The position numbers and the translations under genes are program-made. A DNA stretch of 64,000 nt, taken from Squalus acanthias. Its lineage: Eukaryota. The notes below the pieces were generated by a model. The model had not been told where the DNA came from, made no database searches, and saw only the letters and a list, made by a program, of their open reading frames with translations. This document shows, in pieces, positions 1-64,000 of this stretch. The stretch spans positions 45,014,001-45,078,000 of the forward strand of contig CM059432.1 of assembly GCA_030390025.1 (NCBI GenBank). The letters run 5' to 3'. Numbering within the stretch: the stretch's first letter is position 1; every line of letters starts with the position of its first letter.

Positions 1-2390
1 GTCTTGAAACCAAAATTATATAGTAGCAGTTGTTATTCTTTATTACAATGCTGAGTCTTTAAACATCGTTTGGCACCTTTTATGACATATTTAAGGATAA
101 CATTTAAAACATAAGTTCGATTGTCAGGTTTTTTTCTGCTGACAGTGTGGTAGGATTTACTTTGTTCACAACAGGTATGTTTAACAAACCTATGCTCCAG
201 GTATGAGGCTTGACTTGATGAAAAGCCTCGAGTAATTAATCTTCATCAGAGCTAATACCTTTGGATCAGTTGATTTCTTTCAAGTGCACTTCCCCTTGTT
301 CCTTTTTACACTGCTTTGATCTTAAACAAAGTGATGTTCCGCAAGCTGTAGACATTTTCCTGATAAAAAATATGACCATAAAGTAATGAAATATTAACAT
401 TTTTTGAAAACTAAAGCGTTGAAAAGAAAAAGGACCCTTTGCAACAACACAAGGACTAAATTTCAAACTTTGAACCTTGGCAAGTAGGAAAGTTATAATT
501 TTTGTTTTAATCTAATTCCAGATTTGTAATTGGAAATACGATATCACATTCCTCATTTGATAGAGGATTGATAAATGCACCATCTACTGTGGTTAGGAGT
601 CACACTGACCGAGAAGATGCTTCCTATGATCAATGACCTATGCTGAGTTAGCAGATTTGATGTCCCCAGATTAGGCTGGGAATAATCAACTATGGGGTTG
701 CTACCAAGCACCATCCAATGACCTCCTACTGGAATATGTGTCAGACATTTGGCCAGGACAAAATCTGGCTTGGCTGCAACATTCTTATGGGACTAGTGTA
801 CAGACACACAGGTAGATCTTGACTTTTGGACGGCCGACCAGTCACGAATTTTGAGGCCCAGGCCTTGTTTGAATCTGACCATCGAGGTATGGATGCCAAA
901 CGGGCGTCCTGTGGCAGCTCGCTGGTTTTCAGCCACAGGAATGTTGGCCAGCTGGGAGGTGAAGGGAGGAATGCGCGGCCGAGGGGGCAAACCCAAGCTG
1001 GCAGCGGCCCGCAGTATATTTGTGGGGTCAAGAAGAGCTTAACTGTGGCCTGCCAACTGATGCTGGACAGAGCGTGCACCAAAATGGCAATTGGGGTCCT
1101 ACGTATGTCATAGGACCCAGATTTGAATTTTAAATGGGCCTACCCCCTGATTCAAGGGCCCTTCGGCCACCCAACAGTGCACTCATGAGAGGATTGCTGT
1201 GGCCACAGCAACGGTAGGAATGAGGGCGGTAAGTCCTTCCCCGCACTTTTTGAGGTGCTACCACCTTGTTTCCATCGGCCTCAAATTTCAACCCACACCA
1301 TTCAGGCTCACACAGGAAGAATGACCCTTACGTTGAGGATCCTGAAAGCTGCCAATGGAAAAGTGATGTTTTCAAGAGAAATTAGAAGAAAAGGAGATAC
1401 AATTGAAATCAAAATTATTTCCTGAGGACTACAAAGGTGTATTGTAAATATACTGATGGTTGGAGAACTTTGAAATTATGGGATTATTAAAATAATTATT
1501 GGGGGCAGGGTGCAGAGTTTGATTTTTTTTTAACAGCTCATGCCTCTTACAGACTTTCAACTTATGGTTGAGCGGATAGTCAATTGTACTTTATTGCCAT
1601 TCTGAAGCACTAGTTTTATAGAGAAGGGCTTTTAGTGACCATGGAAAATGAGACTTTGCCCTGAGAAGTAGGACTATTAAACTGGTAAACAAGCCAAGTA
1701 CCTTGTTATAGCATTTTATTCATGAGATCTTGTCAGAGGTTATTTTCCTTGACTTTCATTTGCTTACAGCGATCTAAAATGATGCATCTCCAATTACAAA
1801 TTTTATCGATGAAAACCATTAAAAACTGTGTATGTTGAGAGGAAGGTATTAAAGGAAAATTGGATTAGGGCAATAGGTCTATCGAAGGAGCCACAAGAGC
1901 TCTTCCTAACATCTGCTGAAGGAAAAGAAAATAATATTTTTAGCAACAGTGCTAAAGCAAGGGTAGATTAGGAAAGAATGAATTAATAATTATGCCAAGA
2001 GGAGTAAAGGCAGTACAATCTTAGATTAAAAAAAGTTTCATTGAAAACTATGCTTTTATCTCAGCTGACTATTAACAAAGTATGAAGTATAACTTTTTGG
2101 GGGTGAAATTGGATTACGCCCGTAAACAGGTGCGGGGAGCGCGAAGAGCGATCTTCCCGTGTACATTCAAAGTGCTGCAGGCAGCACGCAAAATTCGTGC
2201 TGCCTGCTCATTTACATGATTGGAGTGCTGAGCTCAGCACTAAATGGACTGCTGGTTGGCTCAATGCTCAAGAGGGGGCCATTATCGAGTGCAGTCTACT
2301 GGCAAAAAATGTTTTGCCTAGGCTCTCTGCACTTCTTAAAGGGGAGGTGCTTTGTTGCAGAAGCACCCAATTGTCAGTCTCCATGCAGCC

Positions 2391-3597
2391 ATGGATCAAC
2401 AGGGAAGAAAAAGGGCAAGGAGATTCTCTGATGCAGTACTGGAGGCCTTGGTCCTGTGTGTACACAGAAGAAGACAGGTCCTCTACCCACAGGGTGGCCT
2501 TCCAGGTAGAATGTCAGAACGCAGTGGGAGAAGATAGCAGAAGCAGTCAGTGCCATGTGTGTTGCCTCCAGGACCTGGATCAGTACCACAAGAAGTTTAA
2601 TGACCTCACACAGCAGGTCAAGGTGAGTGAATACATCTTCACCTGCCATATCCCACCAACTGCACCACTAGCCTCACACACTGCTCAATGCACCACACCC
2701 CCCATCACTCACCTACCAACTTCCTCTAGCAATCACCATGCATACATCACAATTATTGCTTCACCTCACCCTCACACACTTACCACTGCTGCAAGCCTCA
2801 CACCCACATCTCCACACCTTGCACACACTGCCAACTATTCAACCATGACAGGCACATCACCCAAACATATTGCACCACACTCACTGACACATTTCTCTTT
2901 CTCTTGCAGGCCAAGGTGACTCACAACTACCGTGAGCAGCAGCAGACAGGCGGAGGGGAAGCACGTCTTCAAAACCTCGCAGGAGGAGACGCGGCTGGAG
3001 ATCATTGGAGGGGCCATCACTGAGGCCGTGGTGAGTAGCGAGGTTGAAAGCATTGCTGATGATGGTATGCTCATACCTAATCCTTCTTCTCACATCCCAC
3101 TTCACCCTCACCCCACAATCTCTTCTCACTTACAAGCTGCTGATGGCGTAAGCATGCACATCTTGCTTTCTCCCCTCCTCTCACCATAACCCGACCCTTG
3201 TGCCTTTCTCCTTACAGATACCCTAGAACTGCCAGCAGCCCAGCCTGTTCCCGACCTAGTAGAGGAGGGGAGTGAAGGAGAAGAAGAGACGCCGTTACTT
3301 GATCTGACACTCCCAGGCAACAGCTCAGAAAATGACACTACGTGTACTTTAGAGGCTAGTGTAGAAGGGGGAACTGCGCGGGTGAGTCACAGGGCACGAG
3401 TGGGCTTCAGCTAGGCAAGGGGGAAAGGCTCTTTCGGGTGCCAGCTTCCCGGAGGACGAGTTCACACATGAATTCTGCTGCACAGACTCAGATCATGACT
3501 TCAATAGGGCGGCCTTCAGAAGAAGGGAGATGGGCATGCACACAGAAATGCTTGGTGCAATGGCTGGCCTGCCAGAGAGCCTCTTGTCACTGTCAAG
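2391..3597 (+). pseudogene. Harbinger Myb/SANT-like DNA-binding protein, frameshifted; exons about 2391-2622, 2910-3064, 3218-3597, continuing at 8437-8830
   Basis: GT/AG sites at the same positions as in the intact gene at 47032-48971; homologous peptides; frameshifts. Confidence 0.75.
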
Positions 3598-3922
3598 GGG
3601 TACAGTAGCATAGTGGTTATGTTACTGGACAAGTAATCCAGAGGCCTAGACTAATGATTTGGAGACATGAGTTCAAATCCCACCACAGCAGCAGTGGAAT
3701 TTAAATTCAGTTAATTAAATAAATCTGAAATAAAAAGCTAGTATCAGTAATGGTGACCATGAAACTACTGGATTGTTGTAAAAACCCATCTGGTTCACTA
3801 ATGTCCTTTAGGGAAGGAAACCTGCTGTCCTTACCTGGTCTAGCCTATATGTGACTCCAAACCCATAGCAATGTGGTTGACTATTAACTGCCCTCTGAAA
3901 TGGTCTAGCAAGCCACTCAGTT
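3598..3922 (+). promoter_or_regulatory. tRNA-derived, SINE-like head with RNA polymerase III A and B boxes
   Basis: A box TAGCATAGTGG at 3606-3616 and B box GTTCAAATCC at 3671-3680. Confidence 0.65.
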
Positions 3923-4232
3923 GTACCAAACCACTATGAAAAACAATAATAAGAATAAAACTGGACGGACCACCTGGCATTGAACTTGTCACCAGCACTG
4001 GACTCGACAAAGGCACACCCAGCCAAATCAACCCTGCAAAGTCTTCCTCACTAACATCTGGGGACTTGTGCCAAAATTGTAGAGCTGTCCTACAGAGTAG
4101 TCAAGCAACAGCTTAACATAGTCAGAATCATGCCTTTCAGCCAATGTCCCAGACTCCTCCATCACCATCCCTGGGTATGTCCTGTCCAACCGGCAGGAGA
4201 GACCCACCAGAGGTGGCGGAACAGTGCTATAC

Positions 4233-6753
4233 AGTCATTAGTAATCTATGGCACAGAAGGAGGCCATTCAGCCCATCGTGTCTGCGCCGGTCGAAAAAGA
4301 GCTATCCAGCCTAATCCCACTTTCCAGCTCTTGGTCTGTAATCTTGCAGGTTACGGCACCTCAAGTGCATATCCAAGTACTTTTTAAATGTGATGAGGGT
4401 TTCTGCCTTTACCACCTTTTCAGGCAGTGCGTTCCAGACCCCCACTGCCCTCTGAGTGAAAACATTTCTCCACAACTCCCCTCTAATCCTTCTATCAATT
4501 ACTTTAAATCTATGCCCCCTGGTTATTGACTTCTCTGCTAAGGGAAATAGGTGCTTCCTATCCACTCCATCTAGGCCCCTCATAATTTTATACACCTCAA
4601 TTAAGTCTCCCTTCAGCCTCCTCCGTTCCAAAGAAAAAAATCTCAGCCTATCCAATCTTTCCTCATAGCTAAAATTCTCCAGCACTGGCAACATCCTCGT
4701 GAATCTCCTCTGTACCCTCTCCAGTGCAATCACATCTTTCCTGTAATGTGCTGACCAGAACTGTACGCAGTACTCTAGCTGTGGCCTAGCTAGTGTTTTG
4801 TACGGTTCTAACATAACCTCCCTGCTCTTATAATCTATGCCTCAGCTAATAAAGGAAAGTATCCCTTACGCCTTCTTAACCACCTTATCTACTTGTCCTG
4901 CTACCATCAAGGATCTGTGGACGTGCTCTCCAAGGTCCCTCTGTTCCTCTACACTTCTCAGTATCCTACCATGTATTGTGTATTCCCATGCCTTGTTAGC
5001 CCTCCTCAAATGCATTACCTCACACTTCTCCGGATTGAATTCCATTTGCCTCTTTTCTGCCCACCTGACCAGTCCATTTATATGTTCCTGTAGTCTACAG
5101 CTTTCGTCCTCACTATCAACCAGATGGTCAATTTTTGTTTCATCTGCTTAATTATGCCACCTACATTGAAGTCTAAATCATTGATAAAATCAAAAAGCAG
5201 GGGACCTGGTACTGAGCCCTGTGGAAACCCACTGGAAATAGCCTTCCAGTCACAAAAACGCCTGTCGACCATTACCCTTTGCTTCCTGCCACTGAGACAA
5301 TTTTGGATCCAGCTTGCCACTTTCCCTTGGATCCCACGGGCTTTAACTTTTTTGACCAACCATGTAGACTACATCAAATGCACTGCCCTGATCAACCCTA
5401 CATGTTACCTCCTCAAAAAATTCAATCAAGTTAGTCAGACAAGACCTTACAGTAACAAATCCATGCTGCCTGTCCTTGATTAATGCGTGACTTTCTAAAT
5501 GATGATTTATACTGTCCCTCAGAATTTTTTCCAATCATTTTCCCACCGCTGAGTTAGGCTGACTGGCCTGTAATTACTCCTTCTATTCCTTTCTCCCTTT
5601 TCAAACAATGGCACAATGTTAGCAGTCCTCCCATCTTCTGACACCTTGCCTGTAGCCAGAAAGGATTGGAAAATGATGGTCAGAGCCTCCGCCATTTCCT
5701 CCCTTGCCTCTCTTAACAGCCTGGGATACATTTCATCTGGGCCTAGTGATTTATCTACTTTCAAAGATGCTAAACCTCTTTATACGTCCTCTCTCTCTAT
5801 GTTTATCCCATCTAATATTTCACACTCCTCCTCCTTAACTATAATGTCTGCATCGTTCCGCTCTTCTGTGAAGACAGATGCAAAGTATTCATTAAGATCC
5901 ATACCCATGTCTTCGCTTCCACACATAGGTTACCTTTTTGGTCTCTAATAGGCCCTACTCTTTCCTTAGTTATTCTCTTGCTCTTTATGTATTTATAAAA
6001 CATATTTGGGTTTTCCTTGATTTTACTTGCCAATATTTTTCATGCCCTCTCTTTGCTTTCCTAATTTTCTTTTTAATTTCACCCCTGCACCTTCAAAAAT
6101 CCTCTAGGCTTTCTGTAGTATTGAGCTTTCAGTATCTGACAAAAGCTTCACTTTTTTCCTTATCCTATCCTGTATGCTCCTTGACATCCAGGGGGCTTAG
6201 ACTTGGGAGTCCCACCCTTTTTCTTTCTGGGAATATATTTGCTCCGGACCCTCACTATCTCCTCCTTGAATGCCTCCGACTGCTCTAACACTGATTTACC
6301 TTCAAGTAGCTGTTTCCAATCCACTGTTGCTAAATCACATCTCAGCTTAGTAAAATTGCCCTTTCCCTAATCGAGAACTTTTATTCCTGATCTATCTTTG
6401 TCCTTTTCCATAACTATGCTAAATCTAATTGAATTATGATCACTACCAACAAAATGCACTCCCACTGATACCCCTTCCACCTGCCCAGCTTCATTCCCTA
6501 AAACTAAGTCCAGAATTGTCCCCTCACTTGTTGGGCTTGTTATGTACTGGCTAAAAAAGTTCTCCTGAATGCATTTTAAGAATTCTATACCCTCTATTCC
6601 ATTTACACTGATTCTATCCCAGTTAATGTGAGGGTAGTTGAAATCCCCAACTATTACTGCCATATTGTTTGTGCATTTTTCAGAAATTTGCTTACATATT
6701 TGCTCTTCTATCTCCCTCTGGTTGTTTGGGGGTCTATAGTGCACTCCCAGCAT
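4233..6753 (-). mobile_element. 5'-truncated, decayed CR1 LINE inserted in the family-B LINE
   Basis: Minus ORFs: YRPPNNQREIEEQICKQI/GDFNYP (APE), QHGFVTVRSCLTNLIEFFEEVT, RPQLEYCVQFWS, WNALPEKVV; CR1 3' UTR near 4240-4310; internal deletion near 5360. Confidence 0.9.
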
Positions 6754-9091
6754 TGTGTTTGCAATCATCTTTAGCCAGAAGTGCCAAGTGCATGATCTAT
6801 CTCGGCCTCCTCCTGAGTTCCCCACCATCACAAAAGCTAGTCTTCAGCCGATTGGATTCACTCCACGTGATATCAAGAAATGGCTGAGCGTACTGGATAC
6901 AGCTAAGGCTATGGGCCCCGACAACATCCCGGATGTCGTGCTGAAGACTTGTGTTCCAGAACTAGCCGCGCCTCTGGCCAAACTGTTCTAATATAGCTAT
7001 AACACTGGCATCTACCCGACAATGTGGAAAATTGCCCAGGTATGTCCTGTGCACAAAAAGCAGGACAAATCCAATTCAGCCAATTACCGCCCCATCAGTC
7101 TACTCTCAATCATCAGCAAAGTGATGGAAGGTGTCGTCGACAGTTCTATCAAGCATCACTGACTCACCAATAACCTGATCACCGATGCTCAGTTTGAGTT
7201 CCGCCAGGACCACTCAACTCCAGACCTCATTACAGCCTTGGTTCAAACATGAACAAAAGAGCTGAACTCCAGAGGTGAGGTGAGAGTGACTGCCCGTGAC
7301 ATCAAGGCAGCATTTGACTGAGTGTGGTATCAAGGAGCCCTAGTAAAATTGAAGACAATGGGAATCAGGGGGAAAACACTACACTGGCTGGAGTCGTACC
7401 TAGCACAAAGGAAGATGGTTGTGATTGTTGGAGGCCAATCATCTCAGCCCCAGGACATCGCTGCAGGAGTTCCTCAGGGCAGTGTCTTAGGCCCAATCAC
7501 CTTCTGCTGCTTCATCAATGACCTTCCCTCCATCATAAGGTCAGAAATGGTGATGTTTACTGATGATTGCACAGTGTCCAGTTCCATTTGCAACTCCTCA
7601 GATAATAAAGCAGTCCATGCCCGCATGCAGCAAGACCTGGACGACATTCAGGCTTGGGCTGATAAGTGGCAAGTAATATTCACGCCACACAAGTGCCAGG
7701 CAATGACTATCTCCAACAAGAGCACATCTAACTATCATCCCTTGACATTCAATGGCATTACCATCGCTGAATCACCCAACATCAACATCCTGGGGGGGTC
7801 ACCATTGACTAGAAACTTAATTGCACCAGCCACATAAATATTTAGGCTACAAGAGCAGGTCAGAGGCTGGATATTCTGCGGCGAGTGTCTCACCTACTGA
7901 GTCACCAAAGCCTTTCCACCATCTACAAGGCAAAAGTAAGGAGTGTGATGGAATACTCTCCACTTGCCTGGATGAGTGCAGCTCCAACAACACTCAAGAA
8001 GCTCAATACCATCCAGGACAAAGCAGCCCGCTTAATTGGCACCCCATACACCGGCGTACTGTGGCTGCAGTGTGTACCATCTACAAGATGTACTGCAGCA
8101 ATTTGCCAAGGCTTGTTCAATAGCACTTCCCAAACCTGCGACCTCTACCACCTAGAAGGACAAGGGCAGCAGGTGCATGGGAACACCATCACCTCCAAGT
8201 TCCCCTCCAAGTCACACACCATCCTGACTTGGATATATATCACCGTTCCTTCAGAGCCGCTGGTTCAAATTCCTGGAGCTCCCTCCCTAACAGCACTACT
8301 GGAGTCCCTTCACCACACGGACTGAAGTGTTTCAAGAAGGAAGCTCACCACCACCTTCTCAAGGGCAATTAGGGATGGGCAATAAATGCTGGCCTTGCCA
8401 GCGACGCCCACATTCCAGGATTGAATTTAAATAAAGAAGCATGGAGGAGACTGTCTCCAACATTGCACGGGGCTTTGCGCAAAGCTTGGAGCCCATGGTG
8501 GCTAGGAATGCTGAGGCGCCACACCAAGGGAGTGGCAGTGGCTCCGTGGAGCAAGAACCTGCTCTCTTCTCTCAGAATGACTCCATTCCTACTCCCACCA
8601 CTGCCACTCCGCCAGTGCACTTGCAGTTTCCTGTCAGCCCATACTGTTGCCACCCATGTCAAGTTGGTGCAGTCTACGGCTGGGCCTTCTGGGCCCAGAG
8701 CTCTTCAAGATCACCCTGCAAGGCCATCTGCAGTCTCTCCCCATGGAAAGTCAGCAGCCTTCCACCTGCCATGCTGCATCCACTGGGGTAGCACTGTGTA
8801 GGAGCACTCGGATTGGCAAAGGAACATGAAAGACAGACACTAAGGGAATGCAGAAGGGTGATTAGTTGACTTTGTTATGTAGTTTTGGATTGATTCATTT
8901 ATAAATTATGTTTGGAATGTTTGTTTTTGTGCTGGCTCTCATTTCAGGTTTGTGCTTAAGAGGATGCTGTGATGTGACAGAGGGATGGTAAGGGGGAGAA
9001 GTATTGAGCAATGGGGATCTGGGGTTTCATTCAGGGGAACCAGATTCTGATGAGGTGCTCACGGACAGCCCACCTGGAACAGGAATCTACT

Positions 9092-9222
9092 GCCTGTAGA
9101 TGGTACACACTGCAGCCACGGTACGCCGGTGGTGGTGGAAGTGAATTTTAATGTGGTGGATGGGGTACCAATCAAGCAGGCTGCTTTGTCCTGGATGGTA
9201 TTGAGCTTCTTGAGTGTTGTTG
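9092..9222 (-). mobile_element. Short family-B LINE fragment
   Basis: PTTLKKLNTIQDKAACLIGTPSTTL matches the family-B ORF2 C-terminus. Confidence 0.75.
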
Positions 9223-10618
9223 GAGATTGCAGGGGCTCTGACACAAATTTTCAGAACCTCTCTGGCCACAGGGGAGGTGCCAGAGGACTGGAGAACAGCT
9301 AACGTAGTACTATTATTCAAGAAGGGTAGTAGGGATAAACCAGGGAATTACAGGCCGGTGAGCCTAACATCAGTGGTAGGGAAATGACTGGAAAAAATTC
9401 TGAGGGAGAGAATTAGTCTCCACTTGGGGAGGCAAGGATTAATCAAGGATAGCCAACATGGTTTTGTCAGGGGGAGATCATGTCTAACCAATTTGATTGA
9501 ATTTTTCGAGGGGGTGACTAGGTGTGTGGATGAGGGTAGTGCAGTTGATGTAGTCTACATGGACTTCAGTAAGGCTTTTGACAAAGTCCCGCATGGGAGA
9601 CTGGTCAAGAAGGTAAGAGCCCATGGTATCCAGGGCAATTTGGCACATTGGATCCCAAATTGGCTTAGTGGCAGGAGGCAGAGGGTGATGGTCGAAGGTT
9701 GTTTTTGTGACTGGAAGCCTGTGTCCAGTGGTGTACCGCAGGGATCGGTGCTGGGTCCTTTGCTGTTTGTAGTGTACATTAATGATTTAGTTATGAATTT
9801 AGGAGGTATGATCAGTAAGTTCGCAGATGACACGAAAATTGGTGGAGTGGTAAATTGTGAGGAGGGAAGCCTTAGGCTACAGGATGATATAGACGGGTTG
9901 GTTAGATGGGCAGAACAGTGGCAAATGGAATTTAACCCTGAAAAGTGTGAGGTGATGCATTTTGGGAGGACTAACAAGGCATGGGAATACACAATGAATG
10001 GTAGGACCCTAGGAAGGACAGAGGATCAGAGGGACCTTGGTGTGCATGTACATAGATCCCTGAAGGCAGCAGGACAGGTAGATAAGGTGATTTAAAAAGG
10101 CATATGGAATACTTGCCTTCATTAGCCGAGGCATAGAATATAAGAGCAGGGAGGTTATGATGGAGCTGTACAAAACGCTAGTTAGGCCACAGCTGGAATA
10201 CTGTGTGCAATTCTGGTCGCCACACTATAGGAAGGATGTGATTGCATTGGAGAGGGTGCAGAGGAGATTCACCAGGATGTTACCTGGGCTGGAGCGCTTC
10301 AGCTATGAAGAGAGACTGGACAGGCTGAGGTTGCTTTCCTTAGAGCAGAGAAGGCTGAGGGGGGACCTGATTGAGGTGTACAAAATTATGAGGGGCATAG
10401 ATAGGGTAGATAGAAAGGAACTTTTCCCCGTAGTAGAGGGGTCAATAACCAGGGGGCATAGTTTCAAAGTAAGGGGCAGGAGGTTTAGAGGGATTTGAGG
10501 AATAACTTTTTTACCCAGAGGGTGGTTGGAATCTGGAACTCACTGCCTGAAAGGGTGGTAGAGGCAGGAACCCTCACAACATTCAAGAAGCATTTAGATG
10601 AGCACTTGAAATGCCATA
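9223..10618 (+). mobile_element. 5'-truncated CR1 LINE (RT and C-terminus), interrupted by ERV-A; its 3' tail lies at 19396-19477
   Basis: ORFs 9424-10095 (QHGFVRGRSCLTNLIEFF, PQGSVLGP, FADDTKIG) and 10157-10498 (RPQLEYCVQFWSP). Confidence 0.92.
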
Positions 10619-11120
10619 TGAAGTAAGCCCCCAAAGTGCGGACCAAGTGATATACAAGGTCGACGCTACTGGCTTGTTGAAAGAAAGACAGACCAAGTAA
10701 TTGAATTCACAATGGTTTATTCAGGCCTGGGGAGAACCTCTTACATCGCTGTGTAAGTCCAACTCCGCCGAGCTAATCAAAGCACACATTTATACAAACA
10801 TTTCTGCCTTACCCTTACGGAGATCCAATTAATTTTAAAAGTTACACATTTACTCATTATCCGAGGGTGGCTGTTTATACAAAGATAACACATAATTTAC
10901 ACACAATGCTGTCCTAGCCCATGATGTGGTTTCCAGAACTGTGCGCTCCATTTTCTGTTAATCTCGTTATAGGCCTGCTTCTGTTAATCTCGTTATAGGC
11001 CTGCTTCTGTTAATCTCGTTATAGGCCTGCTTCTGTTAATCTCGTTATAGGCCTGCTTTTCTGCAAATGAGTCATGCCCGTCTTGCCCTGATTATGTCCA
11101 ATTTTTAATATCTTACTTCA
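10619..11120 (-). repeat. ERV-A 3' LTR (502 bp)
   Basis: TGAAGTAAG...CTTACTTCA 9-bp terminal inverted repeats; near-identical to 19115-19395; AATAAA and TATAAA on the minus strand. Confidence 0.93.
10953..11056. repeat. 4 x 26-bp tandem repeat in the ERV-A U3
   Basis: TTCTGTTAATCTCGTTATAGGCCTGC repeated exactly four times. Confidence 0.95.
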
Positions 11121-11132
11121 GTCCTCCCTTTT
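11121..11132 (-). promoter_or_regulatory. Polypurine tract of ERV-A
   Basis: AAAAGGGAGGAC on the minus strand, directly 5' of the 3' LTR. Confidence 0.85.
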
Positions 11133-11529
11133 GACCTATTGGACAACTGTTCCAATACAGGTCAACATGTATTCCTGTTGCCTGGTGTTTGCCCGAGCGT
11201 GCACTCTCTGGCCTTCTACCAGTCTAGGTTATACATGGGTATGACATAAACCAATTTATGAGCCGGTTTCACCCCACGCGGTGTATGTGGTCTTTTTTGC
11301 CTTTGTTCTTATGTTGCCATTCCCGGGGCCCCAGAGCCCTGCATCAATGGTTTGAGCTTCTGGTTCGAGCTCGTCCTCCATTCCCTCGGTGGGTGCGTGA
11401 CGTGTCCTTTCGAGACTGCCATCACTCACCAATCCTGTTTCTGCCACTCCCGTCTTACGGTTGGCCGACCTGGTTATTAATTACCGTGTCCAATTCATTC
11501 CTTGTAATTTTAGGGCTATAGATCGGGTC

Positions 11530-12864
11530 TTACACCATTCTCATAAGAGTGGCTGAGGGATCTCCTGCGAGAAGCTCCTCATCCTCCTTTCTTTCATGGT
11601 TTGCCACGGCGCCAATCTTGGCTTTACCTAATCTGGTGCAGAGGCATTTGAGCAGCAAGAATACACAGTATATTGTAATAACAATCACGAGGAATATCAT
11701 TATGCCTTGTACCACTGAGGCGCCCAACGTCCCCAACCATCCCGATCCCCAATCACCAAAATAGGAAGAGGTGGGGGAGTTTCTAGTTTTTCTTGCCTAT
11801 TCTTGTATGTGGGTTGCAAGGTTCTCAATCTCTTCTGAATCGTCTGGAATGTAAGTGCAGCATGTTGGTCCTATTATGGCACATGTCCCTCCTTCCTTTG
11901 CTAATAGATAATCTAGGGCTATCCGGTTCTGCATTGCGACAGTACGTACAGCTACCAATTCTTCATTTATTGATCTGGCCATCCCAGCCGTATCATTGGC
12001 TACTTGTTCCAATAATGTATTTAATTGGTCCATTTCTAAAATGGTTCTATGTACCCCATAGAAAGGCCACATTATGACCATAACCTTTTCCCAGGTTTGC
12101 ACCACCCGTTTGCTCCTGCCCATTGGGACCCCTTGTTGGGCGTCGGTTAGGGTTTTGTGGTGGGTTACATATGGCTGTACATAGCCTAGGTAACATGATC
12201 CTCTCCAGTTGGATGGCAGCCAGGGGTACGCCCTTTCACCGCATATAAAATACGTGCCATTATAGGCACATGTCCGGGATTCGTCCGTTACCCACGGTAT
12301 GATAGTGTTCCCTTCCGTGCCATTATCAAGGGGGACAGTTAGATACGTTACGGTGAACACTGGCCCGTCTTGGGCTCGTGTCATACTGACATTTTGGCAA
12401 CATTTACTGCGTCCCATATCTCTTCCCGCTCCTTCCCTTGTTATACAAATTATTCCTTCCACTTTTTCCTTGAGGGTCCAAAATGGAGGTTCCTGTGTGT
12501 TAGTGTACTTGGGAAGATACCACCCTCTGAACCGATCTGGGTCATACCCTGCTGCCTCCCATTGCTTCTTCACCTGGCTTGTATCCTCCCTCTTGCTATT
12601 GATACCGTTATCATTTCCGGTGTTATTTTGATTAAGAAACCAGGATGCCATTTCCGAGTAATTAAAAGGCACGGGTTTCACCGGAATTCCTTCCTCGGAA
12701 TTTGTCGGGGCTCCGGAGCAGACCCAACAGCTAGAGAGGTTCAGCTGACTCACGTATTTCCATGACATATACAAGTAACTATTTCCTGTAGTTTTAGGCA
12801 TCCTTTCTACATTATGGAGTACGCCTAGGCCTATAAGGCCATATATAAGCAGATACTTGATCAT
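11530..12864 (-). pseudogene. env: ERV-A envelope (gamma-type SU-TM) with one premature TAG at 11797
   Basis: Signal peptide MIKYLLIYGLIGLGV; CWVC; furin site RSKR; ISD QNRIALDYLLAKEGGTC; CX6CC; in-frame TM anchor in ORF 11530-11736; splice acceptor CTTGTATTTCCACAG near 12916. Confidence 0.92.
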
Positions 12865-13071
12865 CTTGTTCCTTGTTGTCAGCCGTCCCTTCTTCCGTCG
12901 TTCTTCTAATTTGTCCTGTGGAAATACAAGGCTGGTCGTCAACAGCAGTTAATTATTCCATTCTTACTACTTCTACTATCTCGGGCCTTGGGTTACCCCG
13001 TACCCGGATACACACTCCTTGATAGACGCATACAGAACCTACAATTATTCAAGCCATGCAGATATATCCAA

Positions 13072-13401
13072 TTAAATTAGTAGAATGCCTTCCACTTCCT
13101 CATCTTGTAACCTTTGTTTGTTAGCAGGCATTGGTTTCATTAAGTGTTCCGTTTTCTGGAATTTTTTAGAGAGTTGTGTGATTAGTTTATTTTAGTTCAT
13201 CCTTATTGACTCAATCCTGTTCCAGTCTCTTCTCTCCTGGCCAGTTTCCCAGATCTATTGAAACATACAGACCACGGAGAATATTACTATCATAATGCAA
13301 CAGGATCCTATTAACGCGAATACAAGGTCGTCCGGCTCCTTTTGGACTTTATGCCAATAATCCTTGCTTTCCTTGTGCAATATGATTTCTGGGTTACTCA
13401 T
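13072..13401 (-). pseudogene. Candidate small single-TM accessory ORF between pol and env (two internal stops)
   Basis: ATG overlaps the pol end (GATGAGTAA). Manual translation: MSNPEIILHKESKDYWHKVQKEPDDLVFALIGSCCIMIVIFSVVCMFQ*IWETGQERRDWNRIES... Confidence 0.45.
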
Positions 13402-16400
13402 CGGGTTCTTTGTATAATTTTAATTGTGTCCAGTGTTTCCATCTTCCTTTTCCAGTGCCGTGCAGGTCTATACACGCACAAGTGTCGCTGGTCATTAATA
13501 CCAAATAGGGTCCTTCCCACCGGGGCCGTAACCCAGGTTTTATTGGAATAATTCTGGACATTACCTGACTTCCCACCCCAGGTATAACTTTCTTTTGTTC
13601 CTCGGTATCCCTTTCCAGATCCTTGATTATCTGCTGGTCTCTAACCTCCTGTCTCAGCCCGAGCAGTTCCGCACATAATTGCTTTATGAACCTTCTGATT
13701 CTGTCTTTTAAAGGTCCCACATCTTCCCCTCCGGTCACGACTCCTTCGGGAAGCGCCATTGCCCGTCCCGTCATTAATTCAAAAGGGGTCAGTCCGGTGG
13801 TGCTATTTGGTGTGACCCTTAGTCTCATTAGGATCGTGGGTAACAGTTCCGCCCATCCCTGCCCCGTCTCCACAATTGCCTTTGTGAGAGATCGTTTTAA
13901 GGTCCGATTCATTCGTTCCACCATTCCTGAACTTTCGGGATGGTAAGGTATATGAAATTTCTGCCTTACGCCCAATAGGGCGCAAGCCTCTTTCATTACC
14001 TTTCCGGTAAAGTGTGTTCCATTATCTGAATCTATTTGTAATGGGACTCCCCACCGGGGTATTATTTCTTCTGCCAAGATCCGGGCCACTGTACTGGCGG
14101 TACAGTTTCGGGTGGTGAAAGCTTCCACCCACCTTGTGAATTGGTCGATTATTACCAGACAGTAGGTTTTTCCTTTGCTTTTGGTTATTGGTAAAGTCTA
14201 TTTGTAGTTTCTCCCAGGGTCCCTTGGGTCTCGGATGTGTACCCCATTTTACCTTTACTGGTTTTCCGGTGTTACATTGCGCACAAATGTGGCAATCCTT
14301 ACAATACTTCCTTACACTGCTTGATAGTCCGGGCCACCACCAGCATCGGCCTATGTTATTTATCGTTCGGCTGGCCCCTGTATGGGCTTGTCCATGATAC
14401 AACCTCATTAGTTCCTGTTGGATACACTCGGGTGCACAGACCCGTCCCTCCTTTCTCCAGACCTTATCTCTGGATAGCATTACTCCCTTCTCTTCCCAAA
14501 TTTTCAGCTCAGGTTCTGGTATGTCTCGATGTAATTTAACAATATTATACTCAAGGGGTATTAATGGGACTGGGACTCCCCTTATCGGTTTTACACTGCC
14601 ACAGGGCGCTTCAGTCATAACTTTGGCGGCCAGGTCTGCAGCCCTGTTACCTTGTTGTTGTGGAGTTTTTCCTTTGGTGTGCGCTTTAACCTTTATTACT
14701 GCTAACTCCGTTGGTCCGCGCGCGGCGTCCACCAAGGACTTTATTACATCCAGGTGTTGGATGGGGGTTCCCCCAGAGGTGATGTACCCCCTCCTACTCC
14801 ATGCGGCCATATAATCATGTATTATTCCGAAGGCATAGCGGCTGTCAGTATATACATTAACCCTTTTTCCCATAGCCAGTTTCAGGGCTTCCGTTAAGGC
14901 TGTTAGTTCTGCAACCTGGGCAGATTTATCCCCTGTGAGAGTTCCGGCTTGTAACACCATTCCTTCCCCATTTACCACCGCCCAGCCTGTCCTCGGCTTT
15001 CCCTGTACATATTTTCGGGATCCATCTACATATAACTCCAAGTCCGCTTCGGCCAAGGGTATTTCTTTTATTTTATCTAGGTCATTTTCTGGCTCTTCCT
15101 CATTCATGCATTGGTGGTCCTCTCCTTCCATTATCATCATGGAGGCTGGGTTCTGCCCCATATCCCTTACTATCTGTATTGACTTGTTTTTGGGTAATAG
15201 TACCGCCTCCCAGACTTCAGTCGTCCCGTATTAAGTAATTCTACCAGGGTGTGCTGGGTGTGTAGTACAATATCTCCGGTCATTATAATCAGTCCTGTAC
15301 GGACCATCTGGCACAATCTATAGCGGCCACGCAGCGGGGCATACCTGCCACGATGGGGGATCGTCTAGTGGAATAGTAGGCCACCAATCTCATGTTTCCT
15401 CCGTGCTCCTGGGCTACCACGGCGCTATAGTGTCCGTCATGATTGTGACAGAATATGTGATAGGGTCTCTCTTGGTCAGGTAATCCTAATGCGGGGGCGG
15501 CAGTCAGGGCTTGTTTAAGTTTGGTAAATGCTTCTTCCTGAGTGGTTGTCCACTCGATGGGTTCTTCTGCTGCCCTACCCCACTTTGTTAATTCATCCAG
15601 GGGCGCGGCCATGTGTGAGAAACCTTCTATAAAGTTCCGGCTAAAGTTAAAGAGACCGAGTACCTGACGTACTCCTCTCACGTTTATGGGCCTTGGCATT
15701 TGGCGGATTGCCTCCTTCCTTTCCTCTGGCACAGCCCTTTTTCCCATACTGATCCTATACCCCAGGTATATGACTTCCAATTTTCCTACCTGGGCTTTGG
15801 CTGGGTTTGCCTTAAAACCCGCATCCCGTAGGGCTGAAAAGACCTTTGTCAGGGCCCCCTTGTGTCCCTCTTTCGTTTCTGATGCTATTAGGAGGTCATT
15901 CACGTATTGTAAGAGGGTACTATTTTCACCCTCTAAGTCTAGGTCTTCAAGAGCTCTGGCCATGTGGCGGTGAAAAATGGCTGGACTGTTATGGAATCCT
16001 TGTGGGACCCGTGTCCATGTATACTGTTTGCCGCCTATTGTAAAGACAAATTTTTCTTGTGATTCCTCATGCAGGGGAATGGACCAGAATCCGTTTGCGA
16101 TGTCTAACACAGTGAATATTTTGTGTTCTGGTTTTAAACCGTTAAAGATAGTAGCTGGGCTTGCTACAATTGGATATTCCTTTGGGGTCACTTTATTTAA
16201 GGCTGTGTAATCGATTGTAAGTCGATATGATGCATCAGGTTTCTTTACGGGCCATACTGGAGAATTAGTGCCGGACACTGTTTCTCGCTAAATTCCTTGT
16301 TTAACTAGTTCCAATACTATACTCCGTACGGCTGTCTGGGCCTCCATTTATAGGGGATACTGTTTATGGGGTCGGTGGGTTGGCCCGGGGACTCTGACTG

Positions 16401-16976
16401 GGTTTATCTTGACCAGTCCGCAGTCCTGCTTGTGGTTGGCCCGGGGACTCTGACTGGGTTTATCTTGACCAGTCCGCAGTCCTGCTTGTGTTTGGCCCAT
16501 AGTTCGGGGAATCGGTGGCAAATTTCCCCCCATCCTCCCTTTTCATCCCATTTGGGGTCTATTATTCGGAGAGCGCTGATGGCGCATGCTGTCTTGGATC
16601 CCTTTGATTTATGTCTCTCTTCCTTATGGTTATCGGGCCATAGCAATTTATCCAGCTTGGGGTCTATTAAAACTCCCACTTCCCTTAGTATGTCTATACC
16701 CAGGATGGTCCCCTCAGTATTTTCACAGATCCAGAAACATGTAGGTATAATGATTTTTCCTAATTCTAGTAATACTGTCTCACTTTTCCATGCTTTAATT
16801 TTTACTCCCCCTATCCCGGATATAAAAATATTTTTCTTGGTTCGCGGCAAGGGTACGTTTGTTAGAGATATTGCTGCCCCGGTGTCTATGAGCATTCTGC
16901 ACTGTCGGCCCCCTACCAGTGCCTCAATAAACATTCTAGGGTCTCCCTTTGCCGGGTCTCCGAGGGCCGCTACCTG
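13394..16976 (-). pseudogene. pol: ERV-A pro-pol (PR, RT, tether, RNase H, IN), frameshifted
   Basis: ORFs 16404-16934 (LIDTGA), 15289-16278 (VPQGFHNSP, YVND), 14022-15161 (YVDGS, AQVAEL, HHCC) and 13394-14128 (DSDNG, ESSGMVERMN). Confidence 0.93.
16378..16489. repeat. 56-bp tandem duplication that frameshifts ERV-A pol
   Basis: GGTTGGCCCGGGGACTCTGACTGGGTTTATCTTGACCAGTCCGCAGTCCTGCTTGT occurs twice, at 16378 and 16434. Confidence 0.9.
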
Positions 16977-18525
16977 TCAGGCGTTGCCCTTTTTTATTTG
17001 TTTGACCAGTTTTTCCATTTTCCTTGTCAGCCCCACTATGTCTTCCTCGTCGGAGGTGTCTGAGGAATCGTCTCTCTTATACTTCCTACTCTTTCTCCTC
17101 TTCCTTTCTTCTCTTTCCCTGTCATCCTCCCAGTCTTGCATTCCCTTCTTAATCAGTTTCGCCACGTTTTCCTCGTTATTCTCTGACCTTCCAATACTTG
17201 ACCCCGGTTTTCCTCCCTGTCTAGGTCCCTGACCTTCCCTTCCTCCTCCTTTATTCCAACATTGTTGTTTCCTATGCCCTGGTTTTCCACAGTTATGACA
17301 GGAAGCCTTTTGCTGAGATGTCTGATTACCCCCCTTGTTCTGTTGCCTCGGGCAATCCCTTTTCATGTGGCCCTCCTGTCCGCAACCGAAGCATGCCGCC
17401 ACACTTAATGCATCTTCATTGTCGCTATCCGTCCTTAGAGCAGCTATTTTAGGTTTGGCTTGTTCTTGGGCCTGATTATCTACTTTGCACACCCACTGTA
17501 TTAAATCATCCCAATTATTGTGGACCACTAGCCCCATTTTTATTGCATTCTGGTGCATTGGACTTAGTCCCTGTTTAAATGTTTGCAGAAAACAAGCGTT
17601 GTTTTTGTTTAAGGGGCCTGGGATCCCACAGTTACCCTCAAAGGCGGACCACTTTCGTTTTCCATAATCGATGGCGCTTTCTCCCTTTTTTTGTGTGATT
17701 CCGCTTATAGCTGCCCAATTTACGGGGGCCTGTCCCATTGCTGCTTCCACAGCGGCCTTGAATTGGTCGAACTCAGTGTTTAATTGTTGGATTGTCTGTC
17801 CTGTATTTGCGGCCCACTGGCCATTTCCGTGGTTGCCCTGCACTAATCTCCACTGTTCCTCGGGACATTTAGCTCGTACCAATTGATCGATGTCTATACT
17901 ATGTAGGGCAAGGTTTATGCGTACTTCGCGCAGTTTGTGCCAGAATGTCTGATTATTCTGGCGGTGTTTTAAGGTTGGTAATTCGTTGAGGAGAATCACC
18001 CGATCCTGTAGGCTTAACGGTGTGTAGTTCAGCGTTGTGGTGGACGGCCTGCCAAGTACTGCCGGAACGGCCGGATTTCCCCCCGCCGCCGGAACTGCCG
18101 GGACCGCGGGGATTGCCGGCCTATATTGCAGTGTCACTGGTGCCATCGGAACAGGCTCCGGGGCCGCCGACTGGTGTCCTGAATACGGGGGAGGACAGCC
18201 GGTCGGCCCCCCCCTGGGGCAGTTCCGGGTATACCTTTTCCCGGGAGTCACCCGGGTTTGGGGCGGTTGCAGCGACTGGATATGTCTTAAGGACTCCGTG
18301 CTGGAGCGTACATTCCCGATGGTAACGTGCCGCCACGATAATGTACGCTTTTTCCAATTTATTTTTGGTTTGTTTCATCCACCAGTCCCTTTGTGTGTCT
18401 AGTTTATCGTCCCGGTTCCACCCTGCCTTCCTCATTTTCTCAATTAGTTTTTTATTCTTGTCATAAACATATCGTGTTACAGACTCTGGGTCTCCCCAGG
18501 GTTCCTTATCCTCTTTACTAGTCAT
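16977..18525 (-). pseudogene. gag: ERV-A gag with one frameshift near 18210
   Basis: MTSKEDKEPW start; late motifs YPEL and PPPY; MHR-like ITQKKGESAIDY; knuckles CFGCGQEGHMKRDC and CHNCGKPGHRKQQC. Confidence 0.9.
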
Positions 18526-19094
18526 ATCCAAAGTTTTCGAGTACACCTATACTTTATTCAATATTTTATACACCCTTACTTGTCACGTGATCACGATCCT
18601 GTGGTGCTTTGTAGTCCCTACGCCTACTTGATCCTGGCCGTCACGTGGGACTACGTCCTCTTAATTCAGGCTCAGGCTAGGTGTTTGAGATAGGCACCAC
18701 CCTTGTCCGAGTCGATCACTCCGTGATTCTCAGTTCAACTTTATACTTTATTGACACAACGGATCTTCTTATACTTTAAGCAGTCACGCGCTTAGTTTAC
18801 TTTTCGGCCAGAAGGACTCGTCCTTCACCCAGTGTTAAAACAACCCGTTTAACTACTTCTTAAGAGCCGCACCTCGTGGGCCTACCGGGTTTCTAAACCG
18901 TTGTTTTCCGGTACCGCAGTCCGGCAGTTTTAACCGCCTTCAATTAAAGGTGTCTTTCTTTTTATAGTTCTTTTGTACGTCAATCTTACTTAACGTCTCA
19001 CCAGCGATTAACCTCTAATTTTACAGGTGGTAATTTTAAACGTACTCACCCGTCTTAGGTTATCGCTGTCCGAGAGTTTTTGTTCAGATCGCGT

Positions 19095-19112
19095 ATCCCA
19101 TCCTCGTCGCCA
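19095..19112 (-). promoter_or_regulatory. Primer binding site, tRNA-Ser(GCU)
   Basis: TGGCGACGAGGATGGGAT, 2 nt from the LTR end, complementary to the vertebrate tRNA-Ser-GCT 3' end (recalled sequence). Confidence 0.85.
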
Positions 19113-19114
19113 AT

Positions 19115-19395
19115 TGAAGTAAGCCCCCAAAGTGCGGACCAAGTGATATACAAGGTCGACGCTACTGGCTTGTTGAAAGAAAGACAGACCAAGTAATTGA
19201 AGTCACAACGGTTTATTCAGGCCGGGGGAGAACCTCTTACATCGCTGCGTAAGTCCAACTCCGCCGAGCTAATCAAAGCACACATACTTATACAACATTT
19301 CTACCTTACCCTTACGGAGATCCAATTAATTTTAAAAGTTACACATTTACTCATTATCCGAGGGTGGCTGTTTATACAAAGATAACACATAATTT
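19115..19395 (-). repeat. ERV-A 5' LTR, outer U3 part deleted
   Basis: Matches 10619-10898, then switches directly to a CR1 3' UTR. Confidence 0.9.
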
Positions 19396-19477
19396 AAATA
19401 GACAGGGCTTGATGGCCGGCACGGACACGATGGGCCGAAGGGCCTCTTTCTGTGCTGTATAATTCTATGACTCTATA
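19396..19477 (+). mobile_element. CR1 3' tail belonging to the 9223-10618 copy
   Basis: GATGGCCGGCACGGACACGATGGGCCGAAGGGCCTCTTTCTGTGCTGTATAATTCTATGACTCTAT, a typical CR1 hairpin and microsatellite end. Confidence 0.8.
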
Positions 19478-20471
19478 ACTACACACCATCTGTATTTTAC
19501 TTGTTGCCTGGTAGAGCTTTATTTATGCAAATCCGAGTGCCATTTTAGTTTTATGACTATCCAACATGAACTTTGGCTAACAAACTCCATGTTCTCTCAA
19601 TACGTAAACATGAATTGTGTTTATTATCTATAATTTGTCAATACTCATTCTCTATTCAAATAGCACCTGTTTTGTTTTGCTTTATCTATACCCAAGCCAC
19701 ATTTCTATCAAATGTAATCTTTCAGTTCTTTGTCTCTTCCAGCAGCCCCAGTGTAGATATTTTTTGTTAGGAAATAGTTTGCTGGAAACATTGTATTTTC
19801 CACACTAAAAGAAAACATAGTAAATTATATGACTAACAAGGTGATATGCTGTTTCCATTGTTACTTTATACATACATACTGGGATCTCCAAAGGTGCAGG
19901 TTTAGTATATTTAATACATTTTAATTAGAATTACTACAATCAGTAACCAAAGGGTACTAAGATGGTATCACTTTATTTCACTCTATCTTGGTTCAATTAA
20001 ACAAAAGTTACCTGCTGATGGCTCAGTGTGTAAATTTATGTTATAGTGTGGCACTGAGCCATATGTACAAGGTATGTCCAAGATTTGATCCCTCAGCTAT
20101 ACTAAATTCGCCAATTGCAGCCAGTATGATGATTGGAGATACACAACTGGCTTAAACATCCCTTAGATGGGTTGGGGGAAATGACCAGGTTCCTCTTCCT
20201 GATTGAGTGACCTTTACTGGACATGTGCACATGTAGTCACTGAATGAGAATGTTTAGTCTGGGTTGGCACTGACTATGAAGGTCTCCATAATCCCATGAC
20301 AGCCACTTGGATGAAATACTGCTGCTGCTTGCAGAGCCGTATGAGTTACTGTGTTCAAAAGCAAAAAGGCTAAGGGTTAACATCAGGGAGAAAATTAGGG
20401 GAGAGCAAAATGAGCAAAAGTCAAGGATAAACAATAATAGAGAATGACTCCTGTGAACACTCAAAGCGTGA

Positions 20472-20812
20472 AGTGCATCTTGTAGATGGTACACACAGCA
20501 GCCACAGTGCGCTGGTGGTGGAGGGAGTGAACGTTTAAGGTGGTGGATCGGGTGCCAATCAAACGGGTTGCTTTGTCCTGGATGGTGGTGAGGTTCTTGA
20601 GTGTTGTTGAAGCTGCACTCATCCAGGCAAGTGAAGAGTATTCCTTCGCACTCCTGACTTGTGCCTTGTAGGTGGTGGAAAGGTTTTGGGGACTTAGGAG
20701 GTGAGACACTCGCTGCAGAATACCTCACCTCTGACCTGCTCTTGTAGCCAAAGTATTTATGTGGCTGGTCCAGTTAAGTTTCTGGTCAATGGTGACCCCC
20801 AGGATGTTGATG
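20472..20812 (-). mobile_element. Family-B LINE fragment
   Basis: ORF 20461-20709 YKAQVRSAKEYSSLAWMSAASTTLKNL. Confidence 0.85.
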
Positions 20813-20822
20813 AGTTAGCAAT

Positions 20823-21000
20823 TGGGGACCTCAGTTAAAGGTCTCATCCAAAACACAGCACCTCCAACAGTGCGGCACTCCTCAGTACTGCACTGAAGTA
20901 TCAGCATAGATTATGTACTCAAGTCTCTGGAATGTGGCTTGAACCCACAACCAGTGTAGATTCGAAGCAGAATGGAAGCATCTTTCATGAATTAAGGTTG
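20823..21000 (-). mobile_element. Deu-domain SINE fragment (AmnSINE1/SacSINE1-like)
   Basis: Minus strand reads GGTTCAAGCC (B-box like) then GAGTGCCGCACTGTTGGAGGTGCTGTGTTTTGGATGAGACCTTTAACTGAGG, resembling the Deu domain as recalled. Confidence 0.55.
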
Positions 21001-21279
21001 CTACTACTACTATAGAAGCCCTTGGCTCAAATTTTAGCGGGGACAGATTTTCCTTTTTCTGTGCCTGTGCATATTGGATCACGTACAGCACACGGAGGAA
21101 AAACAGGTGGGGAGGATTGCAGACCTGAAAGGGAGCTCACCCAATTTTGTGTCAATTTAAAGCAATGGGCTGATGATCAGTTGGGCCGCTTTACAGGAGG
21201 GCGTACCACCTCACCCATTTTTTTTCTTATTTTGGTCAAGACTCCTCCAGTGAGTCAGCCTTAATTATCTATGTGAACT

Positions 21280-21610
21280 GTAAAAGCGCACAACACAGAA
21301 GGAGGTCAGTCTGTGACTAAATCTTTGTCAGAGCAATCCACATCAAATCCCATTTCCCCATTCTCATCCCATAACCTTGTATCTTATTCTACTTCAAATG
21401 TTTACCTACTTTTCGTTAGAAGATGCAACGGCCTCTGCCTTAACTATTCCTTGTGACAAAACATTCCATGATCTAGTAAATTTGCTTAATAAAAATCTCC
21501 TAACCTTTCTCCTCACGTTGATGACCCCTTGTCACTGAATCGCCAACCAAAGGAATAAGTCTTCCCCTAGACACTCCATCAAAATGCCTCAAAATTTTAA
21601 AAGCCCCTGT
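21280..21610 (-). mobile_element. Old CR1 3' fragment
   Basis: Minus translation NLTGAFKILRHFDGVSRGRLIPLVGDSVTRGH resembles the CR1 ORF2 C-terminus. Confidence 0.55.
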
Positions 21611-22045
21611 TAAATTGCTACTCTGGCTATTTTCTTTGCCATCCTTTTCACCAAAACTGTCCTTACAATGCTTCATTGCAGGGCTCCTGCACACTTGCAA
21701 TACCTCATCACTAAAATAAAAAAAATTCTGTTTCTACTGAGCCATTTTCTATTCTAACCGCATCCTTTGAAGCAGAAATAAGACATTTTTTTTAACATAT
21801 GTATATACATGCGCTGATCAAGTGACTGTTTAGCTGCTTGAGAAGCAGGTGAGTTATGACTGAATGTTAGTTTTTCATTGCCAGTACCAAATCATATTCA
21901 CAAGACTGTTCCACTTCAACAGTAATTTATGAACCATGACAAAAAACACGTATTTCATCCAGTTTTGAAAAAGCACTTGAATTTCAGCTCAAGATGTTAA
22001 ATAAAAGAAAAATGAACCAGCAACAATTGTTCTCTCAAACTGCAG

Positions 22046-22177
22046 AATGAATGCCAGCATTGCAGAAATGCAATCTGCCAATGGTGAGGTCTGTTGCCCA
22101 GTTACTTGCACAAGTGGTTCTGATTGGGATGGATGGGCAGAGGCTCATTATAAAGACACAGCTTATAACACTTCAAG
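22046..22177 (+). other. Candidate host exon (132 nt, frame-preserving)
   Basis: Acceptor TTCTCTCAAACTGCAG, consensus donor AAG|GTAAGT, one fully open frame (MNASIAEMQSANGEVCCPVTCTSGSDWDGWAEAHYKDTAYNTS); lies in non-repeat sequence; protein not recognised. Confidence 0.3.
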
Positions 22178-22710
22178 GTAAGTCATTATCCACCAAAAAT
22201 TTCAATTCCCATACTTATCATAGGCAATTTATTCAAATGCGGATAGAAGCCAAAGTTAATTTATAAACTTATTAATGTTGTTGAACAACATGGTGATTAT
22301 GATATCAGTCTCAGAACAAAGAATTGTCATTGGCAAAAACTACAGATTACATATAAAAGTACTGTCTTTGGTCAACAGTAACAGAGTTGAATACAATCAA
22401 CCACATGATTACTTTCAAAACTCAAGAATTTACCAAATTGGGTCAAATTTAGCATGTTATGCACTATGGGGTAGATTTCCTGATCGGCAAAAGCAGTAAT
22501 TGGATGAGCAGGCGATTACTTAAAGTAGTGTTGTACTATTTCCTGTTGGAGTTAAGTTTCTACATCAGTGCTTTGTGGATTATTGTGGCATAAATTTTAG
22601 GTATTGTGTTGCGCCATTTAGGATTTGTATTTTACCTTTCCTTTTCTTTCTGGTTTTCCCACCACAGTTTTATTGCTAGCTGTAAATTTAGTTGCAGCAA
22701 CCATATTTAA

Positions 22711-22840
22711 TTTTATTCATTCATGGGATGTGGGTGTTGCTGGCAAGGCCAGCATTTATTGCCCATCCCTAATTGCCCTTGAGAAGGTGGTGGTGAGCCA
22801 CCTTCTTGAACCGCTGCAGTCCGTGTGGTGAAGGTACTCC
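22711..22840 (-). mobile_element. 3' end of the family-B LINE that hosts the 22.8-62.5 kb nest (piece 1 of 4)
   Basis: Reverse complement of the family-B tail; colinear continuation at 28461. Confidence 0.85.
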
Positions 22841-22842
22841 TA

Positions 22843-24020
22843 CAGGCTGTTGTCGGGAGCGACGAGAACGGAGGTGCTGTGAGGTGCTGTGAGTATTTGA
22901 ACTCACTTTCGCGGGCTTTTCTTCACAGGCTGTTGTCGGGAGCGACGAGACCGGAGGTGCTGTGAGGTGCTGTGAGTATTTGAACTCACTTTCACGTGCT
23001 TTTCTTCACAGGCTGTTGTCGGGAGCGACGAGACCGGAGGTGCTGTGAGGTGCTGTGAGTATTTGAACTCACTTTCGCGGGCTTTTCTTCACAGGCTGTT
23101 GTTGGGAGCGACGAGACCGGAGGTGCTGTGAGGTGCTGTGAGTATTTGAACTCACTTTCGCGGGCTTTTCTTTCACAGGCTGTTGTCGGGAGCGACGAGA
23201 CCGGAGGCGCTGTGAGGTGCTGTGAGTATTTGAACTCACTTTCGTGGGCTTTTCTTTCACAGGCTGTTGTCGGGAGAGACGAGACCGGAGGTGCTGTGAG
23301 GTGCTGTGTGTATTTGAACTCACTTTCGCGGGTTTTTCTTCACAGGCTGTTGTCGGGAGCGATGAGACCGGAGGTGCTGTGAGTATTTGAACTCACTTTC
23401 GCGGGCTTTTCTTCACAGGCTGTTGTCGGGAGCGACGAGACCGGAGGTGCTGTGAGGTGCTGTGAGTATTTGAACTCACTTTCGCGGGCTTTTCTTTCAC
23501 AGGCTGTTGTCAGGAGAGACGAGACCGGAGGTGCTGTGAGGTGCTGTGAGTATTTGAACTCACTTTCGCGGGCTTTTCTTTCACAGGCTGTTGTCGGGAG
23601 AGACGAGACCGGAGGTGCTGTGAGGTGCTGTGAGTATTTGAACTCACTTTCGTGGGCTTTTCTTTCACAGGCTGTTGTCGGGAGAGACGAGACCGGAGGT
23701 GCTGTGAGGTGCTGTGTGTATTTGAACTCACTTTCGCGGGCTTTTCTTCACAGGCTGTTGTCGGGAGCGATGAGACCGGAGGTGCTGTGAGTATTTGAAC
23801 TCACTTTCGCGGGCTTTTCTTCACAGGCTGTTGTCGGGAGCGACGAGACCGGAGGTGCTGTGAGGTGCTGTGAGTATTTGAACTCACTTTCGCGGGCTTT
23901 TCTTTCACAGGCTGTTGTCAGGAGAGACGAGACCGGAGGTGCTGTGAGGTGCTGTGAGTATTTGAACTCACTTTCGCGGGCTTTTCTTTCACAGGCTGTT
24001 GTCGGGAGAGACGAGACCGG
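22843..24020 (+). repeat. About 14.3 tandem 83-84-bp monomers (two 73-bp variants) forming the CR1 5' UTR
   Basis: Unit CAGGCTGTTGTCGGGAGCGACGAGACCGGAGGTGCTGTGAGGTGCTGTGAGTATTTGAACTCACTTTCGCGGGCTTTTCTTCA; 408-bp five-monomer higher-order period. Confidence 0.93.
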
Positions 24021-24466
24021 AAGCGGACCAGGTGGGAAGCACCCAGGTGAACGGCATTTAAGGAGGGTGGTGGCTTAAACCCGAGTTCCTACAGAGTAGG
24101 AACCCCCACCCGCCCTCCTCCTCTAACCTACTAGTCTTTTAGCAGTCTAAAAACAGAGGTCACAAATTTTTTGGTCTCAGTTTCTTTTCAGCAGGGCAGG
24201 ACGGTTACCGGGAGGAGCGGGAAGTCGGCGTAGGACCAAGGGGACACAAGACCGGGAAGTCAGCGAAAGACCAGGGAGGTAAGACTAACTAGTAAGTACT
24301 TTCCTCAAACCTTCCTAGAAACTAAAACTAAAACTAGTGGGATTTGGTTAGTTTAAAAAGGAATAAGAGGAGTACAGTATACATTGGTCTAAGTAAGCTT
24401 TGGGAAAACAAAAGTCAATAAATAAACTAAAACTAAAAAATTAAAAAGTAATATAAGGGTTAAGTC

Positions 24467-25414
24467 ATGGCAGTAGAGCTCGGACCTGTGTCATGCTCCT
24501 CCTGTAACATGTGGGAAATCAGGGACGCTTCCTGTGTCCCTGACAACCATGTGTGCAGGAAGTGTGTCCAGCCGCAGCTCATGTGGGACCGCATGACGGC
24601 CCTTGAGCTGCGGATGGACTCACTTTGGAGCATCCACGATTCTGAGAGGGTTGTGGATAGCACATTTAGTGAGTTGGTCACACCGCAGGTTAAGGCCAGC
24701 GTAGATAGTACATGGGTGACCAAAAGGCAGAGCAAGGGCAGGAAGGTAGTGCAGAAATCCCCATGGGTTGTCTCCCTTAGCAACAGGTTCACCGCCTTAG
24801 GTGCTGTTGTCGGGGGGGATGACTCATCGGGGGAAGGCACCAGCAGCCAGGCTCATGGCACCATGACTGGCTCTGTTGCAAAGAAGGGAGGGAAAAAGAG
24901 TGGCAGGGCTATAGTAATAGGGGATTCGATTGTAAGGGGAATAGATAGGGGTTTCTGTGGTCGCGACCGAGACTCCAGGATGGTATGTTGCCTCCCTGGT
25001 GCAAGGGTCAAGGATGTCTCGGCGCGGGTGCAGAACATTCTGGAGGGGGAGGGGGAACAGCCAGTTGTCGTGATACATGTTGGTACCAACGACGTAGCTA
25101 AAAAAAGGGAAGAGGTCCTACAAGTAGAATTTAGGGAGTTAGGAGCCAAGCTAAAAAGTAGGACCTCGAAGGTAGTAATCTCTGGATTACTACCAGTGCC
25201 ACGTGCTAGTAAGAGTACAGAGAACAGGATAGTTAGGCTAAATACGTGGCTTGAGCAGTGGTGTAAGAGGGAGGGTTTTAAATTTTTGAGGCATTGGAAC
25301 CAGTTTTGTGGTAGGTGTGACCTATACAAAAGGGACGGTCTACACCTGTGCAAAGATGGAACTGATGTTCTCGGGGTAATTTTTGATAAAGCAGTTCGGG
25401 AGCATTTAAACTAG
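24467..25414 (+). CDS. CR1 ORF1 protein: zinc finger/leucine zipper plus SGNH esterase-like domain
   Basis: CSSC...CRKC; coiled coil; IVIGDSIVRG, PGA, HVGTND and RDGLHL SGNH blocks; 315 aa. Confidence 0.93.
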   Translation: MAVELGPVSCSSCNMWEIRDASCVPDNHVCRKCVQPQLMWDRMTALELRMDSLWSIHDSERVVDSTFSELVTPQVKASVDSTWVTKRQSKGRKVVQKSPWVVSLSNRFTALGAVVGGDDSSGEGTSSQAHGTMTGSVAKKGGKKSGRAIVIGDSIVRGIDRGFCGRDRDSRMVCCLPGARVKDVSARVQNILEGEGEQPVVVIHVGTNDVAKKREEVLQVEFRELGAKLKSRTSKVVISGLLPVPRASKSTENRIVRLNTWLEQWCKREGFKFLRHWNQFCGRCDLYKRDGLHLCKDGTDVLGVIFDKAVREHLN

Positions 25415-28356
25415 TATGGCAGGGGGCTAGAAACCCATGTAGTGAAATAGAGGAAAGTGAAAGGCAGACAGAAATAAATGGTAAAAGGGTGAGGAACAAA
25501 AAACAAAGGGCCAAACTAATTCATAAAAAATGTGAGCATAAAAAAAGCCTGAGGGTTTTATACCTTAATGCGAGAAGCATCAGGAACAAGGTAGATGAAT
25601 TAGCTGTGGAAATAGAGGTTAATAATTATGATCTAATTGGGATTACGGAAACATGGTTGCAGGGTGAGCAGGGCTGGGAGCTTAACATACAGGGGTATTC
25701 AGTATTTAGGAAGGATCGACAAAAAAGAAAGGGAGGAGGGGTAGCATTGCTGGTAAAAGAGGGGATAAATGCAATTGAAAGGAAGGATATTAACTCAGTT
25801 AATACAGAATCTATATGGGTGGAGCTAAGAAATAGCGAGGGGCGAAAAACATTATTAGGAGTGGTATATAGGCCTCCAAATAGTAAAATAGAGGTTGGGG
25901 AGGGCATCACGAGGGAAATTAGAGAAGCGTGCAATAAGAGCACAGCTGTCATCATAGGTGACTTTAACTTACATATAGATTGGGCTAGCCTAATCAGTAA
26001 AAATAATGAGGAGGAGGAATTCCTTGAGTGTTTAAGGGATGGTTATCTGGATCAATATGTCGAGGAACCAACTCGGGAACAGGCTATATTGGACTGGGTA
26101 CTGTGCAATGAGAAGGGACTAATTAGTAATCTTGTTGTACGGGGACCCTTGGGTCAGAGCGATCATAACATGATCGATTTCTCACTCGAAATGGAGAGCG
26201 AAGAAATTGACTCAGAGACTAAGGTCCTGAATTTAAACAAGGGGAATTATGATGCCATTAGACGGGAACTGAGTAGGTCTGATTGGACAACGTTCCTGGG
26301 AGGACTGGAGGTAGATAAACAATGGCAAGCATTTAAAGATAGAATGACAAAATTGCAAAAATTGTTTATACCAATCTGGCATAAAAGGAAATCTAAAAAG
26401 GTGACTCAACCGTGGATAACAGGGGAAATTAGAGACAGCATAAAATCCAAAGATAGGGCGTATAAAATAGCCAAAAAAAGCGCCAGAGCGGAAGATTGGG
26501 AACAGTTTAAGATAGAGCAAAGGAGGACAAAGGGCTTAATCAAGAGGGGCAAAATAGCTTACGAAAGCAAGCTGGCGGAAAATATAAAAACTAACTCCAA
26601 AAGCTTTTATAAGTATATCAAGAGGAAAAGACTGGTGAAAACCAAAGTTGGTCCATTGCAGTCAGATACGGGGGAATATATAACGGGAAATAAGGAAATG
26701 GCAGACCAACTAAATGCATACTTTGGGTCAGTCTTTACGAAGGAAGACACAAAAAACCTCCCTGGGATATCGGGAAAAATAGGGACATTGGCAAAGGAGG
26801 AACTGACGCAAATCAATATCTCTAAGGATATGGTGTTAAGGAAGCTAAAGGGATTGAAGGCGGACAAATCCCCAGGGCCTGATAACATGCATCCTAGGGT
26901 ACTGAAGGAGGTGGCCCTAGAGATAGCGGATGCACTAAGTATGATTTTTCAGAATTCATTAGACTCGGGAACAGTGCCCATGGATTGGAGGGTAGCTAAC
27001 GTTACCCCACTATTCAAAAAGGGGGGTAGGGAAAAAGCAGGTAATTACAGACCTGTAAGCCTTACATCAGTTGTGGGCAAAATGCTGGAGTCCATCATTA
27101 AGGATGAAATAGCGGAGCACTTAGCAAATGGGGACAGGATAGGACAGAGTCAACATGGATTTACAAAGGGTAAATCGTGCTTGACTAATCTATTGGAATT
27201 TTTTGAGGGAGTAACTGGTAAAATAGATGGGGGAGAGCCAGTAGATGTGGTGTACCTGGACTTCCAAAAGGCCTTCGATAAGGTCCCACATAAAAGATTA
27301 GCACGGAAAATTGAAGCTCATGGGATAAAGGGGAAAGTATTGACCTGGATAGAGAACTGGCTGTCAGATAGAAAACAAAGAGTTGGAATAAACGGCTCAT
27401 TTTCTGAATGGCAGGCAGTAACAAGTGGGGTACCACAGGGATCTGTCCTGGGTCCCCAGCTGTTCACAATTTACATTAATGACCTGGATCAGGGAGTCGG
27501 ATGCAGCATTTCCAAATTTGCAGACGACACTAAACTAGGAGGGGGGGTGGGCTCAGAGGAGGAGACCAGGAAGCTCCAGAGCGATTTGGACAGACTGGGT
27601 GATTGGGCGGATAAATGGCAGATGCACTATAATGTGGACAAGTGCGAAGTTATCCACCTTGGGTGCAGGAACGGGAGGGCAAATTATTATTTAAATGGCA
27701 ATAAATTGGGAGAGGGGGAAGTACAGAGAGACCTGGGTGTTCTTGTACACCAGTCACTGAAGGCGAGCATGCAGGTGCAACAGGCGGTCAAGAAGGCAAA
27801 CGGTATGCTGGCCTTCATAGCAAAAGGGTTGGAATACAGGAACAGGGATACCTTGCTGCAGCTGTACAGGGCACTGGTGAGACCACACCTCGAGTACTGT
27901 GTACAGTTTTGGTCGCCTCATCTGAGGAAAGATGTTCTTGCCATGGAGGGGGTGCAGCGGCGATTCACCAGGCTGATACCAGGAATGGCGGGATTGACCT
28001 ATGAGGAGAGACTATGTAGTTTAGGGATGTACACACTGGAGTTTAGAAGATTGAGAGGGGACCTCATAGAAGTGTATAAAATTCTGACAGGTCTAGACAG
28101 ACTAGATGCAGAAGGAATGTTTCCCTTGGCGGGTGAGAACAGAACTAGAGGACATAATTTAAGGATAAGGGCTAAACCATTTAGGACAGAAATGAGGGGG
28201 AATTTCTTCACTCAGAGGGTGGTGAACCTGTGGAACTCATTGCCACAGAGGGCAGTGTACGCCAGCTCATTAAATATATTTAAGAGGGAATTAGATATAT
28301 TTCTACAGGCAAAAGGGGTTAAGGGTTACGGAGAGAAGGCGGGGACGGGATACTGA
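25390..28356 (+). CDS. CR1 ORF2: APE endonuclease plus reverse transcriptase, uninterrupted; frame open from 25390, no AUG before 26170
   Basis: YLNARS, ITETWL, YRPP, GDFN, SDH, QHGF, PQGSVLGP, FADDTKL, LEYCVQFW, WNSLP. Confidence 0.95.
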   Translation, partial: SSSGAFKLVWQGARNPCSEIEESERQTEINGKRVRNKKQRAKLIHKKCEHKKSLRVLYLNARSIRNKVDELAVEIEVNNYDLIGITETWLQGEQGWELNIQGYSVFRKDRQKRKGGGVALLVKEGINAIERKDINSVNTESIWVELRNSEGRKTLLGVVYRPPNSKIEVGEGITREIREACNKSTAVIIGDFNLHIDWASLISKNNEEEEFLECLRDGYLDQYVEEPTREQAILDWVLCNEKGLISNLVVRGPLGQSDHNMIDFSLEMESEEIDSETKVLNLNKGNYDAIRRELSRSDWTTFLGGLEVDKQWQAFKDRMTKLQKLFIPIWHKRKSKKVTQPWITGEIRDSIKSKDRAYKIAKKSARAEDWEQFKIEQRRTKGLIKRGKIAYESKLAENIKTNSKSFYKYIKRKRLVKTKVGPLQSDTGEYITGNKEMADQLNAYFGSVFTKEDTKNLPGISGKIGTLAKEELTQINISKDMVLRKLKGLKADKSPGPDNMHPRVLKEVALEIADALSMIFQNSLDSGTVPMDWRVANVTPLFKKGGREKAGNYRPVSLTSVVGKMLESIIKDEIAEHLANGDRIGQSQHGFTKGKSCLTNLLEFFEGVTGKIDGGEPVDVVYLDFQKAFDKVPHKRLARKIEAHGIKGKVLTWIENWLSDRKQRVGINGSFSEWQAVTSGVPQGSVLGPQLFTIYINDLDQGVGCSISKFADDTKLGGGVGSEEETRKLQSDLDRLGDWADKWQMHYNVDKCEVIHLGCRNGRANYYLNGNKLGEGEVQRDLGVLVHQSLKASMQVQQAVKKANGMLAFIAKGLEYRNRDTLLQLYRALVRPHLEYCVQFWSPHLRKDVLAMEGVQRRFTRLIPGMAGLTYEERLCSLGMYTLEFRRLRGDLIEVYKILTGLDRLDAEGMFPLAGENRTRGHNLRIRAKPFRTEMRGNFFTQRVVNLWNSLPQRAVYASSLNIFKRELDIFLQAKGVKGYGEKAGTGY

Positions 28357-28460
28357 ATTGGAGGATCAGCCATGATCTCATTAAATGGCGGAGCAGGCTC
28401 GAAGGGCCGGATGGCCTACTCCTGCTCCTATCTTCTATGTATCTATGTATCTATGTACAG

Positions 28461-29367
28461 TGCTGTTAGGGAGGGAGTTCCAGGATTTTAATCCAGCAAC
28501 GATGAAGGAACGGCAATATATTTGCAAGTGGTGTGTGACTTAGAGGAGAACTTGCAGGTGATGGTGTTTCCATGTGCCTGCTGCCCTTGTTGTTCTAGGC
28601 AGTAGAGGTCGCAGGCTTGGGAGGTGCTGTTGAAGAAGCGTTGGCGAGTTGCTGCAGTGTATCTTGTAGATGGTACACACTGCAGTCACGGTGCACCGGT
28701 GATGGAGCGAGTGAATGTGTAAGGTGGTGGATGGGGTACCAATCAAGGGGGCTGCTTTGTCCTGAATGGTGTCGAGCTTCTTGAGTGTTGTTGGCATTGC
28801 ACTTATACAGGCAAGTGGACAGTACTCCATCACACTCCTAACTTGTGCCTTGTACAAGGCTTTGGGGAGTCAGGAGGTGAGTCACTCGCCACAGAACACC
28901 CAGCCTCTGACCTGCTCTTGTTGCTACAGTGTTTATGTGGCTGGTCCAGTTAAGTTTCTAGTCAATGGTGACCCCCCCACCTCACCCCAGGATGCTGATG
29001 GTGGAGAATTCGGTGATGGTAATGCCATTGAATGTCAAGGGGTGGTGAATAGACTCTCTCTTAGTGGAGATAGTCATTCCCTGGAACTTGTGTTGCGTGA
29101 ATGTTACCTGCCACTTATCAGCCCAAGCCTGAATGTCGTCCAGGTCTTGCTGCATACAGGCATTATCTGAGAAGTTGTGAATGGAACTGAACACTGTGCA
29201 TTCATCAGCGAACATCACCACTTCTGACCTTATGATGAAGGGAAGGTCATTGAAGAAGCAGCTGAAGATGGTTGGGCCTCAGACCTGATGAATTTCTGCA
29301 GCGATGTCCTGGGGCTGTGATAATTGGCATCCAACAACCACAACCACCTTCCTTTGTGCTAGGTATG
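28461..29367 (-). mobile_element. Host family-B LINE, piece 2 of 4
   Basis: ORFs 28540-28857 and 28982-29221 (FADECTVF). Confidence 0.88.
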
Positions 29368-29418
29368 TGTAAAATTCGCAAATTATCGCGATTCGAAATA
29401 ATGAGAAAAGGAGATACA
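29368..29418 (+). repeat. 51-bp remnant 5' LTR of ERV-B1
   Basis: Identical to the first 51 bp of the LTR at 34162 and joined to the PBS at a TACAG microhomology. Confidence 0.9.
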
Positions 29419-29422
29419 GGAA

Positions 29423-31175
29423 ATGGCGACCACGAAGGGACACTGGCAGCGAGAAAGTAACGTGTTAGACCCTGGTATGAATGGGCGAAATGTTATGGAA
29501 GAGAGAATAGCCGACTATGTATTTGGGAAGGTTAATTTGACCAAGAGATGGATAAGTGACCTGCTGGTTGATAAGCGTCCGCTAGACGCAGCCATCAGGT
29601 GGACAGGCAGCAAAGAACACAAAAAATCGGTAGAAAAAGCGGTCTGGCTGATGTGTTATAAAAGGCAAGTCCAGCTTTCGGACCAGGTCATCGTAGCACA
29701 GGCAGCCCAGATCACGGGTTTGGTGGTGGAGATGGAGGAAAAGGTTGCGGGGGGGGCAGCAGCTCATCGCGTCCTTAAATGCGTTGCATCAGGAACGCCA
29801 GTTAGTCGCCAACCACCATGAGGCTAAAATAGATTACCTCGAGTGCCAAGTCACAGAGGCAAAGTTAAATGAGGGTAGGATCAGGGAACGGTGTGCCCGC
29901 CTAGCTGCCCAAATAAAAGCCCAAGAAGAGAGCTTGAAGGGAGTTAGGGCGGCATATAAGATGGCTCTCGAAGATAAACACGAGGGGGCCGACCACAGCG
30001 TCTGCCAGAGAGAGATAGAGAACCTTAAAGAGGCCCTGAATAAAGCAAATGGCATGGTGTGCCTCATCAGCCCGTCAGCACACCAGCTTCAGGTGGGTGG
30101 GGAATTCCAAAACTCCCTACCAAACAAAGCAGAGGAGGTATTTGCCACTGTGCCCTCCGCGCCACCCAGCTATTCGGCAACCTGGGTAAGGGAGGAAGTG
30201 GTAGAAGTAGAGGAAGAGGTCCCCGAGGTAGAACAGTCCCCAGAGGTAGTGTCGAAGCCGGGACAGTTGTGCCCGGTCACAGGTCACAAGAGGGGCCCGA
30301 ACGGAGCTGGTGGGGAAGAGGGGAATCTCCTGAACCAGCTTGTGTTGCCTCACAGCTCACACCAGCTGAGGGCAATGATCAGTCACGTACGGAAGCTGTC
30401 TGAGTCAGACGACCCTTCCGTACATTTCAGGGAGGTAGAGCAGACCGCAGCAATTAATGGCTGCGACGATAAAGAAAGGGCAAAAATGCTGCTGTTCTCA
30501 CTGGACAGCTCGATCCTACAGTGTCTCTCAGACGCGAGCAAAAAGGGAAATAGGACCTATGGGGAGTTAAGGGATGAGGTCCTAGAAGTGTTGGGGGCGG
30601 ACGACGAAGGTCCGTTCGTTAGATTGGGTCAAACAGTGCAGATGGAGGGAGAACCCCCGAAGGTTTTCGCCGACAGGCTGTGGCCAGTATACCAGCGTAG
30701 CTGCCCAGGCGCGCCAGCGCGTCACCGCATAGACGGTGTCGGTTTAACTCACTGGCTCAGATGCTTAGTAGCCAACAGTTTGCCAGCCGTCAGGGAGCAG
30801 GCCAAAGCGTGGTTTGACCCCACCAACCCCATCACAACCGAGGAGTCGGTCTTAAATCGACTCACGGTAGGGTACCGTAACACAAGGAGCACGGGGGCGC
30901 GTCCCCTTAAGGGAAAGGTGCATGAGGCACGGCCCACAGCCACGGCTCAAAAGGAGTGGCATCAGGAGGGTAATCGCGCCCCGCAGGCCAGTGGTGCTTG
31001 TTACGGGTGCGGGAAGACAGGTCATTGGCGTAAGAACTGCAGGAACCCCTGGAAGGAGTCCAGGGATAAAAATCCCGCAGCCCGTACCCAAGCGCCTGTC
31101 TCTGAAAAAGGAGTTGGTGTGCCTATCCATCCCGATGCGATAGAATCAATGTTGGTAAATAATTTTAAATTGTAA
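29423..31175 (+). pseudogene. gag: ERV-B1 gag (+1 G in the run at 29749-29756; C-terminus cut by the pol deletion)
   Basis: N-terminal coiled coil; PSAPPSY late motif; MHR-like QMEGEPPKVFADRL; knuckle CYGCGKTGHWRKNC. Confidence 0.88.
29424..29441 (+). promoter_or_regulatory. Primer binding site, tRNA-Arg(UCG)
   Basis: TGGCGACCACGAAGGGAC is complementary to the ...GTCCCTTCGTGGTCG-CCA end of vertebrate tRNA-Arg-TCG (recalled sequence). Confidence 0.8.
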
Positions 31176-31342
31176 AAGATAAATGATGGGAGTTTTGGAA
31201 ATAGGTTTAGTTAAAAGTCTATCCAGGAAACATGTCCTTTTACGTGAGGCGAGGTCAAGGGACCCGCTCACCCTTCACAAAAGCCAGAGACTCTTGGGAG
31301 GCTGGCTACATCATTTTATCTGATCACAGGAACCAAGGAAGG

Positions 31343-33694
31343 ATGGAACGGATTCTGGTAGTGCTCGCGGCAATCGGATGTGGACTGGCCTATCGAGGCC
31401 GCACCAAGGATGTCGTGGTGTTTGGATGCTCCGGGGACATGGCCCCCATCGCGACGGATGGGACCGGGAGGCGAGAGGCTGAGGAGACCGCCAGTTATTT
31501 CCACAAGGGAAGGTGGCCAGGATGGCTGGGAACGAATTCAACTGAATACTCCAGTACATCGGGATTTGCCTACAAAGAGACTTCTTTGATGTGCCCCAAA
31601 GTGAGGATCATTGCGCCCAGAATCAACGTCACCGTCGGCAAAAGGATTTGTTTGACTTGTAATGGGAACGTCCCATTGAGCCGATGGTGGTGGCTACGAA
31701 AGCTGAGCTAAAATATGAGGAATTCCTCGGTCGAGTGGGAGCGATTGGGTAACAATACCCATCGGACAATTACGGGGACTAACGGACAATTGAAAGTCTG
31801 TTGGGACAAATGGTGGGAACCGGATGAGGGAATCTATGTATGTATGTGGGGGTCGAAGTCTGTCTGCCCCAAAGGCATATCCATATTTTTCGTAAACCAG
31901 TGGCGGGATAACGGGCAAGGGATGAGGTGGGATGTCAGCACCAGGGGGTGCGGAGCTCCATACTCTCCGATCCCGGTAAACGCCACTGAACTCATCACAC
32001 GCCCACGCAAAGCTCCGCCCACGATTCCGGTGGTTTTGGCTCAGGAGGAAGGGTGCCCTAAAACCACAAAGGGGCCCGGGAATGGTTTGGTACTGGTCCC
32101 AACAGACCAGATACTATTTCAGGGGGTACATTACGCGGTGGCCTCGGTGATTTTAAATCTCACCGAGGTGCGGTTGCCAGAGTGGTGCCCCAAAGAGACG
32201 GAACAATTGTACCAAGTCCTGTTGACAAACATGTTTAGACAATTCTACGAGTTTAATTTTGCGGAGATTGACAAAACAAGCTTGTACACCACACCACATG
32301 AAGTTTTGGGCCAGGTGGGGAGACAAAGAAGGGGTGTTGTGAATGACATGTTCACCGCTTTCAATACAGGGACATCTGTGGTCAACGCTCTAGACAACGT
32401 GGAGCTGCAGACCCAGATTAATGGTTTAAAAACCCAATTAAAGGACATCCTCACAAGTGAAAATAAGGTAGTGGAGTCTGAATTACATGAGGACCAGGCC
32501 ATGACGCTACACTTAAAGGAAATTATAGCAGAGCTGGAGAAACACGCGCGCACAGTAAATGCCCTGATCAGGGAAGATCGGAATGCATCTGATCAAGCTG
32601 CGCAGAACGAGGTGTGCGTACTATATGGGGCGTGGTTACTGGGCGAGGGCCGCAGTAATTTGGAGGATTTAAAACAAGGTTTGGTCCCGTCCTGGATAAA
32701 CAACAAACACCTGCAAGCGCTCCACCCTTTTCAGAACGCATTAAGCCCGTGTCAGCTCAGGCTAGCTTCAGAAGCATACCCAGTCCCCGTGGACTGCAGA
32801 CGATCTAACCATACCATTATGGGCATTGTCTTACGTATGCCGGTTTTGGGCGACACAGCAAAGCCCGCCCCGGTGTATCGGGTAGAGAACATTGGTGTCA
32901 TTCAGGGGGGAGCCCACATTCGCTATGCAACGGTCCCACCTTACGTCATCCGCTGGGAGCAAACGATGACAGGTACAGATCTGTCTGGTTGTCGTGGCCG
33001 GGGAGCACACATAATACTGTGTCCCCAGCACTTGAATGCCTTTCTATCACCACAGTGCGGGTTCAGAACGGCTGGCGCCAAGCCCATGAATTGCACCATG
33101 GAGGCAATGACACAAGATCATGTGCCTCCGCAGGTAGCATACATCGGGGGTGGAACATATTGTGTTACCACTGCAGCGCAACACTACCAGCATGGAAACT
33201 GTAGCCGGTGTCCGGTGAGTGACAGCAGTTTCTGTTTTAAACCCAGGGCTGAAGTTCAAGTGGCACAGCAGCGAATTGTCCCGATCCCTGAACCATCCAC
33301 TGTTCATCTAACAGTAAAGGAGAATTTCACCGACTTGCAGCGATTCGTCGCGCATTTCGGATACATCATTCCCCCTCTCCCTGAACACCTCACCAAGCTT
33401 TTGAAAGCCGTTGTGGTTTCGCAGAAACATTTTTATACCCTAGAGCAAAAGACTGTCGAGATAGGGTCAGAAATTCTAGACATATTAATCCCACCGTGGT
33501 GGGATCTGTTCACCAACATTGAAGTGCCTTCCTGGATTAGAATAGCCTCCCACATTTTAGTTGTATGCCAGGTAATAATTGTAGTGTACCTATTGGTCAT
33601 GCACTGCAAGAGGGGCAAGCGCCTCACCAAGCAGGAGAACACTGGGGAGTGGAGAGAACGTTACGTGCGCGTGCACGAGGAAAGCGCCGCGTAA
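31343..33694 (+). pseudogene. env: ERV-B1 env, class I F-type/foamy-like fusion protein with N-terminal Ig-like domain; one in-frame TAA at 31709
   Basis: Acceptor TTATCTGATCACAG, signal peptide MERILVVLAAIGCGLA, DEGIYVC, furin RQRR, heptad, Cys-rich region, TM IASHILVVCQVIIVVYLLV. Confidence 0.88.
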
Positions 33695-34149
33695 ACGGCC
33701 GGGATGACGCCGCTCCATTTCACCATGTGTGCGAGTTTGTAATTGATTGTGATTTGATATGTAACCAAGTTTGTAACTTTGTATTTTTTAAAAAAGGAGT
33801 TGTTTTGATTATTGTGGACTTTGTATTTTAAAAGGAGTTATTTTGATTTTTGTTAATTTTGTAGTTTTAAATGATTTGTTTGATTATTTTTCCTTTGAAT
33901 AATAAAACATGCTTGTACAGGTGGTGCACGAGGCATCGGCCTGTTGCACCGGGAAGACATGCACGCGGTGTAAGTTCAAAGGCAATACTGCCTACGGTTT
34001 TATATAAATAACGTAATTTTCCCTGGGAAATAAGGACGACATGGAGACCCTAGATAGTTTAAATTAAGGGAGTATTTGGATGTGGAGAATCGAGATTATG
34101 TTGCTCACCACCACTTTTAATTGATACGATAAGCGGAGTTATTCGCATC

Positions 34150-34161
34150 AACAGGAGGGAC
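34150..34161 (+). promoter_or_regulatory. Polypurine tract of ERV-B1
   Basis: AACAGGAGGGAC directly before the TGTA of the 3' LTR. Confidence 0.75.
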
Positions 34162-35825
34162 TGTAAAATTCGCAAATTATCGCGATTCGAAATAATGAGA
34201 AAAGGAGATACAGTTTCGTTCAAGTAGTTTTATTTTCAGCAAAATGCTGTCATGTTTCAAAACGGACACAAGAAGCCTGTAAAATGGTCGCCGCGCCTCG
34301 TGGCAGAAGTTTCTAGATTTTCAGTAGACAGACAAGATGGCGTTCCAATAAACATTTCAGTAAGATCGGATAATACTCAGCAAACATCGGTAAAGGGCAG
34401 GACGCAACCGATTTGCATTCGACACAATAAGCAAGAAATATAAGTGCTGGAATCGGTTTTCCATGCACAAGCGAGGGCTATTGTACTGGGCAATCAGAGG
34501 CCCATCCAAAGACATTGATACGCAAATTCCCCGCGGCTCTACGATGAGAGAGCCATTCGCGGGTACTCACACAAATATTTCGGAGGCCCCCAAAACCCCG
34601 CCAGGGAGGCTCCCAGCCGGTTCCACAATGGGAGACACATTAACGGGTGTTTGGCCAGTTACGAGTATCACCGAAAGCCATTACAAACAAGAATCACCCC
34701 ATACAAGAAGTTTGAGCGCCAAAATATTACAAAAGATGAACATTAAGATTGGGCGGGAGATAAGGAATTACAGTACTATAACTGTAGTGAACAAACGTCC
34801 ATCTTGCTTCTTGACTCTCTTATCCCTGACGACTCTTATCTCTGCTGATTATTGACTCGGGCTGAACTCTTATCCTCTTGCTGTCCACCGAACTCTTGTT
34901 CCGCTGATCCTTTTGGGGTCGACCTCGTGGCTTGCCGCGAAGATCTGTGAAGAGCTGGACTGCGAAGGCCGATAAGCGGGTGCACCATCCCGAAGGTCGG
35001 TAAACGGTGTTTGGACTCGAAGGCCCGACAAAATAAGACAAGAGAAGAAGAAGAAGAAGACGACTACACGTGCCGCCGCGGTCAGTAAGCCCCGACCGCG
35101 CCCGAAAATATATTGACCATTTTGAACTCTATAGGTTACTGCACGAACTGGCCCAAGAAGACTTTTCTTCGAATTCTACCGACAACCGGTGTCGGCACAG
35201 GAAGACTCTTCTTCGAGTTTTATCAGGAGTCCGAGGTCAACACAGATCTTCATGACAGCAGACGTTCTAGCCTGCTAGCCGGAGCAGAGCAAGTAAACAA
35301 GTGGGGTACAGAGACCCCTGGTCAACATGTGGATAGTCAGGTGCTGCGGCGAAAACAGCCGAGTACCGTTGCAGAATTCTCTGAGGTATCATGAGTGGTG
35401 AGCATGTTTCTCGATCCTACAGATCTAGATTAGAGCAGGTATTGATAGGGGAGGGTGGTTTTATTAAGGATAATTATAAAGTGTGTCCCCTTTTACAATG
35501 TGTCGTGCGCTCCTCATTTCCCTAAACCCAGTTTTATAAATGTATGTAAGCTTGTACTGTCATTAATCTGTGCTTATGACATGTATTTCGTAATTTTGAA
35601 CAATATGCAATAAAGATTTCCATTTCGTACTATTCAACCGGGTCTACCTGAGTTTTCTCTGCATTACTGCTCTCGCACCTAAGTCCAGTGTCAGAACTGT
35701 AAGGGCGAGTGGGTCGAACCACTCACAGGTGTTTAGTGCTACAAGGCTGGCTGGAGACCAGAACAGGCAATAAGGCCTAACCCCGCACAAGCACCTAGAA
35801 GCACAGCACGAGCAGACCCCTTACA
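34162..35825 (+). repeat. ERV-B1 3' LTR (1664 bp)
   Basis: TGTAA...TTACA; colinear with 36456-38130; ATTGG/GGGCGG and TATAAC near 34750-34780; AATAAA near 35609. Confidence 0.93.
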
Positions 35826-35829
35826 TATG

Positions 35830-35925
35830 ACACCAGCCAGTGGAAAGTTTTCCCCCTGATTCCCATTGACTTCAATTTTACAAGGGCTCCTTGATGCCAG
35901 ACTCGATCAAAGGCTGCCTTGATGT
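35830..35925 (-). mobile_element. Host family-B LINE, piece 3 of 4
   Basis: IKAAFDRVWHQGALVKLKSMGIRGKTFHWL on the minus strand. Confidence 0.85.
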
Positions 35926-36455
35926 TATAAGACGAGTGGAAATTGCCCCTCGCCCCGTCAAACAGTTTCCAAAGTTCAGAACCATCGAACAGACAACACA
36001 AAACCCAATGAAACTGTGAAACATCTTTTACTTAAAAATCAGCAAGAGATTACAAGTAAGCATTCGACAGTTATGTAGCATATAATAATTTCCAATTATA
36101 CCTCAGTATACACAGAGCTATCCCTTTACTTTAAGCTCAAGCAAACCACATACGTACCAGCACCAGCGTGTGTTCAATCCAACAGTGACTAGACGTATGA
36201 TATATGGCAGCTGACCAGGTTGCTCGGCTGCAGCCTCGAGTGGTCAATTTACAGCATCTTTTATAACCCAAAACTTGGCAACCCTCCCACTGCGTACATG
36301 TCTCTAACTATACGGACAATGGTCCTCAGTTGTTTTTCAGTTCTTCTTATCAATAGTCCATTGAGCCTCCATGGGTTTCAAGGCCGGTTACATTCCATAG
36401 TTTGAAGATGTTTTTGTCTTTGCACTGATTCCACAGCTCAATAGTCTGTTCCCAC
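35926..36455 (-). repeat. ERV-C 3' LTR, truncated at the ERV-B2 insertion
   Basis: Matches 61773-62305 up to ...GTCTGTTCCCAC. Confidence 0.9.
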
Positions 36456-38130
36456 TGTAGAATTCGCAAATTATCGCGATTTAAAAATAATGAGAAAAAG
36501 ACATACAGTTTCGTAAACACAGCTTTATTTCAGCAAAATGCTGTCAGGTTTCAAAACGGACACAAGCAGCCTGTAAAATGGCCACCACGCCTCGTGGCAG
36601 AAGGTTCTAGACTTTCAGCAGGCAGACAAGATGGCGTTTCAATAAACATTTCAGCAAGATCGGACAGGACTCAGCATATTGAGATAAGACAAGACGAGAT
36701 CGTTTTGCATTTTTAACACCCAAGCAAGGAATATAAGTGCTGGAATCGGGTTTTTCCATGCACAAATGAGAGCTATTGTACTGGGCAATCAAGGGGCCCA
36801 TCCAAAGACATTGATACGCAAATTCCCCACGGCTCTACGATGAGAGAGCCGTTCGCGGGTACTCACAGCAAGAATTCGGAGGCCCCCAAAACCCCTCCAG
36901 GGAGACTCCTAGCCAGTTCCACAAGGGGAGAAATATTAACGGGTACTCAGACAGTTACAAGTATCACCGAAACCCATTAACAACAAGTACCACCCCATAC
37001 AAGAAGTTTGAGCGCCAAAACATGACAAAAGATGAACATTAAGATTGGGCGGGAGATAAGGAATTACAGTACTATAACTGTAGTGACCAAACGTCCATTT
37101 TTCTCTTATTCCTTTGACTCGCTAGAGAACTCTTGACTCTTATTCTCTGATCCGCTGATTTTCCAGGAGTCAACCTCGTGGCTTGCCGCGAAGATCTGTG
37201 GAGAGCTGGTCTGCGAAGGCCTGTAAGCGGGCGCACCATCCCGAGAAGTCAGTAAACGGTGTTGGAACCGAAGGCCCGAGAGGAGATGAGATGAGATGAG
37301 AAGAGAAGAAGACGACTACACGTGCCGCCGCGGTCAGTAAACCCTGACCTTGCCCGAAAATCGATTAACCACTTCTTCGAATTCTATCGGCTACTCCACA
37401 ACTGGCCCTGGAAGACTTTTCTTCGAGTTCTACCGACAACTGGTGTCGGTCCAGAAAGACTCTTCTTTGAATTTTACCGGCTAACTGGTGTCGGGCACAG
37501 GAAGACTCTTCTTTGAGTTTTATCAGAGTTCCGAGGTCAACACAGATCTTCATGACAGCAGACGGTCCAGCCTGCTAGCCGGAGCACAGCGAGTAAATAA
37601 GTGGGGTACAGAGACCCCTGATCAACACGTGAATAGTCAGGTGCTGTGGTGAAAACATCCGAGCAGCGTTTCGGAATTCTCCGAGTTATCACGAGTGGTG
37701 AGCATGAGTCTCGATCCTACAGATCTAGATTAGGACAGGTATTGATAGGGGAGGGTTTTTGTTTTAAGGATAATTATAATGTGTGTCCCCTTTTACGATG
37801 TGTCGTGCGCTCCTCGTTTCCCTAAACCTAGTTGCATAAATGTATGTAAGTTTGTACTGTCATTAATCTGTGCTTATGACATGTATTTCGTAATCTTGGA
37901 TAATATGCAATAAAGATTTTCCATTTCGTACTATTCAACCGGGTCTACCTGAGTTTTCTCTGCATTATTGCTCTCGCACCTAAGTCCAGTGTCAGAACCG
38001 TAAGGGCGAGTGGGTCGAACCACTCACAGGTGTCTAGTGCTACCAGGCTGGCTGGAGACCAGAACAGGCAACAAGGCCTAACCCCGCACTAGCACCCAGG
38101 CTAAGCACAGAGCCACGCGAACCCCTTACA
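36456..38130 (+). repeat. ERV-B2 5' LTR (1675 bp)
   Basis: TGTAG...TTACA; homologous to but diverged from 34162-35825. Confidence 0.93.
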
Positions 38131-38134
38131 GGAA

Positions 38135-39958
38135 ATGGCGACCACGAAGGGACACTGGCAGCGAGAAAATAATGTGTTAGACCCTGGTATGAATGGGCGA
38201 AATGTTATGGAAGAGAGAATAGCAGATTATGTTTTTGGAAAAGTTAATTTGACTAAGAGATGGATAAGTGACCTGCTGGTGGATAAGCGTCCGCTAGATG
38301 CAACCATCAGGTGGACAGGTAGCAAGGAACACAAAAAATCGGTAGAGAAAGCGGTTTGGCTGATGTGTTATAAAAGGCAAGTCCAGCTTTCGGACCAGGT
38401 CATCGTAGCGCAGGCAGCTCAGATCACGGGTTTGGTGGTGGAGATGGAGGAAAAGGTCGCGGGGGGGCAGCAGCTCATCGCATCCTTAAATGCGTTGCAT
38501 CAGGAACGCCAGTTAGTCGCCAACCACCATGAGGCGAAGATAGATTACCTCGAGTGCCAGGTCACTGAGGCATAATTAAATGAGGGCAGAATAAGGGAAC
38601 GATGTGCCCGCCTAGCTGCTCAAATAAAAGCCCAGGAAGAGAGCTTAAAGGGGTTTAGGGCGGCATATAAGATGGCCCTCGAGGATAAACATGAGGGGGC
38701 CGATCACAGCGTCTGCCAAAGAGAGATAGGGAACCTTAAAGAGGCCCTGAATAAAGCGCACGGCATGGTGTGCCTTATCAGCCCGTCAGCACACCAGCCG
38801 CCGGTGGGTGGGGAATTCCAAAACTCCCTACCAAACAAAGCAGAGGAGGCATTTGCCACTGTGCCCTCCGCGCCACCCAGCTATTCGGCAACCTGGGTAA
38901 GGGAGGAAGTGGTAGAAGTAGAGGAAGAGGTCCCCGAGGTAGTACAGCCCCCTGAAGTAGTAGTGAAGCCGGGACCGTTGTGCCCGCTTACAGGTATCAA
39001 GAGGGGCCCGAACGGAGACGGTGGGGAAGCGGAGAATCTCCTCAGCCAGCTTGTGTTGCCACACAATGCACACCAGCTGAGGGCTATGATCAGTCACGTA
39101 CGGAAGCTGTCCGAGTCAGACGACCCTTCCGTACATTTCAGGGAGGTAGAGCAGACCGCAGCCATTAACGGCTGCGACGATGGAGAAAAGGCAAAAATGC
39201 TGCTGTTCTCATTAGACAGCTCGGTCCTACAGTGTCTCTCAGACGCGAGCAAAAGGGGAGATCATACCTATGGGGAATTGAGGGACGAGGCCCTGGAAGT
39301 GTTGGGAGCGGACGATGAAGGTCCGTTCGTTAGATTGGGACAGACAGTGCAGATGGAGGGAGAACCCCCGAAGGTTTTCGCCGACAGGCTGTGGCCAGTA
39401 TACCAGCGTAGCTGCCCAGGTGCGCCAGAGCGCACCTATTTGAACGGCATCGGTTTAACTCAGTGGCTCAGGTGTGTAGTAGCCAACAGTTTGCCAGCCG
39501 TCAGGGAGCAGGCAAAAGCGTGGTTTGATCCCACTAACCCCATCACAACTGAGGAGTCGGTCCTAAATCGACTCACGGTAGGGTACCATAATACTAGGAG
39601 TACGGGAGCGCGTCCCCTCAAGGGAAAGGTGCATGAGGCACGGCCCGCAGCCCCGGCTCTAAGGGAGTGGCATCAGGAGGGAAATCGCGTCCCACAAGCC
39701 AGTAATGCTTGTTTCGGGTGCGGAAAGACAGGGCACTGGCGCAAGAACTGCAGGAACCCTTGGAAGGAGTCCAGGGATAAAAATCCCGCAGCCCGAGCCC
39801 AGGCGCCTGCCCCCGATAAGGGAGCTGGTGTGCATATCCATCCCGATGCGATAGAATCAATGCTGGGAGCCATGCGGACCCTCATGATTTCGCAAGGAAG
39901 GGTGGCAGTTGCTACCGGCCCCGCAGATGCCGCAGCCCCGTCCAACAGTACCCAATGA
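38135..39958 (+). pseudogene. gag: ERV-B2 gag (premature TAA at 38573)
   Basis: ORFs 38135-38575 and 38672-39958 share a frame; B1 has AAG at the stop; PSAPPSY; CFGCGKTGHWRKNC; ends TGA-CTAG. Confidence 0.9.
38136..38153 (+). promoter_or_regulatory. Primer binding site, tRNA-Arg(UCG)
   Basis: TGGCGACCACGAAGGGAC, 5 nt after the LTR end. Confidence 0.8.
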
Positions 39959-42900
39959 CTAGAGCCCGCACAGCCCGTCTACCTGTGTCCGCTCAGCTAT
40001 GATGCGTGGAAGTGACCCCTGGTGGAGATGGAGGTAGAGAAGCAGAAGGGTAGTTATTTGTTGGACACGGGAGCTTCATGCACCGTGATTCATACGGATA
40101 GCCCCTTTGACTCACCACTGTCTACCAAGGTCCCATACACATTAGCGGGGTTCACGGGAAAAGAGCAGGCTGGCACGTTCTCCATTCCGCTCTCCATTCA
40201 TTTAGGAGCACTCCACACCACGTGGAAGTGCATACTGATGAAATGGCAAGAGGAGGGTGGGAGAGGCATCCTCGGATCAGATCTCCTATCGGAGCACGGG
40301 ATCCTCGTGGACCTTAGGAATCACTGTCTCTGGGGAGCCAAGGGTGGAAAAGGCAAGGTAGTGGTAATCCCGGGGGAGGAAGGTAAAGGGGCCCTGTGTA
40401 CCATGAAGCCATCCGGAGGCTACGACCTCGGGCTTATGGTCGCGGATGTCCCAACGGACATGCAGACGTACGTGTCAGATAATATGCACGCGTTTGCAAC
40501 CCACAAACACGATTGTGGGAGGGTTACCGGGTTTGAGGTCAGCGTAGATGGGGACCCCATGACCCGGCCCCAAAAGCAGTATAACTTCCCCAAAGAAGCA
40601 GAACCCGATATCGAGACAGCAATGTCCTCCTTGGTGCAGCAGGGCGTGTTGAGGCCGATAGCCACACACGTGAACTCCCCATTATGGCCGGTTAGGAAGC
40701 CGGATAATTCGTGGAGGGCCACGGTGGACTACAGAGTCCTCAATAGTAACATTCCCGCCTGCGCGCCCACGGTAGCAGCAGTTGCTGACCTAATAGGGAG
40801 TATCCCAGCGTCCGCGACCACGTTCACGGTGCTGGATATCTCGAACGGTTTTTGGTCCATCCCGCTGCGGCGAGAGGACCAGTATAAGTTTGCCTTTACT
40901 TTCAAAGGACAACAGTACACATGGAACTGTTTGCCACAGGGTTTCCACAACAGCCCCAGTATTTTCCATCAGTGTATGGCAGGAAGTTTAAAGGAGTTTA
41001 GTCAGCCCAATCAGATAGTGCAGTACGTGGATGATTTGCTCCTATTTACGGACTCAAGGGAGGAGCATGGACCACTGTTAGCCGAGTTATTGGAGCTGCT
41101 AGCGAGAAAGGGTTTTAAAGTTAACCCTAAGAAAGCACGTATCGGTCAGCAGGAAGTAAAATTCCTGGGGCTGACCATTCGCGCTGGGGAAAGAGCCATA
41201 GATAAGGCTAGGAGGGAATCGGTGCAAGAGTTACCGATTCCCAACACCATAAGGGGTGTGAGGTCCTTTTTGGGACTGACCAGTTACTGTAGAGATTTTA
41301 TCGAAGACTATGCGGCCACAGCAGCGCCGCTGCTCCGACTCCTCCATAAGGGAGTGGAGTGGTCTTGGGACTAGGGCTGCCAGGCAGCCTTCGAGAAGTT
41401 AAAAAGGAATTTGCAGACCGCGCCAGCTTTAGGGGCCATAGATGGGGGGAAGGAGTTTTTCCTGGAGGTAGCTGCCAGCGGAGACAGCTTGAGCGCTGTG
41501 CTGCTCCAAGAGCGTCACGGCAAGCTGAGGCCGGTTGTCTATTCGACCAGGGTGTTAACGGATGTGGAGAGGAGTTTCTCCAATTGCGAAAGGCATCTTT
41601 TAGCCACGCATTGGGCTGTGAAAAGATCAGCGATCTTCACAGGGCTCTCTCCCATCACTCTCCTTACCCATCACACACCAACTAAGATGCTTCTAGATGG
41701 GAGGATTAAGGATGGGACCGTGAGCAGCGCTCAAATTGCGCGCTGGACCATTCTCCTTTTCCAGATGGATCTTAGAGTTAAAGGTCTTTGCGAGCCCAGG
41801 CTTGCGGCCAATTTGGTATACCCCGGTACAGCCCACCAGTGTTCGGTGGAAGGGGTGTGGGAGGTCAACATAGGTTTGCGGGCCGGGATACATCCCACAG
41901 GTCGCGAGATTTATGTTGATGGTTCCAGCACAGTGTCCGCTGGCGAACGACTCACAGGGTGTGGAGTTTATGACCCTGCGGCAAACCTCGCCCTGGCGAT
42001 TAAGCTCCCCAGCACCATGAGCGCGCAGCAGGCTGAGCTGTCTGCGGTGGCGTATGTCGTTACCCACCCAGAAACTTTCCCAACTCCATACACGATTTGC
42101 TCGGACAGTATGTTCACATGCAATTCGTGTACGGAATACCTGGCCATTTGGTCCCGCCGTGGATACACCTCCGCGGACGGGCGACCTTTAACGATGAAGC
42201 CCTTGCTGGAAAAGATCCTAGCAGCAGTAGGGGAGGAAGGGGAGATTTTCATCCATAAGGTGAAGGCTCACTCCTCCACAGAGCCCCGTGGGGAGGGCAA
42301 CCAGCAGGCGGATGCACTAGCCAGGGAGGGTGCCCGTAACGGCATTTTCTGGGACCCCTATGGGCCCGGACCCGTGGCAGCGATCCAAGGCAGGGACGGG
42401 AATCCCGGGAACACCAGGGTAGCATTGCCCCTAGACCTTAAGACCGTCCAGAACCAGGATCCCGCCCTAAAAGCAGTTCTCAGAACCATCGCTGAGGGCA
42501 AGCAGGTAGAGGGTCCGTACAGTACGGCAACCCTCTCCGTTAAGGAAGGCATGCTGTTCCGCGAGGAGCAGTGGGTTGTGCCGCAGCAGCACAGGAGGGA
42601 ATTCCTCCAGTTGGCTCATGAGGGGCCGGGGGCAGGGCACCCCGGGCCCGAGGTTACCTGGCAACGGGTAGAGCAGGCGGGATGGTGGCCGGGACTCAGG
42701 GAGCAGGTCCGCGAGTTCTGTGCTAGCTGTCTCGTGTGCGCTGCAAACAACCCAGACCCCCAGAAAAGGAAAGAGCCCATGGGGCACATCAGGAGGGTGG
42801 AGGGACCATGGCAGTCGATACAGATCGATTACATAGGGCCCCTGCCCACCACCCAGGGAGGCTACAAATACTGCCGCGTCTTGGTGGACGTGTTTACCAA

Positions 42901-44449
42901 ATGGGTGGAAGCCTTCCCCTGTAAAACAGCTACGGCGCTGGGTACTGCAAAAATCTTGGTCCGGGAAGTGTTCTCGCGGTGGGGACTCCCCCGTTTCGTG
43001 GAGTCAGACCAAGGGAGTCATTTCACCGGCCAGGTGATGCAGAACACCCTCATGCTTTTGGGCATTGAAGGGAAGTGGCACGTAGCGCACAATCCCCAGT
43101 CATCCGGGATTGTTGAACGCATGAACCGGACCCTGAAGGAGAAATTGAGGAAAGAGACTATGAACTCGCCCCAAAAATGGGTGGAGGTTCTGCCTCTAGT
43201 CCTCATGGGGATCCGGGCCAGTCAGTCGAAAGGTACGGGGTATTCCCCGCATGAGGTGATGACTGGAAGGATCATGCGAACCCCTACCCATGTGCTAGCG
43301 CTGGTGCTCACTGAAGGTCAGCTCCAAGAGGTAAGCAGGGACAAGTTCGTCCAGACCCTCTTGGAGCGCCTGAAGCAGGTTTATGAGCAGGCGGCTGGGA
43401 ACATGGGAAGGCAGCATCAGGGCAATCGCCTGTTACTGGAACCCCGCAAGAAGCAGGAGTGGGAAGTAGGAGACCAGGTCATGGTCAGAAACTATGCCAG
43501 AGTAGGGAGTCTGGAACCACTGTATATGGGATCCTACAGCATTGTAGATAAGGCGAGTCCCATGGTATACGCCGTAAAGGTACCTCGGCGCACTAAGTGG
43601 TTCCACGTAAATCAGTGCAAACTGTATAAGCCGGGTGCGCAAGGGCCAACCACAGGGGCCAAACCTGCGAGTGGGGACTCGCAGCCCCAGGTAGGGCCAC
43701 AGGGCACACAGGCAGGCAAAGCAGCCTGCATCAGGGGAGAGGACATCCTAGCAAAATGTGGGATCCTTTATTGGGGTTGGGAGTCAGATGAGGAAGAGTT
43801 CGAGGAGCTCAACCAAGATAGTGACACAAGCGAAGAGGAGCTGGAATCGGACGACGAAAGGGTCGCCCCCGATTCAGGTAAAGGGAAGATAGGGTCTGCA
43901 GATGGAGATCCACACAGGGTGGAGACAGAAGCTGCAGGTCCCGAACTCAGGGGGGCGGAGCTAGGGGAGGCGGAGCCAGCGGCTGTGGTGGGACCACAGG
44001 GCGTGGCGATGGAAGCCTCAGAACCCAGTCCGTCCGCCTTGGAAGTCTTGCCCTCAAGGGAGGTAGGGACTGCGAGTGAAGGGCCGCCTACTGGGCCAAG
44101 TAAGGCGGTGCCAGAGGCTGCAGATCCTGAGTTCAGGGAGGCGGAGTCGGGGGAGGCGGAGCCAGCGGCTGTGGTGAGACCACAGGTCGCAACGGTGGAA
44201 GTCTCGAAACCCGGTCCGTCGGTCCTGGAGTTCCTGCCCCCGGTAGCCCCCCGTAGGTCAAGTCGGATACCCCAGCCCAGGAAGATATGGTCAAGTCCCC
44301 AGAGTGTCCCAAGGCGTAGGTTCAAGGCTAAGGCAGCCCAGGGAGAGCCCAGTCACAGCGCAGCAGCAACAGGCTGCAGCCGATCAAAGGGAGGGGTCAA
44401 TGCCCTCCCACCATTGGGAGAAGCTTGTGGCAGCCTTCGCAGAATTTAG
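39959..44449 (+). pseudogene. pol: ERV-B2 pro-pol: PR, RT, tether, RNase H, IN and acidic tail (stops at 40013 and 41372)
   Basis: LLDTGAS; LPQGFHNSP; QYVDDLL; degenerate RNase H tether (FFLEVAAS...CERHLLA); IYVDGSS/AQQAEL; HEGPGAGH...CLVC; ESDQGSHF; QSSGIVERMN. Confidence 0.93.
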
Positions 44450-44727
44450 GTAGGCCGCCCTGGGAACGGGCGGCACTGTACAGTTCATAAGTTTATAAGT
44501 TAAGTTTAAGTTTTATAGGTTTTAAATCAGGTTAAGTTTGTAGTTTAAATTTTTTAACAGTAAAGATAAATGATGGGAGTTTAGAGATAGGAATAGTTAA
44601 AGTCTATCCAGCATACATGTCTTTTTATGTGAGGCGAGGTCAAGGGACCCGCTCACCCTTCACAAAAGCCAGAGACTCTTGGGAGGCTGGCTACCTCATG
44701 TTATCTGATCACAGGAACCAAGGAAGG

Positions 44728-46572
44728 ATGGAACGGATTCTGGTAGTGCTCGTGGCATTTGGATGTGGATTGGCCTATCGAGGCCGCACCAAGGATGTCG
44801 TGGTGTTTGGATGCTCCGGGGACACAGCCCCCATCGCGGTAGATGGGACCGGGAGGCGAGAGGCTGAGGAGACCGCCACTTATTTCCACAAGGGAAGGTG
44901 GCCGGGATGGCTGGGAACGAATTCGACGGAATGCCCTAAAACCAGTAAGGGACCCGGGAATGGTTTGGTACTGGTCCCAACAGACCAGATACTATTTCAG
45001 GGGGTACATTACGCGGTGGCTTCGGTGATTTTAAATCTCACCGAGGTGCGGTTGCCAGAGTGGTGCCCCAAAGAGACGGAACAATTGTACCAAGTCCTGT
45101 TGACCAATATGTTTAGACAATTCTACGAGTTTGATTTTGCGGAGATTGACAAAACAAGCTTGTACACCACACCACATGAAGTTTTGGGCCAGGTGGGGAG
45201 ACAAAGAAGGGGTGTTGTGAACGACATGTTCACCGCTTTCAATACAGGGACATCTGTGGTCAACGCTCTAGACAACGTGGAGCTGCAGACCCAGGTTAAT
45301 GGTTTAAAAACACAATTAAAGAATATTCTTACAGACGAAAATAAGGTAGTGGGGTCCGAATTACACGAGGACCAGGCCATGACACTACACTTAAAAGAGA
45401 TTATAGCTGAGCTGGAGAAACACGCGCGGACGGTAAATGCCCTGATCAGGGAAGATCGGAATGCGTCCGATCAGGCTGCGCAGAACGAGGTGTGCGTGCT
45501 TTACGGGGCGTGGTTACTGGGCGAGGGCCGCAGTAATTTGGAGGATTTAAAACAAGGTTTGGTCCCGTCCTGGATAAGTAACAAACACCTGCAGGCGCTC
45601 CACCCTTTTCAGAACGCATTAAGCCCGTGCCAGCTCAGGCTAGCTTCAGAAGCATACCCAGTCCCCGTGGACTGCGGACGGTCAAATCATACCATTATGG
45701 GTATAGTGTTACGTATGCCGGTTTTGGGCGACACAGCAAAGCCCGCCCCAGTGTATCGGGTAGAGAACATTGGTGTCATTCAGGGGGGAGCCCACATTCG
45801 CTACGCAGCGGTCCCACCTTACGTCATCCGCTGGGAGCAAACGATGACAGGTACAGATCTGTCTGGTTGTCGTGGCCAGGGAGCACACATAATCCTGTGT
45901 CCCCAGCACTTGAATGCCTTTTTAACACCACAGTGCGGGTTCAGAACGGCTGGCGCCAAGCCCATGAATTGCACCATGGAGGCAATGGCACAAGATCATG
46001 TGCCTCCGCAGGTGGCATACATCGGGGGTGGAACATATTGTGTTACCACTGCAGCGCAACACTACCAGCATGGAAACCGTAGCTGGTGTCCGGTGAGTGA
46101 CAGCAGTTTCTGTTTTAAACCCAGGGCTGAAGTTCAAGTGGCACAGCAGCGAATTGTCCCGATCCCTGAACCATCCACTGTTCATCTAACAGTAAAGGAG
46201 AATTTTACCGACTTGCAGCGATTCGTCGCGCATTTCGGATACCTCATTCCCCCTCTCCCTGTACACCTCACCAAGCTTTTGAAAGCCGTTGCGGTTTCGC
46301 AGAAACATTTTTATACCCTTGAGCAAAAGACCGTCGAGATAGGGTCAGAAATTCTAGACATAGTAATCCCACCGTGGTGGGATCTGTTCACCAACATTGA
46401 AGTGCCTTCCTGGATTAGAATAGCCTTCCACATTTTAGTTGTATGCCAGGTAATAATTGTAGTGTACCTATTGGTCGTGCACTGCAAGAGGGGCAAGCGC
46501 CTCACAAAACAGGAAAACACGGGAGAGTGGCGAGAGCGTTACGTGCGCGTGCACGAAGAAAGCGCCGCGTAA
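44728..46572 (+). CDS. env: ERV-B2 env, intact ORF, lacking the 169-codon Ig-like segment
   Basis: Signal MERILVVLVAFGCGLA, furin RQRR, heptad, Cys-rich region, TM; highly similar to B1 env apart from the missing segment. Confidence 0.9.
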   Translation: MERILVVLVAFGCGLAYRGRTKDVVVFGCSGDTAPIAVDGTGRREAEETATYFHKGRWPGWLGTNSTECPKTSKGPGNGLVLVPTDQILFQGVHYAVASVILNLTEVRLPEWCPKETEQLYQVLLTNMFRQFYEFDFAEIDKTSLYTTPHEVLGQVGRQRRGVVNDMFTAFNTGTSVVNALDNVELQTQVNGLKTQLKNILTDENKVVGSELHEDQAMTLHLKEIIAELEKHARTVNALIREDRNASDQAAQNEVCVLYGAWLLGEGRSNLEDLKQGLVPSWISNKHLQALHPFQNALSPCQLRLASEAYPVPVDCGRSNHTIMGIVLRMPVLGDTAKPAPVYRVENIGVIQGGAHIRYAAVPPYVIRWEQTMTGTDLSGCRGQGAHIILCPQHLNAFLTPQCGFRTAGAKPMNCTMEAMAQDHVPPQVAYIGGGTYCVTTAAQHYQHGNRSWCPVSDSSFCFKPRAEVQVAQQRIVPIPEPSTVHLTVKENFTDLQRFVAHFGYLIPPLPVHLTKLLKAVAVSQKHFYTLEQKTVEIGSEILDIVIPPWWDLFTNIEVPSWIRIAFHILVVCQVIIVVYLLVVHCKRGKRLTKQENTGEWRERYVRVHEESAA

Positions 46573-47031
46573 ACGGCCAGAGTGACGTCACTCCAGTTTT
46601 TCCATATGTGTCTCGAAATTGTTTACTGATTGTTATTTTTCTTAGAACCTGTAACTAAGTTTGGAACTCTATGAGGGAAAAATTAAGTCGCGCCCCATTT
46701 GGGGCGCAAATATCGTCCGGGCGCAAAAATTAGCGCCTGGCGCTAATTATCGCCACTGACTGGAAACTTCACTTTTAACGCCCCGGGAGGTGAGTGGAGC
46801 GCTAAATCAGGCGCTGCACACCTGTCTTAGGGCGCAAAGGCCGAGCACTGAGGCGCTAACTCAGCGCTCGAGGGCAGCGCAGGTGCGGCCAGTTAGCGAG
46901 GGAACACAGACACACTGGCGCCGGCCAGTTCTTAAAGGGGGGGGGGGCATCTTGCTCCCCAGCCACACCCTGCTCATTGCAGCCTTGAATCTCGGCCTGG
47001 AGAGACCTGTGAATCCATTTTGCTGCCAAGG

Positions 47032-48971
47032 ATGGAGAGGGTGAGAGAACGAGCTCAGCGCTTCACCGAGCGGGCCTTGGATGCTCTGGTTGGCGCGGTG
47101 GAGCGCAGAAGATCTATACTCTTCCCTGAGAGTGGCAGGAGGCCTTTGCCACGCGAGTACAGAAGAGTGTGGAGGGAGGTGGCTCAGAGTGTCTCCTCCA
47201 GGAGCATGGTGCCCAGGACCCATGTTCAATGCCGCAAAAAGTTCAATGACCTCACTCGGGTCGTCAGGGTGAGTGGCTTTTTCTCAATACCTCTCCATCC
47301 CTCCATCTCAACCTCACTCTATGGACAGAGGGTCTTAAAACCCCAATGCACAACACTCATCCAACACCTATGGCCCTTTCATGAAACACACACACACATT
47401 CCACACTTTGCATACAGTAAGGGCTATTCACCTATGGGAGGCACATCAGGCAAGACCATGGCTGTATACAGTAAGGGCTATTCACCTATGGGAGGCACAT
47501 CAGGCAAGACCATGGCTGTATACAGTAAGGGCTATTCACCTATGGGAGGCACATCAGGCAAGACCATGGCTGTATATTTACTCAGATGCTGTCCTTTTTC
47601 TTGCAGGCCAAGCTGGCGCATAATAGGAGACAGCAGCAACGGACAGGTGGAGGGCGGCCTCAGCTGCAACCCCTCAGCGATCTTGAGGAGTGCGTCCACA
47701 GGATTTTGGCAAGCCGGGTGATCGGTCCCGTCGCCACTGGAGACGCCGACCCCGTTCTGGACAGCAATGGTAAGGTCATCACCTTTTTGTCCTCTGTCCT
47801 TCCACTTGTCCCTCACAACACCAGCCTTTGACACTTTCAATCCAACTTACTAACTCGCTGCACTTATTCCTCCCTTACTGCCACCCTGTCCTCACGCTAA
47901 AGCCACTCTTGTACCTCCCTGCTTTCAGATGGTGATTCACCAGCTGAGGAGACGGGCCATGAAGCTGCCAGTGGGAGTGAAGCTGCAGCCGAGGAGGAAG
48001 AGGAAGCCGGAGCATCAGTGCCACCCTCTCCCGAGGAAGCCCATGCCCACACTGGGAACACGCCTTCCCTGGAGGGGAGCAAGGGGGAAGGGTCTGATGA
48101 GGGTGAAGTTCCAGGACCCAGCGGGCTGCAGCAACGCCATGGGGGTAGGGAAGAACGGGGGCCTTCTCCCCAGAGGGAGAGTAGGCCAGAGACTCCTACT
48201 GCAATGGACGCAGAGGAGGAGCGGCTGATCGCAGAAATGAACACCCAGGCGGTGGGCATGCACACTGAGCTCATGGGTGCAGTGGGAAGGGTGCCCGAAT
48301 GCATTGAGTCACTGGCAAGGAGTGTGGAGCACTTCGCTGTAGCACAGGCGGATGCCACACTAAAGCTTAGTGCTGCAATTCAGTCACTGACTGCCGTGAT
48401 CCCATCTCTGACTGCTCTCATGCAGACTCAGATTGAGGCCACGCGAGCACTGACTGCTGCCATCCTCGATGGTTCGTTCACATTTCCCCGGGGCTCTCAC
48501 CGCGCCGCAGCAGGCCAGCAATCTGTGCTCCAGCAGATTGCTCCGGATGCTGAAGTGCTGCCCCGTGGGAGTGCCAGTGTGTCGGTCGAGCAGGGAGTTG
48601 CTGTCCTCTCTCACGATGACAGCATTCCTGCTGCCAACACTGTCACTTCTCCACTGCACTTGCCACCGCCTGTAGGACAGACTGCTGCCGCCCATGCAGA
48701 GTTGGTGCAGTCTGCAGCCGGGCCCTCCAGGCCCAGAACTGGTCGAGGCCGTCCTTCAGGGGCATCTGCAGTGTCAGGGTCTGACAATCAGCAGCCTTCC
48801 ACCAGCCTTGCTGCAGCCACTGAGGTCCCATTACGGAGGAGCAGTAGGGTTAGAAGGGGGGAAGTGCGCAAGGGAAGGAGATCACCCTCGAAGGCAAAAA
48901 GTAGGAGGTGTGACAAAATGCTGGTCATTTTTTTATTAAAGGCCGAGGTTCGTGGTCCAACATTTGTTTAG
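47032..48971 (+). CDS. Harbinger Myb/SANT-like protein; exons 47032-47268, 47607-47769, 47929-48971 (about 480 aa)
   Basis: RFTERALDALV...W...RTHVQCRKKFNDL; GT-AG introns keep the frame; KLAHNRRQQQRTGGG. Confidence 0.85.
47413..47574. repeat. 3 x 54-bp tandem repeat in Myb intron 1
   Basis: TACAGTAAGGGCTATTCACCTATGGGAGGCACATCAGGCAAGACCATGGCTGTA x3; single copy in Harbinger-C. Confidence 0.92.
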
Positions 48972-49215
48972 TGTTTTGGACATTATCTCCAGGTTGTGAG
49001 AACCAGTTATGTTATTGACTGTTTTTTGTGTTTATTTCTATGAGTTTGTCATGAGGAATTGACACACACAGAGTTTGTAAAATAAATAAGTTTCTGTATT
49101 CAAAATATACATGGTTGGTGTTTGGAATTATTGGTGCCTTGGCCGGCTTAGGGGTTGCGTGCTGGGTTCATTGATGTTGTTAGCAATGGCAGAAGCCATT
49201 TCCACAGCAGGGGCC

Positions 49216-50376
49216 CTAGAAGCGGCTTGCTATCAGCCGTTGACGGACGGCCCTTGCAGTTTCACCATTGTGGGCCGCCCTCCCGCCTTGGTGCTGCTGA
49301 TGATCATCCTCCTCGTCCTCTTCCTCCTCTTCCTCCTCCTCCTCTGGTGGTGCTCCAAGGCCTGGTGGCATTGGCTGGGTCCTGAGGATTGCCATGTTAT
49401 GCAACATGCAGCACACAACTACGAAGTTGGATACTCGTTCAGGCGAGTACTGCAGGGCTCCTCCAGAATGGTCGAGACAGCGGAACCGTTGCTTCAGCAC
49501 GCCGATTGTGCGCTCAATGATGTTCCTGGTAGCTTGATGGCTCTCATTGTACCGCAGCTCAGCAGGGGTGTTGGGCATACAGAGCGGTGTCATCAGCCAG
49601 GTGCTCAATGGATACCCATTGTCCCCGAGAAGCCAACCAACTGGCTGATGCGGTGCCTCGAAAAGTTCTGCCACAGTAGTCTGGCGCAGGATAAAAGCAT
49701 CATGGCAGCTGCCAGGATAGTGGGCATTGACAGCGAGTATCAGCTGTCTGTGGTCACAGACCAACTGAACATTCAAGGAATGGAACCCCTTTCTGTTCCG
49801 GAATTCCTCGGCATTCTCATGTGGAGCACGCAAAGCCACATGCGTGCAGTCAATGGCGCCCTGCACCATGGGGAAGCCCGCTATCCTCGCAAAGCCCAGA
49901 GCGCGGTCACGCTGCTTGTCTGGGGTCATGGGGAAAGAGAAGAACTCTCGTCTCCTTTTAAAGAGGGCATTTGTGACCTGCCGGATGCAGCAATGCACCG
50001 CGAACTGGGAGATATTGGCGAGGTCCCCAGCAGCAGCTTGAAATGAGCCAGTAGCATAGAAGTTGAGAGCCACTGTGACCTTCACTGCCACCGACAGAGA
50101 CGTCCTGGACCTCAGTTGAGGCTGCAGATCTGGCTGCAGCAGGTGGCAGAGCTCAATGACCACCTCCTTGCTGAATCGCAGCCTTCGCAAACACAGCTCC
50201 TCAGACATATGAATGTAGGAGAGCTGTTCACGATATACCCTGGGAGGGTAAGCTCTCCTGTACATACGCCTGTTGGCCCTCCTCCATCTGGCCATCATTG
50301 CCACTCTCTCTCTGCGTCTCTGTGTCCTCCGATTCAGCTGGAGCAGGACGACATCCCCAATCAGTGCAGCCCCCAT
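49216..50376 (-). CDS. Harbinger DDE transposase (HARBI1-like family), intact
   Basis: [61 protein letters not shown]. Confidence 0.93.
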   Translation of the reverse strand: MGAALIGDVVLLQLNRRTQRRRERVAMMARWRRANRRMYRRAYPPRVYREQLSYIHMSEELCLRRLRFSKEVVIELCHLLQPDLQPQLRSRTSLSVAVKVTVALNFYATGSFQAAAGDLANISQFAVHCCIRQVTNALFKRRREFFSFPMTPDKQRDRALGFARIAGFPMVQGAIDCTHVALRAPHENAEEFRNRKGFHSLNVQLVCDHRQLILAVNAHYPGSCHDAFILRQTTVAELFEAPHQPVGWLLGDNGYPLSTWLMTPLCMPNTPAELRYNESHQATRNIIERTIGVLKQRFRCLDHSGGALQYSPERVSNFVVVCCMLHNMAILRTQPMPPGLGAPPEEEEEEEEEDEEDDHQQHQGGRAAHNGETARAVRQRLIASRF

Positions 50377-50903
50377 AGTCTCTTTGCAAGCAAAGTTATG
50401 AAGGACAGCAACCAAAGTAGCAGCGAAGTTAGGATCAGTAGGCAAAACTACCTCACAAAGCGTTGACTCAATGCAGAAGTCTCTCTTTCTCTCTCTCCGA
50501 ATCTCTCTCTCTCTCTCAGAACGAGTGGTGCAAAAATGTCAACCACAGAAAAAGACAGGAAGAGGCCCCCTTTAAATAGCGCCCCCCCCAGCCCCACAGC
50601 GATTGATAGCGTTCCAGTCTTCCGGTCGTTGGATGCGCCAGGCGGTAAGGCAGGGGGCGCCACTCAATTTCCGCTCCGGGGCGCCACAAGGGCGTTGCAC
50701 CATGGAATGATGTCACAATCTGCGCGCGCAGGTGGTCGCAGCGGTAAAGTTTAGCGCCGCCGCACAATGTCTAGTTAAGTTCCCGAGCGGCGCAAACATC
50801 GCTGCGCCCGGGCGTTAGCGGCTTTGCGCCCCATTAGCGCCCTCTTAAGGCGCTAACGGGAGGCGCAACCAACTGAATTTTTACCCCTAAGGGTCACAGC
50901 CAC

Positions 50904-52060
50904 TTACAACTCGTAGGTGGTGTCTTCTTCCTTCGGCGTCTTCTGCAACAGTTTAATCCATTCTTGTTGCTTGCATCTCCTGTTGACTTCACAAGTTATC
51001 ATTAGTAAATATAATACAATCACCAATTGAACAATGACCAAAACGTGGGAGATAAATCTTATCCAGGGATGAACCTCAATACTCATATCGATATCCCACC
51101 AGGACGAATCGTCCCCGACCTTAGAGATCATTTTACACAGTTCACGATTTTTCTGGGCCAGGGTATAAAAGTGCTTTTGGGACTGACTAATGCGTCCCAT
51201 TAACTCTACCAAGTGTTCTGACGGAGGTGGAATGGCATAGCCGAATCGAGTTACATACGGGTGTAATTGCTCTTTTAACTCATCTTCTACAGCGATATCT
51301 ACTTGCCTGTGTGAATAAATGCTTAATAAAACCCACGCCCCAAGTCTCACAGGTCGGACTGGGGTAAAACAAAGATTACCGCCGCATCAGGACAAGTCAG
51401 GTTGTTACCATGCTGGTATTCCCGGTGTATGGTGGTGACACAATATTCACCCTTCACTCGATACGCAGATCGTACGGGGAAATGCTGTCCCGCCATCACT
51501 TTCATGGTGCAGTTCCATTCTATCCCATCCCAATCAAACCCACACACAGGGGCTGCCTGTTCTACCATGTCATAAGGGCAGATGAATGTGTCCCGAGTTT
51601 GCACACACCCGGTAAGATCTGGGGCTACCCATGTGGCCCCATCACTTGGGTCACGTACTTCGGGGGTTGGTCATACCTTATTAAGTGATCTCTCTGACGT
51701 ACTCCTATGTTCTCCACGTGGACAGAGGGTTTGGGGTCACCTTTTCGGGCAGAATGGGATAATACAATACCATTCCGAACAGGCATGATGTTGTTTTGTT
51801 CCTGCAAATGGCATTCATGTTCACCGGGTAGACCTGTACCAACCCCCTGACTTTACACATATTCATGGTAAATTGGTAAATGGACATTGCCCTCAGGTGT
51901 CGATCAGTCACCCATGAGGGGAGCTTCCCCTCAGCAATGCTCTGCAGGTTTTCATGGGCTTGTTGCACTAACCAAGATCCATACATTACACACATATCAT
52001 TTCACATGGCCTCACTCAATCCTCCTTTAAAATTTGATTTATCTTTTTAGCATGGGATTC
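50904..52060 (-). pseudogene. env: ERV-C env, 3' part (frameshifted)
   Basis: CVMYGSWL, VENIGV, CGFDW..NCTM, FGYAIPP, SQKHFYTL, IEVHPWIR and TM align to ERV-B env. Confidence 0.88.
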
Positions 52061-52484
52061 TAAGGGGGAAACATTCGGTTGGTTTGCGCCTCCCGTTAAT
52101 GGGGCGCAAAGCAACTAGCGCCCGGGCGCGGCGATGTTTGCGCCGCTCGCGAAATTGACCAGAGTTTTTGCGGCGGCACAAAAGTTTACCGCCTCGATGT
52201 CCTACACCCGCAGATCGTGACGTCAGTCAAGCGTGCAACGCCCTGATGGCGCCACGGACCGGAAATTGAGTGGCGCCCCCCTCCTTTCTGCCTGCCGCAA
52301 GCAACGACAGGGAAACTGGAACGTTTGCCAGTCAGTGAGGGGCTGGGTGGGCGCTATTTAAAGGCGCCCTCTTCCTGCCTTTTTCTGTGGTAGACATTTT
52401 TGCACCACTCATTCTGACAGAGAGAGAGAGATTCTGAGAGAGAGAGAGCGACTTCTGCATAAGTCAACACTGTGTGACGTAGTT

Positions 52485-53695
52485 TTGGCTACTGAGCATC
52501 ACTTTGCAGGTACTTTTGAGTTTCACCTTCATTACTTCGATTGCCAAGAGACTGTGGGGGCTGCACTGATTGGGGGCGTCATCCTCCGCCTGCAGAATCG
52601 GAGGCAACAGAGACGCAGAGAGAGAGTGGCAATCATGGCCAGACGTTGGAGGGCCAACAGGCCTCTGCACAGGAGACCTTACCCTCCCAGGGTATTCCGG
52701 GAACAATTCTCCTACATTCATTTGTCTGAGGAGCAGTGTTTGCGCAGGCTGCGCTTCAGCAAGGAGGTGGTCACTGAGCTCTGCCACCTGCTGCAGCCAG
52801 ATCTGCAGCCTCAACTGAGGACCAGGACGTCTCTGTCGGTGGCAGTGAAGGTCACAGTGGCTCTGAATTTTTATGCCACTGGCTCCTTTCAAGCAGCTAC
52901 TGGGGACATCGCCATATCTCCCAGTTCGCGGTCCATTGCTGTATCCATCAGGTCACAAATGCCCTCTATAAAAGGAGACATCAGTACATCTCTTTCCCGA
53001 TGACCCGGGCCAAACAGCATGAACACGCATTGGGCTTTGCGACGATAGAGGGCTTCCCCATGGTGCAGGGCACCATTGACTGCACGCATGTGACATTGCG
53101 GGCACCGCATGAGAATGCAGAGGTTTTCCAAAACCGCAAGGGGTTCCACTCCTTAAACGTCCAGTTGGTCTGTGACTACAGACAGCTGATACTCGCCGAC
53201 AATGCCCGCTATCCTGCAGCAGCCACAATGCTTTCATCCTGCACCAGACTGGTGTGCCAGACCGTTTCCAGGCACCGCATTAGTCAAGTGGTTGGCTCCT
53301 CGGGGACAAGGGTTATCCACTCTGCACCTGGCTGATGACACCGCTCCGTAACCCCAACACCCCTGCTGAGCTGCGGTACAATGAGAGCCATCTCGCCACC
53401 AGGAACATCATTGAGCAAACGATCAGCTTGCTCAAGCAACGGTTCCGCTGTCTGGACCACTCAGGAGGAGCCCTGCAGTACTCGCCTGAGCAAGTCTCCC
53501 TCTTCATAGTTGTGTGCTGCATTTTTCATAACCTGGCAATCCTCAGGACCCAGCCAATGCCACCAGGCCTTGTGCACCACCAGAGGAGAGGAAGAGGAGG
53601 AGGATGATCAGCAGCAGCACCAAGGCGGGAGGGAGGCCCACAATGTTGAAACTGCAAGGGCCGTCCGTCAACGACTGATAACAAGTCGCTTCTAG
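52485..53695 (+). pseudogene. Harbinger transposase, frameshifted
   Basis: ORFs 52485-53003, 53000-53335 and 53335-53607 match 49216-50445. Confidence 0.9.
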
Positions 53696-53741
53696 GCCCC
53701 TACTCAGGAAATAGCTTCTGGCATGGAAAACAACATGAATA

Positions 53742-54833
53742 TGTAAGCGGTTTTGATCCTAGCCCAATTGCTAGACAGACAGTTCGAATCGCCCCCGCTT
53801 TACGAAAGTTCTATACCCGGGAATTATTATTCAGAGTGTAAATGAAATAAGTCACGGACAGGAATGCTTCGGTGAAAAATCATACTTATACTTATTTGGT
53901 CTAACATACACTGGCTAAAACATGTACTACTAAACGAAATCACTGTCTCTGTGGAGAATAAAAATTCAGGTTACAAACAACATACATACAGTACCCAACT
54001 GGGGACTATGACAAGCAGTAATTCCCTTGTTGCTATGGTGGACTCTAACTCCACCTCTACCAACGAATTATCAGTCGCATCAGCCCCTTCGCCTGGCTGA
54101 ACCAAACGAAGCTCCCACCCAGGAACAGCCCAAAAGCTTCACTTCTGAGAAAAACTCTGAGCCCTCTGGTTACCGGCTTGGGACACTCGAGACCATGCTT
54201 ACCCCCACACACAGTCGGTCTCGATCGCTCCGCTTAGCTGCTTCTTCCTCTGGTACTTCTTGTTAGGTCGATCTTGGTGCAGAGAGAGCGAGAGAGAGAG
54301 AGAACGGTGGGAAAGGGTCTATCTTTAGAGGAGTCTCGCTACCCCTATCTTTCCCGCCAATCTTTAAAATCCTTTTGTTTCTAAGCACTCTGTGATGGGT
54401 CATCCTCAGACGCATGAGTATTCCGTGATTGGTCCTAAGTCTGGGACATCTCTCGGTCTTTGTGTTGGGAAAAACTGGCTCCTCTCCGGCTGGCTAGGCC
54501 AGTGGGTTCATTGTTCTGCTTCTCTTCTGAGATGGAGGTGAGAAGTGCTTTTGCATATTAGAGTGGCTTTCTAACAGGTTCAAGTTCAACGGGTCAATGG
54601 CCCCCTTCCTTTTTCCAGGACTGTCGGGCGAACCTATACATTCTGGATGACTGACAGTTCTTTTGTCACAGCCAACTGCTATGCGTTCTCTGGAGTTTTA
54701 ACAAACCAGTTTTTCACATATCTGCACAGGGTGATCCCATCACAGGGAAAATACCCTCAGAAAAATCCCATAAAGTCCACAAAATATACTCGACTAAGTC
54801 CATTCTTCAAACAGAGACTTTGCGATCTCTTCA
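53742..54833. mobile_element. Probable solo LTR (1092 bp) inserted in Harbinger-C
   Basis: TG...CA ends; flanks AATA / AATG; absent from the homologous intergenic region of Harbinger-B. Confidence 0.7.
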
Positions 54834-55039
54834 AATGAAAGCAACCCACAACCCCAAAGCCGGCCAAGGCAGCAATGATTCCAAAGGCCAAACCTGTACA
54901 TTTTGAATACAAAAACTTTTTTATTTTATAAACTCTGTGTGTGTCATTTCTTCATGACAAACTAATAGAAACAAACACAAAAAATCATTAATTAACATAA
55001 CCGATTCTCACAACCTGGAGATAATGTCCAAAACACTAA

Positions 55040-56672
55040 ACAAAAGTTTGAACACGAACCTCGGCCTTTAATAAAAAATTGACCAACATTTCGTCACACC
55101 TCCTACTTTTTGCCCTTCGAGAGTGATCTCCTTCCCTTGCGCACTTCCTCCCTTCCCACCCTACTGCTCCTCCGTGGCAGCAGGAATGCTGTCATCTTGA
55201 GAGAGGACAGCAACTCCCTGCTCGACTGTCACACTGGCACTCCCACGGGGCAACACCTCAGCATCCAGAGCAATCTGCTGGAGCACAGATTGCTGGCCTG
55301 CTGCGGTGCGGTGAGAGCCCTGGGGAAATGTGTCCGAACCAGTGACAATGGCAGCAGTCAGTGCTTGCGTGGCCTCAATCTGAGACTGCATGAGAGCAGT
55401 CTGAGATTGGATCACGGCAGCCAGTGACTGAATTGCAGCACTAAGCATTTGCGTGGCATCCGCCTGTGCTACAGCAAAGTGCTCCACACTCCTTGCCAGG
55501 GCATCAATGGTTTCGGGCACCCTTCCCACTGCACCCATGAGCTGAGTGTGCATGTCCACTGCCTGGGTGTTCATTTCAGCGATGAGCCGCTCCACCTCTG
55601 CGTCCAGTGCAGCAGGACTCTCTGGACTACTCTCCCTCTGGGGAGAACGCCCCCGAGCTTCCCTAGCCACATCGCGTTGCTGCAGCCCACTGGGTCCCGG
55701 AGCTTCACCCTCATCAGACCCTTCCCCTCTGCTCCCCTCCAGGGAAGGCGTGTTCCCAGTGTGGGCATGGGCTTCCTCGGGAGAGGGTGGCGCTGATGCT
55801 CCGGCTTCCTCTTCCTCCTCGCCTGCGGCTTCGCTCCCACTGGCAGCTTGAGGGCCCGTCTCCTCAGCTGGTGAATCACCATCTGAAAGCAGGGAGGTAC
55901 AAGAGTGGCTTTAGCGTGAGGACAGGGGGGCAGTAAGGGAGGAAGGAGTGCAGCGATTTAGTAAGTTGGATTGAAAGTGTCAAAGGCAGGTGTCATGAGG
56001 GACAAGTGGAATGAGAGAGGAGAGAAAGCTGATGACCTTACCATTGCTGTCCCGAATGGGGTCGGCCTCTCCAGGGGCGACGGGACCGATCACCTGGCTT
56101 GCCACAATCCTGTGGGTGCGCGCCTCAAGATCGCTGAGGGGTTGCAGCTGAGGCCGCCCTCCACCTGTCCGTTGCTGCAGTCTCCTGTTATGAGATAGCT
56201 TGGCCTGCAAGAAAAAGGACGCCGTCTGAGTAAATATACAGCCATGGTCTTGCCTGATGTGCCTCCCATAGTTGAATAGCCCTTACTGTATGCAAGGTGT
56301 GGAATGTGCGTGTGTGTTTCATGAGAGGGCCATAGGTGTTGGATGAGTGTTGAGCATTGGGGTTTTAAGACCCTCTGGCCATAGAATGAGGTTGAAATGG
56401 AGGGATAGAGAGGTATTGAAAAAAAGTTACTCACCCTGACGACCCGAGTGAGGTCGTTGAACTTTTTTGCGACATTGATTATGGGTCCTGGGCACCATGC
56501 TCCTGGAGAAGACGTGCTGAGCCACCTCCCTCCACACTCTTCTGTAGTCGCGCGGCAAAGGCCTTCTGTCACTCTCAGGGTAGAGTATAGATCTTCAGCA
56601 CTCCACCGCGCCAACCAGAGCCTCCAAGGCCCGCTCGCTGAAGCGCTGAGCTCGTTCTCTCACCCTCTCCAT
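55040..56672 (-). pseudogene. Harbinger Myb/SANT-like gene, frameshifted
   Basis: MERVRERAQRFSERALEALV, KKFNDLTRVVR, KLSHNRRLQQRTGGG; homologous to 47032-48971. Confidence 0.85.
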
Positions 56673-57036
56673 AGTCCTTGGCTGGAAAATGTAGGCACAG
56701 GTCTCTCCAGGCCGAGATTCAAGGCTCCAATGAGCAGGGTGTGACTGGAGAACAAAATCAACTCTCCCCTTTAAGAACTGGCCGGCGCCAGTGTGTCTGT
56801 GTTCCATCGCTAACTAACATCACCTGCACTGCGCCCGCGCTCTGAGTTAGCGCCTCGCTTCTCGGCCTTTGCGCCTTAAGACAGGTGTGCCACGCCTGAT
56901 TTAGTGCTCCAATCACCTCCAGGGGCGATAAAAGCCAAGTTTGCAGTCGGAGGTGATAATTGGCGTCAGGCGCTAAACTTTGCGCCCGGCCAATAATTGC
57001 GCCCCAAACGGGGCGATACTGAATTTCTCCCCCTAA

Positions 57037-58318
57037 ATATGAATGGTCATAATTTGGTCCTCTTCCAATTCCTCCTGTTCTAGACCATTCATTTTGTTCA
57101 AAATTTCCTTTAAACGATTTCTAACTGCCTCTACGGATTGATCCAAATGAGCTAAATCAAGGCTATTAACGAGGGAGGTATTAAAAACAGTTGCTGCATC
57201 ATTTATCAGACCTCGTCACCTTCTGATATGATTCCCTTTAATCCCGTAACCAACATCATTTTCTTCAATGATCTTGGTACTATTATTCCCCAAGGTATCG
57301 TTAAATCCATTACCATCCCCTGAGCCCTTGTAATTTAATGGCTCCAAATCCGATTCCGCCAGTGTTGTGCTGCCCTTTCCAAAATCCCTCCATTAATTCC
57401 CGCATCATCCTCCCATATAACCGCGTTGTCTCTGGCTTGCACCAGTTCGGTAGTCCCACCTCAGTCAGATTCAATATTACCGGCACCACCTTGTGATGCA
57501 CATCATGGTACAATATCATCCAAGTTGGGATTACCACCAACCCATTTGTCGGTCCCGGGGTGTGTTTGGTGCAGACAACCCGGGTTTCCTGTTGTTCTTC
57601 CCGTGGTTGTGTTTTATTTGTAGGGAGGGGAAGTTTAGGACGGACTTTCAATTTCACCATGTGTATTATTGCGTTTTCACATTGCTGCACATGATAATGT
57701 GAGCAACTCTTCCAACCCCTACATGGCCTTCCCTCCCCTTACACAAACCATTGGTAGGGACCCCTGTCATCTATTCCATTCGCTTGGATACTTTTCCTGC
57801 CTATCCAGTGGACGGGATCTCCACAAAGCGGCTCTGTGGATACGAAAGTATGGTTAGATGGCGACCCCGAAGGGTTTACGCACCCACAGATTCCCTCGTG
57901 CTCTTGCCACCATCGTGGCCAACACAACATGGTTTCTCCATTGTCTTCCAATTGAGTTGGGCTCCCATTGTGCCCCCAAGGATCCCCTATCTGGTGGTAA
58001 CTGGTATTGTCACCCGCTTTTGCCTGAATGAACCATACACGCGGCTGACTTGTAGTTCCACTCTTACACTTTACACATATTCCCCTCCCTTCTTGGACCG
58101 CATATGTGATTACTCGTGCTATTCCTGAACAACTTGTGCCGTACGTACCCTTGATGGATCGGAGGGTAACCTCCCGAGCGATACCTCGGGGCGGAGTTAC
58201 GGGGGCAATGGTAATCTGACTGTCGTAACTTGAATCGCTGGATGCTCCCTCATGTGTTGCTGCTGCCCTTTTGAGATGGAGCGCTATGCCACACAACAAC
58301 AAAAATAGCCGCCCCGTC
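57037..58318 (-). pseudogene. env: ERV-C env, 5' part including the Ig-like segment and furin site
   Basis: VQEGRGICVKC, VWF, LCWPRWWQEHEGICGC; GPTNGLVVIPT..VILNLTEVGLPNWC; RR*RGLINDAATVFNTS. Confidence 0.82.
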
Positions 58319-58493
58319 TTTCTCTGTCTTGTTCTGGCCTGTGGGGATAAGGGACAAAAACATAGTATTACTCCCGGCCTTGCACCCTACGTACACCCAT
58401 TAGTTCAGGCTTTCATTACTAATGTATTTTTTTTAAACGAAACAAAAGGGGGCTTCCTACATTTCTTTTTCTGCATTGGGCAATTTTCGACTC

Positions 58494-59560
58494 CTACCAC
58501 TGGTGATACTTCAAGGGTGTCTTTTTATTTCTTTTACTACGCTGCCGTGGGGTAGGAGGGGTCTGTTGGATTTGTCTGCGGACAGGAGGTGGTTCCGGTC
58601 CTGGGGATGAGGAGGTTTCTACAGTTCCCATGTCCTGTCCACCTTCATTTGAATCATACTGTACCTGTGGAGACGCCATTTCAGGCAAGGGCACCTCATT
58701 GGGTGGGGATGTCCCATTAGGCACCCCTTCTTCATCATCCCACTGGAGAGCAAAAATTCTGCTCACCATGCTCATAATCATAGCTTGCTGTCTTCTGGAC
58801 CTGCTAGTGGGCTGAAAAAGCTTCATCTGGTTAATATGAAACCATTTCATTTTCTTAGGTAACTGAACCACATACACCATGGGACTAGCTTTATCAAAAA
58901 TGCTATACGGCCCCTTGTAGAGGGGTTCAAAGACTCCCATCCTCGCATAGTTTCGTACCATTACCTGGCTCCATACTTCCCATTCCTGGGGTTTACTGGG
59001 AGTCAGGTGTATTTGGTTGCGTTGGTGAACCTTCCCAATGTTGTAGGCAGCCCTCAAGTTCAGTTCTTTTAAAGTTCCCCACAGGTCGCTCAGGAATTTG
59101 TCCCGAGTCACCTCTTTAATTTGTTTATTAGTCAGAGTGGGGACTAACAGGTGTGTGGGGGTTCGCATGGGTCTCCCCGTTACCAATTCATGAGGGGAGT
59201 GACCCGTTCCTTTGGATCTGTTGCTACATATCCCCATGAGGATTAGTGGAAGTACCTCATCCCACTTAGTGTGCTGTTCATTCAATTTTTTACGCAGAGC
59301 CAATTTTAATGTACGGTTCATTCTTTCCACAATCCCCGATGATTGTGGGTTGTGGGTCACGTGCCATTTCCCTTAAATTCCAAGCAATTTCAGAATGGCT
59401 TGCATTATCTGACCTGTGAAATGACTTTGTTGGTCTGACTCTACCATGCGAGGAAGTCCCCATCTGGAGAATACCTCTTTAACTAGGGTCTTGTCTGTCC
59501 ACTATGCTGTGGCCGACTTGCACGGGAAGGCTTCTACCCACCTGGCAATCTTGCACCATC
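58494..59560 (-). pseudogene. pol: ERV-C integrase remnant
   Basis: WVEAFPC, ESDQQSHF, HNPQSSGIVERMN, QVMVRNYARMGVFEPLYKGPY. Confidence 0.88.
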
Positions 59561-61149
59561 AACACTCATCTGGCCCCCTGCTTAAAAGAAAAAACAGACA
59601 ATCCATTGTGGCTTTCCTACGAGCCCAATGGGCTAATTCGTCAATTCCTGATTCCCTTCTGTCACTGTGGGGAAACATCCACTCAAATTAAAAACCTTAA
59701 ATTTAATAATGTCCAATATCTTTAAATTTCATTCAGCAATAAAAAGTTGTTGTGTGGTGAATTCAAAAAAATACAGCTGTCAGCAGAAAGGGTTAACTCC
59801 TTTGCAGGGTTTGTAAGAAGGCGGAGCAAATTGTCAGATGCACGCAATTGCATCACTTCACATAAAAATTTTTTTAAACTTTCCCGATCGAAAAAGACAG
59901 TTGTGTTTTCACAATTTAATAGGTTAGTTAACTTTTTTTTTCAAAAGAAGACAAACCCAGATACCATCAATCAATGTCAGCTTGTGATCAATTCAATCCA
60001 GCAGGTTAAAACATCAGACATCATACACATTTTGTGAAACAACTCCACACACAACAATAGCATTTCTATTTTTTTTTCCTGGTCACACATACTTGAAATT
60101 GGTCAGAAATTTCAAAAATACCAATTGTTGATATGATTGCCTCATGTCCAGAACTAGAGGCTTTCACACAATTTATACCAACCAAAATTTCACTGTGGCC
60201 ACAATAAAAGTCTGGTTTTACTAGGTTAATTAACCTCAATAACTCCAATTCAATTCAAACCAATATCTTAAACTAACCAGCACCGCTTGAAAAAGAGGGA
60301 GAAGCTTCCCTCAGCTTGTAGCTTTTGAAACATTCATACAAGGTTTTTTCAGACATCACTACACTGAAAGTAGAAAAGGGACAGAGCTTTTCCTTTTCTC
60401 CTTTCTTTATTTCACCATAGGCTACGTGTCAAAAACTTAGAAAGTGGGCGTTTTGGACTTGCAGTAACCAAATTTAGAAGACAATGCTTTGTAAACGTTC
60501 AAATTGATTTAAAATAATATCAAACAATAGCAATTTTTTGTAAAACAAAGTACTTTCAAAAAGTCTCTTTTCATTTTCTACCAGACATGATCAGAAACCA
60601 TGGCAACCATAACTTCAAGGCTGAAGCTTATCTATGTTAAAACAAACTGCCTCTGATTTACAGTTTGCTGTACAAGCCATCCCAGTCAAAATACATCCAC
60701 AGCAGTGTTTTTAACTTAATAATGCAAATCACAAAGTTTCTCCACTTTTAGGTGGACAATCAAATTGAAATGAACATATTTAACACATCGACACTCTTTT
60801 AAAACTTTCAACATCCAACAAAGGGTTAAACGGCTTTTAGCTCCATGCACAGAAAAGTGGGTGGAGCTAAAACAAACACAACAGACACTTTCATTCAAAG
60901 ACAGACTTTCAGACAAAAGGAATACTGTAACTTCTTAAAATTCATAGTCAGGAAATCTTCCACACTTTAACACACACCTTCACACAAACTGAAATTCCAG
61001 CATCTTTTAAGGTTCCTTTCACTCAGCAAATCTTGTGTTTTATTTGTCTCAGCACAGAAGCTGATAGCTTCCGTGTTGGTAAAATTTTACGTTTCTCTTT
61101 TGTTCCTTTTTTTAAATTGTCGTCTCAGCAGCTTTTCCTGGCTCCGCAA

Positions 61150-61733
61150 ATCCGTTTTTTCCCTTCCTTTGCTGAGTTTTCAGATTGGTTAGCCTACAAC
61201 GCAGATCTTTTTCCCTCTTTATCTCCCACTCTCTCCTGCTCTTTATTCTTCATCTCCAGTTTCTTAATCTGCTTATTACATTCAGTGTGGTCCCCACGAG
61301 CACTCCATTCCTCAAGAGCCTGTTTCTGGGTGACCCTAAACGCAACCTTCAGGACCTTTTCTGCCTGCTCTGCCCAATGTCTCTGTTTGGATAGTTCTTT
61401 TGACAAGGCACTGATCCTGATTACATTGGCTCTCGAGGTATTGTTTTTTATTACACTGCCTCTTTTCCTCGAGCCTGTTTCTACCTTCCCTTTTTTCTTC
61501 TGTTTCTTTTCTTAACTTGATCTTTACCCTTTCATCAGATTTAACCTGCCTCTGATAGGCGAATAACCAAATGGATTTCCTTACCCTTGGCCGACACATG
61601 GACCCTTGTGTCCACTGTTCAGCCTCCAATACTGGATCATCACCATCTATAATGACCCGGATCTACTTCTCTCTCAAAGAGGCAACTTCCCTGTCACATA
61701 CTTAGTGACTAACTCATCCATTGTCTTTGCCAT
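61150..61733 (-). pseudogene. gag: ERV-C gag N-terminal coiled-coil remnant
   Basis: MDELVTKYVTGKLPL vs MEERIADYVFGKVNL; KSIWLFAYQRQV vs KAVWLMCYKRQV; DHTECNKQIKKL vs DHSVCQREIENL. Confidence 0.75.
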
Positions 61734-61749
61734 TGTCTGCTCTGAACGG

Positions 61750-61767
61750 GTCCCTGTACGGGCGCCA
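61750..61767 (-). promoter_or_regulatory. Primer binding site, tRNA-Lys(UUU)-like
   Basis: TGGCGCCCGTACAGGGAC, 17 of 18 nt matching the tRNA-Lys3 PBS TGGCGCCCGAACAGGGAC; 5 nt from the LTR. Confidence 0.85.
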
Positions 61768-61772
61768 AAATC

Positions 61773-62508
61773 TGTAAGACGTGCGGAAATCGCCCCTCAC
61801 CTCGTCAAACAGTTTCCAAAGTTCAGACTCGTCAAACAGACAACATAAAACCCAATGACTCTGTGAAACATCTTTTACTTAAAAATCAGCAAGAGATTAC
61901 AAGCAGGCATCCAATAGTTATGTAGCATATAATAATTTCTAATTATACCTCAGCATACACAGAGCTATCCATTTGCTTTAAGCTCAAGCAAAACACCACA
62001 TACGTACCAACACTGGTGAGTGGTCAATCCGGCAGTGACTAGACGTATGATATATGGCAACTGACCAGGTCGCCCGGCTGCAGCAGCGAGTGGTCAATTT
62101 ACAGCATCTTTTATACCCCAAAACTTGGCAACCCTCCCATTGCGTACGTGTCTCTAACTATACGGATAATGGTCATCAGTTGTTTTTCAGTTCTTCTTAT
62201 CAATAGTTCATTGAGCCTCCGTGGGTTTCAAGGCCGGTTACATTCCATAGTTTGAAGATGTTTTTGTCTTTGCACTGATTCCACAGCTCAATAGTCTGTT
62301 CCCACAGAACTTTAAAAGTTTGTTTTCCATATCTGTTGAAAGACAGTTGGTAGCTTTCACAGCTTACAACCACAGCATCTTATTTTGCAAAGTTCTCACA
62401 TCAACCAATCTTTTCTCCTCACGAAGCATGAAGGTACATAAAATGTGGTCAACTTTTTAAGTTTGGTCAAGTTGCATCAAAATTTACAGCAAATGGTGTG
62501 TTCTTACA
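61773..62508 (-). repeat. ERV-C 5' LTR (736 bp)
   Basis: TGTAAGA...TCTTACA inverted ends; matches 35926-36455. Confidence 0.92.
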
Positions 62509-62512
62509 ATGT

Positions 62513-63090
62513 CAAGGGCAGTCACTCTCACCTCACCTCTGGAATTCAACTCTTTTGTCCATGTTTGGACCAAGGCTGTAATGAGGTCTGGAGCCGAGTG
62601 GTCCTGGCGGAACCCAACTGAGCATCGGTGAGCAGGTTATTGGTGCGTAAGTGCTGCTTGATGGCACTGTTGGTGACACCTTCCTTCACTTTGCTGATGA
62701 CTGAGAGTAGACTGCTGGGGCGGTAATTAGCCAGATTGGATTTGTGCCGCTTTTTGTAGACAGGACATACCTGGGCAATTTTCCACATTATCGGGTAGAT
62801 GCCAGTCTTGTAGTTGTATTGGAACAGGTTGGCTAGAGGTGCAGCTAGTTCTGAAGCACAAGTCTTCAGCAGGACAGTGGGATGTTGTCAGGGCCCATAG
62901 ACTTTGCTGTACCCAGTGTGCTAAGCCGTTCCTTGATATCACATGGAGTGAATCGAATTGGCTGAAGACTGGCTTCTGTGATGGTGGGGACCTAAGGAGG
63001 AGGCCGAGATGGATCATCCACTCAGCACTTCTGGCTGAAGATGTTTGCGAATGCTTCAGCCTTGTCTTTAGCACTCATATGCTGGGCTCC
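62513..63090 (-). mobile_element. Host family-B LINE, piece 4 of 4
   Basis: MWKIAQVCPVYKK..ANYRP; joins 35925 across the ATGT TSD. Confidence 0.87.
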
Positions 63091-63869
63091 GACATCCTCT
63101 TAAATCAATCCTCAATCATGTTAAATCCAGACAAGAGGTACACAATACAACCTCACAAAATGTCCGCTGTAATCTGGTTCCATTGACTTTGAAGCAGGAC
63201 CAGATATCCACCCTTACATTTCATTTCCCTCTCCTGTGTCTGCATTTCAATGAAAAACAGTCTCCTATCTTTTATGTGGGCCAATGACGTAGCAATGCTG
63301 TAAATGTTTAGCAGTTTCACATGCACTTAATATCTTCTTCAATCAGGTCTCATTACCGGTGCAATTTGCCCATGTAATCAGAGACAAAAAAATTACATGT
63401 GGGATATAAAGCAGATAATTAGTGTGTTCATGAGTTGCAAAAAACTGCTGTATGGAAAGATCCTACGCATGTACAAATATATTAGTATAAAATTGCAAAC
63501 AGTGTAAACACATAAACAGCACATTATTGGCAGTTACACAAATGACAACATACATTTTTGCATGTACAAATGATATTTGCTTATTTCCTACAAGGGAAAA
63601 ATAGAACCCCCAAGAGGTTTAATATCAGTTAATTCATGTTTATTTGTGCTTGCATCAAATTCCTTTGTGCATTATTTTAATACAGTTGTTAAGCCAAATA
63701 AATGCTAACAACTATGCTAAAATAGCGCACAAAGGAATTTTATGTGACTACATTAATTAGTGCATTACCAGAAGAAATAACAAGGTAGAACATACTGTGG
63801 CCATTAGTGTTAATGCTCATGTTATTTGAGCATTAATTCTCAGAGTGCACTGTGGCATGTCATTAATTC

Positions 63870-64000
63870 ATGTTTTGGAAATTTAACGCAGAAAAGTGCG
63901 AAGTGATACATTTTGGTAGGAAGAAGGAGGAGAGGCAATATAAACTGAAGGGTACAATCCTAAATGGGGTGCATGAACAGAGACACCTAGAGGTATATGT
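63870..64000 (+). mobile_element. CR1 RT fragment running off the window
   Basis: EFNAEKCEVIHFGRKKEERQYKLKGTILNGVHEQRHLEVY. Confidence 0.8.

Follow-up and report, generated by a model that had tools for sequence, protein, structure and literature searches.

A putative immunoglobulin-superfamily-type module in the N-terminal extension of F-like retroviral envelopes of cartilaginous fishes

Envelope proteins with an F-like fusion core are known in lokiretroviruses, foamy viruses and errantiviruses. According to the available part of one recent account (PMC11468914), fusion proteins on the F scaffold are modular and gain receptor-binding modules in viruses that lack a separate attachment protein. 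For the lokiretrovirus Env, the available part of Wang and Han (2020; PMC7947760) reports a match to PF00523 (e 2.2e-7). As described there, this Env resembles the B1 envelope in being the sole env product of a retrovirus-like element from lower vertebrates and in having a signal peptide, polybasic cleavage site, fusion peptide, coiled-coil region and membrane span. The words immunoglobulin, shark, cartilaginous and Chondrichthy- do not occur in the text of that paper (PMC7947760), cartilaginous fishes are absent from the hosts listed in its abstract, and the available parts of the literature cited here contain no account of cell binding by lokiretrovirus-type envelopes.

The window, which is the whole stretch of 64,000 nucleotides of Squalus acanthias DNA that was analysed, contains env regions of the elements B1 (copies 1 and 2) and ERV-C (Table 1). 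Translation of 31211-33694 (+), in B1 copy 1, which is without pol, reads ...VTVGKRICLTCNGNVPLSRWWWLRKLS, then the sole in-frame TAA, then NMRNSS...GQLKVCWDKWWEPDEGIYVCMWGSKSVCPKGISIFFV...; a sense codon stands at the place of the TAA in all eight other B1 copies whose translation was compared there. Outside the N-terminal module discussed below, the envelope appears to share its layout, as a likeness of architecture only, with paramyxovirus F and with the Envs of lokiretroviruses and foamy viruses: after a short F2-like piece come a furin site and a fusion peptide, then a long helical repeat and a large Cys-rich middle, and finally a second repeat adjoining the membrane span and a short tail. 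Read from the sequence, RQRR is directly followed by GVVNDMFTAFNTGTSVVNAL, so that a polybasic site precedes a fusion peptide and a short N-terminal subunit precedes a long C-terminal one with a span; the F1-like subunit of B1 likewise has a Cys-rich middle part and a short tail. The lokiretrovirus Env has a PF00523 match in the available part of its description (PMC7947760), whereas the B1-type env has none: PF00523 did not match P0001 at E<=10, eight homologues at E<=1 or the copy 2 env at E<=0.01. A stricter first look at the own genome also gave no PF00523 match and is uninformative, because 14 control genomes were likewise without one. A five-sequence Env profile (A7) searched against PDB sequences found no viral glycoprotein, foamy Env included, and one chance-level aminotransferase match. 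The label "F-type" applied by an earlier reading made from the DNA letters alone (the sequence-only reading) draws on the architecture and on the lokiretrovirus and foamy-virus literature, and no PF00523 or PDB sequence match bears it out.

B1 copy 2 lies in a gag-pol-env provirus whose pol matches RVP/gag-asp_proteas, RVT_1, RT_RNaseH, RT_RNaseH_2, RNase_H, Integrase_H2C2 and rve, and it has the lokiretrovirus gag-pol-env arrangement (PR, RT, a tether that is a degraded RNase H, RNase H and IN); the combination of tether and RNase H is shared with lokiretrovirus pol as given in the available part of its description (PMC7947760). A deletion of 507 nt (aa 69-237) has removed the entire N-terminal module from its env, with the junction at 44914-44943. 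Removal of this stretch as an intron was considered and rejected, because it has neither a GT start nor an AG end; as the junction also occurs only once in the genome, it represents a one-off deletion and neither a spliced nor a propagated form.

Table 1. Coordinates of the features in the window; B1 residue numbers start from the Met at 31343
Feature	Position	Strand	Remarks
gag of B1 copy 1	29697-31175		directly upstream of the copy 1 env
B1 copy 1 env-like frame	31343..33694	+	783 codons and stop; single in-frame TAA 31709-31711
Signal-peptide-like hydrophobic start, MERILVVLAAIGCGLAYRG	31343..31399	+	read from translation, without a predictor
Pre-Ig segment, aa 20-84	31400..31594	+
Ig-like module, aa 85-185	31595..31897	+
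In-frame TAA within the Ig-like module	31709..31711	+	private to B1 copy 1
Linker, aa 186-243	31898..32071	+	with C203 and C238
F2-like segment, aa 244-330	32072..32332	+	aligned with distant Envs P0012, P0015 and P0021
Polybasic site RQRR, aa 327-330	32321-32332	+	C-terminal end of the F2-like segment
F1-like subunit	32333..33691	+	read by eye, without a coiled-coil program
Fusion-peptide-like stretch in F1-like subunit	32333-32392	+
Long helix-forming repeat region in F1-like subunit	about 32393-32578	+
HRB-like stretch in F1-like subunit	33428-33487	+
Membrane span, aa 731-752	33533-33598	+	read by eye
B1 copy 2 env, open frame	44725..46572	+	within gag-pol-env provirus 38105-46572
ERV-C linker and F2-like segment (...GPTNGLVVIPTWMILYHDVHHKVVPVILNLTEVGLPNWC...)	57313..57738	-
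ERV-C env N-terminal part	57742..58386	-	open frame stops at TAA 57739-57741
ERV-C Ig-like module	57832..58119	-	Cys C104, C107, C155, C169

The module between the signal-peptide-like start and the F2-like segment was examined for three features of Ig domains, namely B- and F-strand Cys about 55-75 residues apart, a C-strand Trp 10-15 residues past the first Cys, and the motif [D/E]xGxYxC. B1 has all three: of the Cys in the translated module (C103, C106, C153, C167 and C175), the canonical pair C106-C167 is spaced by 61 residues, a run of Trp (W116-W118) begins 10 residues past C106, and the F-strand motif is DEGIYVC. The ERV-C env, translated from 58386-57742 (-), reads ...VQEGRGICVKCKSGTTSQPRVWFIQ...MLCWPRWWQEHEGICGCV..., with C107 and C169 spaced by 62 residues, also within the range, and a Trp 11 residues past C107. 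Both families share an extra Cys pair, C103/C153 in B1, where C103 sits three residues before the canonical C106, and C104/C155 in ERV-C; C103 and C153, in the B and E strands, probably form a second disulfide. The motifs that the sequence-only reading had quoted, at 31595-31897 (B1) and 58119-57832 (-) (ERV-C), as well as both spacings, the Trp after the first Cys and the common extra pair, were reproduced on translation. One point of that reading needs correction: the ERV-C copy in the window has EGICGC only because its own Tyr codon changed to Cys, and the relatives mostly have EGIYGC.

Comparison of profiles with hhalign indicates that the module is not confined to these two families. B1-like (4 sequences) and ERV-C-like (15 sequences) profiles align over 77 columns with a probability of 96.8% (E 2.8e-10), and the ERV-C-like profile aligns with that of a third matching family from other sharks, P0015-like, with a probability of 90.4% (E 1.4e-6). 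At the level of sequence profiles, homology of the module is thereby established for at least three envelope families of cartilaginous-fish endogenous retroviruses (B1-like, ERV-C-like and P0015-like). In an alignment of 39 rows (A5), in which counts take the rows with a residue at the column, the B-strand Cys is kept in 34/39 rows, the C-strand Trp (W116 column) in 35/39 and the F-strand Cys in all 32 rows with a residue there; four rows of a fourth family stop short of this last column, and longer frames of that family at two loci (L073 and L075) have no F-strand Cys. The F-strand Tyr is found in 5/5 B1-like and 17/20 ERV-C-like rows but in only one of six P0015-like rows. The conservation of Cys, Trp and YxC on which the sequence-only reading had staked its case is therefore borne out, the Tyr being weak in the P0015-like family. 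The C103 and C153 columns are both filled in B1-like and ERV-C-like rows, and both are without Cys in P0015-like, fourth-family and frog rows.

Searches against PDB sequences point to the Ig superfamily. A 13-sequence profile gave 207 matches at E<=10, and all 60 among the matches listed are Ig-superfamily chains, aligned Cys on Cys, Trp on Trp and GxYxC on GxYxC. The best among the matches listed were DIP-alpha (4.1e-6, a sum over three Ig domains whose single-domain independent E values are >=0.9) and DIP-gamma (4.5e-4), and neuroplastin, TCR mu and CD8 alpha were also found. With a B1-only profile, 13/16 matches belonged to the Ig superfamily, the best being the CRTAM V domain (E 0.0097, 91/104 positions), and with a P0015-like profile 12/13 were antibody V chains (best E 0.1). 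An ERV-C-only profile gave just two matches, both to the Ig superfamily and neither significant (E 0.71 and 1.1), and a single B1 Env gave nothing at E<=10. In Pfam, Ig_3 (PF13927) was the sole family matching the module region (E 0.0085-0.58); its best score, 17 bits (E 0.0085), falls below the gathering cut-off of 30, and matches at E<=1 came from only 4/39 sequences and from none of the 21 ERV-C-like rows. Confidence is low for both AlphaFold models (model 1, mean pLDDT 41.0, module 55-69; model 2, mean 55.9, with no G strand predicted). Strands B, C, C', D, E and F are predicted and C'' is not clear, and the structural neighbours listed for the low-confidence model are all Ig domains, at 10-18% identity. 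Foldseek with the models found no match reaching E 0.001, and Z values from VIA were below 8 throughout, which according to the tool may reflect only a common arrangement. Neither an ESM Atlas search with P0015, which gave no usable match, nor word-index protein searches, which returned only close relatives and chimeric gene models, nor an IMG/VR scan in which none of the 65 pattern matches to the Env profile was confirmed, added to this picture.

The subthreshold Pfam matches, with none from ERV-C-like rows, the insignificant ERV-C-only profile and the low-confidence models would all suit a virus-specific Cys/Trp-rich beta domain that is no Ig domain and bears an Ig signature by convergence or chance. 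So would the odd features of the module, namely the extra Cys three residues before the canonical one and a WxxWW motif on the E strand and beyond (conserved as CWxxWW), and the fourth family, whose longer frames at two loci are without the F-strand Cys. Such a domain nevertheless seems distinctly improbable, because the sub-profiles repeatedly pick Ig-superfamily chains (60/60 of the matches listed, 13/16, 12/13 and 2/2), each listed structural neighbour is an Ig domain, and strand order and spacing suit the I/V-set. Because of the PDB profile matches, the exclusively Ig neighbours of the low-confidence model and the purifying selection described below, the reading of the module, about 100 residues long, as an Ig-superfamily-type beta-sandwich, nearest the I/V-set, is well supported but not proven. 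The claim of the sequence-only reading that both families carry an Ig module between signal peptide and F2-like segment is thus upheld by signature and profiles, while neither Pfam nor structure prediction reaches a confident assignment.

B1 is a young, very abundant endogenous retrovirus of cartilaginous fish. The 5903 first-look candidates include at least 150 copies with 93-100% protein identity over a 137-residue query, and roughly 40 of these 150 scored matches fall within open frames of at least 825 residues. In 19 gapless B1 copies (171 pairs pooled, the pairs not being independent; pS about 0.18), pN/pS is 0.12 in the module, compared with 0.07 for F2 and 0.09 for the start of F1, and all 11 key residues are kept in all 19 copies. 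During the multiplication of the B1 family, purifying selection has thus preserved the module as it has the fusion core. Many near-identical copies, open frames and purifying selection across env point to recent spread through reinfection rather than intracellular copying. Short contigs from four of eight runs guessed to be RNA span the whole env at 90-99% likeness and are uninformative on transcription.

The sequence-only reading had suggested that the Ig fold was captured from the host. Acquisition through recombination with the transcript of a host Ig-superfamily gene, as opposed to inheritance from an envelope ancestor, would be consistent with the absence of the module from related Envs such as P0012, to which the shark module profile gave an hhalign probability of 0.3% and no alignment of note; this absence implies that heads vary between lineages on one fusion core. 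It would also fit the frog Env P0021, whose V-like N-terminal segment, with a J-like WGEG motif, matches antibody VH chains in 28/28 matches (best E 0.0029). The frog segment was considered as the same module and dropped, since hhalign detected no homology with the shark profile, which could mean separate acquisitions. Extended further, lower-vertebrate F-scaffold envelopes would have repeatedly taken host immune or adhesion V/I-set domains as receptor-binding heads, shark and frog P0021 being separate captures, and the displayed domain would engage the natural ligand of its donor; we think this general scheme unlikely. Capture of the shark module itself is conceivable but somewhat doubtful, because no donor gene was found and the matching domains are generic (DIPs, CRTAM, CD8 alpha and antibody V domains). 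An exhaustive profile search of 1.84 billion representatives yielded 31 proteins, and the 14 examined in full were all env pieces, a Niban-like sequence, or both. Weak matches to the repeat proteins P0028 and P0032, the latter with cadherin-like and bacterial Ig-like repeats, align to the pre-Ig part (N-terminal profile positions 19-89) and not to the Ig part, and were set aside as chance-level. No closest host domain emerged from the own genome either: all ten weaker matches that were translated are env N-terminal modules, and at two informative loci of three with flanks an integrase lies upstream and an F2-like stretch downstream.

Because the virus has a single envelope gene and lacks a separate attachment protein, its receptor-binding head is most likely the N-terminal extension that includes the Ig-like module. 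The head would lie in the N-terminal extension of the surface subunit, and the F2-like piece would keep it attached to the fusion subunit once furin had cut; receptor engagement would then release the fusion machinery. The arrangement would resemble foamy-virus Env and coronavirus spike, in which receptor-binding modules are grafted on the F scaffold. Alternatively, the module might be a decoy, a ligand that mimics a host Ig-superfamily protein or a glycan shield over the fusion core, with the receptor bound elsewhere, for example by aa 20-84 or 186-243. Three N-glycosylation sequons in the module (N95, N127 and N137) would fit such a role, as would purifying selection on both flanks, the pre-Ig segment (pN/pS 0.29; pLDDT below 50 in model 1) and the linker (pN/pS 0.08), from which it follows that the flanking segments are also functional. 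In BFVD, moreover, Foldseek found nothing below E 0.013; among the 50 matches listed, the only viral neighbours were Ig-like proteins of large DNA viruses, and no retroviral or paramyxoviral glycoprotein was present. A decoy or shield is, however, quite unlikely in our estimate: with generic Ig domains from many families as its best matches, the module mimics no particular host protein, and a decoy would leave unexplained why it is placed N-terminally in the surface subunit of the sole envelope protein. Taken as a whole, an Ig-superfamily-type module in the N-terminal extension of a class I envelope surface subunit, most likely serving as receptor-binding head, is the reading we consider reasonably probable.

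If this reading is correct, an Ig-superfamily-type head would be a new kind of receptor-binding module among the modular F-core fusogens, would provide a small defined domain for receptor hunting in cartilaginous fishes, and would raise the testable question of an origin of the domain from the host. Literature searches found no published description of an Ig-like module on such a retroviral Env, in agreement with the sequence-only reading, which knew of no described example; the automatic UniRef name "Ig-like domain-containing protein" nevertheless stands on P0015 (UniRef100_A0A401SHR0 / GCC29952.1, Chiloscyllium punctatum, 739 aa). This "hypothetical protein", whose names mention no envelope or retrovirus, is a full-length homologue of the B1-type envelope and carries the homologous module.

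Among cellular proteins, the V/I-set domains of CRTAM, CD8 alpha, Drosophila DIPs, neuroplastin/basigin, TREM-1 and pIgR share with the module its Cys-Trp-Cys core, an F strand with GxYxC, its length and its predicted order of strands; the module differs in its low identity to them (10-18%), in scores below Pfam thresholds, and in its extra pair C103/C153 and conserved CWxxWW, and no one cellular family is clearly nearest to it. The Ig-like proteins of large DNA viruses (iridovirus, herpesvirus and adenovirus) are likewise virus-encoded Ig-type domains, but they match weakly and are separate membrane or secreted proteins, outside the fusogen. Foamy-virus Env ("class Ib"), as far as the available part of its description goes (Fernandez et al., 2024; PMC11468914), is also a retroviral F-like scaffold bearing its own receptor-binding module. 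That module is inserted inside SU, between N-SU and C-SU, whereas the present one lies upstream of the F2-like piece; unlike the foamy-virus protein, moreover, the envelope described here lacks a leader peptide carrying a first membrane span, and the gag of its element has a CCHC knuckle.

The Ig-like segment in the envelope of the young B1 retroviral family is real and conserved, and is very probably of Ig-superfamily type, carried on a retroviral envelope of F architecture. The strings quoted in the sequence-only reading, which placed an Ig domain in both B1 and ERV-C, are all present, with main Cys residues 61 (B1 C106-C167, numbered from the Met at 31343) and 62 (ERV-C C107-C169) residues apart and Trp 10-12 residues (W116-W118) and 11 residues past the first Cys, respectively. 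The full Cys sets, C103, C106, C153, C167 and C175 in B1 and C104, C107, C155 and C169 in ERV-C, include the extra pair claimed for both families (C103/C153 and C104/C155). Because a B1-like profile (4 sequences) aligns with an ERV-C-like profile (15) at an hhalign probability of 96.8% (E 2.8e-10, 77 columns), the resemblance lies beyond chance.

The predicted conservation of the C/W/YxC residues is borne out in an alignment of 39 natural-sequence rows: the B-strand Cys is retained in 34/39, the C-strand Trp in 35/39 and the F-strand Cys in all 32 rows reaching that column, and the F-strand Tyr is found in 5/5 B1-like, 17/20 ERV-C-like and 1/6 rows resembling P0015, a Chiloscyllium punctatum Env of 739 aa. 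The ERV-C copy in the window reads EGICGC where most relatives have EGIYGC. A fourth env family on other contigs of the same genome (loci L073 and L075) retains the module's CxC, Trp and LNWxxxW motifs. Because these two frames are without the F-strand Cys, the canonical disulfide may have been lost in that family. C103 and C153 are co-present in B1-like (7/7 and 5/5) and ERV-C-like rows (17/21 and 20/21) and jointly missing from P0015-like, fourth-family and frog rows, a pattern that reflects very few independent events and would be consistent with a second disulfide joining strands B and E, which lie next to each other.

Ig_3 was the sole Pfam family matching the module region, but every score fell under the 30-bit cut-off (E 0.0085 for protein P0006, 0.0088 for a segment of locus L004, 0.37 for P0001 and 0.58 for P0005), and at E<=1 it was found in 4/39 members and 0/21 ERV-C-like rows. 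Against all PDB sequences, a 13-sequence profile of the module gave 207 matches at E<=10, the best 60 of which were all Ig-superfamily chains; the E value of its best match, DIP-alpha (4.1e-6), is a sum over three Ig domains, none of which does better than 0.9 in independent E. Ig-superfamily chains made up 13/16 matches of a B1-only profile (best, CRTAM V domain, E 0.0097), and antibody V chains 12/13 of a P0015-like profile (best E 0.1); an ERV-C-only profile gave nothing significant, its 2 matches (VL and a filamin repeat) having E values of 0.71 and 1.1. A first structure model (224 aa, 21 rows) had a mean pLDDT of 41, with 55-69 in the module, and a second (121 aa, 39 rows) had a mean pLDDT of 55.9 and a pTM of 0.48, with strands compatible with B, C, C', D, E and F and no predicted G strand. 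The 50 PDB matches listed by Foldseek for the second model were all Ig V-type chains (E 0.007-0.025, probability 0.96-1.00, TM ~0.26-0.54 by target length), none of those listed reaching E 0.001; the first gave a similar list of Ig chains at E 0.05 and above. Because conservation, Pfam, PDB profiles and models, each a weak to moderate line by itself, are mutually consistent, an Ig-type fold is favoured and considered highly likely. The Ig-fold module proposed for the Env of this clade is upheld to that degree, against sub-threshold Pfam scores, a low pLDDT and a non-significant ERV-C-only profile.

The scaffold, read directly from the B1 env sequence (see table), is laid out like paramyxovirus F and like the lokiretrovirus Env model (PMC7947760). 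Pfam scans gave no PF00523 row for the B1 Env, eight homologues or the env of copy 2, a genome search for PF00523 found nothing, with control genomes negative too, and a 5-sequence Env profile matched no viral glycoprotein in the PDB. Because homology to F could not be demonstrated, the term F-type is here an architectural label.

Features of the window and of the B1 copy 1 Env (aa, residues of that Env)
Feature	Position	Strand	Remarks
LINE ORF2	25390-28353	+	upstream of B1 copy 1; endonuclease and reverse transcriptase (RVT_1 E 4.4e-32)
B1 copy 1 gag	29697-31175	+	env frame directly 3'
B1 copy 1 env-like frame	31343-33694	+	783 codons; one in-frame TAA, 31709-31711
Hydrophobic start	N-terminus of B1 env
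Extension	aa 20-243		~225 residues
Ig-like module	31595-31897 (aa 85-185)	+
Short F2-like piece	aa 244-330		aligned with distant Envs
RQRR	aa 327-330
Gly/hydrophobic stretch, then long helix-forming region	after RQRR
Cys-rich part			~280 residues
Second repeat	aa 696-715
Membrane span	aa 731-752		then 31-residue tail
B1 copy 2 gag	38105-39958		full-length provirus adjoining copy 1
B1 copy 2 pol	40016-44449		protease, RVT_1, RT_RNaseH (tether), RNase_H, Integrase_H2C2, rve
B1 copy 2 env	44725-46572
ERV-C integrase	59372-58494	-
ERV-C env N-terminal part	58386-57742	-
ERV-C F2-like part	57738-57313	-
ERV-C later env pieces	52001-51705, 51386-50904	-
Harbinger/PIF-type DNA transposon	49219-50538	-	inside ERV-C env; DDE_Tnp_4 E 2.2e-39
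Second Harbinger/PIF-type transposon	52362-53607	+	inside ERV-C env; judged by eye

Copy 1 lacks pol, its gag being followed directly by env (29697-33694); the gag of the neighbouring B1 copy has a CCHC knuckle. Repeats at 34234-35798 and 36528-38099 resemble adjoining LTRs of two tandem proviruses. After the integrase, the B1 pol has a long, acidic, Pro/Ala-rich C-terminal tail with internal repeats (43768-44449; ...GAELGEAEPAAVVGPQ... twice), and upstream of the LINE lie tandem arrays of two interleaved repeat families (unit ~83-84 nt, 22759-24114). The env of copy 2, otherwise open, has lost 507 nt in frame (aa 69-237, exactly the N-terminal module; junction 44914-44943). The ends of the missing stretch are not GT..AG, and the junction is unique in the genome (1 occurrence); the loss is a single deletion event, whose sole lesson is that the N-terminal extension can be separated as a block.

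B1 is a very large, young family: a first look at the 3.7 Gb host genome gave 5903 candidates, all 150 scored copies have 93-100% protein identity over a 137-residue query, and about 40 of these matches, counted from the table of scores, lie in open frames of at least 825 aa. ERV-C, on the minus strand, is older, its 5124 candidates having 43-85% identity (window copy aside) and many having stops. When 1.84 billion representative proteins were searched exhaustively with a profile, just 31 were returned at E<=0.001. Of eight looked up, P0006 is nameless and seven are named, six from sharks and a skate (Rhinoraja, Pristiophorus, Chiloscyllium, Mustelus, Rhincodon) and the seventh, P0021, from the frog Pelodytes ibericus; a word-index search added P0033, from Scyliorhinus. 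The P0015 family is also present in the window's genome (39 matches), and its module is homologous to that of ERV-C (hhalign 90.4%, E 1.4e-6). Three Pristiophorus japonicus gene models, named 'Niban 1-like' (P0003), 'ZFP2-like' (P0004) and 'cadherin-related family member 5-like' (P0017), match B1 env; the two inspected, P0003 and P0004, are chimeras including env pieces, and annotation pipelines join exons of ERV env to genes of the host.

Pairwise Nei-Gojobori counts for 19 gapless B1 copies (171 pairs), with no consensus built, gave a pooled pN/pS of 0.12 for the module (pS 0.18), 0.29 for the pre-Ig segment (aa 20-84), 0.08 for the linker (aa 186-243), 0.07 for the F2-like part and 0.09 for the F1 start, figures that are descriptive and carry no test because the pairs have a common history. 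Excluded were 11/30 fetched loci, namely the window's own L001 and ten gapped or short-aligned ones. In this comparison, proposed in the sequence-only reading as dN/dS, all 11 key residues are retained in 19/19 copies, and most differences between copies accrued under selection for a functional envelope, module included.

Host capture of the module was suggested earlier as possible; no donor gene was found in the host, cellular Ig domain matches are generic, and 10 weaker own-genome matches, fetched and translated, read as env N-terminal modules, with integrase upstream at the three loci viewed with flanks (L073, L074, L075) and an F2-like stretch downstream at L073 and L075. P0012 and P0013 represent a related Env type whose N-terminal part differs (P0012, hhalign 0.3%). 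The frog Env is of the same overall type as in sharks; homology of its N-terminal segment to the shark module was undetectable by hhalign, and the segment ends in a J-like WGEG motif and, searched alone (aa ~85-185), matches solely antibody VH chains (28/28, best E 0.0029). Because heads thus differ between lineages on one core, module exchange or capture would be allowed.

That no example had been described holds for the literature searched, subscription journals aside, in which no description was found under lokiretroviruses, shark ERV envelopes or retroviral Ig-like receptor-binding domains, but P0015 (UniRef100_A0A401SHR0) carries the automatic UniRef name 'Ig-like domain-containing protein'. 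Ig-like sandwiches have been described for gammaretroviral SU, in its receptor-binding domain, and for paramyxovirus F, in domain II; to our knowledge, the Ig-superfamily Cys-Trp-Cys signature is absent from both.

Because the B1 provirus has a single env and no attachment gene, the receptor-binding function must reside in Env. The receptor may be bound by the segments flanking the module, and the module itself may be a decoy or shield. The Ig-like module is nevertheless taken as the probable receptor-binding head, since the added part is N-terminal and the module is its only recognisable domain; after furin cleavage, this head would be carried on the F2-like piece. Receptor binding within Env has a precedent in foamy-virus Env, and these fusogens are drawn as modular, with insertion sites that differ (PMC11468914).
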